Part shown: positions 1-39,649 of the stretch, one piece after another
Layout: each line of letters begins with the position of its first letter
Position numbering within the stretch: the first letter of the stretch is position 1
Virus genome (UHGV): UHGV-0344182
DNA: 39,649 nt
Direction: 5' to 3' (one strand)
DNA from: a virus
Notes under the pieces: model-generated
What the model was told of the DNA's origin: nothing
Databases searched by the model: none
Seen by the model: only the letters and a program-made list of their open reading frames with translations
Translations under genes and position numbers: made by a program

Positions 1-113
1 CCGGATTGGCCGGAGCGGGGCGCGGTCAGCCGAAAGCCGCGTAAGGGAACGGGGGGCCGGAACCGTCACGAGACAATAGATAGCCCGGCCCCCACAAAAA
101 TAAGAAGACGAAA

Positions 114-335
114 ATGTATACTGTAAATCTATGTATAGCTCATGACGATTGGGGGCGGTCAGTAATGGGCCGCACATTCACTCGCCGCGGTCTGAAAAAA
201 TTTATTCACCGTCACGCTCACGTTATAGAATCCGTGCATAGCCGCATCTACACAAAAACGAAGCATGGTTTTTTACATTTCATCCCGGCAGAAGATGTTT
301 CCAGAAAGCCTATGAGCGGTTGGGTGAATCGCTGA
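114..335 (+). CDS. hypothetical small basic protein (73 aa)
   Basis: ORF in track; no clear RBS, no recognisable motif; weak. Confidence 0.25.
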   Translation: MYTVNLCIAHDDWGRSVMGRTFTRRGLKKFIHRHAHVIESVHSRIYTKTKHGFLHFIPAEDVSRKPMSGWVNR

Positions 336-571
336 AAAATTTCCCGGCCCCCGGGACCACGGCAGGGTCAGACGCTGCCCTTCGCCGCGAGGCGTCAGGG
401 GCGGCCATAGAGGATACAGTCTCTCTCTCAGGCCACTACCTCTCTCTACATGGCCGCCCCTTCACCACATTTCCCCAAATTCCCTGCCCGGCACAGACAG
501 GGCCATGCGGTTCCTCCCGCACACTGGGCTGAGGGGTCGGGTGTGTCAGCCCGGCCCCAAAAGGAGAAAAA

Positions 572-949
572 ATGATCGTCAATTTCACGCCACATGACGT
601 GGCCATATACAACGTCTCAGACTGTATCCTGAATTGCGGAAGGCTCTATCTCCACGAGAAGGCGGATATGGAGTACCCCGAGCCTTTGCGTGTGTACGCT
701 GCCGCCAAGGAACCGGCCCGCATGCACTTAGTGCAGAGAGACCCGGGCATGGCAGACGGGATTATGGTTTATTGCTGGGCGCCCTACGGGATCACCGGCC
801 TCCCCGAACCGAAGCCGGGCACTTACTACATAGTGTCCAAAATGCTCGCTCAGGCATACCCCAAGCGGGAAGATTTCATCTTCCCTGGAACGTTGGTATA
901 TGACGCCGAAGACAATGTCGTAGGTTGTATCGACTTCTCAAGAGTATAG
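572..949 (+). CDS. hypothetical protein (125 aa)
   Basis: ATG preceded by AAAAGGAGAAAAA RBS; first gene of + strand early operon. Confidence 0.6.
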   Translation: MIVNFTPHDVAIYNVSDCILNCGRLYLHEKADMEYPEPLRVYAAAKEPARMHLVQRDPGMADGIMVYCWAPYGITGLPEPKPGTYYIVSKMLAQAYPKREDFIFPGTLVYDAEDNVVGCIDFSRV

Positions 950-1091
950 AGGGCCGTGTATGGGGGAGACGTTTTGGGAACATGTCTTGGGAGTGCGCAC
1001 GTTTGTGGAGAGCACGGAAATCCCGGGGAGACGTGAGAAATCTTCACAATCTCGCCGATTCGTTCACAAAAGGGAAAATAAAGGAGTAAAA

Positions 1092-1505
1092 ATGTCCACC
1101 ACAATAGAAAAACTTCTCAGGAAAGGCATTACGCTGAAGTGGGAGATAGAGGCCCGGCAGAAGGAACTCCGTGAAATAAACAAACGGATTGCCGAGGAGG
1201 CCGAGTTCAAGCCCGGTTCTTCCACCGGCCACATCGCGGCCGGCGGTATCATGGCGAAGGTCACGAAGCGCCAGAATGTAAAGTGGGATCAGGACACGCT
1301 TGCCGTAGCGCATAAACAGATGGGAACCGAGCTTTTTGCAAAGGCTTTCACCTATAAGTTCGAGCCCATCAACGCACGCCAGCTCAAGAACTGGCTTGCT
1401 TCCGGTGACGTCCCCGACGAGGCGAAGCATCTTGTTCTGGAGGCGCGTACCGTGACGGAAGGCGCTCCTTCCGTTGTGTATGAGGAGGCAAACGATGCTG
1501 ACTAG
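1092..1505 (+). CDS. Gp157-like phage protein (coiled-coil N-terminus), partner of Sak4/DUF669 recombination module
   Basis: ATG 1092 with AAGGAG RBS 6 nt upstream; about 137 aa, coiled-coil N-term; position immediately upstream of Sak4-like ATPase and DUF669-like gene matches the known Gp157-Sak4-DUF669 arrangement. Confidence 0.5.
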   Translation: MSTTIEKLLRKGITLKWEIEARQKELREINKRIAEEAEFKPGSSTGHIAAGGIMAKVTKRQNVKWDQDTLAVAHKQMGTELFAKAFTYKFEPINARQLKNWLASGDVPDEAKHLVLEARTVTEGAPSVVYEEANDAD

Positions 1506-2241
1506 GATTACTCCGCAGTCCGCGGACCGGATTTGTGCCCTTATCCTTGGGGCATCCGGTATTGGCAAGACGTCCCAGCTCAGGTGCCTGCTTGGGCAGC
1601 GCTTCAACCCCGCTTCCGGGAAGTGGGAGAAAGACGCGGCAGCCACACCGGAAAAGGTTCTTGTTCTCTCCGCCGAAAGCGGCCTCCTCTGTGTGCGTGA
1701 CTTTGTGGCGTCCGGCGCCGTTGAAGGCTTCGAGATTCGCAGCTTGGAAGAGTTCAAGGAGGCCTTGTTGTATTGCCGTTCCCCTGAATTCGCAGAGGGG
1801 AAGTATAAGTGGGTGTTTATTGACAGCCTCACCGAGATTGCCGCCCGCTGCGTAGAGAGCCTTCAGCGGAAGTACCCTAAGAGGGACGACACATTTAAGT
1901 TGTGGGGTGAATACAGTCAGACAATGACAGACCTTGTGAAGGCCTTCCGTGACATGCCCATGTGCTCAGTCGTTTTTACCTGCCTGACAACTCAGGAACA
2001 GGACGAGTTCAAGCGGCGTTACTACGCCCCCGATATTGACGGCAAGGCCGTTAAGTCCCGCCTTCCCTCTTTTTTTGATGAGGTCCTCTACATGGACAGA
2101 ACTACGGGAGAGAACGGCGCCTCGTATGTCGTCTTCCAGACGACCGAGCCCGCCGGCCTTGCCAAGGACCGTTCCGGCAAACTGGCTCCCGTCGAAGAAC
2201 CCAACATCCTCAAAATCAAAAACAAAATCATCAACAAGTAA
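1495..2241 (+). CDS. Sak4-like AAA_24 family ATPase (RecA-fold single-strand annealing/recombination protein)
   Basis: Walker A ILGASGIGKTS, Walker B-like VFIDSL; about 248 aa; GAGGAGG RBS 6 nt before ATG 1495; overlaps upstream gene stop. Confidence 0.75.
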   Translation: MLTRITPQSADRICALILGASGIGKTSQLRCLLGQRFNPASGKWEKDAAATPEKVLVLSAESGLLCVRDFVASGAVEGFEIRSLEEFKEALLYCRSPEFAEGKYKWVFIDSLTEIAARCVESLQRKYPKRDDTFKLWGEYSQTMTDLVKAFRDMPMCSVVFTCLTTQEQDEFKRRYYAPDIDGKAVKSRLPSFFDEVLYMDRTTGENGASYVVFQTTEPAGLAKDRSGKLAPVEEPNILKIKNKIINK

Positions 2242-2252
2242 GGAGATTACTC

Positions 2253-2717
2253 ATGGATATGAACTTTGACCTCTCTAACGTCCGCACTGTTGGCACTGGC
2301 ACCATCCTTCCCCCCGGCGATTACGAGATTGTGATTAAGAACGCTGAACCCAAGCAGACGAAGGACGGCGAAACCTACGTCAATTTGTGGTACTCCGTTG
2401 TTGGCCCCACACATGCGGGAGCAATTGTTTTTGAGGCGCTCCACCTCTGGAGCGGCAACACTACCCGCACGGAGATTTCCCTGCAGCACCTGAAGAGTAT
2501 TCGTGAGGCGTGCGGGCTCAATCCCAATGTTGGCGGCACCACGGACGAGCTTATCAACAAGCGTCTCCGTATCAGGGTGGGCATCCGTGAGTATAACGGC
2601 GAGCAGTATCAGAGCTTCAAGCGCTATGCCCCGTGCGTTGCCGCCGCGGCTGCGGCAGCCAGTGCTGCCAGCGTTCCCCCGCAGGGCGGCGCAGCGCCGG
2701 CCGGGATGCCGTGGTAA
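2253..2717 (+). CDS. DUF669-like phage ssDNA-binding protein
   Basis: N-term MDMNFDLSNV..GDYEIVIKNAE typical of DUF669; TAAGGAG RBS; follows Sak4-like gene; Ala-rich C-terminal tail. Confidence 0.65.
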   Translation: MDMNFDLSNVRTVGTGTILPPGDYEIVIKNAEPKQTKDGETYVNLWYSVVGPTHAGAIVFEALHLWSGNTTRTEISLQHLKSIREACGLNPNVGGTTDELINKRLRIRVGIREYNGEQYQSFKRYAPCVAAAAAAASAASVPPQGGAAPAGMPW

Positions 2718-4345
2718 CGTTAAGGCCATACCAAGAAGCGGCCCTGCAGGCGGTGTTGCGCGATATGCGAACGCATAAAAACGTCCTCCTGCAGGCCGCC
2801 ACGGGCGCGGGGAAAACGATCATGTTCTCAGCCATCACCAGACTATTCGTAGAAAAATGGGGCCTGCATGTCGCTATCCTCGCGCACCGTGAACAGCTTG
2901 TCCGTCAGGCGGCAGATAAACTCCTTAAGGTATGGCCGGAAGGCGAAGACAAGGTAGGCATAGCCTGCCACTCTGTGACGTCATTTGTAGACGTCAACCG
3001 GCAGGTGGTGATTGGCTCCCCGCAGACGCTGGCCCGCCGTCTTGGTGAGTTGCCCGAACAGCAGCTTCTCATTGTTGACGAGTGCCACCGCCTGCCGCCG
3101 GCCGGCAAAAAAAGCCAGTACGCCACACTCATTAACCGCCTGCGTGAGTACTACCCCGATATGCGTATGCTGGGAGTGACGGCCACGCCCTACCGCCTGG
3201 GACACGGGTATATCTACGGAGAGGATTGCCGCGAGCCAAAAGAAAATTGGTTCGAAACGTTGTCCTATTCAATCGGTATTGACGACCTGCAGGACGAAGG
3301 CTTTCTGGCGCCGCTTAAGGGCTACGGGTGCACGGAACCCGACCTTTCAGGTGTGAAAACGTCCAAGGGTGAGTACGATTTAGGGGAACTGTCTGATGCC
3401 ATGTCTCAGGCTGTCCACGTTGGCAGCGCCGTTGAGGCGCTGAAGAAGTACGGGAAGAGGCGCCGTCATGTGGTGGTTTTTGCCGTATCCATCCAGCATG
3501 CCGAGATACTCAGGGACGCTTTTCGGGCCGCCGGGTATCGCGCTGGGGCAGTGCATTCTCAGATGCCGCACGATGAGAGGCAGAAGATTTTGGCTGCGTT
3601 CGACAACGGCGAGCTGGACGTTATCTGCAACGTGGGCGTGCTCACGGAAGGATGGGATTGTGTCTGCGTTGATTGCATGGCCATGTGCCGGCCAACGAAA
3701 AGCACGGCCCTGTACGTCCAGATGATAGGGCGGGGGCTCAGGACGGCGCCCGGGAAGACTGACTGCCTCCTGCTGGACCTTTCAGGCAACTGGAGGGAGC
3801 ACGGCAATCCTGCTCATCCGCGCATCCGCTGGACGAAGCCGGGGGGCCGTATACAGCAGGAGAAGAAGGGGCCGGCGGAACCGGGGCTCATTCAGTGCCT
3901 GGAATGCGAGGCGCTTATTCCGCAGTCGGCTATAACATGCCCGTTTTGTGGAGCGCCGCAGAAGCGTATCTGTGACCGCGTTCCGGTCATGGAGGAGCTG
4001 AAAGACGCGGAGAACAGCGTCCAGAAGGTCAGGCTGATAGCCACGCCGGCATTCAATCCGGCGTTCACGTCAAGAAGCGGCAATCACATGCTCAGAGTGG
4101 ATATGTGCGGCCAGCTGGAGGACGGGCGTCCCGTGTCCTTCTCGGAGTTCCTCGACCTTGAAGGCGAGGCGTCAGCTTACGGGCAGAGCAAAGCCCGCCA
4201 GATATGGAACGGCATCACGCAGACCGTCCCGCCCGTCACGCTGGAAGAAGCGGCTTCGCGGCTTGACGAGCTGAAAAACAGTTTTCCCGCGGAACTGTGG
4301 GTGCGGAAGAGGGACAAGTACTATCACGTAGTGAGGTGGTCATAA
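2711..4345 (+). CDS. Superfamily 2 DEAD/DEAH-box DNA helicase with C-terminal zinc ribbon
   Basis: LRPYQ (Q motif), AATGAGKT (motif I), DECH (motif II), TATP (III), QMIGRGLR (VI); CxxC...CxxC zinc ribbon; start uncertain (GTG 2711 overlapping upstream stop, or GTG 2633). Confidence 0.8.
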   Translation: MVTLRPYQEAALQAVLRDMRTHKNVLLQAATGAGKTIMFSAITRLFVEKWGLHVAILAHREQLVRQAADKLLKVWPEGEDKVGIACHSVTSFVDVNRQVVIGSPQTLARRLGELPEQQLLIVDECHRLPPAGKKSQYATLINRLREYYPDMRMLGVTATPYRLGHGYIYGEDCREPKENWFETLSYSIGIDDLQDEGFLAPLKGYGCTEPDLSGVKTSKGEYDLGELSDAMSQAVHVGSAVEALKKYGKRRRHVVVFAVSIQHAEILRDAFRAAGYRAGAVHSQMPHDERQKILAAFDNGELDVICNVGVLTEGWDCVCVDCMAMCRPTKSTALYVQMIGRGLRTAPGKTDCLLLDLSGNWREHGNPAHPRIRWTKPGGRIQQEKKGPAEPGLIQCLECEALIPQSAITCPFCGAPQKRICDRVPVMEELKDAENSVQKVRLIATPAFNPAFTSRSGNHMLRVDMCGQLEDGRPVSFSEFLDLEGEASAYGQSKARQIWNGITQTVPPVTLEEAASRLDELKNSFPAELWVRKRDKYYHVVRWS

Positions 4346-5163
4346 TGGAAATAGAAAACCCCATGGCGACAGCCATGTACGAGGCGGCTTCACGCTATCG
4401 CAAGGAACAGCCGGATCGCTCATATCTTGGCATGAGTATCGCGGGCGACCCGTGCCGGCGTAAGATATGGTATCAGTTCCGCGGGTTCACGCCGAAGGCC
4501 ATAGACGGCCGCGCGCAGATGATTTTCAGCCTCGGGAGTGCCGTTGAGCAGGAGGTTTTACGCTGGCTCAGGGGGGCGGGCTATCACCTTCGCGACGAGC
4601 AGCAGGAGTTTACACTGCTTAAGGGTTTCGTCCGTGGGCACTGTGACGGCGTGATTGATGACGTGAAAGGCACGCGCCCGCACATTCTTGAGATAAAGAG
4701 CGCGTCCGCGACAAGATTTAAGATGTTCAAAACTTCCGGCATTGCCGCCGTGTCGCCGGTGTACGCAGCTCAGCTCCAGCTCTACATGGGGTGTTCAGGC
4801 TTTGAGCGTGGCGTATGGGTCGTCATGAACAAGGACAACTGCGAGCTCTACATAGAGCGCGCCCACTTTGACAGGAAGGCATACCTTGACCTTCAGGAGC
4901 GTTGCGCGGCGATTATCAGCAGTGACGACCAGCCGGAGAAGGCGTTCCAGGAAGGGGCCCGCGAGTGCTCCATGTGCCCCTACGAAGGGCATTGCTGGCA
5001 CGCTCCTTATGTGCAGGAGACGCCCACGTGCGGGACGTGTGCGTTCTGCCGGTTCAACGGAATGACGCCCCACTGTGACCAATATGACCACGACATCACG
5101 AAGTGGGGCATGTCATGCCCGAAATGGGTATTCCGTGACGGCGTGGACCGGGTGCCATTTTGA
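4345..5163 (+). CDS. Cas4/RecB-like PD-(D/E)xK exonuclease with Cys cluster
   Basis: ATG overlaps helicase stop (TAATG); motifs GHCDGVID, ILEIKS, QLQLY; N-term Cys plus CSMCPYEGHC C-terminal cluster as in Cas4/AddB Fe-S nucleases. Confidence 0.7.
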   Translation: MEIENPMATAMYEAASRYRKEQPDRSYLGMSIAGDPCRRKIWYQFRGFTPKAIDGRAQMIFSLGSAVEQEVLRWLRGAGYHLRDEQQEFTLLKGFVRGHCDGVIDDVKGTRPHILEIKSASATRFKMFKTSGIAAVSPVYAAQLQLYMGCSGFERGVWVVMNKDNCELYIERAHFDRKAYLDLQERCAAIISSDDQPEKAFQEGARECSMCPYEGHCWHAPYVQETPTCGTCAFCRFNGMTPHCDQYDHDITKWGMSCPKWVFRDGVDRVPF

Positions 5164-5254
5164 AGGAAGATTGGTTTGCTGAAGAAGACGCTGGGAGCCA
5201 GCGTCATAAACATACACCGCGATTGGCGGCTTACGCCGCTGAAAAGGAGAAGAA

Positions 5255-5843
5255 AATGAAAGTAGACGTTCTAAAAGTTGACGGAATTGAAGAAGCGCTC
5301 TTGGGTATGGGGTTATCATATGGGCTGACTTCGAGCAAAAACATAAAATGCCTGAAAGACCCGAAGTTGGCAGCCCGCCTAACCCAAATTTGTGCAAAAT
5401 GCGCCAGCCGCGGGAACGGAGAAGACAAGTTCCTGAGAATGATCCAGATTTGGGCGGACGTTACGGCACCGCGGTTTTGGTGGGCAGAGTTCGACACGTA
5501 CAAGGTGGGGACTGTCGCCCTCTCGGAGAGCACGATGCACACGTTGGGGAAGCGGCCCCTTGCGCAGGAAGATTTTGAGGGGGGACTGCCTATTGAGTCT
5601 ATCGATTGGCTCAATACGTATGTATGCGCCGATTGTTCCGTTGAGACGAAAAAACGGTTTCTCCCGGAAGGGTTCCTCCAGCGCCGGATTGTGAATTTCA
5701 GTTATGCCGTATTCGCGAACATGATCCGCCAGCGCCGTAATCACAGGCTCCCGCAGTGGCATTACTTCCTGAACAACGTCTATTACGCCCTGCCTATGCA
5801 GGAATTTCTGCCGCCGCTCACTGTAGAGAAGGGGAAGGAGTAA
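5255..5843 (+). CDS. ThyX-fold (FAD-dependent thymidylate synthase-like) protein lacking RHR motif
   Basis: AAAAGGAG RBS before ATG 5255; N-term MKVDVLKVDG and segments FLRMIQIW..APRFWW and ANMIRQRRNHR..QWHYF align by eye with the ThyX core, but RHR-X7-S is replaced by FDTYKVGTVALSES. Confidence 0.45.
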
Positions 5844-5846
5844 GCT

Positions 5847-6140
5847 ATGACTTTTAATGAATGCCTGCTTTTTTTGAACAACTACCATAAAGAACTTCCT
5901 ACAAAGATGTCATCCCTTGACATAATCGATGTCATGATAGGTACGGCATATCGCCAGCTGCGGGGCAGGGGGATGACCCGCGAAAGAATTATGCAGCTGA
6001 TGCTTTGGGGGCTGTTTTATTTTGTCCAGAAAGAAAACATTCTCACGGATAAAGATGAACAGGTAGTTATCGAAGCCATGCAGGCCGCGGAAGCCAACGC
6101 GTATTTTGCTTCAATCCATCGCGAAGAGGAAGAAGAATGA
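5847..6140 (+). CDS. small phage protein, paralog of 38894..39190
   Basis: 97 aa; shares LW.LFYFVQ.E..LTDKDE.VV.EA..AA.ANA.F with the product of 38894..39190. Confidence 0.55.
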   Translation: MTFNECLLFLNNYHKELPTKMSSLDIIDVMIGTAYRQLRGRGMTRERIMQLMLWGLFYFVQKENILTDKDEQVVIEAMQAAEANAYFASIHREEEEE

Positions 6141-6292
6141 GGACAAGAGAACAAATTAAGGCGTCGCGTATCCGATATAACGTCAAGAACAAAGAAGTCA
6201 TGAAGTATGCCCGTATATATCAGATCAGCGTGCCCGAGGCGCGAAAAAAATTAGCGGAGGAACAAAATGCAGTATCCAGAAAAACCTTTTGA
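6137..6292 (+). CDS. possible small basic protein (51 aa)
   Basis: ATG overlapping the upstream stop (ATGA); below the 60-aa track cutoff; overlaps the next gene by 26 nt; speculative. Confidence 0.25.
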   Translation: MRTREQIKASRIRYNVKNKEVMKYARIYQISVPEARKKLAEEQNAVSRKTF

Positions 6293-6773
6293 GCATAGGG
6301 ATGCCGTTTTAGGCATATCCTTCCCTTTGGTGGCTATAGACTACTATCCTGAAGCGTGCGGCGAGCCTTCAGCCGCTTTAAAAAAGCTGCGCCCCCTGCT
6401 GAAAAAACTTCACGGCACCCTGCAGGTAGATAAGCTGAGTGCCGGAGAACACCGCGCTATCAAGGACGCCTGCGACGGGGCCAGAGACACCGGTTCAGGA
6501 TACGATACAGAAGCCTGCAGGGAAGAGCAGATGCGCGGGTGGCGCGTTATGTGGTTCGTGGCTGAATACGCTTTCGGTGACGCCTACGTGCTCGCAGAGA
6601 AGTGGCGCAACAAGGCACTTCCACTCTGGAAGGAAGCCAAGGCCATTATCGACCGGGTGACACGCACCATGTATCAGTACCACCCCGCAGAAGAGGAAGA
6701 AGCTTGCAGGATATGGTGCTGTCACGCCAGCCCATACAAAAATCCCAAGCTGGAGAGCATATGGCGGAACTGA
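6267..6773 (+). CDS. hypothetical protein (168 aa)
   Basis: GCGGAGGAA RBS before ATG; last gene of + strand operon before the terminators. Confidence 0.6.
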   Translation: MQYPEKPFEHRDAVLGISFPLVAIDYYPEACGEPSAALKKLRPLLKKLHGTLQVDKLSAGEHRAIKDACDGARDTGSGYDTEACREEQMRGWRVMWFVAEYAFGDAYVLAEKWRNKALPLWKEAKAIIDRVTRTMYQYHPAEEEEACRIWCCHASPYKNPKLESIWRN

Positions 6774-6882
6774 GCGAGATTACGGACCTGCGTCAGGGAA
6801 TACGTATTTAACGTAATTTCGATAACTTATAACACACGCTGCACCAAACTTATGGTGCAGGCCGGAAAAGGCCGCCGCACAG

Positions 6883-6920
6883 CCCGGCAGAGGTCAAGCG
6901 CTTCTGCCGGGAAATTTTTA
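6883..6920 (+). terminator. candidate rho-independent terminator of + strand early operon
   Basis: 8-bp stem CCCGGCAG/CTGCCGGG with 13-nt loop followed by AAATTTTTAT. Confidence 0.4.
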
Positions 6921-6942
6921 TAAAAATTGGGTAAACGCTCCT

Positions 6943-6975
6943 AAAAACAAAAAAGGGCTGATACAATATCAGCCC
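6943..6975 (-). terminator. rho-independent terminator of the - strand low-GC cassette
   Basis: 9-bp stem GGGCTGATA/TATCAGCCC, 3-nt loop, followed on - strand by TTTTTGTTTTT; 25 nt downstream of the 7000..7191 stop. Confidence 0.65.
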
Positions 6976-6999
6976 TGACACTACTACCTAATGTGGTAA

Positions 7000-7191
7000 C
7001 TATTTGTTGTTCATTGCCATATTGGGGTGCATATGACACAGCAGACGCCAGCAGTCAAGTAAGTCGTCAAGCTCCTGACTATACAAGCGTTCGGAGGAAG
7101 CATTATTCAGAATATAATCTATAGTCTTAAGTGCCTGCTTCTCTGTTTCTTCCGAAGCGTTCATGCGCCATTCCTTGTACTCCATAATCAC
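7000..7191 (-). CDS. hypothetical protein (63 aa), low-GC cassette gene 4
   Basis: ORF; overlaps upstream gene by 4 nt; low GC relative to flanks. Confidence 0.45.
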   Translation of the reverse strand: MIMEYKEWRMNASEETEKQALKTIDYILNNASSERLYSQELDDLLDCWRLLCHMHPNMAMNNK

Positions 7192-7523
7192 TCCTGCACA
7201 AACTGCGATGCAATAGCCTGTAGTTTGTCCACATCGCTTTCATCAAAGATGATACCTAATACAGGTACAGTACCAGCCTTATGTACGGCGTCTTTAATAC
7301 GGGCGAAAATAACATCCGGTTTAACAGAACCATCAGCATTCAGACTGTCAAGAAAGCCAAGGATAGGAGTAAACTGTTCAAGCAATGCTTTAGCTTTTGT
7401 CTGTATAACCGGCATAGCCAGGTACAATCCTACTTTCTGCAAGCCGCTGCTTTGAGGTATCAGCTCTGACTCTATGTAGGTACAAACAGCCAGGCTAAGA
7501 TTTTCCGCCGTTATTCTGGACAT
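7188..7523 (-). CDS. hypothetical protein (111 aa), low-GC cassette gene 3
   Basis: ORF separated by 2 nt from upstream gene; GC roughly 45% by eye. Confidence 0.55.
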   Translation of the reverse strand: MSRITAENLSLAVCTYIESELIPQSSGLQKVGLYLAMPVIQTKAKALLEQFTPILGFLDSLNADGSVKPDVIFARIKDAVHKAGTVPVLGIIFDESDVDKLQAIASQFVQE

Positions 7524-7525
7524 GG

Positions 7526-8101
7526 CTAGCCTTCATTTGTAGCGGCTGCAGTGGGCGCCGTCCAGGAATTATACCTGCTCATAACTTCCGGACAGATGGC
7601 ACTTTTGGGAATTACTGTCTGGGTAATAGCCCCAAGAGTAGTATTGATGGCCGCAACAGCATTATTAAGCTGAGAGATGCCACAGCCGCAAGTCTGTGCC
7701 ACACCATCTATTTTGGCCCCAAGCTCAGCCCTGACAAGTTTTTCCCGCAAAGCGGCTGCCTCAGCATCACAAGCCTGCTTAGCTTCCAGGACTGCCACGC
7801 GCTCACGATTGGAAGCGGCTTCCTGCGCAATAGGAGTAACATAGGCAAAGACCTCGTCCCGCAGGTTTTTGTTCTCAGCCCTTGTGGCCTGATACAAAAC
7901 TGCATCCTGATTGTCAGAATACTTCTGCGCAGTCAGTTCCGCTATCTTTGCATCCTTTTCAGCAATGACACTGGCGCAGTTATTACCACCTAAAATGCCG
8001 CCAAGGCCCCCGCCGTTACCATTAAGAAGAGACAAAGCCGTACCAGCAATGCCAAGTCCAAGGCCTGTTCCAGCTATGCCTTTGCTTGCGAATTCAGCCA
8101 T
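7526..8101 (-). CDS. hypothetical membrane protein: N-terminal Gly-zipper TM helix, Gly/Asn-rich linker, long coiled coil (191 aa), cassette gene 2
   Basis: GIAGTGLGLGIAGTALSLL hydrophobic Gly-zipper, then NGNGGGLGGILGGNN, then heptad-like Ala/Glu/Lys/Arg-rich region; AGGAGG RBS 7 nt upstream, lying inside a hairpin. Confidence 0.55.
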   Translation of the reverse strand: MAEFASKGIAGTGLGLGIAGTALSLLNGNGGGLGGILGGNNCASVIAEKDAKIAELTAQKYSDNQDAVLYQATRAENKNLRDEVFAYVTPIAQEAASNRERVAVLEAKQACDAEAAALREKLVRAELGAKIDGVAQTCGCGISQLNNAVAAINTTLGAITQTVIPKSAICPEVMSRYNSWTAPTAAATNEG

Positions 8102-8108
8102 AAATAAT

Positions 8109-8146
8109 CCTCCTGTATAGTAGTAGTGGCCTCACTATACAGGAGG
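8109..8146 (-). promoter_or_regulatory. hairpin sequestering the RBS of gene 7526..8101 (13-bp perfect inverted repeat)
   Basis: CCTCCTGTATAGT ... ACTATACAGGAGG with 12-nt loop; the AGGAGG SD forms the 3' arm of the stem on the mRNA. Confidence 0.45.
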
Positions 8147-8182
8147 GAAGATCAGCAGGAAATATATCTGTGGACACACGTG

Positions 8183-8440
8183 CTACTTTTTGCCCAGCTT
8201 GGCCAGACGCCCCGCAGGAGTAACAAGAATAAACCGTGAACCACAGCGTTTGCAACGCCAGCTACTCTTCCTCGCATATTCCAATGGATGCTGTCCAGTG
8301 GGTTCATCAGGCATTGTACGCTGGCAATGCAGAGGCCCGTCAGAACAAACAGGGCACGTATAAGAAGGAGTCGCCGCAACAGCACTGGGCAAATGTGGGA
8401 AAGCCAAAACCATAACAAGAAGGAGAAGACTTCTCAGCAT
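8183..8440 (-). CDS. small secreted or membrane-anchored Cys-rich protein (85 aa), cassette gene 1
   Basis: AAGGAG RBS 7 nt before ATG; N-term MLRSLLLLVMVLAFPHLPSAVAA looks like a signal peptide; mature part has CPVC....HC....CKRC (zinc-ribbon-like). Confidence 0.55.
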   Translation of the reverse strand: MLRSLLLLVMVLAFPHLPSAVAATPSYTCPVCSDGPLHCQRTMPDEPTGQHPLEYARKSSWRCKRCGSRFILVTPAGRLAKLGKK

Positions 8441-8570
8441 AATATTACTCCTTTATTTAATTTCGCCGTATCCATGCGAAGTTTTATCGTGTGTGACATT
8501 ATCGGACCCCCTTCCAAGCATAAACCGACACATAAGGCGGCATGTTGTTGTGTGCGGTACCTCCGCCGGC

Positions 8571-8599
8571 GTTATAAATGCTACTGTGAGTATTGTTAA
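8571..8599 (-). promoter_or_regulatory. candidate sigma70-type promoter for the low-GC cassette
   Basis: On - strand TTAACA, 17-nt spacer, TATAAC; about 130 nt upstream of the 8440 start codon. Confidence 0.35.
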
Positions 8600-8643
8600 A
8601 ATGTATTCTATCGTATCCTCCTTTATAGGCCTTTCCTTTGGGG

Positions 8644-8751
8644 TTATTCGTCCGCGTCGAGAAGGGTCTGCACAGCTGCTCTCCAGCGGGTGGGAACCTC
8701 GTCAATGGTCATGCGTCCGGTCTTAATCATTCTGTAGTAAATTTTAGCCAT
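8644..8751 (-). CDS. XkdX-like small phage protein (35 aa)
   Basis: MAKIYYRMIKTGRMTIDEVPTRW resembles the Phage_XkdX family; GGAGG RBS; overlaps upstream stop (ATGGCTAA). Confidence 0.55.
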   Translation of the reverse strand: MAKIYYRMIKTGRMTIDEVPTRWRAAVQTLLDADE

Positions 8752-9262
8752 TTTTTGCCTCCAGTTTCGCAATACGCTGTTCAAGTTCAGCCGCGTAGGC
8801 GGCGAGGTCGAGGGCGGCCGCGTCCAATTCTTCTTTATCGGAGGAGGATGCCACGCCCAGCTCCGCAACAGCCGCCTCAAGGTCAGGCACTCTGGCCGCT
8901 TCGGTCTCGACCTTTTTGCGCCGTTCTTCTTCCGCGGCCTTTTCTTCGTCGGTCTGCTCCGGGCGCGTCAGCGATGCACCGTCAGGAAGCGGCCCCAGCT
9001 CCTTCATCTCTATAGACGCGCTGTTGTACGTAGCCCCTTTCGGCCAATACTGAATACCCCGGTGATCTTCTGTCTCAATCCACCCCGACCCGTTCCAGAT
9101 AGCAGTGTATCCGGTGCGTTTGGCCGGAGGCGCCGTGAATGTGGCGTTAGCCGGGAGAAGGTACACCTCACGCCCTTCCATCCGTGACCTTACAGGGTCT
9201 GGGAAACATGGTACCGATTCGAGGAACTCATGTGTAGTTATTGAATACATGTATGCTTGCAT
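8744..9262 (-). CDS. tail fiber assembly/chaperone-like protein with coiled-coil C-terminus
   Basis: IWNGSGWIETEDHRG resembles the Tfa (Caudo_TAP) motif; AGGAGG RBS; immediately downstream of a tail fiber gene. Confidence 0.55.
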   Translation of the reverse strand: MQAYMYSITTHEFLESVPCFPDPVRSRMEGREVYLLPANATFTAPPAKRTGYTAIWNGSGWIETEDHRGIQYWPKGATYNSASIEMKELGPLPDGASLTRPEQTDEEKAAEEERRKKVETEAARVPDLEAAVAELGVASSSDKEELDAAALDLAAYAAELEQRIAKLEAKNG

Positions 9263-9271
9263 ATTAGCCTC

Positions 9272-9922
9272 CTATTCGTATCGAATGCAGGGAAGAAGGC
9301 AGAGAGCGGGCGGTTGAACAGTGGAAGACTTGCCGTAGATAGAGTTGGAACGGGAGGCGTCGAAAAGAAGATCTCGCTTCGCAGGGCCTTCATTTATGGC
9401 GCTTGTTTTCCAGTCGTGATTGTAAACACCCCAAAAAAAACAACCGAGGTCTGAGTAGTTCGATTGCTCTTGTCCGTCTGTTTGAATGAAAGTCGCCCTG
9501 CCCGTGATATTCGGCACCCCTGCTTTCAATTCCGTGCCGATCTGAGTGCTGGAGCCCCACGGGACCTTGCCCATCAGGTTGGGCAACCTAAAACCGCTTG
9601 GGGGGACGTCTTCTTTCGGTGCAAAGGTAAACCCAATCACAGCAAACAACTCAATGTAATCGGATATGGCAACCGCAGACCCGTCGCATACCAGCCACCC
9701 ATCCGGAGGTGTGGACATAGCGAACCAGCGGATCTCACCAATGACAGCCCCACGCCGCAATGTGTTATCTGTGCTGTCGAGGGCGTCACACTTGTTTTTG
9801 AGCGCGGCCATCACCGCCCGTAAGGCATCATTCATGTTTTTAGCCGGGCAGTGCTCAGCAATATTAATCCCGTCAATGGCCGTGTTTTCGTCGGCTGTTG
9901 CCGACCAATCCTGAACAGGCAT
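9272..9922 (-). CDS. tail fiber protein with phage tail-collar domain
   Basis: N-term DWSATADENTAIDGINIAE; GWLVCDGSAVAISDYIELFAVIGFTF...FRLPNLMGKV collar-domain signature; AAGGAGGG RBS. Confidence 0.8.
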   Translation of the reverse strand: MPVQDWSATADENTAIDGINIAEHCPAKNMNDALRAVMAALKNKCDALDSTDNTLRRGAVIGEIRWFAMSTPPDGWLVCDGSAVAISDYIELFAVIGFTFAPKEDVPPSGFRLPNLMGKVPWGSSTQIGTELKAGVPNITGRATFIQTDGQEQSNYSDLGCFFWGVYNHDWKTSAINEGPAKRDLLFDASRSNSIYGKSSTVQPPALCLLPCIRYE

Positions 9923-9925
9923 GCT

Positions 9926-10432
9926 TTAGCCCTCCTTCGCAACGGCGGGCTTATCCGGCCACGGGACAGTCTCATCCGTCCACGGTGCGCCGGGCTGGGA
10001 TGGCAGATCCCGAAGCGCCTGCCGATAGCTCTTCACTGCACCCAAGCTCTCAGAGGTAAGCGCCGGATAATCAGGCGCAAAAACATAATCCGTCTCTGAA
10101 AGGCGCTTGTTGCGTTCCTTCCGTAATCTGTGCCAGAGCGCTTCGGGAGAATTATACATCGCCCAAGCCGCCTCTTTAGCAATCTCGGCTTCTTTATCGG
10201 CGGCGGCTTTAGCCTGCTGCCACGCCAGATAGTACGGGTACACGAGGCGGCCGTACTCCTCCTGTGCCAGTTTTACCGGCTCTGTGCCGTCGTTCCTGTC
10301 GGCTTCGCCCTTTTCGCCGTCCCAGACGATGGAATAAAAGGGTTCCGCTTCAGCCACGCTAGGCATAGCAACGGTGCAGCCTACGCCATCCACCACAACA
10401 GTTTTATCGGGAATAACGATCGTGATTTTCAC
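9926..10432 (-). CDS. tail fiber assembly protein (Tfa-like), GTG start
   Basis: MKITIVIPDKTVVVDG...YSIVWDGEKG typical Tfa N-terminus; GGAGG 6 nt upstream of GTG. Confidence 0.7.
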   Translation of the reverse strand: MKITIVIPDKTVVVDGVGCTVAMPSVAEAEPFYSIVWDGEKGEADRNDGTEPVKLAQEEYGRLVYPYYLAWQQAKAAADKEAEIAKEAAWAMYNSPEALWHRLRKERNKRLSETDYVFAPDYPALTSESLGAVKSYRQALRDLPSQPGAPWTDETVPWPDKPAVAKEG

Positions 10433-10901
10433 TTTTTCCTCCAGTGACTACAAAATGGACTGAATCAAACCCCTCATCCTCTGCCGGGTACTCCTGCCGC
10501 GTGCAGGCCTGATAGAAATTATCCCTGCTGATAGGCCACTCCCTGGCGATGTTGCGCTCGGCGGCCTCATACATGGGGCAGAGCAGGTAGACGCAGTCGA
10601 TATGGTCAATGCCCCGCTTTTTCAGGCCCGCAACTATAGCCTTGCGGCGTTCTTTATCGACGGCGCCGTCGTCAAGATAAAAATCAAAGTCTGTTGTGCT
10701 TTCCCAGGCGCTGGCTACAGCGTTAAGATACTCATCGAGCCCCCGTGGGTCTGTGATGAACATCCATCCGGCCTTCTCTACGTCAGTTTCTCCATAGTGA
10801 CGGGATAGCCAAGAATCGAACGAAAAGACCGCCGCATCCCGGCCTCTGCAGTACGTTGACTTGCCCGATGCTGGAATTCCTGCAACAAACACAAATTTCA
10901 T
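10404..10901 (-). CDS. P-loop kinase of the polynucleotide kinase (AAA_33/Pnk kinase-domain) type, inserted between a tail fiber gene and its chaperone
   Basis: MKFVFVAGIPASGKST Walker A at N-terminus; downstream ERNIAREWPISRD resembles the T4 Pnk KRNSKRG segment; ATG 1 nt after fiber stop (TAGAATG); GGTGG RBS. Confidence 0.6.
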   Translation of the reverse strand: MKFVFVAGIPASGKSTYCRGRDAAVFSFDSWLSRHYGETDVEKAGWMFITDPRGLDEYLNAVASAWESTTDFDFYLDDGAVDKERRKAIVAGLKKRGIDHIDCVYLLCPMYEAAERNIAREWPISRDNFYQACTRQEYPAEDEGFDSVHFVVTGGKSENHDRYSR

Positions 10902-10902
10902 T

Positions 10903-11571
10903 CTACACCACCTTCTGAATGAAGCAGAGCGCGTAAAAAGGAGGCCTGTTATCGAAGCTGTTGCCTGCATACGACCCCCCGGCAGGGTGAGAGTGCCCCC
11001 ACGACGCCCCCGAATTGGAACTGTACACGTTGTAGTTCCCCCAGTCGTGGCTGTTGATTGTAGTCAGCCATCCACTGCCGTTGTACCATGACCCGCCATG
11101 GGCCCCCTGTTGGCTGACCCTGTGGTTATGTGCCGGCATCTCATTCAATGACAGGACATGAGAACCTACTGATACAGATATTGATCCAGAAGGCGTAACG
11201 CTTGCGTTGCCGCCGGTGTCGTCAACCTTATAATCGTCTCCTGCTCCAACAACAAACCGATTGCGCAGGTCTTTTGTACCCGCCTGCCCGTTGCAGAGGG
11301 CCCACCCCGTGGGAATATCCGCTGTTGTGCCGTTCCAGAGCGCGATCGTGCCCTTGGGGACCTTGTGCTTGTCGAGGTCACCGGAGACGTCGGCTATCTG
11401 TTTAAGCGCTGATTCGATTTTTGCCGCCACATCGGCGTGCTCCTGTGCGAGATCCGCCATGAGCTGACGGATGGCATTGTTCACGTTAGACGGCAAACAC
11501 CCCTCAGCTACGTTAATGCCGCTAATGGAGGTGTTGTTGTCTGCTGTTTTACTGTAGTCTGCTATGGGCAT
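10903..11571 (-). CDS. tail fiber protein with tail-collar domain and His-rich C-terminus
   Basis: N-term ADYSKTADNNTSISGINVAE paralogous to the 9272..9922 product; GWALCNGQAGTKDLRNRFVVGAG collar motif; HNH..H..HSH cluster. Confidence 0.8.
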   Translation of the reverse strand: MPIADYSKTADNNTSISGINVAEGCLPSNVNNAIRQLMADLAQEHADVAAKIESALKQIADVSGDLDKHKVPKGTIALWNGTTADIPTGWALCNGQAGTKDLRNRFVVGAGDDYKVDDTGGNASVTPSGSISVSVGSHVLSLNEMPAHNHRVSQQGAHGGSWYNGSGWLTTINSHDWGNYNVYSSNSGASWGHSHPAGGSYAGNSFDNRPPFYALCFIQKVV

Positions 11572-11572
11572 T

Positions 11573-14284
11573 CTACTTCTCCTTTTTCTTCTTTCTACCC
11601 TGCCGCATGTATCCGAGAAGATAGCCGCCAGCTGAGCCTCTTGCCATATTGTTCCCTATTCCTCGGAAAAACTCTCCCGCGTTCGGGTATTCTAATCTGT
11701 GGGAGGCGGCGTTTCGCATAAGGTTCACGCCATACATAGGGGACAATAGCCCCCGCTCCACTTCATTGAAAACGGCCGTATTGCGGTTGTCAAGAAGACG
11801 GTCGAACGACGGGCCGATAAGCGGGATTTTTGAAAACGTCGGGGTAATGGTGTTACCTAACCGGCCCTGTCCGTACAGGTTGCGGGCAGTAGGCGAGCCG
11901 GAAGTTGCGCCGAGCTGGTCATTGCGGGTAACGCGTCCCATATCAGCCTGCAGGGCCCGCAGGTTGTCGTACTCTTCCGGAGTAAACGCCGAAGTTCCGT
12001 TTTCGTAAGGGCTGCGGTCAGAGCCCTCAAGATTAACGCCTCTCTGGAGCGCGTAATTGTCGCCGCTCTTCCTCAGCGTCTGCCTGAACGCGGCCTCACG
12101 GTCACTCAGTCCGCGCCCGGCGGTCTCAAGCATCTGGAGGTCATTGTTCACTTCTGGCATGTACCGTAGCGCGTTTTCATAATTCTGCCGGAAACGGGCA
12201 AGGTTATACGGGCTAAGGTTCCCGTTTTTGTCAATTGCGGCATTGCGGGCAACGTTCTGTGCGTAGCCAGTAAGAGCGTCCCTGGCTTCAGGGTCTTTGT
12301 AGAACGCCCGGTTAAAAGCATCCATAGCTTCACCGCCGGCAGGCCCCTTCCGGAAATAGTTCCCGGGGATAGCGGAACTGTCGATTGCGCCGCCGTACAG
12401 CTTACTTCCTTTGCGGGACAGAGGCAGATTTGCCCCCTGTTCGAAGTTCTCGCCAAGGGCACGCCTGCTCATACGTGCCTTCCAGAGATTTTGTACGCCC
12501 TCAGGGGTAAGGCCGGACGCGATATTGGGGCGTCTTCCCCCAAGGAGATCATTGGTGAGTGCGTCCAGACGGGAGCGGACGCGCATGTCACCGTTATTGA
12601 CAAGATCTTCAAGGCGCTCCATCACGGCGCCTTCATCCAGAGGACCGCCGCTGTTCCCCCCGAGCTTCGCCAGTGTCGCTTCGGAAAGGTCTGTAATTCG
12701 TCTCCCCCCATTGCGGAACATGCCGGGGAACTTACGTGACATTTCGCGTACCTGGTCTTTGGAAAGCAGACGTTCCGCCGCCTGCCGGTCAAGGCCAAGG
12801 TTGCGTATCCAGCCGAAATCTTCAGTCATCGGGTCAGCCGCCATAATATCAAGAGCTTCACGCCGTGCGGCCTCATAATCTTTTTTGGTGGGCGGCATCT
12901 CAACGGGTTCCCCGCTTGCTTCCCTGATATAGTCGTCGATATTGCGCTTCATCGCGTCAGCAATCCTGCCCGTCTTCCGGTCGCCGGATACGGCCGACTG
13001 GTAGCCAAGGTCGCCGAGCTCAGAGCGCATCGCCTGAAGGTCGCGCCACGTGGCAGGGGTGCCGGTCTGTGCGTAAGCGCCGACTGTGTTGTAGAAGTTT
13101 TTTGCCTGCGCCGGCATGAGGCCCCGTTCAATGGGAGACGTGCCAAGCGAGGCATCGAACTTATCAAGAAGAGGCCCGAGAGAGAAACGTGCCGTGCCTT
13201 CAGGGTCAACAGACTGGTAGTTGCGGTTCACGCCTTCACGTGCAGCCTGATAATTTTGGTTGTAGTGCTCCCGCAGTATCGGGCCGGCCTCACTGGCACC
13301 CATGCCCGCGGGCATTCTGTCCGCGAGCGTCTGCCGGTCAGTGTTAAGGCGGGCGCTGGCCGCGTCGCCAACTTCATTAGCGAGGGCCTGTTGTGCCTCA
13401 CGCTGCTGCATCCTGCGGTCAGCGAACTTTCCAGAGTTCACTCCACGGCTTGCGGCTATCTTCTCAAGAGAAGAAATGCCGCCATTGTTGGCGACCTGTC
13501 CCAGGGTAGGGTCGCTTCCCGGGATAAGAGGCGCAAGGGCGGCGTTATCCATGCCGGCAATCTGGCTGGCATACGGTCCCGCGGCGTCATTGAGCACACG
13601 CCCGGCAATCTGCCGGCGCCCGTTCTCCGTGAAGGTGCGGACAATATCGCGCACATCGCCTAGTGCGTGGCTGAGAGTGTTTGTCCCCAGACGGGCGGCT
13701 GGAGCGGCGAACACAGGGAGAAGACCACCCGCCACACCGTAGGCAGCTCTCATACCGGGGGTGCTGTTATTCTGATTCGCGAGCTCAGCGGCCGCGCCCG
13801 CGCCGGCTCCGCTTGCCATCTGCATACGCGGGGCATCTGTCAGGAAGCGGGAAAGAGCGGGCGCTGCTTGGGACAGGGCTTTGCCGGCCTTAAATGCGCT
13901 GTTGAGCATTCCGGCGGGCGTGCCCATTTCAATTGCTCCGGAGCCCGCCGCATGGGCCATTTTCTCTTCATTGCTTTCAGGGGCTGGGAGCCCGATAGCG
14001 TTAGCAATATCCACACCCGGATTATGGAACCGGTTGTAGTTGCCCGTAAGGAGGCCGCTCCCGAGGTTGGCAATGTAGTTAGGCAGCCCCGTAACACCGC
14101 CAAGCAGGCCCTCAATACTCGTGCGGGCCGCCAGCCCGGCAGACCGCTTCAGGCCTGTTGCGGGCTGTTGAGCGGCAGAACCGGAAGCCCCCACGTGCTG
14201 TTTCACGACTTTCATAATCGTATCGTTGGGCGTGTCGTCGGGGAACTGAATAGTATCCCCGTTGGGGAGGTCAACAGTCGTCAT
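11573..14284 (-). CDS. large virion protein (903 aa), candidate internal/ejection or tail protein
   Basis: long tightly coupled ORF (TAAATG junction upstream, TAGAATG downstream); Ala/Gly-rich; no recognised catalytic motif. Confidence 0.7.
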   Translation of the reverse strand: MTTVDLPNGDTIQFPDDTPNDTIMKVVKQHVGASGSAAQQPATGLKRSAGLAARTSIEGLLGGVTGLPNYIANLGSGLLTGNYNRFHNPGVDIANAIGLPAPESNEEKMAHAAGSGAIEMGTPAGMLNSAFKAGKALSQAAPALSRFLTDAPRMQMASGAGAGAAAELANQNNSTPGMRAAYGVAGGLLPVFAAPAARLGTNTLSHALGDVRDIVRTFTENGRRQIAGRVLNDAAGPYASQIAGMDNAALAPLIPGSDPTLGQVANNGGISSLEKIAASRGVNSGKFADRRMQQREAQQALANEVGDAASARLNTDRQTLADRMPAGMGASEAGPILREHYNQNYQAAREGVNRNYQSVDPEGTARFSLGPLLDKFDASLGTSPIERGLMPAQAKNFYNTVGAYAQTGTPATWRDLQAMRSELGDLGYQSAVSGDRKTGRIADAMKRNIDDYIREASGEPVEMPPTKKDYEAARREALDIMAADPMTEDFGWIRNLGLDRQAAERLLSKDQVREMSRKFPGMFRNGGRRITDLSEATLAKLGGNSGGPLDEGAVMERLEDLVNNGDMRVRSRLDALTNDLLGGRRPNIASGLTPEGVQNLWKARMSRRALGENFEQGANLPLSRKGSKLYGGAIDSSAIPGNYFRKGPAGGEAMDAFNRAFYKDPEARDALTGYAQNVARNAAIDKNGNLSPYNLARFRQNYENALRYMPEVNNDLQMLETAGRGLSDREAAFRQTLRKSGDNYALQRGVNLEGSDRSPYENGTSAFTPEEYDNLRALQADMGRVTRNDQLGATSGSPTARNLYGQGRLGNTITPTFSKIPLIGPSFDRLLDNRNTAVFNEVERGLLSPMYGVNLMRNAASHRLEYPNAGEFFRGIGNNMARGSAGGYLLGYMRQGRKKKKEK

Positions 14285-16075
14285 TTAATTCTCCAGAAGA
14301 GTTCCGGTTGCGGGGTCGTAGCGGTAATGACGTCCGCCGGAAGGAGAGGCGGCGGAGCTGGCGTTGGTTCTGGTGACGCGTTCCGGAGCGGGTGGCACTA
14401 CGGAAGGAAGTGTCTTGCTGTACTTTTCCCACGCCCGCATAGCCGCGTACCGATCACCGCCATTTTTACGCATTTGATCAATCAGGAAAATATCTTTCTC
14501 TTTACCGCGGGTAGCGAGATTAAGCATATACTGTGCTATCCAGGCATTGCCTTCAGGGGAATTTTCAATTTTGGCAAACGTTTTTTTGGCGTTTTCGGCG
14601 TCCTTGTCTGTCTGCGGGCCTTTTTGCTCGAGAAGAACGTTGAACAAGTTTTTGTTGATCAAATATTGAAGGACGTCCGCATCTCGTACATCGTTCGCGC
14701 CTATAAGGTTCCCAGAAAACCCTACCCTATGCAGGAACTGGTTAGCCAGGTCTATTTTATCCTGCAGCGGGCCGGATTTCAGATTTGTCAGCAGAGATTT
14801 TAGCGTTTCAACATTCGTTATCATCTCGTCTTTCGCGGCTACGTCGTCGTTAAGACTGTTGTAATAAACAGCGGCATCTTCCGCCAGTTTCTGGTCGAAC
14901 AGGTAGCCCGGCGATGCCTTCTTCCTCTCGAAATCCAACCTTGCCCTATCAAGGTCGTTCTTTTCCTGCTGCTGCTGGAGGCCGGCAACACGCCCGGCCG
15001 CCGCGCCCAAATCACCGGGCATAGACGCAGCCGCCATCACATTAGGCGAGACGCCGCCAGAACCGCTGCTATACGGGGAGCCTGTTCCACTCTGCGCCTG
15101 CTGGTTCCCGCTATAGTCTACAGATCTGTAACCCGCCGGAACGGGTTTCAGACCTACGGCCATGTCAAATTCATCCGCCGGAACATACTTGTACGATCCC
15201 TCGTTGACAGTGATAGCCCTCATCAGGCTTTTCATAGTCTGCGGGTCATTGAGATTAAGCGGCTGGTTGGGGTCAACGCCCATCATTGCCGCCGTATCCT
15301 TGATAAGCGCGCTTGTGTCGTTCTCGTTAGAGGGGCTCCAGCGGGAGATGATACCGGCCACTGTCGGATTTTTTGCATAAGCGGGGGAAAGGAGGTTGGC
15401 GCGCATGCCTTTGAGTCCTTCAAGCATGTTCGGGTACACGCGTACCTGGTCCCCAAAGTTGCCCACGTTGCCGGGGTTGTTGGTCATGGCCGCCTTGTCG
15501 AGTGGCGCGCCGTCAGGGCCGGCGGGACGCTGGCTTTTAGGCGGGAGAGTGCCGGCAGACAGCGTTGTGCCATCAGAGATACGGGGCATCTTCAGGGGAT
15601 CCATATCAACACCCTGCCCGCTTCCACCTGTAAGACCGGGAAGCCCCATCAATCTGCCAAACAGGTCCCGATCCGCGGCTTCTCTTTGTGCCTGCTGTTG
15701 AGCAATGCCCAGTCTCTGCTGGTTAAGCTGAAGATTCCCAAGAGATATTGCGTTAGCAAGGCCCCTGTCTTCTCTGGACGCTTCCCACTGTGCGCGGGCT
15801 AAAGCGTCCTGCGTGGTCATGCGGTCACGCTGGAGGCCGTACATACCGGCGTTGCCGAGAGCGCCTAAGGCATCCAGCCCGCCGCGGCCGAGGAGCTGCC
15901 CGAAAGAGCGCCTGCCGTTGTTGTTAGCGAGCATGGAAAGGGCCGTCACGCCGGCAAGGAAGCCGGGGTTGCCGGATACCACATCAGCCATGGACATGTT
16001 TTTAGGGGCGGGCTGCCCGCCCCACATTCCGAGAAGCCCGCCTGTAGCCTGCCCGTTGTTGTCATACGGGTACAT
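14285..16075 (-). CDS. large virion protein (596 aa), candidate internal/ejection protein
   Basis: AAGGAGG RBS; Gly-rich N-terminus; coupled to flanking genes. Confidence 0.7.
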   Translation of the reverse strand: MYPYDNNGQATGGLLGMWGGQPAPKNMSMADVVSGNPGFLAGVTALSMLANNNGRRSFGQLLGRGGLDALGALGNAGMYGLQRDRMTTQDALARAQWEASREDRGLANAISLGNLQLNQQRLGIAQQQAQREAADRDLFGRLMGLPGLTGGSGQGVDMDPLKMPRISDGTTLSAGTLPPKSQRPAGPDGAPLDKAAMTNNPGNVGNFGDQVRVYPNMLEGLKGMRANLLSPAYAKNPTVAGIISRWSPSNENDTSALIKDTAAMMGVDPNQPLNLNDPQTMKSLMRAITVNEGSYKYVPADEFDMAVGLKPVPAGYRSVDYSGNQQAQSGTGSPYSSGSGGVSPNVMAAASMPGDLGAAAGRVAGLQQQQEKNDLDRARLDFERKKASPGYLFDQKLAEDAAVYYNSLNDDVAAKDEMITNVETLKSLLTNLKSGPLQDKIDLANQFLHRVGFSGNLIGANDVRDADVLQYLINKNLFNVLLEQKGPQTDKDAENAKKTFAKIENSPEGNAWIAQYMLNLATRGKEKDIFLIDQMRKNGGDRYAAMRAWEKYSKTLPSVVPPAPERVTRTNASSAASPSGGRHYRYDPATGTLLEN

Positions 16076-16935
16076 TACTTCCCGCCTCCTTTGCCGCCGC
16101 CGCTGTCTGTTTCGGTTGTGCTTTCACCCTGCCCGCCGTAACTCCCGCCGACAAGATTAAGATAGTTCTGCAACGCGAGCATATCTTTCTGCTGGTTGTA
16201 GTTCCAGCGGTCCACGTCCGCGTCAACCCTGCTTTGGTTGTAATCGTCGAGAGAAGAACCCGCCTGAGCCAGCTGCGAGGCATCCGTGTAAGCCTGATTG
16301 CTCAGAGACTGTGCGGGAGTAGCCGCGGCAATCTGGCTGTTCACGCCCTGATTGTACGCGTTCGCGGCATTGCCCGCCGCGCTCACGGCCTGATTGTAGG
16401 CGTTGGAGTACATCTCATTCGCAAGGTTCTGGTCAGCATCCGCAATAGCGTTCGCCTGCGCGCCGCTGCCGAACCTCCCGGACTGAGAGAAGTTGCCGTT
16501 GATTGTGGCGTTCGCCTTGTCAGCCGCATGACTGTACAGGCTATCGATATACGGGTTCGTGGACTGCGCGTATTGATTGAGCGCGTTCAGGCCCGTATTG
16601 CCAGCCATAGCCGAGCCGTTCAGTATGTTTGCCATACTGGACGCCGCGTTATCGATATTCGCGTCACCACCCGTTGCGCGGGCGTTAATCATGTTACGGG
16701 CCGTAGTCGTGTACCCCGATTCATCAGCCACAGTAGAATTAGGGTAATAGTCTCCCGCGAGGCCGCCGCTTTCATAAAGCCGCGCAGCTTCGGGGAAGAC
16801 GCCTTTGACTTCTACGCCCTGTGAATTTTTGCCCCCGATGAGATAGGGGATTTGGGCCCCCCAAGGGGCCGCACTGCTGGTGGTAGTGGATTCTCCACCG
16901 CCGCCGCCTTTTCCGCCGCCGCCGCCACCACCCAT
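16075..16935 (-). CDS. Gly-rich virion protein (286 aa) with poly-Gly termini
   Basis: AGGAGG RBS; MGGGGGGGKGGGGGE N-term and GGGKGGGK C-term; Asn/Ala/Gln-rich core. Confidence 0.65.
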   Translation of the reverse strand: MGGGGGGGKGGGGGESTTTSSAAPWGAQIPYLIGGKNSQGVEVKGVFPEAARLYESGGLAGDYYPNSTVADESGYTTTARNMINARATGGDANIDNAASSMANILNGSAMAGNTGLNALNQYAQSTNPYIDSLYSHAADKANATINGNFSQSGRFGSGAQANAIADADQNLANEMYSNAYNQAVSAAGNAANAYNQGVNSQIAAATPAQSLSNQAYTDASQLAQAGSSLDDYNQSRVDADVDRWNYNQQKDMLALQNYLNLVGGSYGGQGESTTETDSGGGKGGGK

Positions 16936-16945
16936 AGGTGACCTC

Positions 16946-17500
16946 CTATAAATCCAGTCCCGAAACCGGGACCGTCAATCTCGTGTGTTCTGTTACTATA
17001 CCGTCAATATTTTGACGCCTGCTATAGATATAGCACGAACCGGGTAATCGCGCCACATCCCTGCCCCCTGCCAAATGGGCAACTTTGAGTGCCGGTTCAT
17101 TTGTCGCGGCAACTGTTCCAAGAACGCGGTCAATCGCGTATTCCCCGTTTTTACGGGCGTAAAGCCATTGTGCGAGCATCCCCACGGTAACAGCTAACTG
17201 TAAGGGCATCCCCTCATACCGTCGCACGCCGCAGGGGAGCGTGCAGAAATGGCCCCATGCCGTGCGCCCGCTGACATTGTTAAGGGCAAACATCGCCAGC
17301 AGCTCACCATTCAGAAGAATGAACCATGGCAGGTTGCTTCCGTTCCGGCACCACCGGATATAGTCCGGCAGGGATACTTTCGGCCGGTCATAGAAGAACT
17401 TCTCAAGACGGCCGGAGGCTCTAGCTTTCTCCCAGAAGAAAGCCAGCCCCCGGTTGCTCACATCATCGATGAACTGATATTCAAGTCCCATCAGAACCAC
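16946..17500 (-). CDS. hypothetical virion-module protein (184 aa)
   Basis: ORF in structural operon, overlaps upstream gene by 10 nt. Confidence 0.55.
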   Translation of the reverse strand: MVLMGLEYQFIDDVSNRGLAFFWEKARASGRLEKFFYDRPKVSLPDYIRWCRNGSNLPWFILLNGELLAMFALNNVSGRTAWGHFCTLPCGVRRYEGMPLQLAVTVGMLAQWLYARKNGEYAIDRVLGTVAATNEPALKVAHLAGGRDVARLPGSCYIYSRRQNIDGIVTEHTRLTVPVSGLDL

Positions 17501-17988
17501 TTCTTCAGGTTGTAAGCCGTGCGCTCAAGCCATCCGGCGTCAGGGCCGGGCATCGTGTTGCCGTTACGGTCATAATACGTAGGGTTTGTGCCGGGCGGCA
17601 CCGCTTCCCCCGTATAAGGCATGTACAGCGTTCGGTTGAGGTGCAGGCCGTACTCGGGGCGAAGGCCGGATCTCTCCATGGCGGCCTTATCTTCCGGGGT
17701 CATCTGCGCGGCGCCTTCAGCGGCCTGCTGCGCCGTACCCTGTCGCTGATACTTTGGATCAGGGATGTTCACGCTCATATATGCCGGCGTCCCCTGACCC
17801 ATGAAATAGAGAAGGCCGCCGAGACCCGCAAGGTCAACGGGGGGGTCATTTGGGACGGCTACGGCCGGAGCCTGTACGCGGGGAATAGCGCCGCCAGCGC
17901 CTGCGGCCGCGGTTGTTTTGCCGGCTGGCGTCTTGTAGAGGCCGCCATACTGTGGAGTGTTGTTTCTGGAAAAAACGGAACCTGCCAT
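17491..17988 (-). CDS. hypothetical virion-module protein (165 aa)
   Basis: ORF in structural operon. Confidence 0.5.
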   Translation of the reverse strand: MAGSVFSRNNTPQYGGLYKTPAGKTTAAAGAGGAIPRVQAPAVAVPNDPPVDLAGLGGLLYFMGQGTPAYMSVNIPDPKYQRQGTAQQAAEGAAQMTPEDKAAMERSGLRPEYGLHLNRTLYMPYTGEAVPPGTNPTYYDRNGNTMPGPDAGWLERTAYNLKKWF

Positions 17989-18404
17989 TAGAGCAAACCT
18001 CCAAGAAGACCATTAAGAGCACCCATGCCGGCGCCTACAGCGGCGCCCGTGGGGCCAAAGAGAGAACCAACAGCGCCGCCCATACCGGCATTGCCAAGCA
18101 CCTGGCTTTGGCCGGAAGTTAGCCTGCCGTTCCCATTCATCATGCCAAGAAGGCCGCCTATACTGCCCACCGTGCCCATAACGCCGTTCAGGCCGCTGCC
18201 CTGCTGCGTGGCCATGCCGGGCGCCTGTATCTGCTGGAAGCCGGCGCCGCCGCCCTGCTGAGTAACAGGGGGCGTAACCGTTCCTGCGGGGCGGGAATAC
18301 TGTCCCGTTGTGGCCGCGCCTATCTGCCCCTGCTGGAGGCCGTTCTGCCTGAGAAAGGGATTGTTGTACTGCGTCATCATTTTCTGTTCTCCTCTAGCTT
18401 CCAA
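17988..18404 (-). CDS. Gln/Gly-rich small virion protein (about 130 aa) with C-terminal Gly-zipper
   Basis: ORF; C-terminal GLLGMMNGNG...GAGMGALNGLLGGLL Gly-zipper hydrophobic tail. Confidence 0.5.
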   Translation of the reverse strand: MEARGEQKMMTQYNNPFLRQNGLQQGQIGAATTGQYSRPAGTVTPPVTQQGGGAGFQQIQAPGMATQQGSGLNGVMGTVGSIGGLLGMMNGNGRLTSGQSQVLGNAGMGGAVGSLFGPTGAAVGAGMGALNGLLGGLL

Positions 18405-18696
18405 AAATCAGCCATGCCCACGAACCAAAGCCCGAGCCCGTAAGCGTAAAAGTCATTTCTCCACGGGTCATGGCAGAAAGGTACCATGTCATGCCCGCCG
18501 CGTCCGCGTTAAGCGGAACAAGCATCGCCACACGACCGGCACGGCACCGCGGATCCCTGACAGTCTTATCACCCGCTCCAGCCGTAAAAGTGCCCGTATT
18601 GAGCGTTTCGCCAGCGATAGCGCCGTTCACCGCGAGCGCTAAAGCCGTCATCTGTTCGGGCGTAGCCTTCGGATAAATCGCAACCTGCTGCGCCAT
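18394..18696 (-). CDS. hypothetical virion-module protein (100 aa)
   Basis: ORF in structural operon. Confidence 0.5.
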   Translation of the reverse strand: MAQQVAIYPKATPEQMTALALAVNGAIAGETLNTGTFTAGAGDKTVRDPRCRAGRVAMLVPLNADAAGMTWYLSAMTRGEMTFTLTGSGFGSWAWLIFGS

Positions 18697-20177
18697 TACA
18701 TACCCCCTTCAGGCTCAATCAGGGCCTCTACCCCGTGAGCGCCACGCCATACCGTACCGCCGCCAGGAATCACGACACGGGTCGACAGATAATTTGTGCT
18801 GATATGCTGATAACATACGCCGTCCCTGCTTTGCGAGCGGAGAGGGCCGTATTTCGGCTGTTCCTGCTGCCTTGTTCTGTATATGGGGAGCGCTTTTGCG
18901 TCCCCGCGGTCCACTAGCGGGCGCAGGCCGTGAACCATCATCCGGTCACCGCCTATCTCCTGCGTCTCTATGACGGCCTCAAGCGGCTTCCCGTTCAGAA
19001 CGCCCATATACCCTTCAGAATCGAAGCAGCCCATCAGAGAACGGCCGGTCATGAATGCCGGCACGTCCAGCGAGCCAAAGGGAAGCGTATCCAGTGTTCC
19101 GTACTTGTCGAGGTCATCTAGCGTTTCACCCCGGGCGTAGTCCCCAAAAAGGGTCTGCACGGAAAGAACGCCGTAAGACCACTTGTCGATGTCGTAGGAA
19201 TAGATGAGTACTCTGTCCAGTACGCCGGCTTCAGCCACTTTGGAAGGGAAGGCCCAAATGCAGATACGGTTTACGGGGTCATGCCAGCCGACGATTTCTG
19301 AAATCCGCGTGTGCTCAACCTGCGAGAAGAACCACTCATCGATGCGCTCAATCCCGAGGGCCTTAGTGGAAGTCCCATCTGTGATGTACCAGCCATCATC
19401 GGAAAGGTAGATGCACCCCACCCCAAAATTGACGGGGCTTTTGGGCGCAAGGAGGCCGCGCACGGCGTCAATCTGTTTGAAGTTGAAAACGTAGGGTGGT
19501 CCTACGTAGGCCATGCGCTGAACGGCACGCTCAAGGAACACGATGCCGTCAGTCTGCCCCACGGCGCCCATGACGGCCATAACGCGGCCGCCTTCGGGGA
19601 AATGCTGATAGTCTGATTGCCTCGCGGCGGCGTCATTGGTGCCGGGTTCCGGCCATGTGTCGGGGTCATCCATAGCTGACCACTGGATGCGCTGCCGGTT
19701 GCCCGTCAGGTCGCCGAGGACAAGAAATTCCTTCACAATCGCCATACATTGGGCTGTCGGGGCATTCGAGACAGCGGAAAAATCACCAAAACCACCCGAG
19801 ACAGTGGATTTATACAAACTCGTGCCGTACAGCATATACAGAGACGGCCCCCAGTTGGCGAAAACGCGGTTTGTGCTGACTGTCTCCGTGGTGAGCTTGG
19901 CCACCCATTCACCGCCCTGCAGGGCATAAACAGGGCCGGCGGAAGAAGCGGCCAGCGTAAGCAGGTCGCCGTTGACGTCGCGGAGCGTGCAGGCCGCGAG
20001 GCACCGCCCGCCCGGCAGTTGAGGAAAAGAGAGGCGGGACACGCCCGGCAGATACCTGTATCCGCGCTTGCCGGGGATAACATTGCGGGCTTCCGGCGCC
20101 TGCTGGCCATTAAGAAGCACGTCATCCGGTTCCCACGCCCCGAATTGCAGGAGAACCTTTTTTGCCTGACTACTCAC
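18696..20177 (-). CDS. virion structural protein (493 aa), candidate tail/neck accessory protein
   Basis: long ORF coupled to neighbours; beta-rich composition; no specific motif recognised. Confidence 0.65.
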   Translation of the reverse strand: MSSQAKKVLLQFGAWEPDDVLLNGQQAPEARNVIPGKRGYRYLPGVSRLSFPQLPGGRCLAACTLRDVNGDLLTLAASSAGPVYALQGGEWVAKLTTETVSTNRVFANWGPSLYMLYGTSLYKSTVSGGFGDFSAVSNAPTAQCMAIVKEFLVLGDLTGNRQRIQWSAMDDPDTWPEPGTNDAAARQSDYQHFPEGGRVMAVMGAVGQTDGIVFLERAVQRMAYVGPPYVFNFKQIDAVRGLLAPKSPVNFGVGCIYLSDDGWYITDGTSTKALGIERIDEWFFSQVEHTRISEIVGWHDPVNRICIWAFPSKVAEAGVLDRVLIYSYDIDKWSYGVLSVQTLFGDYARGETLDDLDKYGTLDTLPFGSLDVPAFMTGRSLMGCFDSEGYMGVLNGKPLEAVIETQEIGGDRMMVHGLRPLVDRGDAKALPIYRTRQQEQPKYGPLRSQSRDGVCYQHISTNYLSTRVVIPGGGTVWRGAHGVEALIEPEGGM

Positions 20178-20692
20178 TCAATACCCCCCCCCGTCTGCTG
20201 CGAAAATGTACCGGTGCGCACCCATACGCCATTAGGGCTTTCATATTCTGTCCATACGCCCGTAGCGCGATCTTCCGGAGACCATGCCCAGCCGCGGAAC
20301 GTGAACTTCATGGCCTGACCTGAGCCCCATTCGTCAGAGCAGGCAAAAAAGCGCACTCTGATATAATTAAAAGTTTCGCCGCTCACGGCGCCGGCTGTTG
20401 CCGTGTACACAGCGCCGCGCCTGTAGGTGAGACTGCCGCCTGACAGAATAGCGCAGGGGGCAACAGCGTTACCGGGCACCCACGCCCTGCGGGTGAAGAA
20501 CGTGCCGCCCGTCTGTGCATTCCCTTCAGGGGCATACCGTCTTGCGCGGACAAGCCTTTCACTTTCCCCCGACACGGCATTGAATACGGTATCATCTCCG
20601 GCGATATAGGGGTCATCCAGAGAGACGGTCCCCATGCCGTCTATATCGGCGCCAAAAAGGCGGTCAAAATCGTCAAGGGTGAAGTCGCGCAT
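20174..20692 (-). CDS. hypothetical structural protein (172 aa)
   Basis: ORF overlapping the downstream gene start by 4 nt. Confidence 0.55.
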   Translation of the reverse strand: MRDFTLDDFDRLFGADIDGMGTVSLDDPYIAGDDTVFNAVSGESERLVRARRYAPEGNAQTGGTFFTRRAWVPGNAVAPCAILSGGSLTYRRGAVYTATAGAVSGETFNYIRVRFFACSDEWGSGQAMKFTFRGWAWSPEDRATGVWTEYESPNGVWVRTGTFSQQTGGGIE

Positions 20693-21066
20693 TAGTCTAT
20701 GGTGAGCTTCAAATCACCGGTATGCACAATAATTGTGTCATTGACAGACAGTTCTTTTGCCGTGGACAGGGCACCGTACCACACGAGGTTCCCGCCCGTA
20801 GCGGCGTCATACACGCCCCACGCAACCACGGTTCCCCACCCGGCCGTAGCCGTGGGGAACTCTATAGCGGCGGAGTTGGTCATGCTGGAAGGGTCGCCGG
20901 ATACCGGGTTGGCAAACGTAATCGCCTGTCTGGCATACGCGCCGCCAGTTACTTCGGTGCCGTCCGTGCTGTCAGTAGGCAGTGCCGTCAGCACGCCGAG
21001 GTAGTACGTTTTGGCGCTTTTAACCAATCCGAGCACATACGTTTCACCGTAATTAGTCAGGCTCAT
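20692..21066 (-). CDS. hypothetical structural protein (124 aa)
   Basis: ORF in structural operon. Confidence 0.55.
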   Translation of the reverse strand: MSLTNYGETYVLGLVKSAKTYYLGVLTALPTDSTDGTEVTGGAYARQAITFANPVSGDPSSMTNSAAIEFPTATAGWGTVVAWGVYDAATGGNLVWYGALSTAKELSVNDTIIVHTGDLKLTID

Positions 21067-21717
21067 TTATATCCTCCTCATGGGCCGCATGCTAATATCC
21101 TTAGGGTATCGGGCCTGCGTCTCCTGCTGGCTGATGTCCGCCACGGCCTGCCGGTAATACTGTGCCCACATATCAACAGGCACGCTTCCACGGGTAAAAA
21201 CAGCGGATTCGATGAGAGAGCCGTAGAGGTACAGGTCAGGGTGCCGCAGCAGGATCTCATTGTCGGGCTGTTCGTCCCCGAGCGGCGGGATTTCCGCATA
21301 GTAGGTCAACTGGAGCTTGCCCGCCTGATCAGGCGTAGGCAGAATGAATAAATCATTGGCTTCAATTGTGAAGCAGTACGGCCGGCCTGTCTTTTCCAGC
21401 AGAAGCGCATACTCATCCGGGGACGCGTACCACAGATTGACGCTTCCGTTCCCGTCGGAAGGCGTCCAGACAATATCCCGCATCTCAAGAAAAACGTTCC
21501 ACTGCCCCGGCACCCGTTTCATGGGTAAGGGCATCTGCCCCTGCTCCTTAGGTAAAGAGGCATGCGCCCTGTGCTCCATAGCGCGCAGGCGCAGCGTCCT
21601 GTTCCCCCGCTGCTCCCACATCCTGATGAACACAGGGATACGGTCAGTCAGGTCCTCACGGCCGAGGTAGTCGGCTATAGCCGCCTTCAGACCCTCATAC
21701 GTCGTCAGGTCAGCCAT
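21067..21717 (-). CDS. hypothetical head/neck protein (216 aa)
   Basis: ORF directly downstream of the capsid genes. Confidence 0.55.
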   Translation of the reverse strand: MADLTTYEGLKAAIADYLGREDLTDRIPVFIRMWEQRGNRTLRLRAMEHRAHASLPKEQGQMPLPMKRVPGQWNVFLEMRDIVWTPSDGNGSVNLWYASPDEYALLLEKTGRPYCFTIEANDLFILPTPDQAGKLQLTYYAEIPPLGDEQPDNEILLRHPDLYLYGSLIESAVFTRGSVPVDMWAQYYRQAVADISQQETQARYPKDISMRPMRRI

Positions 21718-22046
21718 TACACTACCTCATTTGTTGTCCTGAACGCCCTGTTCATTGGGTCGTTAAGGAACTTCCTCATATCGTCAGGGTCGTTGAGAAT
21801 ATCCAGCCCCTGCGCTTTGGCGATGTCCACGGCGGCCACAGGGATGCTCGCCACTTTGCGGAACGTGGGGGCAAACCGGAAGCCCCGGAAGCGGTCACGG
21901 TCACGGGCCGCCCTGTTCAGGCGCAGAATATCCGTGACGTCCTGTTCCCGGAAGAGACGAAAGTCGTCCGTCACATAATCCGTCACGCCGTCATCGCGGC
22001 GCTCAAGGACCTGCCCGGCTTTCCCCTGCTGAAGATTAACGCTCAT
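21717..22046 (-). CDS. hypothetical head protein (109 aa)
   Basis: ORF between major capsid gene and the 216-aa gene. Confidence 0.5.
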   Translation of the reverse strand: MSVNLQQGKAGQVLERRDDGVTDYVTDDFRLFREQDVTDILRLNRAARDRDRFRGFRFAPTFRKVASIPVAAVDIAKAQGLDILNDPDDMRKFLNDPMNRAFRTTNEVV

Positions 22047-22091
22047 GTATCCTCCAGAAAGGGGCCCGCCAGAAGGCAGGCCCCGAAAAAG

Positions 22092-23042
22092 CTAGGCGGC
22101 CTTCAGGTCAGCAAGGACGCCGGAAGAGGCTTCGTTGCGTGCCTCAAGCGTAGCTTCAGCCACGATAAAGCCCTTTTCGGAATCGCCGGTTACGGCGAGG
22201 CGCTGTTCCTGGAACGGGCGCAGGAAGGCCACCTTCCAGTACTCAGGGTCGAGAACGAAAGCGCAGCCCTTGGAGTAAGTCACATAGGCCTGAACCCTGT
22301 TCGGCACGAGCTTCAGGGCGCCAAAATCGGAAACGTAGACGTCGATAACGGCCGTAGCCTTTTTCATTTCCGCCTTTTCCATCTTGGTGCTTCCGCCGGT
22401 CAGCACCTCAGACATTTTCACGCGAATATCCGGGGCCATCATAATTGTATTTGGGTTGCCGCCAGCGTTGTAAATGCTGGTGAGCAGGGCTTTCAGCAGA
22501 GCCTCAGTCGGGACACGGGCCGTACCGGCCGTGCAGGCAGAGGAAGAAGTAGCGGCTGCGCCGGAAGTACCGCCGGCAAAATTAGTGGTAAGCCAGCAGG
22601 GAAGGCCCGTCATCAGCCTGCCACTTGTACTTTCGCCGGCTGCAAACTGATTGCTCAGAAGGGCAAATTCGAGGTCCTTCTTAATCTCTTTCATCCTGAG
22701 GGCCATCTGATGAGTGTACTGCTGGGTTACGCCGTTCTGCACAACGGCCTGCGCCGTGCCGGACACGCTCACGGCCTTCATCAGAATCTGGGTTTTATTG
22801 CTCAGTTCCGTAGTGTTGGAACCGGCAAAAGTGGTAACGTCAATGCCTTCTTTCTGTGCGTTGGAGCCGGGGGCCGTCAGAGCGTCCGTCTGCCACTCAT
22901 GAAGGGTCTGGGACGCAGTAGTACGCCCGCACATCGTCAGGAAAGGCGTGTCCGTAGGGGACACGTCGAAAATCAGTTTGGAAAGGTCACGGGGCTTGCC
23001 GTTGACATTGGCATCCTTTACCTGTCCGCTAACTACAGCCAT
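22092..23042 (-). CDS. major capsid protein (316 aa)
   Basis: position immediately after the scaffold gene; size and composition consistent with a coat protein. Confidence 0.65.
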   Translation of the reverse strand: MAVVSGQVKDANVNGKPRDLSKLIFDVSPTDTPFLTMCGRTTASQTLHEWQTDALTAPGSNAQKEGIDVTTFAGSNTTELSNKTQILMKAVSVSGTAQAVVQNGVTQQYTHQMALRMKEIKKDLEFALLSNQFAAGESTSGRLMTGLPCWLTTNFAGGTSGAAATSSSACTAGTARVPTEALLKALLTSIYNAGGNPNTIMMAPDIRVKMSEVLTGGSTKMEKAEMKKATAVIDVYVSDFGALKLVPNRVQAYVTYSKGCAFVLDPEYWKVAFLRPFQEQRLAVTGDSEKGFIVAEATLEARNEASSGVLADLKAA

Positions 23043-23057
23043 ATGTTTTATCCTCCT

Positions 23058-24053
23058 TTAGTCCATAGCCGCGAGAGCGGCCGCAAGTGCATCTGTACTG
23101 TTCGGGTTCTTGTAGAATCTGGCGAACGCCTGTTTCTGGACGGAAGCGGTGCCATCCTTCACGCCGGAAGGAGCCTGCACCTTGGGGGCTTCAGCCACCT
23201 TTTTTTCCGCCGCAGCACGGGCTTTCTCCATCTTGTCGTAGAGCATGGCCTTCGTCACCAGCTCCAGCTCGTACCCCTTGGACAGGCTGTTAATAGCCTT
23301 GTCCGGAACGCCCGCGTCCTTCATGTACTGATAGACTTCCGCCGTATACGTCTTGCCGTCGTAGCCGTCCCCGATAAGGGCACGGATTTTTGGTTCAACG
23401 GTCTGATACTCAGCGGAGATGGCCTGCTGATATTCCTGCGCCCTTTTAGCTTCTACAGCCTGCGCCGTCTGCCTGATACGGGCGCCGAGCGCCTGCACGG
23501 CATCCGTGCGCTTCTGAACTTCACGCGCCAGCCTGATGTACTCAGACGGGTTCTGTTCACTCAGGGCCTGCCAGTCGATACCGGAGTACTCGGCATTGAC
23601 GATTGCCTCTATGAGCTGATTTGCCTGCCCGAGCAGGGTGGCCGCGGCGTTGATCTGATTGTCACGGTCCGCGCGCTCATTAAGGACGGTCTGCCGCTCC
23701 TGCGCCATAGCCTGTGCGTGAGTTTCCGCCATGGCATGCACGGCAGAGCGGGCATCAGGGGCAAGTTTGCCCCAGGTATCAGCATTAAAGCCTTCCGGCA
23801 TGGGGACTTCGGCCGGCTCAGCAGGGGCGGCCGGCTGCCCCTGCCCCCCGTCTTCCCCATCCTGCCCGGCGTCATCGGGCTGTTCGCCCGGCTTGGGTTC
23901 CGTCTCATCGCCGGCATTATCGCTGGCGGTATTGTCTTCCCCGTCCAGCGCGGAAACAATGTCATCCACGCTATTCAGTGTGGACGGTTCAGCGGAAGCG
24001 GGAGAAGGGGTGTTTTCGGTGACCGTGTCCACGGCCTGTTCGCCATTCGTCAT
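23058..24053 (-). CDS. scaffolding protein
   Basis: very acidic low-complexity N-terminus (D/E/G/P rich) followed by long Ala/Gln/Glu coiled coil; located between portal and capsid genes. Confidence 0.65.
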   Translation of the reverse strand: MTNGEQAVDTVTENTPSPASAEPSTLNSVDDIVSALDGEDNTASDNAGDETEPKPGEQPDDAGQDGEDGGQGQPAAPAEPAEVPMPEGFNADTWGKLAPDARSAVHAMAETHAQAMAQERQTVLNERADRDNQINAAATLLGQANQLIEAIVNAEYSGIDWQALSEQNPSEYIRLAREVQKRTDAVQALGARIRQTAQAVEAKRAQEYQQAISAEYQTVEPKIRALIGDGYDGKTYTAEVYQYMKDAGVPDKAINSLSKGYELELVTKAMLYDKMEKARAAAEKKVAEAPKVQAPSGVKDGTASVQKQAFARFYKNPNSTDALAAALAAMD

Positions 24054-24055
24054 AA

Positions 24056-24337
24056 CTAACCTCTACATAATTTTTTGATTTTATTCAACATTTTCATAAA
24101 GACGTTGTCTTTTGTGGAAAAGGCCACGTCCTCAAGCGTTTGAAGAAGGCAGGCCTGAACCCTGTGGAGCGCCTGAAGGTCACGCCACAGGGCATCACGT
24201 TCTCTGAGGGACTGTTCCCCCTTCCAGCGGGAGCATATACCGTGCTCCACCTTTTTTACGGCCCCGATAAAAACGGGGCTCGTAAGAATGCGGTATGCCA
24301 TTTCGGCGTTCTCTCTATCTTTCTGAGTGGCGGTCAT
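24056..24337 (-). CDS. hypothetical protein (93 aa) between portal and scaffold
   Basis: ORF; overlaps portal stop. Confidence 0.45.
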   Translation of the reverse strand: MTATQKDRENAEMAYRILTSPVFIGAVKKVEHGICSRWKGEQSLRERDALWRDLQALHRVQACLLQTLEDVAFSTKDNVFMKMLNKIKKLCRG

Positions 24338-26445
24338 ACGGACTGCTCCTTAATGTCAGTAAGGCCAGGGCCTCGTTGCCCCTGTAAAATACGTGCGTAG
24401 TCAAGTTGCTTCTCCAGCTGCATTTCCTGAGCTTTAAGCGCGGCGTTTGCCTGCACCTTAGCTGCCTGCACGGTAGCGTCAGACTGTACTTTAGCGGCCT
24501 TGCCGGAAGCGTCATTCTGTGCCTGCGCCTGCTTAATCTGCATATCGAGCTGGGCTTTCTGGAGCGCGGTTTGCGCCTTGACCTTCTCCACCTGGACTTT
24601 TGCCGCCGTGAGCGGGTCCATGCCCTGCCCGGCCTGCTTTTGCTGGAGGATGAGCTGTTCAGCCTGTTTCGCGTCTTCTTCCGTGCCAAAGAAGCGTTCC
24701 GGTGCTTCCAGTCCGGCCGCCTCTACCATCTTATGGCACGTGTAGATGACGTTGCTGATGCGCACGGGAGACGCCGTACTCAGCTGCGCGATAAAGGACT
24801 GCTGGATCTGGAGTATCTGCTGATAGGCGGCAAGCATCTTCTGCCTGCTGCCTGTACCAAGCCCCACGGCTACGGATATATCCATATCCGGATCCCACTT
24901 ACGGGGGTCGAAGTTCATGAAGCGGCCCTTTAAGCGCACCTGCACGGCCTTGTCATGGTAACGGTGCAGGAGGTTCAGCACGTATCGGCCAAGCGGCTTG
25001 AAGAACATCTCCGCATACACTCTGGCAATCATCTCAAGGCGCTGATTAATCGCCTCTTCCATTATAGATGCGCCCGTGGCCGTATTCTGGAGAGTATCAG
25101 CGTCGAGGCTTTGCGTGCGGGACGTGACGCCGGAACGCCGCTCCACAAGCTGATCCGTCAGCTGGAGGCCCTGCACGGCTTCATTAGCCGAACTGTTCAC
25201 CGGAAGCGGTGTGATAGAGGCACCTCCACGCACGCGGTACAGAGCGCCGGGTTTGCGGGACAGGAGCGAGTCAATATCCGCCCACCCCGTTTGGCTAGGG
25301 CCGTAATCGACTACGAGCTCACCGGAGTTGGCGTAGCTCAGGGCGTCCAGATACGAGCGGGTCAGGTCAGTACGCAGGTCCTGCACATCGGCTACGAGGT
25401 CAGCGAGGCAGAGCCCCACCACCTGATGCGGCATAGGCACCGAACAGGCCGCGAAAAGCGGCGCGCGGTACAGCGGCCACTCTTCCACAGAAAGGATCTT
25501 AGTGTCCGATCCATCGCCCACATATACGACCTTAGCCTTTTCAGACATGCCGTCGCCGTTCAGGTCTACGTCCAGCCACGCTTCATAGACTTTGAAGCGC
25601 CGACTTTCAAAACTTTCTGTTTCTCCCGTGCCGTCAGAGGCAGAGTTGACGCGCTGGCCTATACTCTTCTCTTCGGGGTCATCATCCGCCCCGTAGACGG
25701 GAAGATCTTCCAGCGTCTCACGCCTATAACCTTCCTGCATCAGCTGCGTAGCCGTCCTGACTTCCCAGTGTGCGATAAAGCGGGCATGCTCCACATCCTC
25801 AGCTTCAGAAGACACAAGAACGTTTTCCGAAGGGACGGGGTCAAGGCGCACGTCATGCGTGACCGTCTTTGTGCGCACGGTCACGGCGCAGGCCATGCCG
25901 CCCGGCATAGCCGGTTCGGGGTACTGCTCCACTTCCGCCACGCCGCCGCGGGCTTCCGTGTCGGCAATCATGGCCTGTGCTTCCTGCACAGAAAGGCCGG
26001 TGAAGCGCTCCATAGTCTGAAGCTCTTCACGCGGCGCGTGTGCGAGGCACCACCCTACGCGCTGATACAAGCCGTCCTTCAGCGTGTCATGTATGAGCCG
26101 GAACATCGAGCGCCCGAAGACCACCTGATTTACATAAAGCGTGGCATCAGCGGCGGCCTGCTCCTGCGCCGGCGTGCGCGGCTCAAAGCGGATAATCTCA
26201 TCGCCGCCGGCGAAGACGCGCATAAGCCCAGGCATCGCCCATTCTATTGTCTCCATCACGGTACGGTCTACGTAGGTAGAGAGACAGCGCTTCTCGCGGT
26301 CATCGTCCACACCGTAGCCGTAGCCGAGATAGCGCTTTTTGAGCTTCGCGCGGTCGCTGGAGAGCTGACCGCCCGGCGTACCGATAGCAGAAGCGCTTTC
26401 CCTGATAATAATTTTGCGTACCTTGTCTTCTATATCTGTCAGCAT
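24334..26445 (-). CDS. portal protein (about 703 aa)
   Basis: start refined to ATG 26445 (MLTDIEDKV), overlapping the TerL stop as ATGCTGA; large protein following TerL; coiled-coil Ala/Lys/Gln-rich C-terminus. Confidence 0.8.
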   Translation of the reverse strand: MLTDIEDKVRKIIIRESASAIGTPGGQLSSDRAKLKKRYLGYGYGVDDDREKRCLSTYVDRTVMETIEWAMPGLMRVFAGGDEIIRFEPRTPAQEQAAADATLYVNQVVFGRSMFRLIHDTLKDGLYQRVGWCLAHAPREELQTMERFTGLSVQEAQAMIADTEARGGVAEVEQYPEPAMPGGMACAVTVRTKTVTHDVRLDPVPSENVLVSSEAEDVEHARFIAHWEVRTATQLMQEGYRRETLEDLPVYGADDDPEEKSIGQRVNSASDGTGETESFESRRFKVYEAWLDVDLNGDGMSEKAKVVYVGDGSDTKILSVEEWPLYRAPLFAACSVPMPHQVVGLCLADLVADVQDLRTDLTRSYLDALSYANSGELVVDYGPSQTGWADIDSLLSRKPGALYRVRGGASITPLPVNSSANEAVQGLQLTDQLVERRSGVTSRTQSLDADTLQNTATGASIMEEAINQRLEMIARVYAEMFFKPLGRYVLNLLHRYHDKAVQVRLKGRFMNFDPRKWDPDMDISVAVGLGTGSRQKMLAAYQQILQIQQSFIAQLSTASPVRISNVIYTCHKMVEAAGLEAPERFFGTEEDAKQAEQLILQQKQAGQGMDPLTAAKVQVEKVKAQTALQKAQLDMQIKQAQAQNDASGKAAKVQSDATVQAAKVQANAALKAQEMQLEKQLDYARILQGQRGPGLTDIKEQSV

Positions 26446-27731
26446 ATAGTAAGTCTTGTCCCCCGTCTCAGGGGCTCCATAGCCCCAGTGTCTGTACGGA
26501 TAAAGCCCACGGCGGCATACCGCATGGCGTCCGCACCGTGAGAAGTCCAGTCGTGGAGCGGCTGCGTCCTGAAGCACTGATGCTCCTCGTCGTACTCTCT
26601 CTGATAGCCCCACAGGGCGGAAAGCCCCTGAGCGCATTTATCCTTGTCTATGTAGGAGCAGGCCAGCACCTGCCGGACGCTCTCTATGCCGTCCATAACG
26701 GGCAGCTGAGGTGCGGCAGTGAAGCCTATCCCCAGCCGGCGGGCCGTCTCAAGGCGGGTCACGCCCGTACCCAGCTCCCGCACAGCTATATCATGCGGCG
26801 CTATGTGCTGACCGTAGCGGTACCCTTTTTTAGCCAGGACTTCTGCGTAGTGCATGAGCCCCTCACCGGCGGTCTCGTAGTAGTCAACGAAACGGTACTG
26901 CCCGCGGGATGTGCCATCATTCAGCCACTGGAAGAACCAAATCGCGGTACTGTCGGCCATACCGAGGTCCCACGCCGTATGCACGAGCAGTGTAGGGTCT
27001 ACCGGCACTGAGCCGATACGGCCGGCGCTCTCCGCTTCCTGAAGGATCCTGCCATAGTAGGAGCCCTGCGCCACGAGAAGCGGGTTCCCTTCCCAGACGC
27101 AGTCGTACTTGTCGGGGTCAGTCTTCTTACAGTGCTCCATCTCCTGACGGAGCACGTCCGGGAACCACGAGTTATCCCTGTACGTCACCTTGCGGACGTA
27201 GGATCCGGGCGGCGGCGTGTGGACGATGAAGCGCTGCCAGACGGGAGCGTGCACCCTGCTCGGGTTGAAGGAGATCCATATCTCCGACCCATGCGTGCGC
27301 ATGGTGGGGATAAGCAGGTCCAGCGACCGCTCAGATACCGTCTCCGCCTCTTCTATCCAGCAGTGAGTAAGACCCTCATACGACTTTATCTTTTCCGGGG
27401 ACGTCCGGAGGCCGGAAAAAATAAAAAGGCTTCCATTGAGGCCGCGTATCTCAGCATCTGTAGAGCGGTAAAAGTCACCCATGCCGAGGCGCTCTATCTC
27501 ATCATCAAGCAGGCGCTTCACGCTATCCCTGATGCTGTTTTGCACCTCACGGGCGCACAGGCACCGGATAGGACGGCGGCGCCCCTCTATGAGCAGAGCG
27601 GACGCGAAGGCGCGGCTTTTGCCGCCACCACGGCCCCCGTAGAAGACCTTGTACCGGTGAGGCTTGAAAAGCTCCTCGAAGGCCTCAGGGAAGAAGGCGT
27701 CCACGCGGTGCACTACTCTTTCTCTGTGCAC
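26439..27731 (-). CDS. terL: terminase large subunit
   Basis: Walker A KVFYGGRGGGKS near N-terminus; C-terminal nuclease-like region; overlaps TerS by 19 nt. Confidence 0.9.
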   Translation of the reverse strand: MHRERVVHRVDAFFPEAFEELFKPHRYKVFYGGRGGGKSRAFASALLIEGRRRPIRCLCAREVQNSIRDSVKRLLDDEIERLGMGDFYRSTDAEIRGLNGSLFIFSGLRTSPEKIKSYEGLTHCWIEEAETVSERSLDLLIPTMRTHGSEIWISFNPSRVHAPVWQRFIVHTPPPGSYVRKVTYRDNSWFPDVLRQEMEHCKKTDPDKYDCVWEGNPLLVAQGSYYGRILQEAESAGRIGSVPVDPTLLVHTAWDLGMADSTAIWFFQWLNDGTSRGQYRFVDYYETAGEGLMHYAEVLAKKGYRYGQHIAPHDIAVRELGTGVTRLETARRLGIGFTAAPQLPVMDGIESVRQVLACSYIDKDKCAQGLSALWGYQREYDEEHQCFRTQPLHDWTSHGADAMRYAAVGFIRTDTGAMEPLRRGTRLTIC

Positions 27732-28096
27732 TTCTTCGGTCTCCCAGCCCGCTTGTGCGGGCGTACAAAAGTGACCCTGATGGCCTGCTCAGTCTTAATC
27801 GGCTCTCCGTCGGGTCCAGAGCACTCTATGCGGGTAGTCTCCCTGTACCCCAAACGCGTCTTCAAGAGGAAGATCATCATCCGCACATCGCCATCCATGG
27901 CCATCTGATAAGCAGTCTTTGCGAGGCCTTCCGCAGCCTCAGCCATGCCGGCATCCAGCTCTGGCGTGTAGTACTTCACCAGCGTTCCTGTACTTACCCC
28001 TATCTGCACGGCTATTTCTCGCTGCCTCACGCCATACTTAGCGAGGGCGCGGACTATCGCCCGCTTCTCGTCCGTAGGTACATGCTCATCTCTCAT
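27713..28096 (-). CDS. terS: terminase small subunit with N-terminal HTH
   Basis: IVRALAKYGVRQREIAVQIGVSTGTL HTH; 127 aa; immediately upstream of TerL. Confidence 0.7.
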   Translation of the reverse strand: MRDEHVPTDEKRAIVRALAKYGVRQREIAVQIGVSTGTLVKYYTPELDAGMAEAAEGLAKTAYQMAMDGDVRMMIFLLKTRLGYRETTRIECSGPDGEPIKTEQAIRVTFVRPHKRAGRPKKCTEKE

Positions 28097-28386
28097 CTGT
28101 CATACATCCTCTTTATAAAACGGAAGCGCAGAGCGTCCAGCAGCATGCCGCCGGAGTTACCAGCCACGCCGCAAAGTCCCACAAGGGCTATATCTGGCAC
28201 CTTGTCCGCGAGGAGGGAGAAAGCCAGCACGCCGCAGAAGGCTGACACGACTATCTGCGTAAGCAGGTCGAGCCAGCCTTGGACGCCTTTTCGCATGACG
28301 CGGACGACGCCGCCCACGAGGCCGAAAGCGGCACCCAGCGCGCACAGTTTCAGGAGTTCCCACCATCCGCCGAGGTCATGCATCAC
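28093..28386 (-). CDS. small membrane protein, holin-like (97 aa)
   Basis: 2-3 predicted TM segments, charged C-terminus; overlaps neighbours (ATGA); sits in the lysis cassette. Confidence 0.55.
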   Translation of the reverse strand: MMHDLGGWWELLKLCALGAAFGLVGGVVRVMRKGVQGWLDLLTQIVVSAFCGVLAFSLLADKVPDIALVGLCGVAGNSGGMLLDALRFRFIKRMYDR

Positions 28387-28925
28387 CTGCCACCTCCCTG
28401 CACTTTCTTCAAGAAAGCGTCTTTTGAAGCGCTGCCGAGACTGGAGCCGAGGTAGTACTGGACGACAGCGCCGAAGGCGGAAGCGAGCGTACCTAGGAGC
28501 ATCAGCCCCGCATCCCCGAGCTCAGCCTTCCCGCCGTGGAGCACGGCCCACAGCATCACAAAAAACCCCACGGTGACTATGCACGACACTACGGACGTAG
28601 CCCAGCTGGCACCGTGGCCGGTCTTGGCCAGCTCGACCTCACGATCACGTGCGCTCATCCTATCTGTGAGCTCTGCCTGCACCTGGTCTCTCTGCCACTG
28701 GAGGAGCTGCGCCTGCTGCTGGATCTCCAGATCCTTTAGCTTGAGCAGCAGGTCGGGGGACTGCGCCAAGGTGCGCTGCACGTCCGCAGGGTCAGGCTCA
28801 CACCCGAGCGCGGACGCTATGAGTGAGCCGGCCGCCCCGGCGATAGCGCCCACAGGTCCGCCGAGGACGCTGCCCAGCACGGGCGCCGCCTTAGCGACGG
28901 CGCGGCCGACGTCTGCCCACTCCAT
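28383..28925 (-). CDS. holin of the GTA-type 3TM family
   Basis: N-term MEWADVGRAVAKAAPVLGSVLGGPVGAIAGAAGSLIASALG plus DP..LLKLKDLE and two further TM helices match the GTA_holin_3TM pattern. Confidence 0.6.
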   Translation of the reverse strand: MEWADVGRAVAKAAPVLGSVLGGPVGAIAGAAGSLIASALGCEPDPADVQRTLAQSPDLLLKLKDLEIQQQAQLLQWQRDQVQAELTDRMSARDREVELAKTGHGASWATSVVSCIVTVGFFVMLWAVLHGGKAELGDAGLMLLGTLASAFGAVVQYYLGSSLGSASKDAFLKKVQGGGR

Positions 28926-29557
28926 CAGAGAAGCTCCTGCAGGAGGCGGCCTTCCGCGGCGCGCCGTCCCAGGTACTCACCGCCCCACCCGTCACGGTCG
29001 AGGAGTGCGGCAGACGCCTTCGCCCAGTCTCCGCGGCGCAGGGCCGCCAGAGTGACGGGCGCACGGCGCTCAGCTCCACGCACCCCGCACTGATAGACGA
29101 GCGAGAAGGCCACGGCCTGCGCCTGCCACGGGAGAGAGGCGAAGTCGCGGGAAGGCGCGCGCCTGTCCCACCACGGCACCACTACATCATCCATGTAGCC
29201 GCGGTGCTCGGCATCCGTGAGCTCACGCGCCTGCGCCACCGTGAGGGTGAGCGAGCGGTTGCGCAGCTCGCGGAGAGCGGCACCACACTGTAGACCTATA
29301 TACATATGGATAGCATCCATCGTACCATCGGACACTCCCCAGCGTCTCAGCTGGGGGGCAGTCTGCTGGCCGAGGTCTACGCCCACGCCCACAGTCACGC
29401 CAGAGACACCCATAGCCTCATAGTCCGTCACGGGCGCGCGGCCCGTGTAATTCTCCGTCCCGCCGGACAGGCGCCGGCACGGTATATACCCGCGACACGT
29501 CAGCGGCCCTTCTACCGTCTCCAGCCACTTGAACACCTTTTTATACTGAATCGACAT
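28925..29557 (-). CDS. endolysin, GH24 pesticin/T4-lysozyme-like
   Basis: E...D...T catalytic spacing (VEG, TDYEA, VTVGVGVDLG) and the LPWQAQAVAFSLVYQCG / RRGDWAKA segments resemble T4 lysozyme-type muramidases. Confidence 0.65.
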   Translation of the reverse strand: MSIQYKKVFKWLETVEGPLTCRGYIPCRRLSGGTENYTGRAPVTDYEAMGVSGVTVGVGVDLGQQTAPQLRRWGVSDGTMDAIHMYIGLQCGAALRELRNRSLTLTVAQARELTDAEHRGYMDDVVVPWWDRRAPSRDFASLPWQAQAVAFSLVYQCGVRGAERRAPVTLAALRRGDWAKASAALLDRDGWGGEYLGRRAAEGRLLQELL

Positions 29558-29746
29558 TTTTGTAACTTCCTGTAATTAACTTCCTATATTTTTGTAACTT
29601 TTTATAGGAAGTATGTCAAAAAGTTGACACTTATGCAAGGGAAAATTTTTCAAAAAAACACTTTACAAAGACTAAAAAAGCGTAAAGTTCTTTTTCAAGA
29701 GAGAGAGAAAAAAAAGAAAAGCCTCTCTCAAAAAGGAGAAAAAGTT
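29558..29746. promoter_or_regulatory. divergent promoter/operator region between the late (lysis-morphogenesis) operon and the + strand 3-gene operon
   Basis: 13-bp direct repeat ATTTTTGTAACTT x2; TAACTTCCT x2; 10-bp inverted repeat ACTTCCTATA/TATAGGAAGT; back-to-back TTGACA hexamers (TGTCAA-AAAG-TTGACA); GAGAGAG/CTCTCTC hairpin before the RBS. Confidence 0.5.
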
Positions 29747-30427
29747 ATGACCACCACCACCGCCACCACCGAAAAGCTCATCACCTCCCTTGAAGAAAGG
29801 GGTTTCAAGCGCTGGACTAAGGGAGATAAGGACCGCATGTACATCGACGCCGAAAAACTCGGCCTCAAGGTCCAGAAGTACGGATCCGGCGCCGTAAAGC
29901 ACGCAGAGTGGGATGGAGAAAAGATCTCCAACCGCGCGGGCGCCTCCATGCTTCATGCTAAGACATATCTTGACCTCACGGACATGTCAGTCCATAGCGA
30001 CGACAGCGACCTTTTCGCCGCCGCAGAAACTATCATCGAAGAGATCCGTGCCATCCTCGAAGAAGAGGAAAAGAAGGAAGAAAAGAAGGAAGAAAAGAAG
30101 GACACTATGCCCCTCACCGACACCGCCATCAGCGCTATGCAGGAGCTCTACCAGAGCATCAGCTACGACGCCCGCATGGACTACTGCACGAAAGAGATGG
30201 CCCAAAGTATATGCCGGGACACTCTCGCGAAAGAAGCCGAAAAGAGGGGTATCGCAGACCCAAGTATGATGAACACCGCCACGGGGTCTGTGGACAAGCT
30301 CAGTGGCTGGATCTGTGACTACATGGAGCTCACCCCCGAGGAGTGGGGCGGCCATTACTTCTCAGACGCCGGGCTTGTCGAAGTCCGCAGGACCGCGGAC
30401 GGCGGTTGGGAAGAAGCCGACGACTAG
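29747..30427 (+). CDS. acidic two-domain protein with (EEKK)n linker, unknown function
   Basis: AAAAGGAGAAAAAG RBS; 226 aa; tandem GAAGAAAAGAAG repeats encode EEEKKEEKKEEKK. Confidence 0.6.
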   Translation: MTTTTATTEKLITSLEERGFKRWTKGDKDRMYIDAEKLGLKVQKYGSGAVKHAEWDGEKISNRAGASMLHAKTYLDLTDMSVHSDDSDLFAAAETIIEEIRAILEEEEKKEEKKEEKKDTMPLTDTAISAMQELYQSISYDARMDYCTKEMAQSICRDTLAKEAEKRGIADPSMMNTATGSVDKLSGWICDYMELTPEEWGGHYFSDAGLVEVRRTADGGWEEADD

Positions 30428-30477
30428 CACAGGAAAGGCCCCTTTACGGGGGCCACGCACAAAAAAGGAGAAAAAGC

Positions 30478-30744
30478 ATGATCTATATCAGCGACACCAC
30501 ACCCAGCAAGTACATCACGGCAGACTACCTGCGCTCTCTCCCCCGCGAAGAGCGGGAAGCCTACCATGTAGCAGACGCACAGGAGCTCTGCGCACTCATC
30601 GACAGCGCGGAGACATGGGGCACCGTAGACCAAGACGTGTACAGGCATCTGGCGTATCTCCTCGACCTCGACACGAGCAGGTATGAAGACTGTGAAGCCT
30701 TCATGCAGGACGTGAAAAAGGTCATGGAGGCCGACCATGCCTAG
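30478..30744 (+). CDS. small acidic protein (88 aa)
   Basis: AAAAAGGAGAAAAAGC RBS before ATG 30478. Confidence 0.6.
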   Translation: MIYISDTTPSKYITADYLRSLPREEREAYHVADAQELCALIDSAETWGTVDQDVYRHLAYLLDLDTSRYEDCEAFMQDVKKVMEADHA

Positions 30745-30928
30745 CGGCGGCGCCCGGAAGGGGGCCGGAAGAAAAGAAGGCGTCAGGACTGCCACTACGC
30801 ACATCATGCAGATCCGCCTCCAGCAGGAGGACTATAGAGCCCTCCTAGGGATGGCAGAAGCCATGGGCACGAAGCCGGCCACGCTGGCAAGAAAGATTAT
30901 CCACGCCCACCTGTACGCCACAAGATAA
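30737..30928 (+). CDS. ribbon-helix-helix (CopG/Arc-like) DNA-binding protein
   Basis: 63 aa; basic N-term, THIMQIRLQQEDYRALLGMAEAMG..ATLARKIIHAHL fits a beta-strand plus two-helix RHH fold; overlaps upstream gene (ATGCCTAG). Confidence 0.5.
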   Translation: MPSGGARKGAGRKEGVRTATTHIMQIRLQQEDYRALLGMAEAMGTKPATLARKIIHAHLYATR

Positions 30929-30931
30929 GGG

Positions 30932-30964
30932 AAGGGCCCCGCGTGTGCGGGGCCCTTCTTTTTT
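30932..30964 (+). terminator. rho-independent terminator of the + strand 3-gene operon
   Basis: 11-bp GC-rich stem AAGGGCCCCGC/GCGGGGCCCTT, GTGT loop, then CTTTTTT. Confidence 0.85.
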
Positions 30965-31202
30965 ACATATGCTTCTTTGCGCAGTTATGGTACGAGTTGT
31001 ATCCCTCAAGCATCTGAGCGATCTCTTCATCATCCAGAGTATCTCCCCAGCTGCCGATGGTTCCAAGTAGATCAGACAACCCCCCACAGGCTTCAGCCTC
31101 GTCATATAAAGCCTGTGAAATAATATGCGAGAGCGGCCGGGGCTTCTTCGGAAGATTGTTCAGGGCTTTCCAAATTTCGTCAACAATTTTTGCTTCGTAC
31201 AT
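30963..31202 (-). CDS. hypothetical protein (79 aa)
   Basis: ORF; last gene of the - strand early operon. Confidence 0.5.
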   Translation of the reverse strand: MYEAKIVDEIWKALNNLPKKPRPLSHIISQALYDEAEACGGLSDLLGTIGSWGDTLDDEEIAQMLEGYNSYHNCAKKHM

Positions 31203-31256
31203 TCCATTCTCCTTGTGCCTGATATTCCAGCCAGTCCGATAAGGATCCCCTTCTCG

Positions 31257-32036
31257 TCACTCAAGGCACAGCTCCTTCCTGGCATACTCCCAGAGCGTCA
31301 TACCCAGGGATGTGTGCGTCGTGTCGGGCAGAGTCTTCAGCCAGTCAAGAGACGGACGGTCTTCATTCTCCTGTCCGCCGCCTATCTGCTGGCAATTGAC
31401 GAACCGGCATCCGCTGCTCCCGCCGGTGCCGTCCCCAGTGAAGTCTATCCCCCTTCTCTGCCCGCTCACCCATGAGGGGCGGGAGAAGATGCCTCGGATG
31501 CCGTTGTCGTTGTACGCCTCACCAAGGTGGTTGAGGTGGTCCACGATCCAGTCCTTACGTCTCAGGGAGTGAGAGCGCGAGAACACGCAGTCCCAGACAC
31601 TCAAAGAGGCGCCATTGTGCGCCCACGCGCCGAAGGTGCGGACATCGAAGCACCCCACGCCCCAGTCGTGCACCCAGCAGTTCCTCATGTCAGCGAGGAC
31701 GCCATCCTGCACCTCGGGACACCTTCTCCCGCACCTGATGAAGGCGCAGTTTTTGAGAAAGAGAAGCCCTGACTTATCTTCTGCCGGGTAGTCCCCGTTG
31801 CCCCCAAGGATAGCTTTCTTGCAGCCGATGAAGGCGCAGCGGTCGATGACCACATGGGCCCCCTTGATGCAGTCGATAGCTTCATCCTGATCAGCAAGCG
31901 GAACGGCGGAGAGGTCAAAGATGCAGTCCTGGATGAGAGTGCCGCCGTCACTTCCCCAGACCTGGATGCAGTCTCCGCCGAGATTGAACGTCGGGGCCGT
32001 ATAGAGGCCTTCCCGGATTACCCTGCTGTAGCTCAT
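31257..32036 (-). CDS. right-handed parallel beta-helix repeat protein (259 aa)
   Basis: repeated short turns with regularly spaced Cys/Ile/Asp/Asn (DCIFDLS, IDCIKGAHVVIDRCAFIGC, LFLKNCAFIRCG, RNCWVHDWGVGCFDV, WDCVFSRS) typical of pectate-lyase-like beta-helices. Confidence 0.55.
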   Translation of the reverse strand: MSYSRVIREGLYTAPTFNLGGDCIQVWGSDGGTLIQDCIFDLSAVPLADQDEAIDCIKGAHVVIDRCAFIGCKKAILGGNGDYPAEDKSGLLFLKNCAFIRCGRRCPEVQDGVLADMRNCWVHDWGVGCFDVRTFGAWAHNGASLSVWDCVFSRSHSLRRKDWIVDHLNHLGEAYNDNGIRGIFSRPSWVSGQRRGIDFTGDGTGGSSGCRFVNCQQIGGGQENEDRPSLDWLKTLPDTTHTSLGMTLWEYARKELCLE

Positions 32037-32215
32037 TGCTCCTGCCTTCCAGACTTGCCCATACCGTGCTTAACGCGATCCGCTTCTTCGGCGCGCTTCG
32101 CGTCGTTGAAGCGGTCCAGTGTGCCGACAAGATAGCCGGTAATACGGCGGATGCGCTCGAACTTTACGCCCTTGCCGACAAAACGCGTCTTATTTGGTAT
32201 GTGAATACTTTTCAT
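32033..32215 (-). CDS. hypothetical protein (60 aa)
   Basis: ORF overlapping neighbours; weak. Confidence 0.3.
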   Translation of the reverse strand: MKSIHIPNKTRFVGKGVKFERIRRITGYLVGTLDRFNDAKRAEEADRVKHGMGKSGRQEQ

Positions 32216-32435
32216 TTTTTAACTCCCTTACGATTTTCAAAAGGTTGCGGTTGCAATGCCGGCACATCCGGCCGCAGAGGATACCCCACCCGCGCGCGGC
32301 TTCCGCGTCGTCCCCGTCTACGCTTTCGGGGCCCGACATCCCGCAGGAGGGGCAGGCGACAGTACGCCCGCCCCCGTCAGTATCGGCCAAGTAGACGTCG
32401 GGGCACCCGCAGTATGGGCAGGAGTGCAGGATCAC
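32190..32435 (-). CDS. Lar-like zinc-ribbon protein (restriction-alleviation family)
   Basis: SCPYCGCPDVYL....TVACPSCGMSGP....EAARGW closely follows the Lar family pattern (CPFCG...C..CG....A...WN). Confidence 0.55.
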   Translation of the reverse strand: MILHSCPYCGCPDVYLADTDGGGRTVACPSCGMSGPESVDGDDAEAARGWGILCGRMCRHCNRNLLKIVRELKNEKYSHTK

Positions 32436-32443
32436 AGTACGTG

Positions 32444-32755
32444 CTAGTTTTCGGCGAGAAAGTCACTAAAAAGCCAGAAAGGTAGCACAATGAAGACAAT
32501 CCCCAGTATCGACGTAACCCATCCGGCTTCAAGAGCAACAAGCCCGACCCCAATCAGTAAAGAGGCCGCAAAAGCCACTAACAGAAGGAATCCAGACTCA
32601 AGCAACTCGAAAAAAAGCCCAACGGCCAAACAAAAAACCAGGAAACCAAGAATAATACTGAGCATATCAACACCTCCAATGCCAAGAATTATACAACAGC
32701 CCAAAAAAACGCAAAGGGAAAAAACAAAGGGCACCTTGACAAGACAAAAGGTCAT
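32444..32755 (-). CDS. small integral membrane protein (103 aa, 3-4 TM), lower-GC
   Basis: almost entirely hydrophobic; lower GC than neighbours; ATGA overlap with Dam gene. Confidence 0.45.
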   Translation of the reverse strand: MTFCLVKVPFVFSLCVFLGCCIILGIGGVDMLSIILGFLVFCLAVGLFFELLESGFLLLVAFAASLLIGVGLVALEAGWVTSILGIVFIVLPFWLFSDFLAEN

Positions 32756-33573
32756 GACACGCCCCCCAGTCTCAGCATCCCGGGTTCACGCGCACGCTGG
32801 AGGGCATTCCACGTGCGCGGGGACAGCCAGAGGCATTCTTTTGTCTTTTTATTCTTGAATGCATGGTGCTGGCGCGTCTCTATATGCCAGCCGGGCAGCT
32901 CGTCGGCGTACAGCTCATTCATGTAGCCGGAGAGGACGACATACCCACTGACTTTTTTAAAGACGCCAAGCATGGCCTCCTGATCGATGGTAGCTGGGTA
33001 CCGGAAAGAGTACCTGCAGTGATATGGCGGATCCATATACCACAGCGTATCGGGAGAATCATAGAGCGGTATTAGCTCAAGCGCGTCTCTGCACTCGATG
33101 ACCACAGAGCGGAACCGCTCCGCAATCTCTGACATTTTTTCGACGCGGTTTACAAAAACTTTTGCATTTCCTCTGATTTTTTTACCGTCGGAGGCAAACC
33201 CGGTCCGGCTTTCGGACACCACCCCTCTTATCCCGATCCCCATATCAGCCCTGACGACCAGAGCACGCGCCCTCTCTATATCATCACCTTCCGGCATGGG
33301 GTAGAAGCTATAGTACTCTTCTCTGGCATACGGCGTGAGCCTCAGCCGCCGGATAAGCTCAGCGGCCTTTTCCTTGTCCCGTAACACACTGAAAAAGTTA
33401 ACTAAATCGCTGTTCAGGTCGTTATACACCTCCAGCGGTGAAGGCTCCTTGTTCAGAAGAACGCCAGCTGCACCGCCAAAAGGCTCTACGTATATTTTAT
33501 GCCGGGGGAAAAAGAAACTGACCCACGAAGAGATCTGCACTTTTCCCCCCGGATATTTCAGAGCTGTTAGCAC
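32752..33573 (-). CDS. dam: DNA adenine methyltransferase (Dam / D12 class N6-adenine MTase)
   Basis: YPGGK, EPFGGAAGV (motif I) and DPPY (motif IV) in the gamma-class order. Confidence 0.85.
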   Translation of the reverse strand: MLTALKYPGGKVQISSWVSFFFPRHKIYVEPFGGAAGVLLNKEPSPLEVYNDLNSDLVNFFSVLRDKEKAAELIRRLRLTPYAREEYYSFYPMPEGDDIERARALVVRADMGIGIRGVVSESRTGFASDGKKIRGNAKVFVNRVEKMSEIAERFRSVVIECRDALELIPLYDSPDTLWYMDPPYHCRYSFRYPATIDQEAMLGVFKKVSGYVVLSGYMNELYADELPGWHIETRQHHAFKNKKTKECLWLSPRTWNALQRAREPGMLRLGGVS

Positions 33574-33827
33574 TTCTTCTGTCTCCAGTCCCCGCGGCAG
33601 AAGCGCCAGGCCACACAGAGCAGGTCGAGCGCCTCATCCATGACGCGCTCTTCCCCCTGATCTTTGTTGAGCGCCTGACAGAGTTCCCCGTACTCTTCTC
33701 CTATGACGCCCACGCCCTGATAGATGCCATCGGCGAAGTCGGGATGCTTCTTTTCCGCCTTGGCAATGCGGTCTATCAACTCAAAAAAAAGCCCATCTTT
33801 AACAAAAACATTGTCGCTCATACACAC
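33567..33827 (-). CDS. MazG-like nucleotide pyrophosphohydrolase (small)
   Basis: GVIGEEYGELCQA...EERVMDEALDLL matches the MazG EExxE...D motif arrangement. Confidence 0.6.
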   Translation of the reverse strand: MCMSDNVFVKDGLFFELIDRIAKAEKKHPDFADGIYQGVGVIGEEYGELCQALNKDQGEERVMDEALDLLCVAWRFCRGDWRQKKC

Positions 33828-33831
33828 CTCT

Positions 33832-34227
33832 CTACATCGTCTTCAACGGTAAATCGCCGTGACCAAAGGGGGTTCCCGTCGAGGGAATATCTTCCCCTTT
33901 TAGAGTTGGGACCGTCCCGTAGTCCACACCGCCGACACGCTCACAGCCGGACATGCCGGCAGCGCACTCCGCCCCGCAGGCCGCGTAGCCGGCTATATCC
34001 ACCCACGAATCCATATGGCGGGGGTTCCCCTCCACACGTGCGAGCTTCAGAAGAATCATCATAGCCGCCACATCCGCGGCGGATATATCGCACCCGGTAT
34101 AGCGGCTCCACAGAGCCGCGATAAGGCCGAAGCAGTCTTCGGGGTGCCCGTACTCGCGGGCCCTGTCTGTCAGTACCGCCTTCCCGGCGGCGTCGAGGCA
34201 TTCTTTTCTCGTCATTTGAAACTCCAT
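33832..34227 (-). CDS. hypothetical Cys-containing phage protein (131 aa)
   Basis: ORF in early operon; motif A.DVAAMMILLKLAR. Confidence 0.5.
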   Translation of the reverse strand: MEFQMTRKECLDAAGKAVLTDRAREYGHPEDCFGLIAALWSRYTGCDISAADVAAMMILLKLARVEGNPRHMDSWVDIAGYAACGAECAAGMSGCERVGGVDYGTVPTLKGEDIPSTGTPFGHGDLPLKTM

Positions 34228-34255
34228 TTTCCCTGTAAAGTGTTCCCATTTTAAC

Positions 34256-34459
34256 CTAAAAGGAGCCGTAGTTCCACGGTTTTTTTCGTGTGCGGCCTAA
34301 GCGCCGCGCCATCTCGGTATTCCCAAGACCGGCTACATGCGCTCGCCTGGCGTTCTGGCCGTCATCCTGCGTCCAGCGGGCGCCACCCAGCTTAAGGGTC
34401 TCGTCCTGTCTAGTGCATCCGGCCTTCTCTTCCACGCCGAGGAACTCTTTCCTTGCCAT
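34256..34459 (-). CDS. hypothetical small protein (67 aa) with HTH-like segment
   Basis: ORF; VAGLGNTEMARRLGRTRK. Confidence 0.4.
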   Translation of the reverse strand: MARKEFLGVEEKAGCTRQDETLKLGGARWTQDDGQNARRAHVAGLGNTEMARRLGRTRKKPWNYGSF

Positions 34460-34462
34460 TTT

Positions 34463-34831
34463 TTATATCCTTTTGTCCAATTTTTGTCCACGGCTCCATG
34501 CCGCGTAAAGACTGATAGCGAGGCGGACGGCTATCTCCGCCCATGGAGCGCCCCCCTGTCTCAGGGAGACAATCAGGGCATCCATCTTCTGCGTCCATCG
34601 GATCCTGGCTTTTCTCCGCTTCTCCAAAACAGGCACGGCGCCTTCACTCTGGAGGACGCTCCAGCGGAACCGCGCCGCTTTCTTCGTGCGCCCACATAAG
34701 GTGCCTATCACGCTCCACGAGTAGCCAGCCCCTACCAGCTGAGCAAGAAGGGCGTCCTTACGCGGCGTCCATCCGTATGTACGGTGGCTATCTGTCAGCA
34801 TGCCGCCTCCGCAGTCTGTCACGCAGGGCAT
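34463..34831 (-). CDS. tandem GcrA-like / sigma-70 region-4-like HTH protein
   Basis: two repeats WTPRKDALLAQLVGAGYSWSVIG and WTQKMDALIVSLRQGGAPWAEIA resembling the GcrA N-terminal HTH. Confidence 0.5.
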   Translation of the reverse strand: MPCVTDCGGGMLTDSHRTYGWTPRKDALLAQLVGAGYSWSVIGTLCGRTKKAARFRWSVLQSEGAVPVLEKRRKARIRWTQKMDALIVSLRQGGAPWAEIAVRLAISLYAAWSRGQKLDKRI

Positions 34832-35021
34832 CCAGTCCAGCCCCGAGCAGTACGCCCAACGCGAGTGAAGCCAGACACGAGGATAAATGCATCCCCACGC
34901 GGGCGGCGAAGAAAACTTCTACGACTATAACCACAGTCACAACTGCCATCTCAGTGGCCATCATCCTGAAAGCCTTTTTCTCGGCCTGTTCGTATGCTCT
35001 TTTACTCTCTATGCTATTCAT
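34788..35021 (-). CDS. small membrane protein (77 aa)
   Basis: GGAGGG RBS 4 nt upstream of ATG; two hydrophobic helices. Confidence 0.4.
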   Translation of the reverse strand: MNSIESKRAYEQAEKKAFRMMATEMAVVTVVIVVEVFFAARVGMHLSSCLASLALGVLLGAGLDALRDRLRRRHADR

Positions 35022-35102
35022 ATACCCTCCAGACGCTCAAAATCGCCTCGTGCGGGCTTTTCTTCCGTTTTCCGACTAACCACAAACGGCCATGATAAAA
35101 TC

Positions 35103-35456
35103 TCACTGTATGGGGCCATACGTTATTGTATCAGCGTCAGAGACTTCATCCTTGGGGGCGTATCCGCCCCGGCTTCTCAGGCGGGCCCAGCACGCAGGAC
35201 AGCGATAGTCTGTCGTGGGGCGCCCGCAGTCGTGGCAGCGGCGCATATACCGGGTGATCTGCCTTGGGGCCTTTCCCCGCAGGATGTCGCCATTTTCACC
35301 CAGCGGCTCGGGGAAAAATTCTCTGTGGGCGTATATGTAGTACCGCACGGCACCCCCTGTTTTTTTGATCGCCTTTCCGATCCGCGCGTAGCTTTCTCCT
35401 GCGGCATACATCCGTGCGGCGGTTTTTATCTCTTCATCACTCCATCCCTTCGACAT
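35103..35456 (-). CDS. GcrA-like HTH plus C-terminal zinc-ribbon protein
   Basis: GGAGGG RBS before ATG 35456; WSDEEIKTAARMYAAGESYARIGKAI HTH; CHDCG...YRCPAC ribbon. Confidence 0.5.
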   Translation of the reverse strand: MSKGWSDEEIKTAARMYAAGESYARIGKAIKKTGGAVRYYIYAHREFFPEPLGENGDILRGKAPRQITRYMRRCHDCGRPTTDYRCPACWARLRSRGGYAPKDEVSDADTITYGPIQ

Positions 35457-35844
35457 GTCGTCCCTCCATGTATCGCATGACTGTATCTCTGGCATCCTGC
35501 CACCCGTGGCACACGGCCACGCCGTAGCCGGCGCGTGACAGGAGCGCCCCGACTATCTTTTGTGCGGCGCTTATCCGGCCGCCCCCTGCCCGCTTCATCT
35601 CAATAAAGAGGCCGTGCAGGCCGCTGGCAGGGTAAGCAAGGAAGACGTCAGGCACGCCGGGCAGTACGCCTTCCGCCTTGAGCCTTGCGCCGGTGATAGC
35701 CGAGCGGGCTCCCCCGTTTGGCACGGCGAAGAGCAGCGCCGCCGGATACCTGGATCTGTATAGGTCCCACCAGCGGAAGAGCGCCTGCTGCTCACGGCTT
35801 TCAGAAGCCTTCCCTGCTGTATTCACACGATTAACAGCTTTCAT
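35437..35844 (-). CDS. VRR-NUC domain nuclease
   Basis: EQQALFRWW...AVPNGG...PGVPDVFL...GLFIEMK matches VRR-NUC (PD-(D/E)xK) signature. Confidence 0.8.
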   Translation of the reverse strand: MKAVNRVNTAGKASESREQQALFRWWDLYRSRYPAALLFAVPNGGARSAITGARLKAEGVLPGVPDVFLAYPASGLHGLFIEMKRAGGGRISAAQKIVGALLSRAGYGVAVCHGWQDARDTVMRYMEGRHVEGME

Positions 35845-36149
35845 GCCACGAATAACCTATTTATTATATAAATAATAAAAAAAATATTTTTTTATATAAA
35901 TTTTAATAAGGCATAAATAAGGCACTAATAATGCACCTGTAAGTATCTGTTTTTACAGGATAAGGCAAATAAGGCAGATAATGCACCCCTATACCTTTTC
36001 CCCCTGTTTGTAGGCTCGGATAAAAGCCCCCCCCCAAAAACCCTGCCTTATTTGCCTTATCCTGTAATTTCAAATAGTTACATGTGCATTATTAGTGCCT
36101 TATTAGTGCATTATTGGTGCCTTATTAAATTGATAGCCAACTGTTTTTG
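35845..36149. repeat. AT-rich iteron-bearing nested palindrome, candidate origin of replication
   Basis: 4 direct ATAAGGCA copies (35906, 35917, 35960, 35969) mirrored by 4 TGCCTTAT copies (36044, 36053, 36096, 36118); AAGGCACTAATAATGCAC / GTGCATTATTAGTGCCTT arms; A/T tract 35860-35905; C8 run at the centre. Confidence 0.55.
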
Positions 36150-38354
36150 TTAATCATTTTGCTGCTCTCCTTCCTTTTCTTCTACCAAGCAGAAAAGGTC
36201 AAGTGTTTTTTTGGATTTCGGGGAACTTCGCCACGCGGGCATCACCCGCAGGCGGTTCATCTGGATTAGCTTGTCGCGCACGTCTTTCGCCTGCCTGGGG
36301 GTGGCGCCCTTCAGTGCCTTTTCGATTACGCACCACGGGGCACCCGGCTTATCCTGCTTTCTGGACGCTTCGCGCTTCCGGTAGCGGATGATGGCGTTCT
36401 GTGCGTCGAGGCACCATTTTTCGAAATCGGACGCGTGCACGTTTTGGTCAATCTGCTTCACTAGCCGGGCGGAGAGTGTCCGCACGAGAAGCCATGCCCA
36501 GGACACATCCGGCAGTGTCACCTTGTCCGTCAGGACACCAGCGCCGCAGCGGGAGAGCGCGTGGATGAGCGCGATTTTGATCGTGTGCTCAGCGGCGCGG
36601 CCCCATATGGTAGCGGCGGCCGCCTCTTCCCCGCCGTCATCGCCATCAAAAGCCAGCCTATCACACTCATCCATGACAGAATGGATGAGATTTTTTGCGT
36701 CGTCGGAGAAGATGATGACGTGGGGGCGGGCCATTGATTCAAGGCTCACCCCGCCGGCCGGCGTTTCCTCAGGCGTCTGCTCGCCGCCGGGTATCGCCCA
36801 TATCGCGGATAGGGAGGCCAGCAGTTCTGGCGGTATAGTCATGTCGGGGCTGTAGTTGCGCGGGGCGAGGGCGTCGGCCGTCCGCTCGAAGACAAGCAGA
36901 CGGGCAAGGAAGCCGTTCGTTGTCTCTCCCTCCTGAATAGAACCCCAGAACTCCTGCGGGACGCTCAGCCCCAGCAGGCTGAGCGCCTGCCACGCAATAA
37001 TCTTGTTCCGGTCCGTGTCCGCATACGTCTTCACATACGGAGACGCGTAGCAGCTGAAAAGCTCAGTCAGGAGCTTTGCAATTCCGGCGCGCGGCGAGTT
37101 GAGGTTTTTGCCGGCCTTCAGGAAAAGGCCGAGTTCGTCAAAGACGAAGCAGAGACGGTGGCGGCCGGTCTGGGCAATGGTGTTGATTATTGCGGCGTCG
37201 GAAGCCACGTCCATGCCACCTAAAGCGTCGCCGCCGGTTACGGCCTTCAGTAGGCGTGTGACGGCCTGTTTTGGCGCGTCCTTGCCGGACGCAGAACGCC
37301 CGAGGACGGCGCAGTAAACGTTGGTTGTCAGGCCGGTTTCGGCCTTAATCCGCTGCCCGGCGAGCGTACCGAGTACGGCGATTGCGCCCGGCAGAGAGTA
37401 CTCCGGCGCGGTGCGGACGGATGCGCGCGCCGTGTAGTCCATGATGGCTTCTAACAGTCCCCCGGGGTGGAGCAGCTCGTCAGGGAAAGCGGCGTCAGTC
37501 TCAGCATCCACGGGCTGGAGCTCGAGGCCTGACATGTCCGTAGCCAGGGCGTCAGGGGAAGCGTCTTTCCCCAGCGGGTGATTCCGCTGATGGGTCTTGT
37601 AAATTCCGCCCACGATACCTACGACCTCACGCGCCTTCAGCGGCGGCGTGCATATGTCGTTGTTCTTCTCCAGCGTAAGTTTCAGCGCCCGGTCAGGCGG
37701 GCACCCGCTCCCGATAAGCGCCGCGGCGTAGGAGAGGAGCGTGTTGTGTCTGTTCCCCTCGAGCACCTCACTATACTTCGCCCTGATGTCGGCTATCCGC
37801 TCATCCAGACCGGACAGATCTATGGAGCTTGCAGGCTTCAGGATGGCGAACTCCGGGGCGTACTCCCACACACCGGGGAACTCGACGTCAGCGGTGTAGA
37901 TAACGCCGCTTTTGTGGACGGAGCCAGGGGCCACGCCCAATTGGCCGTCGCGGCGCAGTTCTGCGTGCACTCCGTCCTTGCGCGGGTCGATTGCCTTAAG
38001 GTCATCGACGTATTCAGGGCCGGGGTGATGATAGTAGAGATGCCACCCGCGGGACGTCTTCACCTTTACCGGTGTAGTCGGGAGGTGCACCTGTGCCCAC
38101 TTGTAGGCGGCCTCATCGTCGCAGTCGAACACCACCAGATCCGAGACCACCCCGGCGATGCACCCCCAGTTGCAGCCGGGAAATTTTTTGGCCCATTCAA
38201 GGATCTGATCAGTGTCAGCGGCCTGCGTTTGGTACGGCGTCCATGGGATGCACGATTTTTTGGTGCCTCTTCCCAGGGGCACCATTGAGAAGCCGCACTT
38301 CTCCGCCAGATAGACGGCAATTTCCGCCGCGGTTTTGCCCTCAAACGGGTTCAT
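36150..38354 (-). CDS. bifunctional primase-polymerase (Prim-Pol N-terminal domain) with C-terminal P-loop-like domain
   Basis: VVFDCDD....VKTSRGWHLYY prim-pol motifs; GRSASGKD P-loop-like segment; start refined to ATG 38354 (AAGGAGG RBS, ATGA overlap with upstream HTH gene). Confidence 0.8.
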   Translation of the reverse strand: MNPFEGKTAAEIAVYLAEKCGFSMVPLGRGTKKSCIPWTPYQTQAADTDQILEWAKKFPGCNWGCIAGVVSDLVVFDCDDEAAYKWAQVHLPTTPVKVKTSRGWHLYYHHPGPEYVDDLKAIDPRKDGVHAELRRDGQLGVAPGSVHKSGVIYTADVEFPGVWEYAPEFAILKPASSIDLSGLDERIADIRAKYSEVLEGNRHNTLLSYAAALIGSGCPPDRALKLTLEKNNDICTPPLKAREVVGIVGGIYKTHQRNHPLGKDASPDALATDMSGLELQPVDAETDAAFPDELLHPGGLLEAIMDYTARASVRTAPEYSLPGAIAVLGTLAGQRIKAETGLTTNVYCAVLGRSASGKDAPKQAVTRLLKAVTGGDALGGMDVASDAAIINTIAQTGRHRLCFVFDELGLFLKAGKNLNSPRAGIAKLLTELFSCYASPYVKTYADTDRNKIIAWQALSLLGLSVPQEFWGSIQEGETTNGFLARLLVFERTADALAPRNYSPDMTIPPELLASLSAIWAIPGGEQTPEETPAGGVSLESMARPHVIIFSDDAKNLIHSVMDECDRLAFDGDDGGEEAAAATIWGRAAEHTIKIALIHALSRCGAGVLTDKVTLPDVSWAWLLVRTLSARLVKQIDQNVHASDFEKWCLDAQNAIIRYRKREASRKQDKPGAPWCVIEKALKGATPRQAKDVRDKLIQMNRLRVMPAWRSSPKSKKTLDLFCLVEEKEGEQQND

Positions 38355-38572
38355 TGCTGATCCTCCTTCCCGAAGAGCTGCGGGGGCCACAGGTCAGGCC
38401 GCAGTTCATATAGGGGGATCCCTAGTATCTTGTGGTAACGCATCGCAGTTTTAGCTCCTACTGTTCTCAGGCCTTTAAGCTGCTTATAGAGAGTCTGATA
38501 GTTTACTCCGCGCTTGCTGGCCGTATTACATGTCAACCCGTATTTATTCAGCACATCTTGTAAGTTTTCCAT
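38351..38572 (-). CDS. Cro/YdaS-like HTH regulator
   Basis: 73 aa; VNYQTLYKQLKG..GAKTAMRYHKILGIPLYELRPDLW resembles the YdaS/Cro family ending in LRPD. Confidence 0.55.
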   Translation of the reverse strand: MENLQDVLNKYGLTCNTASKRGVNYQTLYKQLKGLRTVGAKTAMRYHKILGIPLYELRPDLWPPQLFGKEDQQ

Positions 38573-38893
38573 GGGGGGGAACTTTAAACAAAAGACAAAA
38601 AAATATCAAGAGCGGGGGCTTAGCTTTTTCTGCTCAAAAATTTTGGGCAAATAGCAAAAAAACTTCTTGCATTTTTTAACCGTTTAGATATTCTGTCTTT
38701 GCCAGCGGGGAGAAGAGCCGCAGAAAGGAACCTTCCGAGGGTCCGAGTAAGCAGAGGCACTGCCCTCCCCAAAAGGCCCCGTCTGTCCGGCAGGGACGGC
38801 CTGAATCATAGGGTAAGTCGGCATAGCCGCACACTGCCTTATTAGTAAGGTACGAAGAACGAGGGACACGAAGACGGGATAAAGGAGGCGAAA

Positions 38894-39190
38894 ATGAATT
38901 TTAAAGAAGTCGTAGATTTTTTATCCCACGATGACAGGGGGGCGGAGACCGTGGCCTCTCCATCGGATCCGTCTCTCCTGAGCTCGCTAGAGGGGTCCAT
39001 CGGCAATGCGTACCGCTTCACACGCGCCCAGGGAAAGACGCCAGAGGACGCTATGCGCTGGATCCTCTGGACACTGTTCTACTTCGTCCAGCAGGAGCGC
39101 GAGCTCACAGACAAGGACGAAGACGTTGTACTCGAAGCCCTTGCGGCCGCGAAGGCCAACGCCGCCTTCTGTCGTAAGGACGGAGAATAG
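38894..39190 (+). CDS. small phage protein, paralog of 5847..6140
   Basis: AAAGGAGG RBS; conserved ILWTLFYFVQQERELTDKDEDVVLEALAAAKANAAF block shared with the 5847 gene product. Confidence 0.55.
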   Translation: MNFKEVVDFLSHDDRGAETVASPSDPSLLSSLEGSIGNAYRFTRAQGKTPEDAMRWILWTLFYFVQQERELTDKDEDVVLEALAAAKANAAFCRKDGE

Positions 39191-39192
39191 GA

Positions 39193-39423
39193 ATGTATAC
39201 AGCCACTGACCGTTTTCATGACACTGCCGCCCTTCTCTCTTCCATCGAGAGCCGGACGGTACGCGAGGCCCGCAGGGCCTTTGCCTGGCAGATGGCGCAG
39301 CAGAGAAAGAGGACTCGCAGGGAGCGCATCATATCCGTATGTGCAACAACCGTAGCCGCGGCCGTATGGGCCGCGTGTATTCTGCTTACGAGCGGCATGC
39401 TGTTCATCGTGGGCACAGAATAG
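39193..39423 (+). CDS. small protein with C-terminal TM helix (76 aa)
   Basis: ORF 2 nt after upstream stop; IISVCATTVAAAVWAACILLTSGMLFIVG hydrophobic segment. Confidence 0.4.
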   Translation: MYTATDRFHDTAALLSSIESRTVREARRAFAWQMAQQRKRTRRERIISVCATTVAAAVWAACILLTSGMLFIVGTE

Positions 39424-39432
39424 GACAAAAAA

Positions 39433-39639
39433 ATGAAATATCTCATTTCAAAAAATATTCTCATCGAAGACTTTACCCGTTTTATTGGAAGTCACAATGG
39501 TGTGTTTGTTGGGGAACAATCAGGCATAGACCAAGTCAGAATTGACGATATAGACGCAATCGTATGTTACCCGGACGACGCTGAAGGGTACGGCAAATTT
39601 GGCAAAAAAATCATCACTGTAAAAGCATTGAATAGTTAA
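39433..39639 (+). CDS. hypothetical protein (68 aa), low-GC
   Basis: ORF with about 40% GC by eye, well below the window average. Confidence 0.4.
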   Translation: MKYLISKNILIEDFTRFIGSHNGVFVGEQSGIDQVRIDDIDAIVCYPDDAEGYGKFGKKIITVKALNS

Positions 39640-39649
39640 ATTTCCCGTT

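Follow-up and report, generated by a model that had tools for sequence, protein, structure and literature searches.

The window, a 39,649-nucleotide stretch of DNA from UHGV virus genome UHGV-0344182, comes from an SU10-like Sutterella gut phage whose close relatives are integrated prophages. Directly after the last gene of its tail-fibre region, it carries an accessory cassette, self-contained and gained by horizontal transfer, of the kind known as a moron. Within this cassette lies a module of three genes, named F1, F2 and F3 here, which moves between unrelated phages. Three marks of a moron are found: the flanking genes are adjacent in sibling phages, the base composition is atypical, and the cassette has its own terminator.

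Comparison with siblings defines the extent of the insert. In L102-L104 and L106, position 8645 of the window is fused to 6882 via ~38 nt, a junction that forms a terminator-like hairpin in L102, and L105, which also lacks the module, shows a similar junction, to 6879. Because these module-less siblings join 8645 to 6882, the true insert spans 1.76 kb, slightly more than the 6943-8599 delimited in the earlier note. That note had placed the cassette in the classic moron slot after the tail fibres, and the direct joining of the flanks in siblings without the insert bears this out. Being dispensable, the module is accessory. The label 'XkdX', given by the same note to a 39-aa gene, finds no support in the family searches: the gene has no Pfam match and hits only phrog_1382, whose function is unknown.

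Base composition supports the foreign origin that had been proposed for the block. Its GC content (6943-8599) is 0.475 vs 0.567 for the whole window, within the lowest 0.3% of same-size windows, and the GC3 of the cassette genes (0.40-0.56) falls about 3 SD below that of the other 40 genes (0.657 +/- 0.063). Both measures are outliers relative to the rest of the window, so GC and codon usage, once calculated, proved uneven rather than uniform. Two small early genes (5847-6292) also have low GC. In other lineages the module matches the GC of its backbone, which points to a recent acquisition in the present phage. The cassette is 95-98% identical to its counterparts in relatives, vs 83-92% for the adjoining tail genes. 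Table 1 lists the features of the insert.

Table 1. Features of the inserted cassette (window coordinates).
Feature	Position	Strand	Description
Whole inserted cassette (moron)	6883..8644	-	Present in close relatives, missing from sibling phages
Promoter-like TTAACA-17-TATAAC	8571..8599	-	Weak call
85-aa protein	8183..8440	-	Signal peptide and zinc-ribbon-like region; lineage-specific
RBS hairpin	8109..8146	-	12-bp stem CCUCCUGUAUAG/CUAUACAGGAGG, then AUUAUUUAUG
F1, 191 aa	7526..8101	-	Glycine-zipper N-terminus, long helix, Cys-Pro motif
F2, 111 aa	7188..7523	-	Small soluble alpha/beta protein, directly 3' of F1
F3, 63 aa	7000..7191	-	Small helical protein; overlaps F2 stop
Intrinsic terminator of cassette	6944..6976	-	10-bp stem, T-tract
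Plus-strand terminator-like hairpin	6883..6911	+	12 pairs, 8 GC, then AAATTTTTAT

All four minus-strand open reading frames reported earlier (85, 191, 111 and 63 aa) are present and under purifying selection. Relative to L011, dN/dS is 0.20 for the 85-aa gene, 0 for F1 (19 synonymous changes, zero amino-acid changes), 0.15 for F2 and 0 for F3; with values this low, all four look like real genes. Their description as a four-gene cassette needs amending, in that the conserved unit comprises three genes and the 85-aa gene is lineage-specific. The latter occurs in 9 of 100 loci, close relatives only, in which alignment reveals that gene callers overlooked it. An AAGGAG lies 8 nt 5' of its ATG, and the encoded protein consists of a Sec-type signal peptide (MLRSLLLLVMVLAFPHLPSAVA, cleaved before A) followed by a zinc-ribbon-like region (CPVC..C..CKRC). 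Against Pfam it yields weak zinc-ribbon matches only, with no match to PF10122, and an exact-sequence look-up of the protein found nothing on record.

The transcription signals bracketing these genes differ in quality. The terminator called in the earlier note is robust, with its stem at 6976..6954, a folding energy of -15.3 kcal/mol and z = -4.1. The plus-strand hairpin lies at the inner edge of the insert and faces the convergent early operon. The proposed promoter hexamers are indeed there, but they are no better than chance: 2 equally good sites were found vs 2.7 +/- 1.5 expected. A consensus promoter scan did not report them, and the -10 hexamer lacks its final T. Homology to L011 resumes at window position 8615, 16 nt 5' of the -35-like hexamer, and the start of a conserved block so close to the hexamers lends indirect support to a promoter. 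Since a scan of the window found no terminator between the late operon and the cassette, independent transcription of the cassette is putative only.

The three-gene module is widely distributed. F1 has 2,312 homologues (clusters at 90% identity), or 722 clusters at 50%. F2 comes next after it in 95 of 100 loci. An iterated HMM recovers F3 in 70 of the 100; where it finds none, similar small helical ORFs come after F2. The module is found in BPP-1-like podophages, SU10-like phages and Bacteroides phages DAC16-23, and its hosts are Sutterella and Bacteroides, with one further contig binned to Clostridia. Neighborhood analysis of 32 representative contexts reveals tail fibres, integrases, nrdD, lysis genes and regulators, with no consistent partner, and the candidate descriptions 'lysis-cassette member' and 'always next to integrase' were both rejected for this reason. 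A holin or endolysin lies within four genes of the module in ~6-7 of the 32 contexts (about 20%), which is not above chance, and the lysis genes of the window are 20 kb off, at 28.1-29.6 kb.

Database searches agree with the earlier statement that no described system matches the cassette: the four proteins are negative in Pfam, PHROGs, NCBIfam and PADLOC. F1 searched together with 44 diverse homologues gave nothing meaningful in Pfam, PHROG or NCBIfam, none of the four proteins matched PADLOC-DB at E <= 0.1, and no F1 homologue is annotated as XhlA/BhlA-like. The cassette has no blastn match among GenBank phages. By tblastn, it matches only Bacteroides phages DAC16-23, whose annotation reads 'hypothetical' throughout, and unannotated faecal contigs. 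F2 gives a confident structural model, which matches no solved structure. No papers were retrieved by a literature search on lysis proteins with a glycine zipper and a coiled coil.

Structurally, F1 combines a glycine-zipper hydrophobic N-terminus (residues 8-40), a continuous helix of ~120 residues and a C-terminal ICPEVMxRYNSWTAPT motif with an invariant Cys-Pro. The AF2 model shows a single helix from 43 to 162, with low confidence at the N-terminus (pLDDT 68). The hydrophobic segment is 32% glycine; its best 19-residue Kyte-Doolittle mean of 1.52 (family median 1.6) is near the usual transmembrane threshold, and topology signals are weak. The helix has a periodicity of 3.8 residues, vs the canonical 3.5 of a heptad coiled coil, and the length of this stalk varies among homologues. 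Of the cysteines in its C-terminal part, the one at 170 never varies in the family and the one at 140 hardly does. Conservation of the N-terminus extends over host phyla and over phages whose virions are unrelated, which we read as a sign of a universal target, for example the lipid bilayer. The profile of F1 gives non-significant matches to coiled coils and influenza HA2 among PDB sequences (E = 0.085-0.9), falling on the HA2 fusion peptide and coiled coil. The 'echo' once seen between F1 and the Gly-rich protein at 17988..18404 reduces to low-complexity similarity (BLASTP E = 0.37-1.0), and hhalign of F1 with the window's glycine-zipper holin-like protein returns 2% probability. A 180-aa protein of the window's own lysis cassette likewise starts with a glycine zipper and continues as a coiled coil.

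By default, F1 is predicted not to be translated, because its Shine-Dalgarno (SD) sequence is locked in a 12-bp hairpin. This hairpin, reported in the earlier note, is perfectly paired (8146..8109), its 3' arm being the AGGAGG of F1 itself, and it reaches z = -3.2 in an 86-nt context. The unpaired probability of the F1 SD region is 0.20 vs a median of 0.49 for other genes. Other lineages carry non-homologous hairpins over the SD or start codon of F1, and RNA structure around F1 starts exceeds that at the starts of other genes (P = 0.005-0.018).

In relatives, further elements that may control translation lie upstream of F1. Com-like ORFs precede F1 in 30 related loci; one of them reaches the gathering score of PF10122, Zn_ribbon_Com (23.7 bits vs a cutoff of 22.9). 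The SELEX motif of Mu Com is GAGNNCC(N2-3)GAGNNCC, with a short form CC(N)2-3GAG (PMC6483171), and 31 of the 56 matches to the full motif, over 2.7 Mb and both strands, fall just 5' of F1. The Com-motif RNA of a BPP-1-like relative (e.g. L001 or L051) reads AGAGAACCUCGAGUUCC. The relatives' hairpin holds the F1 AUG and shows covariation, with 86% of cells paired vs 21-47% when slid, and 3 compensatory pairs. A Com-like gene, an exact Com motif and an AUG hairpin stand together before F1 in 31 related loci and point to probable translational control of the com-mom type. The window itself has no exact Com motif (searched as GAGNNCCNNGAGNNCC, with a 2-nt spacer); 3 one-mismatch sites are present, away from the F1 hairpin and as expected by chance.

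This arrangement was compared with Mu com-mom and the com-like operons of FluMu, Pnm1 and B3 (PMC6483171, PMC3299994). As in Mu, the cassette comes last in the late region, behind the tail-fibre genes, a gene for a small four-cysteine zinc-ribbon-like protein lies directly 5' of the cargo, and a hairpin encloses the translation start region of the cargo. Unlike in Mu, the F1 cargo is unrelated to Mom or DNA methylases. The window's zinc-ribbon protein differs from Mu Com in its signal peptide, its wider cysteine spacing and its failure to match PF10122, and the window RNA differs in having no Com motif and in hiding the SD rather than the start codon. In Mu this arrangement confines the host-toxic mom product to late infection, and other cargo is also gated by Com-like genes (PMC3299994).

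Among other known systems, the phage morons of the HK97/lambda type, described by Hendrix and colleagues, offer the general comparison. The cassette shares with them extra DNA between genes adjacent in siblings, atypical composition, its own terminator and a candidate promoter, as well as a location close to the prophage end, where the late operon finishes. It departs from them in that the cargo is not a single gene: three genes co-evolve as a module, and a fourth, lineage-specific gene accompanies them. In addition, F1, the first gene of the module, is translationally locked, and expression from the prophage is putative. Like the lambda Rz/Rz1 spanins and HA2, F1 has a glycine-rich hydrophobic N-terminus, a long helical stalk and, close to the C-terminus, a conserved cysteine. 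Unlike these, it has neither a lipoprotein partner nor a C-terminal anchor, the matches are non-significant (E >= 0.085), F2 and F3 have no counterpart, and real Rz/Rz1 pairs coexist with the module. Holins of the BhlA/UviB, XhlA and GTA_holin_3TM types resemble F1 as small, predicted membrane-targeted phage proteins with helical extensions, whereas F1 has no Pfam or profile similarity to them, a single borderline hydrophobic segment, a conserved C-terminal motif and a position outside the lysis cassette in the window. SlyB/PCP and Gly-zipper_Omp are glycine-zipper outer-membrane lipoproteins. The glycine-zipper segment of F1 could likewise form a membrane-embedded helical hairpin, but F1 has no lipobox and no Pfam match, and it carries a long stalk and the Cys-Pro motif.

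Our best guess, a tentative one, is that F1 is an accessory protein that acts on membranes late in infection and under tight gating. Its glycine zipper would insert into the cytoplasmic membrane, and the protein would oligomerise through its helical stalk and act on the envelope late in infection, by permeabilising or fusing membranes or by tuning lysis. F2 and F3 would be soluble partners that chaperone or restrain it. Three observations argue for such a late lytic role over conversion of the host by an expressed prophage: the Com-type gating in relatives, the terminator-like anti-SD hairpins in other lineages, and the presence of the module in Bacteroides phages DAC16-23, which have no lysogeny genes in the stretch examined. 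Several findings count against the late membrane-acting reading, namely the chance-level association with lysis genes, the borderline hydrophobic segment, the non-heptad periodicity and the non-significant resemblance to HA2. Moreover, the window has no Com motif, its upstream zinc-ribbon protein has a signal peptide, and the sequestin and DNA methylase neighbours described below suit an anti-defence island equally well.

A rival that is possible though rather doubtful is superinfection exclusion or lysogenic conversion. Here the lysogen would transcribe the cassette from the cassette's own promoter, and F1, anchored in the inner membrane with a periplasmic stalk, would block the DNA entry of other phages or alter the envelope, with the secreted 85-aa Cys-rich protein as a co-factor. 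The anatomy is that of a classic moron, with the prophage end beside an att site or integrase, promoter-like hexamers within the insert and a terminator of the cassette's own. The invariant cysteine 170 and near-invariant cysteine 140 of F1 would fit a periplasmic location, and the upstream gene product has a signal peptide. Exclusion is harder to reconcile with a promoter no better than chance, a sequestered F1 SD, late translational activation of Com type in relatives and the lack of any PADLOC match; the module also occurs in DAC16-23, and beside nrdD in phages with no integrase in the flanks scanned. An unlikely alternative to both is that F1-F3 neutralises a membrane-associated abortive-infection or defence effector and forms part of an anti-defence island. 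Sequestin (PF21825), a signal-sequestering anti-defence protein (bioRxiv 10.1101/2025.07.12.664507), adjoins the module in two unrelated backbones (L001 and L011), and the same slot is occupied by an N6/N4 DNA methylase gene in the sibling L100. Known Com-gated cargo, mom and adenine methylases, is anti-restriction (PMC3299994), and the module is sporadic, dispensable and mobile, all of which suits anti-defence. Yet sequestin is adjacent in only 2 of the 32 representative contexts, no similarity to any known anti-defence protein was detected, and the conservation of F1 across host phyla is unusually high for an arms-race protein.

An accessory virion fibre is a reading we hold to be improbable; F1 would then trimerise into a coiled-coil fibre that ends in a small C-terminal head, with F2 and F3 as its assembly chaperones. 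Phages with unrelated virion architectures share the same conserved F1 N-terminus, which makes a common docking site on their virions unlikely; fibre anchors do not typically have a glycine-rich hydrophobic N-terminus, and BPP-1-like phages encode the module, under Com control, on the other strand from their structural genes. In favour of a fibre are a location after tail-fibre and fibre-chaperone genes here and in ~10 of the 32 contexts, a stalk length that varies among homologues as in fibres, the BclA_C-like (TNF-like) gene between F1 and F2 in L018, and a weak PDB match to 2yo3 (E = 0.072) together with the 3.8-residue periodicity. The KYSD motif of F1 and this periodicity recall, as we take it, the stalks of trimeric autotransporter adhesins. 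Least probable is that F1 belongs to the ordinary lysis machinery of this phage, as an i-spanin, u-spanin or holin. Its layout is i-spanin-like: an N-terminal anchor is followed by a helical periplasmic domain, and a cysteine lies close to the C-terminus. No o-spanin candidate turned up in a crude lipobox scan of the entire window, and in L017 the trio lies directly 5' of holin, lysozyme and Rz/Rz1. But these canonical Rz/Rz1 genes, like those of L005, coexist with the module, module-less siblings exist, separate holin-like genes accompany the window's lysozyme, and F1 has no holin, XhlA or BhlA Pfam match. A lipoprotein partner is likewise missing, with no lipobox ORF in or adjoining F1. The module-carrying L081 and L094 have GH25 and NlpC/P60-like endolysins (the latter read by eye), which are presumably associated with monoderm hosts.

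The module is abundant in human-gut phages. Their hosts belong to two or more bacterial phyla, one further contig is binned to Clostridia, and several virion types are represented. F1-F3 thus represent a substantial piece of phage 'dark matter' whose gene set and boundaries are defined, and the siblings with and without the 1.76-kb insert are natural knock-outs. The occurrence of the Mu Com switch, down to the exact SELEX motif, on cargo that does not modify DNA would widen the known use of this switch, and the Com gating suggests that the F1 product, like mom, must stay off until late infection. It is conceivable, if unlikely, that F1-F3 is a new phylum-spanning machine in which F1 is a membrane-inserting, fusion-protein-like oligomer whose glycine zipper serves as the 'fusion peptide', is held by two restraining partners, is released late under RNA gating by Com-type elements or anti-SD/terminator hairpins, and then remodels or breaches the host envelope. 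If so, the module would constitute a new class of lysis or exclusion effector, apart from holins, endolysins, spanins and disruptins.

The four minus-strand open reading frames proposed in the earlier note are all present, and each is a genuine gene, since dN/dS against L011, a 95%-identical relative, is 0 for both F1 (the 191-aa glycine-zipper protein) and F3, 0.15 for F2 and 0.20 for the 85-aa Cys-rich ORF upstream of F1. F1 shows 19 nucleotide differences in this comparison and 0 amino-acid changes. The low GC attributed to the region was confirmed (0.475 vs 0.567 for the window): it is the window's lowest-GC stretch at its size (0.3 percentile), and GC3 of the cassette genes is 0.40-0.56, compared with 0.657 +/- 0.063 for the other 40 genes. 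The terminator and the ribosome-binding-site hairpin were likewise recovered. The proposed promoter fared less well: its hexamers exist, but the -10 element is incomplete, and a promoter scan of the window did not report them, such sites being no better than chance.

Features of the cassette and of the lysis cluster (window coordinates)
Feature	Position	Strand	Remarks
85-aa ORF	8440..8183	-	zinc-ribbon-like region
F1, 191 aa	8101..7526	-	glycine zipper
F2, 111 aa	7523..7188	-	
F3, 63 aa	7191..7000	-	
Terminator	6976..6954	-	strong, z = -4.1
Anti-SD hairpin of F1	8146..8109	-	perfect 12-bp stem, 3' arm = AGGAGG of F1
Promoter-like hexamers	8599..8571	-	sequence present, -10 without final T
Lysis cluster	28093-29557	-	just upstream of terminase

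The cassette was inserted as a moron, an extra accessory transcription unit between genes that are adjacent in sibling phages; the sibling indel, the composition and the terminator uphold this reading from the earlier note, and its promoter is a putative one. A 172-aa tail-fibre-assembly gene is common to the siblings (85-90% identity), and the module is absent from all 7 siblings recovered with it. In L102-L104 and L106, only ~38 nt separate the end of the 39-aa tail-region gene (its stop codon, window 8645) from window 6882, and in L102 these nucleotides fold as a terminator-like hairpin; the L105 junction is similar, but leads to window 6879. The insert therefore corresponds to 6883..8644. 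Identity to relatives is 95-98% within the cassette versus 83-92% in the flanking tail genes. Because module GC equals backbone GC in other lineages, the low GC marks a recent acquisition in the window's lineage only. In the related locus L013, ~370 bp (~9110-9480, ~window 8595) are inserted exactly inside the cassette's -35-like hexamer; judged by eye, they seem to encode the zinc-ribbon C-terminus of a TnpB/IS605-type protein, and structured RNA-like sequence comes after it.

The phage is SU10-like (SU10 portal, major capsid protein and adaptor, plus Terminase_3), and related loci were found in Sutterella genome records. The SU10/Kuravirus capsid type is described from virulent coliphages; here, such capsid genes (window 12-24 kb, L008-L013) occur in clearly integrated Sutterella prophages. 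Homology to relatives stops near window 6797 (~11305 in L008, L009 and L010) at ...AAATACG(C/T)(G/A)TTCC, beyond which the flanks of these three loci differ and carry host-type genes (ABC transporter genes, a nitroreductase and a Dot/Icm type IVB cluster). A prophage end is therefore placed there, and the three different host contexts imply several integration sites. The integrases of three relatives (L011, L005, L017), used as queries, have no detectable homologue in the window. Window 1-954 and 38776-39649 are contiguous in L020 (15070-16573), which makes the window a complete genome, either circular or circularly permuted. In place of the early region (about 954-6797), L020 and L011 have unrelated genes, a sign of mosaicism. 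Amid the tail-fibre and chaperone genes lies one for a P-loop protein of 188 aa (10404-10970, minus strand; GIPASGKST). NTPases and kinases are unusual in such a location; in relatives, the homologue of this protein gives a weak AAA_33 kinase-like match.

The conserved unit comprises three genes, F1-F3, and is mobile, dispensable and strongly conserved. F1 has 2,312 homologues (90% clustering; 722 clusters at 50% identity), none of them named and none with a Pfam domain among the matches listed. In a census of 100 loci by iterated local HMMs, F1 has F2 directly downstream in 95, and F3 comes next in 70; a different small helical ORF occupies the F3 position where the HMM finds no match. The 85-aa gene, whose product has a classic Sec signal peptide ahead of a CPVC..CKRC region, is confined to the 9 closest relatives. 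The trio lies downstream of holin, M15 endolysin and Rz/Rz1 in BPP-1-like Sutterella podophages, upstream of holin, lysozyme and Rz/Rz1 in S. wadsworthensis, and elsewhere beside nrdD or integrase genes; it also occurs in a Clostridia-binned contig and in Bacteroides phages DAC16-23. Across 32 representative contexts, neighbour families are heterogeneous, with no fixed functional partner. Extra genes were seen between F1 and F2: one for a very Cys- and Thr-rich 142-162-aa product in L064, L074 and L056 (~8545-9036), and a BclA_C-like (TNF-like) gene in L018 (1142-1591).

Structurally, F1 combines a conserved N-terminus (EYASKGVAGxGLGLGIAGTALGLL..GLLGGLxGG; best 19-residue hydropathy 1.52, segment 32% glycine) with a single continuous helix predicted by AlphaFold for residues 43-162, whose length differs widely among homologues, and a C-terminus bearing an invariant Cys-Pro inside ICPEVMxRYNSWTAPT, after which a Thr-rich tail is often found. 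When PDB sequences were searched with a profile of F1, only non-significant matches came back; several, to influenza HA2 (E = 0.085-0.9), pair the Gly-rich segment and helix with the fusion peptide and coiled coil, a likeness we treat as a resemblance of architecture and not as homology. F3 is short and helical. Searches of Pfam, PHROGs, NCBIfam and PADLOC gave no match.

F1 translation is predicted to be structurally blocked by default. In BPP-1-like lineages, a 60-90-aa zinc ribbon (VRCPxCGKRLFD...CxRCK) is encoded immediately upstream of F1; against PF10122 (Mu Com), one such protein scores 23.7 bits, above the gathering cutoff of 22.9, and a second reaches 18.2 bits. Between the two genes, the RNA carries AGAGAACCUCGAGUUCC, which fits the bipartite Com SELEX motif GAGNNCC(N)2-3GAGNNCC (PMC6483171) exactly, and 31 of 56 matches to this motif in 2.7 Mb of loci (both strands counted) fall at the spot just 5' of F1. 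Directly after the motif, a hairpin holds the F1 AUG within its stem, with 86% of cells paired versus 21-47% in slid controls and three compensatory pairs. The Com-like gene, RNA motif and start-codon hairpin are shared with Mu com-mom, where the same arrangement confines the host-toxic mom product to late infection (PMC3299994). Other lineages carry non-homologous hairpins pairing the F1 SD, some followed by a U-run, preceded by HTH_17, sigma-70 region-4-like or Bro-N genes; in general, the start region of F1 has more structure than that of other genes (P = 0.005-0.018, with samples that are not independent). L064, L074 and L056 have a hairpin about 70 nt 5' of F1, GACCUCCAAG...UUUUGGAGGUC and then UUUUUUAUG, that resembles an intrinsic terminator; its 3' arm is the F1 Shine-Dalgarno, and it may both terminate transcription and lock translation. 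In the window, the scheme is the same but the components differ: a zinc-ribbon-like gene, a spacer of 81 nt, and the 12-bp anti-SD hairpin with AUUAUUUAUG after it. The Com motif is absent from the window, whose zinc-ribbon protein is apparently exported.

Our tentative preference is for an accessory function exerted on the envelope late in infection, F2 and F3 being soluble partners, because F1 would be membrane-targeted and its expression late and tightly gated. Membrane targeting is suggested by the hydrophobic glycine zipper, whose conservation across unrelated virions and host phyla we read as indicating a universal target; late gating is suggested by the Com analogy and, more weakly, by presence in DAC phages. 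Such tight gating suggests toxicity. Exclusion or conversion expressed from the prophage is rather unlikely. An anti-defence role, also improbable, draws on the slot's occupancy in the module-less sibling L100 by an N6/N4 DNA methyltransferase gene (6049-6852, after the 39-aa gene; PF01555, E = 5e-23). DNA methylases are among the cargoes that some Mu-like prophages carry at the mom position. It also draws on a sequestin/crAss001_48 gene (PF21825) neighbouring the module in two unrelated backbones (L001 4716-4964; L011 9192-9410), sequestin being a phage protein that sequesters immune signalling nucleotides (bioRxiv 10.1101/2025.07.12.664507).

An accessory fibre with its chaperones is very unlikely, and a core spanin or holin least credible of all: Rz/Rz1 pairs co-occur with the module and siblings live without it, even though the window yields no o-spanin candidate. 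The window's own lysis cluster encodes a Pesticin-like lysozyme of 210 aa, a holin-like protein of 97 aa, and a third protein, of 180 aa, that combines a glycine zipper with a coiled coil and two TM segments. The cluster has no adjoining spanin pair, and a crude lipobox ORF scan of the window found nothing convincing anywhere.

A moron with mom-like gating is an already known kind of element, as are non-mom cargoes gated by Com-like genes (PMC3299994). The cargo family is uncharacterised and spread over at least two phyla, with one structurally unmatched component and without a database family. Natural cassette-plus and cassette-minus siblings make the module directly testable.

Follow-up and report, generated by a model that had tools for sequence, protein, structure and literature searches.

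The described systems closest to the locus studied here are the acr-aca operons, in which an anti-defense effector is combined with an autoregulator, and the immI region of P22 (arc-ant; RHH repressors Arc and Mnt), where a small ribbon-helix-helix (RHH) repressor stands over a self-contained accessory operon among podophage late genes. A regulator of the RHH type is also known from an Aca, namely Aca14 of Pasteurella multocida, whose binding site is an AT-rich inverted repeat that overlaps the promoter (bioRxiv 10.64898/2026.07.27.740549). On the effector side, inhibition of type I-C by AcrIC5 has been validated (PMC7913775), and the type I-C CRISPR-Cas of Desulfovibrio is the subtype's structural reference (PDB 7KHA, as cited in the EVADES preprint). 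Here, we analyzed a 39,649-nt stretch of viral DNA (UHGV-0344182; the whole of it is called the window below) and propose, with a probability of about 0.55 for the reading as a whole, that three of its genes form an accessory operon of a gut Desulfovibrio podophage that is driven by host RNA polymerase and works like an acr-aca operon, in which the cargo genes (here A and B) would carry the anti-defense activity. The genes and their immediate surroundings are as follows.

28925..29557, − strand: Pesticin-type lysozyme (endolysin; PF16754, 5e-19), left flank
29558..29746, no strand assigned: divergent AT-rich control region, 189 bp, 27.5% GC, from the endolysin gene (−) to gene A (+)
29747..30427, + strand: gene A, 226 aa, pI 4.69, net charge −18
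30437..30454, + strand: intercistronic GC hairpin GGCCCC-N6-GGGGCC, then the AAAAAGGAGAAAAAG RBS context, as at gene A
30478..30744, + strand: gene B, 88 aa, pI 4.37, net charge −11; optional cargo
30737..30928, + strand: gene C, 63 aa, pI 10.96, its start ATG overlapping the B stop in ATGCCTAG
30927..30968, + strand: intrinsic terminator, a 16-bp GC-rich stem (30927..30962), then T6
30963..31202, − strand: convergent 79-aa ORF, its stop abutting the A-B-C terminator

This layout, with − strand blocks (lysis/late and early) on both sides, supports an operon on the + strand that is self-contained and encodes two acidic proteins and, in terminal position, the RHH protein. Both the gene map and the flanking annotations agree with the original prediction, which had described, between the − strand late and early operons, a + strand island encoding acidic proteins of 226 and 88 aa and a 63-aa RHH protein; two of its coordinates are slightly corrected here. 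Gene A is composed of an N-terminal domain, A_N (residues 1-104, 29747-30058), the (EEKK)n linker noted before (E105-K118, 30059..30100), and a C-terminal part, A_C (approximately residues 121-226, 30107-30424). The predicted AGGAG ribosome binding sites were likewise found, as AGGAG/GGAGG Shine-Dalgarno sites 6-8 nt 5' of all three starts (A, B, and C), and so was the GC stem terminator (−31.1 kcal/mol, z = −6.15), although its stem is now counted as 16 bp; Rfam returned sub-threshold matches only, on this terminator hairpin. Within the last 7 codons of gene B (MEADHA plus stop) lie a GGAGG Shine-Dalgarno and, overlapping B, the start of gene C, which is encoded last and appears to be translationally coupled, and one putative promoter and one terminator bracket A-B-C. 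On the left flank, the lysozyme is accompanied on the − strand by holin-like genes, the terminase small and large subunits, and the portal; on the right, the − strand encodes a Lar-like gene, an orphan Dam methyltransferase, a VRR-NUC nuclease, and PrimPol. Near the cassette, sister phages encode a lone Cas5/Csf3 homologue of type IV and an ATPase resembling GajA/PtuA, and this neighborhood as a whole fits an anti-defense role. A search of the phage nucleotide database gave no match.

Related loci were examined by tblastn over 38 loci and by further look-ups, and constant and variable parts were compared across about 30 related loci. The original prediction had pointed to the RHH gene as a guilt-by-association marker in other phages, and this proved apt: the RHH gene, the 5'UTR, and the RHH translation-start region are constant across these ~30 loci, while the cargo varies. 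At least nine architectures occur (A+B; A alone; A+B'; A_C alone; an ext319-like plus a B-like protein; an ext319-like protein alone; and others, including a 96-aa acidic protein, A_C-ext319+p200, and A_C+p200), every one of which terminates in the RHH gene with the Shine-Dalgarno/ATGCCTAG coupling retained. Cargo is swapped between near-identical phages, and most sister loci either lack gene B or have something else in its place. Together with a promoter and a terminator of its own, the cassette is also present in a myovirus-like Desulfovibrio prophage (L005) and, adjoining host genes, one of which served to identify the host, in a siphovirus-like prophage (L012), and is thus common to three unrelated phage types (podo-, myo-, and sipho-like), across which A_C is 84-94% identical and the RHH proteins just 25-33%. 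A conserved regulator with varying cargo and unrelated carriers, as is characteristic of acr-aca operons, is therefore observed here.

In L005 and L012, the cassette sits at the prophage edge, after tail-fiber genes and next to host genes. This is the classical lysogenic-conversion position, and together with the cassette's own promoter and terminator it speaks for a prophage moron (lysogenic conversion or superinfection exclusion), whose products would protect the lysogen from other phages or alter the host under regulation by the RHH protein; exclusion or host modulation fits these prophage copies equally well. A GajA/PtuA-like ATPase in the same region of one sister phage points the same way, as does the placement of Firmicutes genes of the A_N family (described below) downstream of the lysis cassette, but such a post-lysin position does not discriminate, because Listeria prophage anti-CRISPR loci share it. 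We nonetheless consider a moron improbable, given that the proteins are small, acidic, and soluble and have no enzymatic or membrane domains, that none of the PADLOC defense models matches any cargo protein, and that no integrase was found among the window ORFs scanned with Pfam and PHROGs.

The cargo proteins (pI 4.05-5.1) gave neither a family match nor a fold match in the collections searched. Family searches with A and B (Pfam, PHROGs, NCBIfam, and PADLOC) gave nothing above noise, sequence profiles of both families found no match in the PDB, and Pfam showed no Ant, KilAC, or Bro domain in the cargo. Structure prediction yielded confident models for A_N (pLDDT ~94) and B (pLDDT 86); neither A_C nor B resembles known anti-defense proteins in sequence or structure, although the structural search with A_C is uninformative because its model is of low confidence (pLDDT ~50), and a fold related to the DNA-mimic anti-restriction proteins of the Ocr/ArdA type was not found. 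Comparison also failed to support B as a homologue of the acidic domains that recur at the C-terminus of A_N proteins. Cargo that is small, acidic, and without homologues, behind a sigma-70 promoter, is typical of host-takeover genes such as T7 Gp2 and 5.5 and the T4 early genes, and a generic early host-takeover or accessory operon, with acidic proteins that bind housekeeping machinery (RNA polymerase, nucleoid proteins, division or replication factors) and an RHH protein that times the early-to-middle switch, would also agree with the lack of matches to anti-defense families and with the position of the operon between early and late blocks. However, host-takeover genes are usually syntenic and lineage-specific, whereas in this case even phages that are nearly identical have exchanged cargo, and the cassette moves across podo-, myo-, and sipho-like phages. 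The prophage copies, moreover, have their own promoter, which suggests expression outside the lytic program, and AcrIC5 fusions occur within the A_N family. Host takeover thus seems to us rather unlikely as the function of A-B-C.

Gene C is a protein of the ribbon-helix-helix (MetJ/Arc/CopG) superfamily, with a GGARxGAGRK N-terminal arm followed by the RHH fold. Its family profile matches the solved structures of AvtR (4hv0, E = 5.6e-5), 2kke (1e-3), and CopG (0.19) and, more weakly, HP0222 and NikA, and its homologues in L005 and L012 have weak Pfam matches to RHH_5; the searches with the three proteins thus bore out the RHH assignment for C and left A and B without a solved-fold match. The resemblance of C to Aca14 (hhalign E = 6e-5, probability 65%, 22% identity, confined to the generic RHH core; BLASTP E = 0.013, 26% identity over 50 residues) is at superfamily level only, and C is not placed in the Aca14 family; nor is homology supported between C and the small basic proteins encoded after Firmicutes A_N genes (hhalign probability 0.5%). 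As the constant element of the locus, C is a putative autorepressor of the operon. RHH proteins are also common antitoxins, and some toxin-antitoxin systems have the regulator second, so C could instead be the antitoxin or regulator of an addiction-like module in which A or B is the toxin or modulator; the L012 RHH protein does show a weak match to the BrnA antitoxin (E = 0.015, far below cut-off). We regard such a module as highly improbable. The cargo matches no toxin family, toxins are as a rule basic, unlike the strongly acidic A and B, and the cargo is lost or replaced while the RHH gene stays, leaving no obligatory toxin partner; were the cargo the toxin, such diversity would not be expected.

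The most direct connection to a known anti-defense protein comes through A_N. An exhaustive profile search placed this domain, which is absent from Pfam, in a family of 1145 clusters at 50% identity that ranges from Firmicutes to Desulfovibrio phages; a first profile scan of genome contigs had returned no match for the A family. Nearly all of the clusters share A_N alone, and their C-terminal parts are hypervariable and mostly acidic. In two of the 149 family representatives scanned (P0166 and P0235, distant Firmicutes relatives), A_N and an acidic linker are followed by an AcrIC5 domain (PF22147, 63.2 bits, E = 2.5e-17; against PDB 7yhr, E = 0.003). Where sequence downstream of an A_N gene could be read (n = 4), a small basic gene follows every time, being RHH here, RHH-like by eye in two cases, and HTH by eye in one. 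At L044, the P0235-type fusion is succeeded by an 83-aa acidic protein and then by a 57-aa basic, RHH-like protein (by eye) with an overlapping start, i.e., in the same order as here (fusion protein, small acidic, small basic). At L015, what comes after the A_N gene is a 62-aa protein homologous to the 57-aa one, and at L048, behind a consensus promoter (TTGACA-17-TATAAT), A_N-X and a 94-aa acidic protein precede a 67-aa protein that reads by eye as an Xis-type HTH. The match to acr-aca operons put forward in the original prediction thus stands for the layout, and comparison adds in its favor the constant regulator, the mobility of the cassette, and the A_N-AcrIC5 fusions. It falls short in that A and B have no anti-defense homology: neither A_C nor B is homologous to a validated Acr, and the link runs through those two fusions. 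These observations also allow a further-reaching but tentative reading, which we hold possible though doubtful taken as a whole, in which A_N is a widespread, undescribed "carrier" domain marking anti-defense effectors, joined via acidic linkers to hypervariable small acidic effectors (AcrIC5 being one) in operons closed by an RHH or HTH autoregulator. In that case, effectors would be shuffled at this locus, with A_C, B, B', ext319/p200, and the 96-aa protein swapped as new inhibitors between two conserved anchors, and A_C might be a new inhibitor of Desulfovibrio immunity, e.g., of type I-C Cascade. On the other hand, A_N may be an unrelated adaptor, since several of the Desulfovibrio cassettes (L012, L035, and L038) do without it.

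The elements of the control region and the transcript leader are listed here.

29556-68 and 29588-600, − strand: direct repeat ATTTTTGTAACTT (AAGTTACAAAAAT on the − strand), two copies
29579-88 and 29603-12, no strand assigned: 10-bp inverted repeat ACTTCCTATA/TATAGGAAGT, the operator candidate of the original prediction
29614..29629, no strand assigned: TGTCAA-AAAG-TTGACA element, conserved in most sister loci
29653..29695, no strand assigned: inverted repeat AAAAAACACTTTAC/GTAAAGTTCTTTTT, core ACTTTAC/GTAAAGT, spanning the −35 and −10 hexamers
29662..29688, + strand: putative A-B-C promoter TTTACA (29662-67)-N15-TAAAGT (29683-88), aligned with TTGACA-N16-TAAAGT of sister phages
29701..29729, + strand: 5'UTR hairpin (GAGAGAG, A-rich loop, CUCUCUC) immediately 5' of the RBS AGGAG (29734-38)

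The direct repeats, the palindrome, and the TGTCAA-AAAG-TTGACA element described earlier for the 189-bp region are all present, and TAACTTCCT occurs twice in it; the counterparts of this region in sister phages are ~100 bp longer and have two promoter copies in tandem. The proximal direct-repeat copy (29556-68) contains the RBS spacer and start codon of the endolysin gene, the distal copy (29588-600) would overlap a putative leftward −10 hexamer TACAAA (29596->29591), and both AAGTTACAAAAAT copies are kept in 5 sister loci with no more than one substitution. By themselves, these repeats, though real, do not exceed what an AT-rich spacer yields: when the 189-bp region was dinucleotide-shuffled, 13.9% of the shuffles contained a perfect inverted repeat of 10 bp or longer and 7.4% a direct repeat of the observed length or longer. 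The 10-bp palindrome (29579..29612), at which ACTTCCT is the reverse complement of a Shine-Dalgarno AGGAAGT, is perfect in this window only (~7/10 complementary in sisters, including those with the same RHH type) and sits ~50 bp 5' of the −35 of gene A's likely promoter; being not conserved, within chance, and away from the promoter, it was dropped as the leading RHH operator. The proposal of back-to-back −35 hexamers survives in its left half, which would be the −35 of a putative leftward promoter (TTGACA-N17-TACAAA), and not in its right half: with no −10 hexamer 16-18 nt away, the rightward TTGACA (29624) was rejected as the −35 of gene A, and a promoter scan gave no rightward sigma-70 site here.

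The A-B-C promoter is instead likely to be TTTACA-N15-TAAAGT (29662..29688), which is weak on paper (TTTACA, 15-nt spacer); the CTTTACA...TAAAGT unit occurs seven times in the four loci with the window-type RHH. Over it lies the inverted repeat AAAAAACACTTTAC/GTAAAGTTCTTTTT, whose 14-nt arms are 86% complementary and which is present over the −35 and −10 hexamers in all seven of the promoter copies (7/7) that accompany the window-type RHH. The pattern CTTTAC-N12-20-GTAAAG has a single match in the whole window, with 0.02 expected, and promoter type co-varies with RHH type. This repeat is the best candidate for an operator that protein C would bind, with the caveat that it consists mostly of A and T runs and that such DNA gives perfect 7-bp inverted repeats by chance. 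Further downstream, the 5'UTR hairpin, assessed by per-sequence folds (in MAFFT alignments, the prophage variants have their 3' arm out of register), takes the same fold in 15 of 17 distinct UTR variants and is degraded in the other 2, with a GGGGG/CCCCC stem in the prophage versions; in the window it does not differ significantly from shuffles (z = −1.46). The intercistronic hairpin (30437..30454) looks like a cassette boundary, and similar hairpin-plus-RBS units precede cargo genes in L005 and L041.

Taken together, we hypothesize that the sigma-70-type promoter (29662..29688) would be fired by host RNA polymerase upon DNA entry, giving a transcript whose leader combines the 5' hairpin with very strong ribosome binding sites, so that acidic cargo might be made at once: A, with its conserved N-domain, acidic linker, and small acidic C-domain, and optionally B, small and predicted to be helical. 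The cargo may then bind and block components of host immunity, type I-C Cascade being a candidate target. As the RHH protein accumulates, coupled to cargo translation, it could bind the inverted repeat over −35 and −10 and switch the operon off. Cargo would be exchanged by recombination between the 5'UTR plus poly-Thr start on one side and the RHH translation-start region on the other. If this is true, A_N, A_C, B, B', ext319/p200, and the 96-aa protein become new anti-defense candidates, and C represents a new family of RHH regulators. The phages concerned infect gut Desulfovibrio, which has clinical relevance and has received little study. A_N could moreover provide a guilt-by-fusion or guilt-by-association handle for anti-defense discovery across phyla; searches based on it would complement those with HTH-type Aca and extend the very recent finding of RHH proteins as Aca regulators.

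How, then, does the locus compare with the systems named at the outset? Like acr-aca operons (Aca1 of JBD30, Aca2), it would have a strong promoter that acts early, and it encodes between one and three orphan proteins, small and acidic, with a small DNA-binding gene in last place. It also shares with them a regulator that stays conserved where the genes ahead of it vary and travel from one unrelated element to another, an inverted repeat in the promoter, and a 5'UTR predicted to be structured. It differs in that the regulator is RHH rather than HTH, that no gene is homologous to a validated Acr, that the operator is a candidate, and that the first cargo protein fuses two domains, of which the N-terminal one is widespread. 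AcrIC5 (PF22147; 7yhr) is likewise a small, highly acidic domain and occupies the A_C position in P0166 and P0235, whereas A_C and B are dissimilar to it (hhalign probability <1% against the AcrIC5 segment of P0166; no Pfam match for A or B). In P22 immI, a small RHH repressor similarly accompanies a self-contained accessory operon in a podophage, control by C being putative here; there, however, the RHH gene comes first with a single antirepressor as cargo, whereas here it comes last and the cargo is variable. Aca14 differs from C in sequence (22-26% identity, at superfamily level only), C having the distinctive GGARxGAGRK arm, and hosts, cargo, and operator sequence differ as well, yet both are proteins of ~65 aa with a basic N-terminal arm and an RHH fold, and C takes the aca position in which Aca14 closes an anti-defense operon.

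The window is a podovirus-type phage genome of about 39.6 kb, in which a + strand island of three genes (A, B and C) sits between two − strand blocks. The left block also carries a small-terminase-like gene and two membrane proteins; on the right, the − strand encodes a Lar-like gene and an orphan Dam methyltransferase (both within 2.6 kb of the island), a VRR-NUC nuclease and PrimPol. A + strand helicase/exonuclease block occupies the left end, and no integrase was found among the window ORFs scanned.

Principal features of the window
24334..26637, − strand, portal
26439..27731, − strand, large terminase
28925..29557, − strand, Pesticin-type lysozyme (PF16754, 5e-19)
29747..30427, + strand, gene A (226 aa, pI 4.69, net charge −18)
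30478..30744, + strand, gene B (88 aa, pI 4.37)
30737..30928, + strand, gene C (63 aa, pI 10.96)
32033..32215, − strand, NrdD-like C-terminal fragment, 60 aa (phrog_487)
32190..32435, − strand, Lar-like restriction-alleviation zinc-ribbon protein (phrog_599, 2.4e-4)
32752..33573, − strand, orphan Dam-type N6-adenine methyltransferase (PF02086, 2.5e-17)

The terminase and portal ORFs as listed overlap by about 200 nt (26439..26637), probably not a real overlap but an artefact of placing the portal start at the first in-frame ATG. The island itself was found as originally described, with two acidic proteins, a ribbon-helix-helix (RHH) gene, ribosome binding sites and a terminator: all three genes are preceded by AGGAG or GGAGG, the stop of B is overlapped by the start of C in ATGCCTAG, and a hairpin (−31.1 kcal/mol, z = −6.15) with T6 behind it closes the operon. 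The RHH identity of C was borne out by matches of its family profile to the solved RHH proteins AvtR (4hv0, E = 5.6e-5) and 2kke (1e-3), with weaker matches to CopG, HP0222 and NikA; an N-terminal arm, GGARxGAGRK, is conserved in the family.

To survey the cargo, we searched 38 loci with all modules by tblastn and made further look-ups using the window-type RHH protein. At the same site, adjoining the lysozyme gene, sister podophages carry variable cargo with a constant RHH gene.

Cargo architectures in sister podophages (L numbers are related loci)
A, B and RHH: window, L029, L034, L042, L043
A and RHH, B deleted: L001, L026, L031, L033, L036
A and RHH, B deleted, 108-bp remnant spacer: L002, L003, L025, L030
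A, unrelated 77-aa gene (B') in place of B, and RHH: L004, L032
acidic protein of the ext319-like type, B-like gene and RHH: L018
ext319-like protein and RHH: L039, L040
96-aa protein of pI 4.05, 21-codon remnant and RHH: L041
C-domain of A alone and RHH: L038

Common to all of these architectures are the promoter and 5'UTR, a poly-Thr start (MTTTT..., encoded by a variable number of ACC repeats) and the terminal codons '...MEA(D/P)HA', which encode a GGAGG Shine-Dalgarno and the overlapping RHH start. The two conserved ends of the cargo region resemble recombination anchors. The poly-Thr run (29747..29770 in the window) opens the first cargo gene in every related locus, whatever protein lies behind it, with variants such as MTTTT, MTTTTATT and MTTTTTTATT... 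that differ in ACC copy number, and it could be a slippage-prone or recombination tract. In L041, a 21-codon remnant ORF at 2944..3009 (+ strand), MTTTTATIEARTAAMREADHA, bridges the conserved start and tail, and the Shine-Dalgarno and overlapping RHH start were retained after cargo deletion. For this arrangement of acidic cargo and RHH gene, a toxin-antitoxin function is highly improbable.

Two further phage types have the cassette as well, complete with a promoter and terminators of its own. In a myovirus-like prophage (L005), it comprises a truncated A, a B-like gene and two successive RHH genes and is convergent with the tail-fibre genes; a siphovirus-like prophage (L012) carries, at its border with host genes, a fusion of the A C-domain to ext319, a paralogous 200-aa acidic protein and an RHH gene. 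Across phage types, the C-domain of A is 84–94% identical, whereas the RHH proteins share only 25–33%. With such copies residing in prophages, a role in prophage exclusion or lysogenic conversion can be envisaged, though we consider it unlikely. Homologues of A formed 71 clusters, mostly 75–91% identical, from human or animal gut metagenomes, and a host MFS transporter gene adjoining one prophage copy is 98–100% identical to uncultured Desulfovibrio genomes; on this basis, the host is a gut Desulfovibrio.

The surroundings of the island are a hotspot of conflict-related accessory genes. Within 3 kb of it, sister phages encode a Cas5/Csf3 homologue, a PAPS-reductase-like gene, a GajA/PtuA-like ATPase, an HNH endonuclease (recognized by eye) and a P22-type antirepressor.

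Accessory genes beside the island in sister phages
L039 5085..5759, − strand, solitary type IV Cas5/Csf3 homologue (PADLOC 5.7e-31; Pfam Csf3)
L001 8082..9806, + strand, ABC/AAA ATPase like GajA, PtuA or OLD (574 aa, low GC; PADLOC GajA 8.8e-19)
L004 7123..7821, − strand, 232-aa putative HNH/NUMOD homing endonuclease (by eye), inserted immediately after the RHH terminator

The Cas5/Csf3 homologue lies in the early operon, adjoining PAPS-reductase-like and Lar-like genes, and may be a phage-co-opted Cas subunit. Insertion of the ATPase, about 1.2 kb downstream of the island, places a defence-type gene in this hotspot; a 140-aa putative HTH protein (by eye) lies just upstream of the ATPase.

The spacer upstream of A (189 bp, 27.5% GC) contains every repeat originally listed, and these are unexceptional against its dinucleotide shuffles: inverted repeats of 10 bp or more arose in 13.9% of them, and direct repeats no shorter than the observed one in 7.4%. 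In the aligned sister loci, the promoter unit occurs twice in tandem and the intergenic region is longer by about 100 bp; the window has the single unit that recombination between the two copies would be expected to leave. The proximal unit reads TTGACA-N16-TAAAGT with the commoner RHH type and CTTTACA-N15-TAAAGT in all seven units (4 loci) with the window type. Of the TGTCAA/TTGACA hexamers proposed as divergent −35 elements, the leftward one is possible, while the rightward TTGACA at 29624 was rejected as the −35 of A because its −10 partner is missing; given this and the alignment with sister units, the promoter of A likely lies at 29662..29688. In the window-type unit, ACTTTAC at the −35 and GTAAAGT at the −10 form the two arms of one inverted repeat (14-nt arms, 86% complementary), which is unique in the genome (0.02 matches expected) and is our preferred candidate operator. 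The palindrome initially favored as operator (29579..29612) is perfect in the window only; its complementarity is about 7/10 in the sister loci, even those that share the RHH type, and it is thus not the best candidate. It flanks the −10 of the following element, and its function, if any, more likely concerns the lysis/late operon.

29619->29614 (TTGACA), 17-nt spacer, 29596->29591 (TACAAA), leftward, possible leftward promoter

Decamers like ACTTCCTATA, with at most one mismatch, occur seven times versus 0.9 expected (5894, 16941, 26445, 29565, 29579, 29603 and 39483); at least those at 16941 and 29565 correspond, on the opposite strand, to an AGGA(A/G)GT Shine-Dalgarno before a − strand gene.

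When the A family was used for an exhaustive HMM search, 1145 representative clusters were found (384 at E <= 1e-10), nearly all sharing only the N-domain of A (A_N), at the N-terminus of proteins of 95–313 aa with hypervariable, mostly acidic C-terminal parts. Among the best 149 of these hits, none had a Pfam domain on A_N, 12 had a Phage_Gp111 N-terminal extension, and two (P0166 and P0235) had A_N and an acidic linker immediately followed by an AcrIC5 domain (PF22147, 63.2 bits vs a cut-off of 27, E = 2.5e-17; PDB 7yhr, E = 0.003; P0235 against the AcrIC5 segment of P0166, 1e-10). AcrIC5, which is highly acidic, has been validated as an inhibitor of DNA binding by type I-C Cascade (PMC7913775; EVADES preprint), and it is through A_N that the locus has a concrete link to a validated anti-CRISPR. 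One other protein among these 149, P0171 (278 aa), joins A_N to an entire DsbA-like thioredoxin domain (PF01323, 4.7e-26; PDB 3gyk, 1.7e-41), a misfit to the acidic-effector pattern.

Distant A_N genes lie in comparable operons. The L044 operon runs from A_N-AcrIC5 through a gene for an acidic protein of 83 aa to one for a basic protein of 57 aa, the start of the last gene overlapping the stop before it. In L015, a Firmicutes prophage, an A_N gene downstream of holin and lysin genes precedes a gene whose 62-aa product is homologous to the basic protein of L044. In L048, flanked by genes of opposite orientation, a consensus TTGACA-17-TATAAT promoter precedes an A_N fusion, an acidic protein of 94 aa that is homologous to the middle one of L044, and a protein of 67 aa. 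The order of A_N fusion, small acidic and small basic, putatively DNA-binding protein thus recurs across phyla. Judged by eye from sequence pattern only, the small basic Firmicutes proteins have a putative RHH fold, and the 67-aa protein reads as a Xis/MerR-type HTH; the DNA-binding fold has apparently been swapped between these operons. The middle genes (L044 709..960 and L048 1292..1576; pI 4.2–4.4) represent a second recurrent cargo family.

Overall, we assign a probability of about 0.55 to an anti-defence-plus-autorepressor operon. The original prediction of an acr-aca-like operon is supported in part: in architecture, variability and mobility the locus is like an anti-defence operon of that type, and it has the A_N-AcrIC5 link; homology to a known inhibitor is absent from all genes of the window, and a generic host take-over function is a possible, if clearly less probable, alternative. 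This putative anti-defence operon brings new families of effectors and regulators; its fusion domain is widespread and uncharacterised, and the mechanism by which its cassettes are swapped is visible. Among known systems, A shares its architecture with known Acr fusions, its C-domain lying in the effector position that AcrIC5 occupies in P0166 and P0235; neither this C-domain nor B is related to AcrIC5. The leader hairpin GAGAGAG/CUCUCUC (29701..29729; z = −1.46, weak) is reminiscent of the structured 5'UTRs that acr-aca operons are reported to have; the same fold is present in 15/17 distinct variants, with a GGGGG/CCCCC stem in prophage versions, and is degraded in two recombinant variants. 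As for Aca14, an anti-CRISPR-associated regulator of the RHH type reported in July 2026 (bioRxiv 10.64898/2026.07.27.740549; query sequence from its Table S2), its alignment with C is confined to the generic RHH core (hhalign probability 65%, 22% identity; BLASTP E = 0.013), which ruled out membership of the Aca14 family; C would therefore resemble an Aca14-type protein, on paper, in its predicted mode of working.
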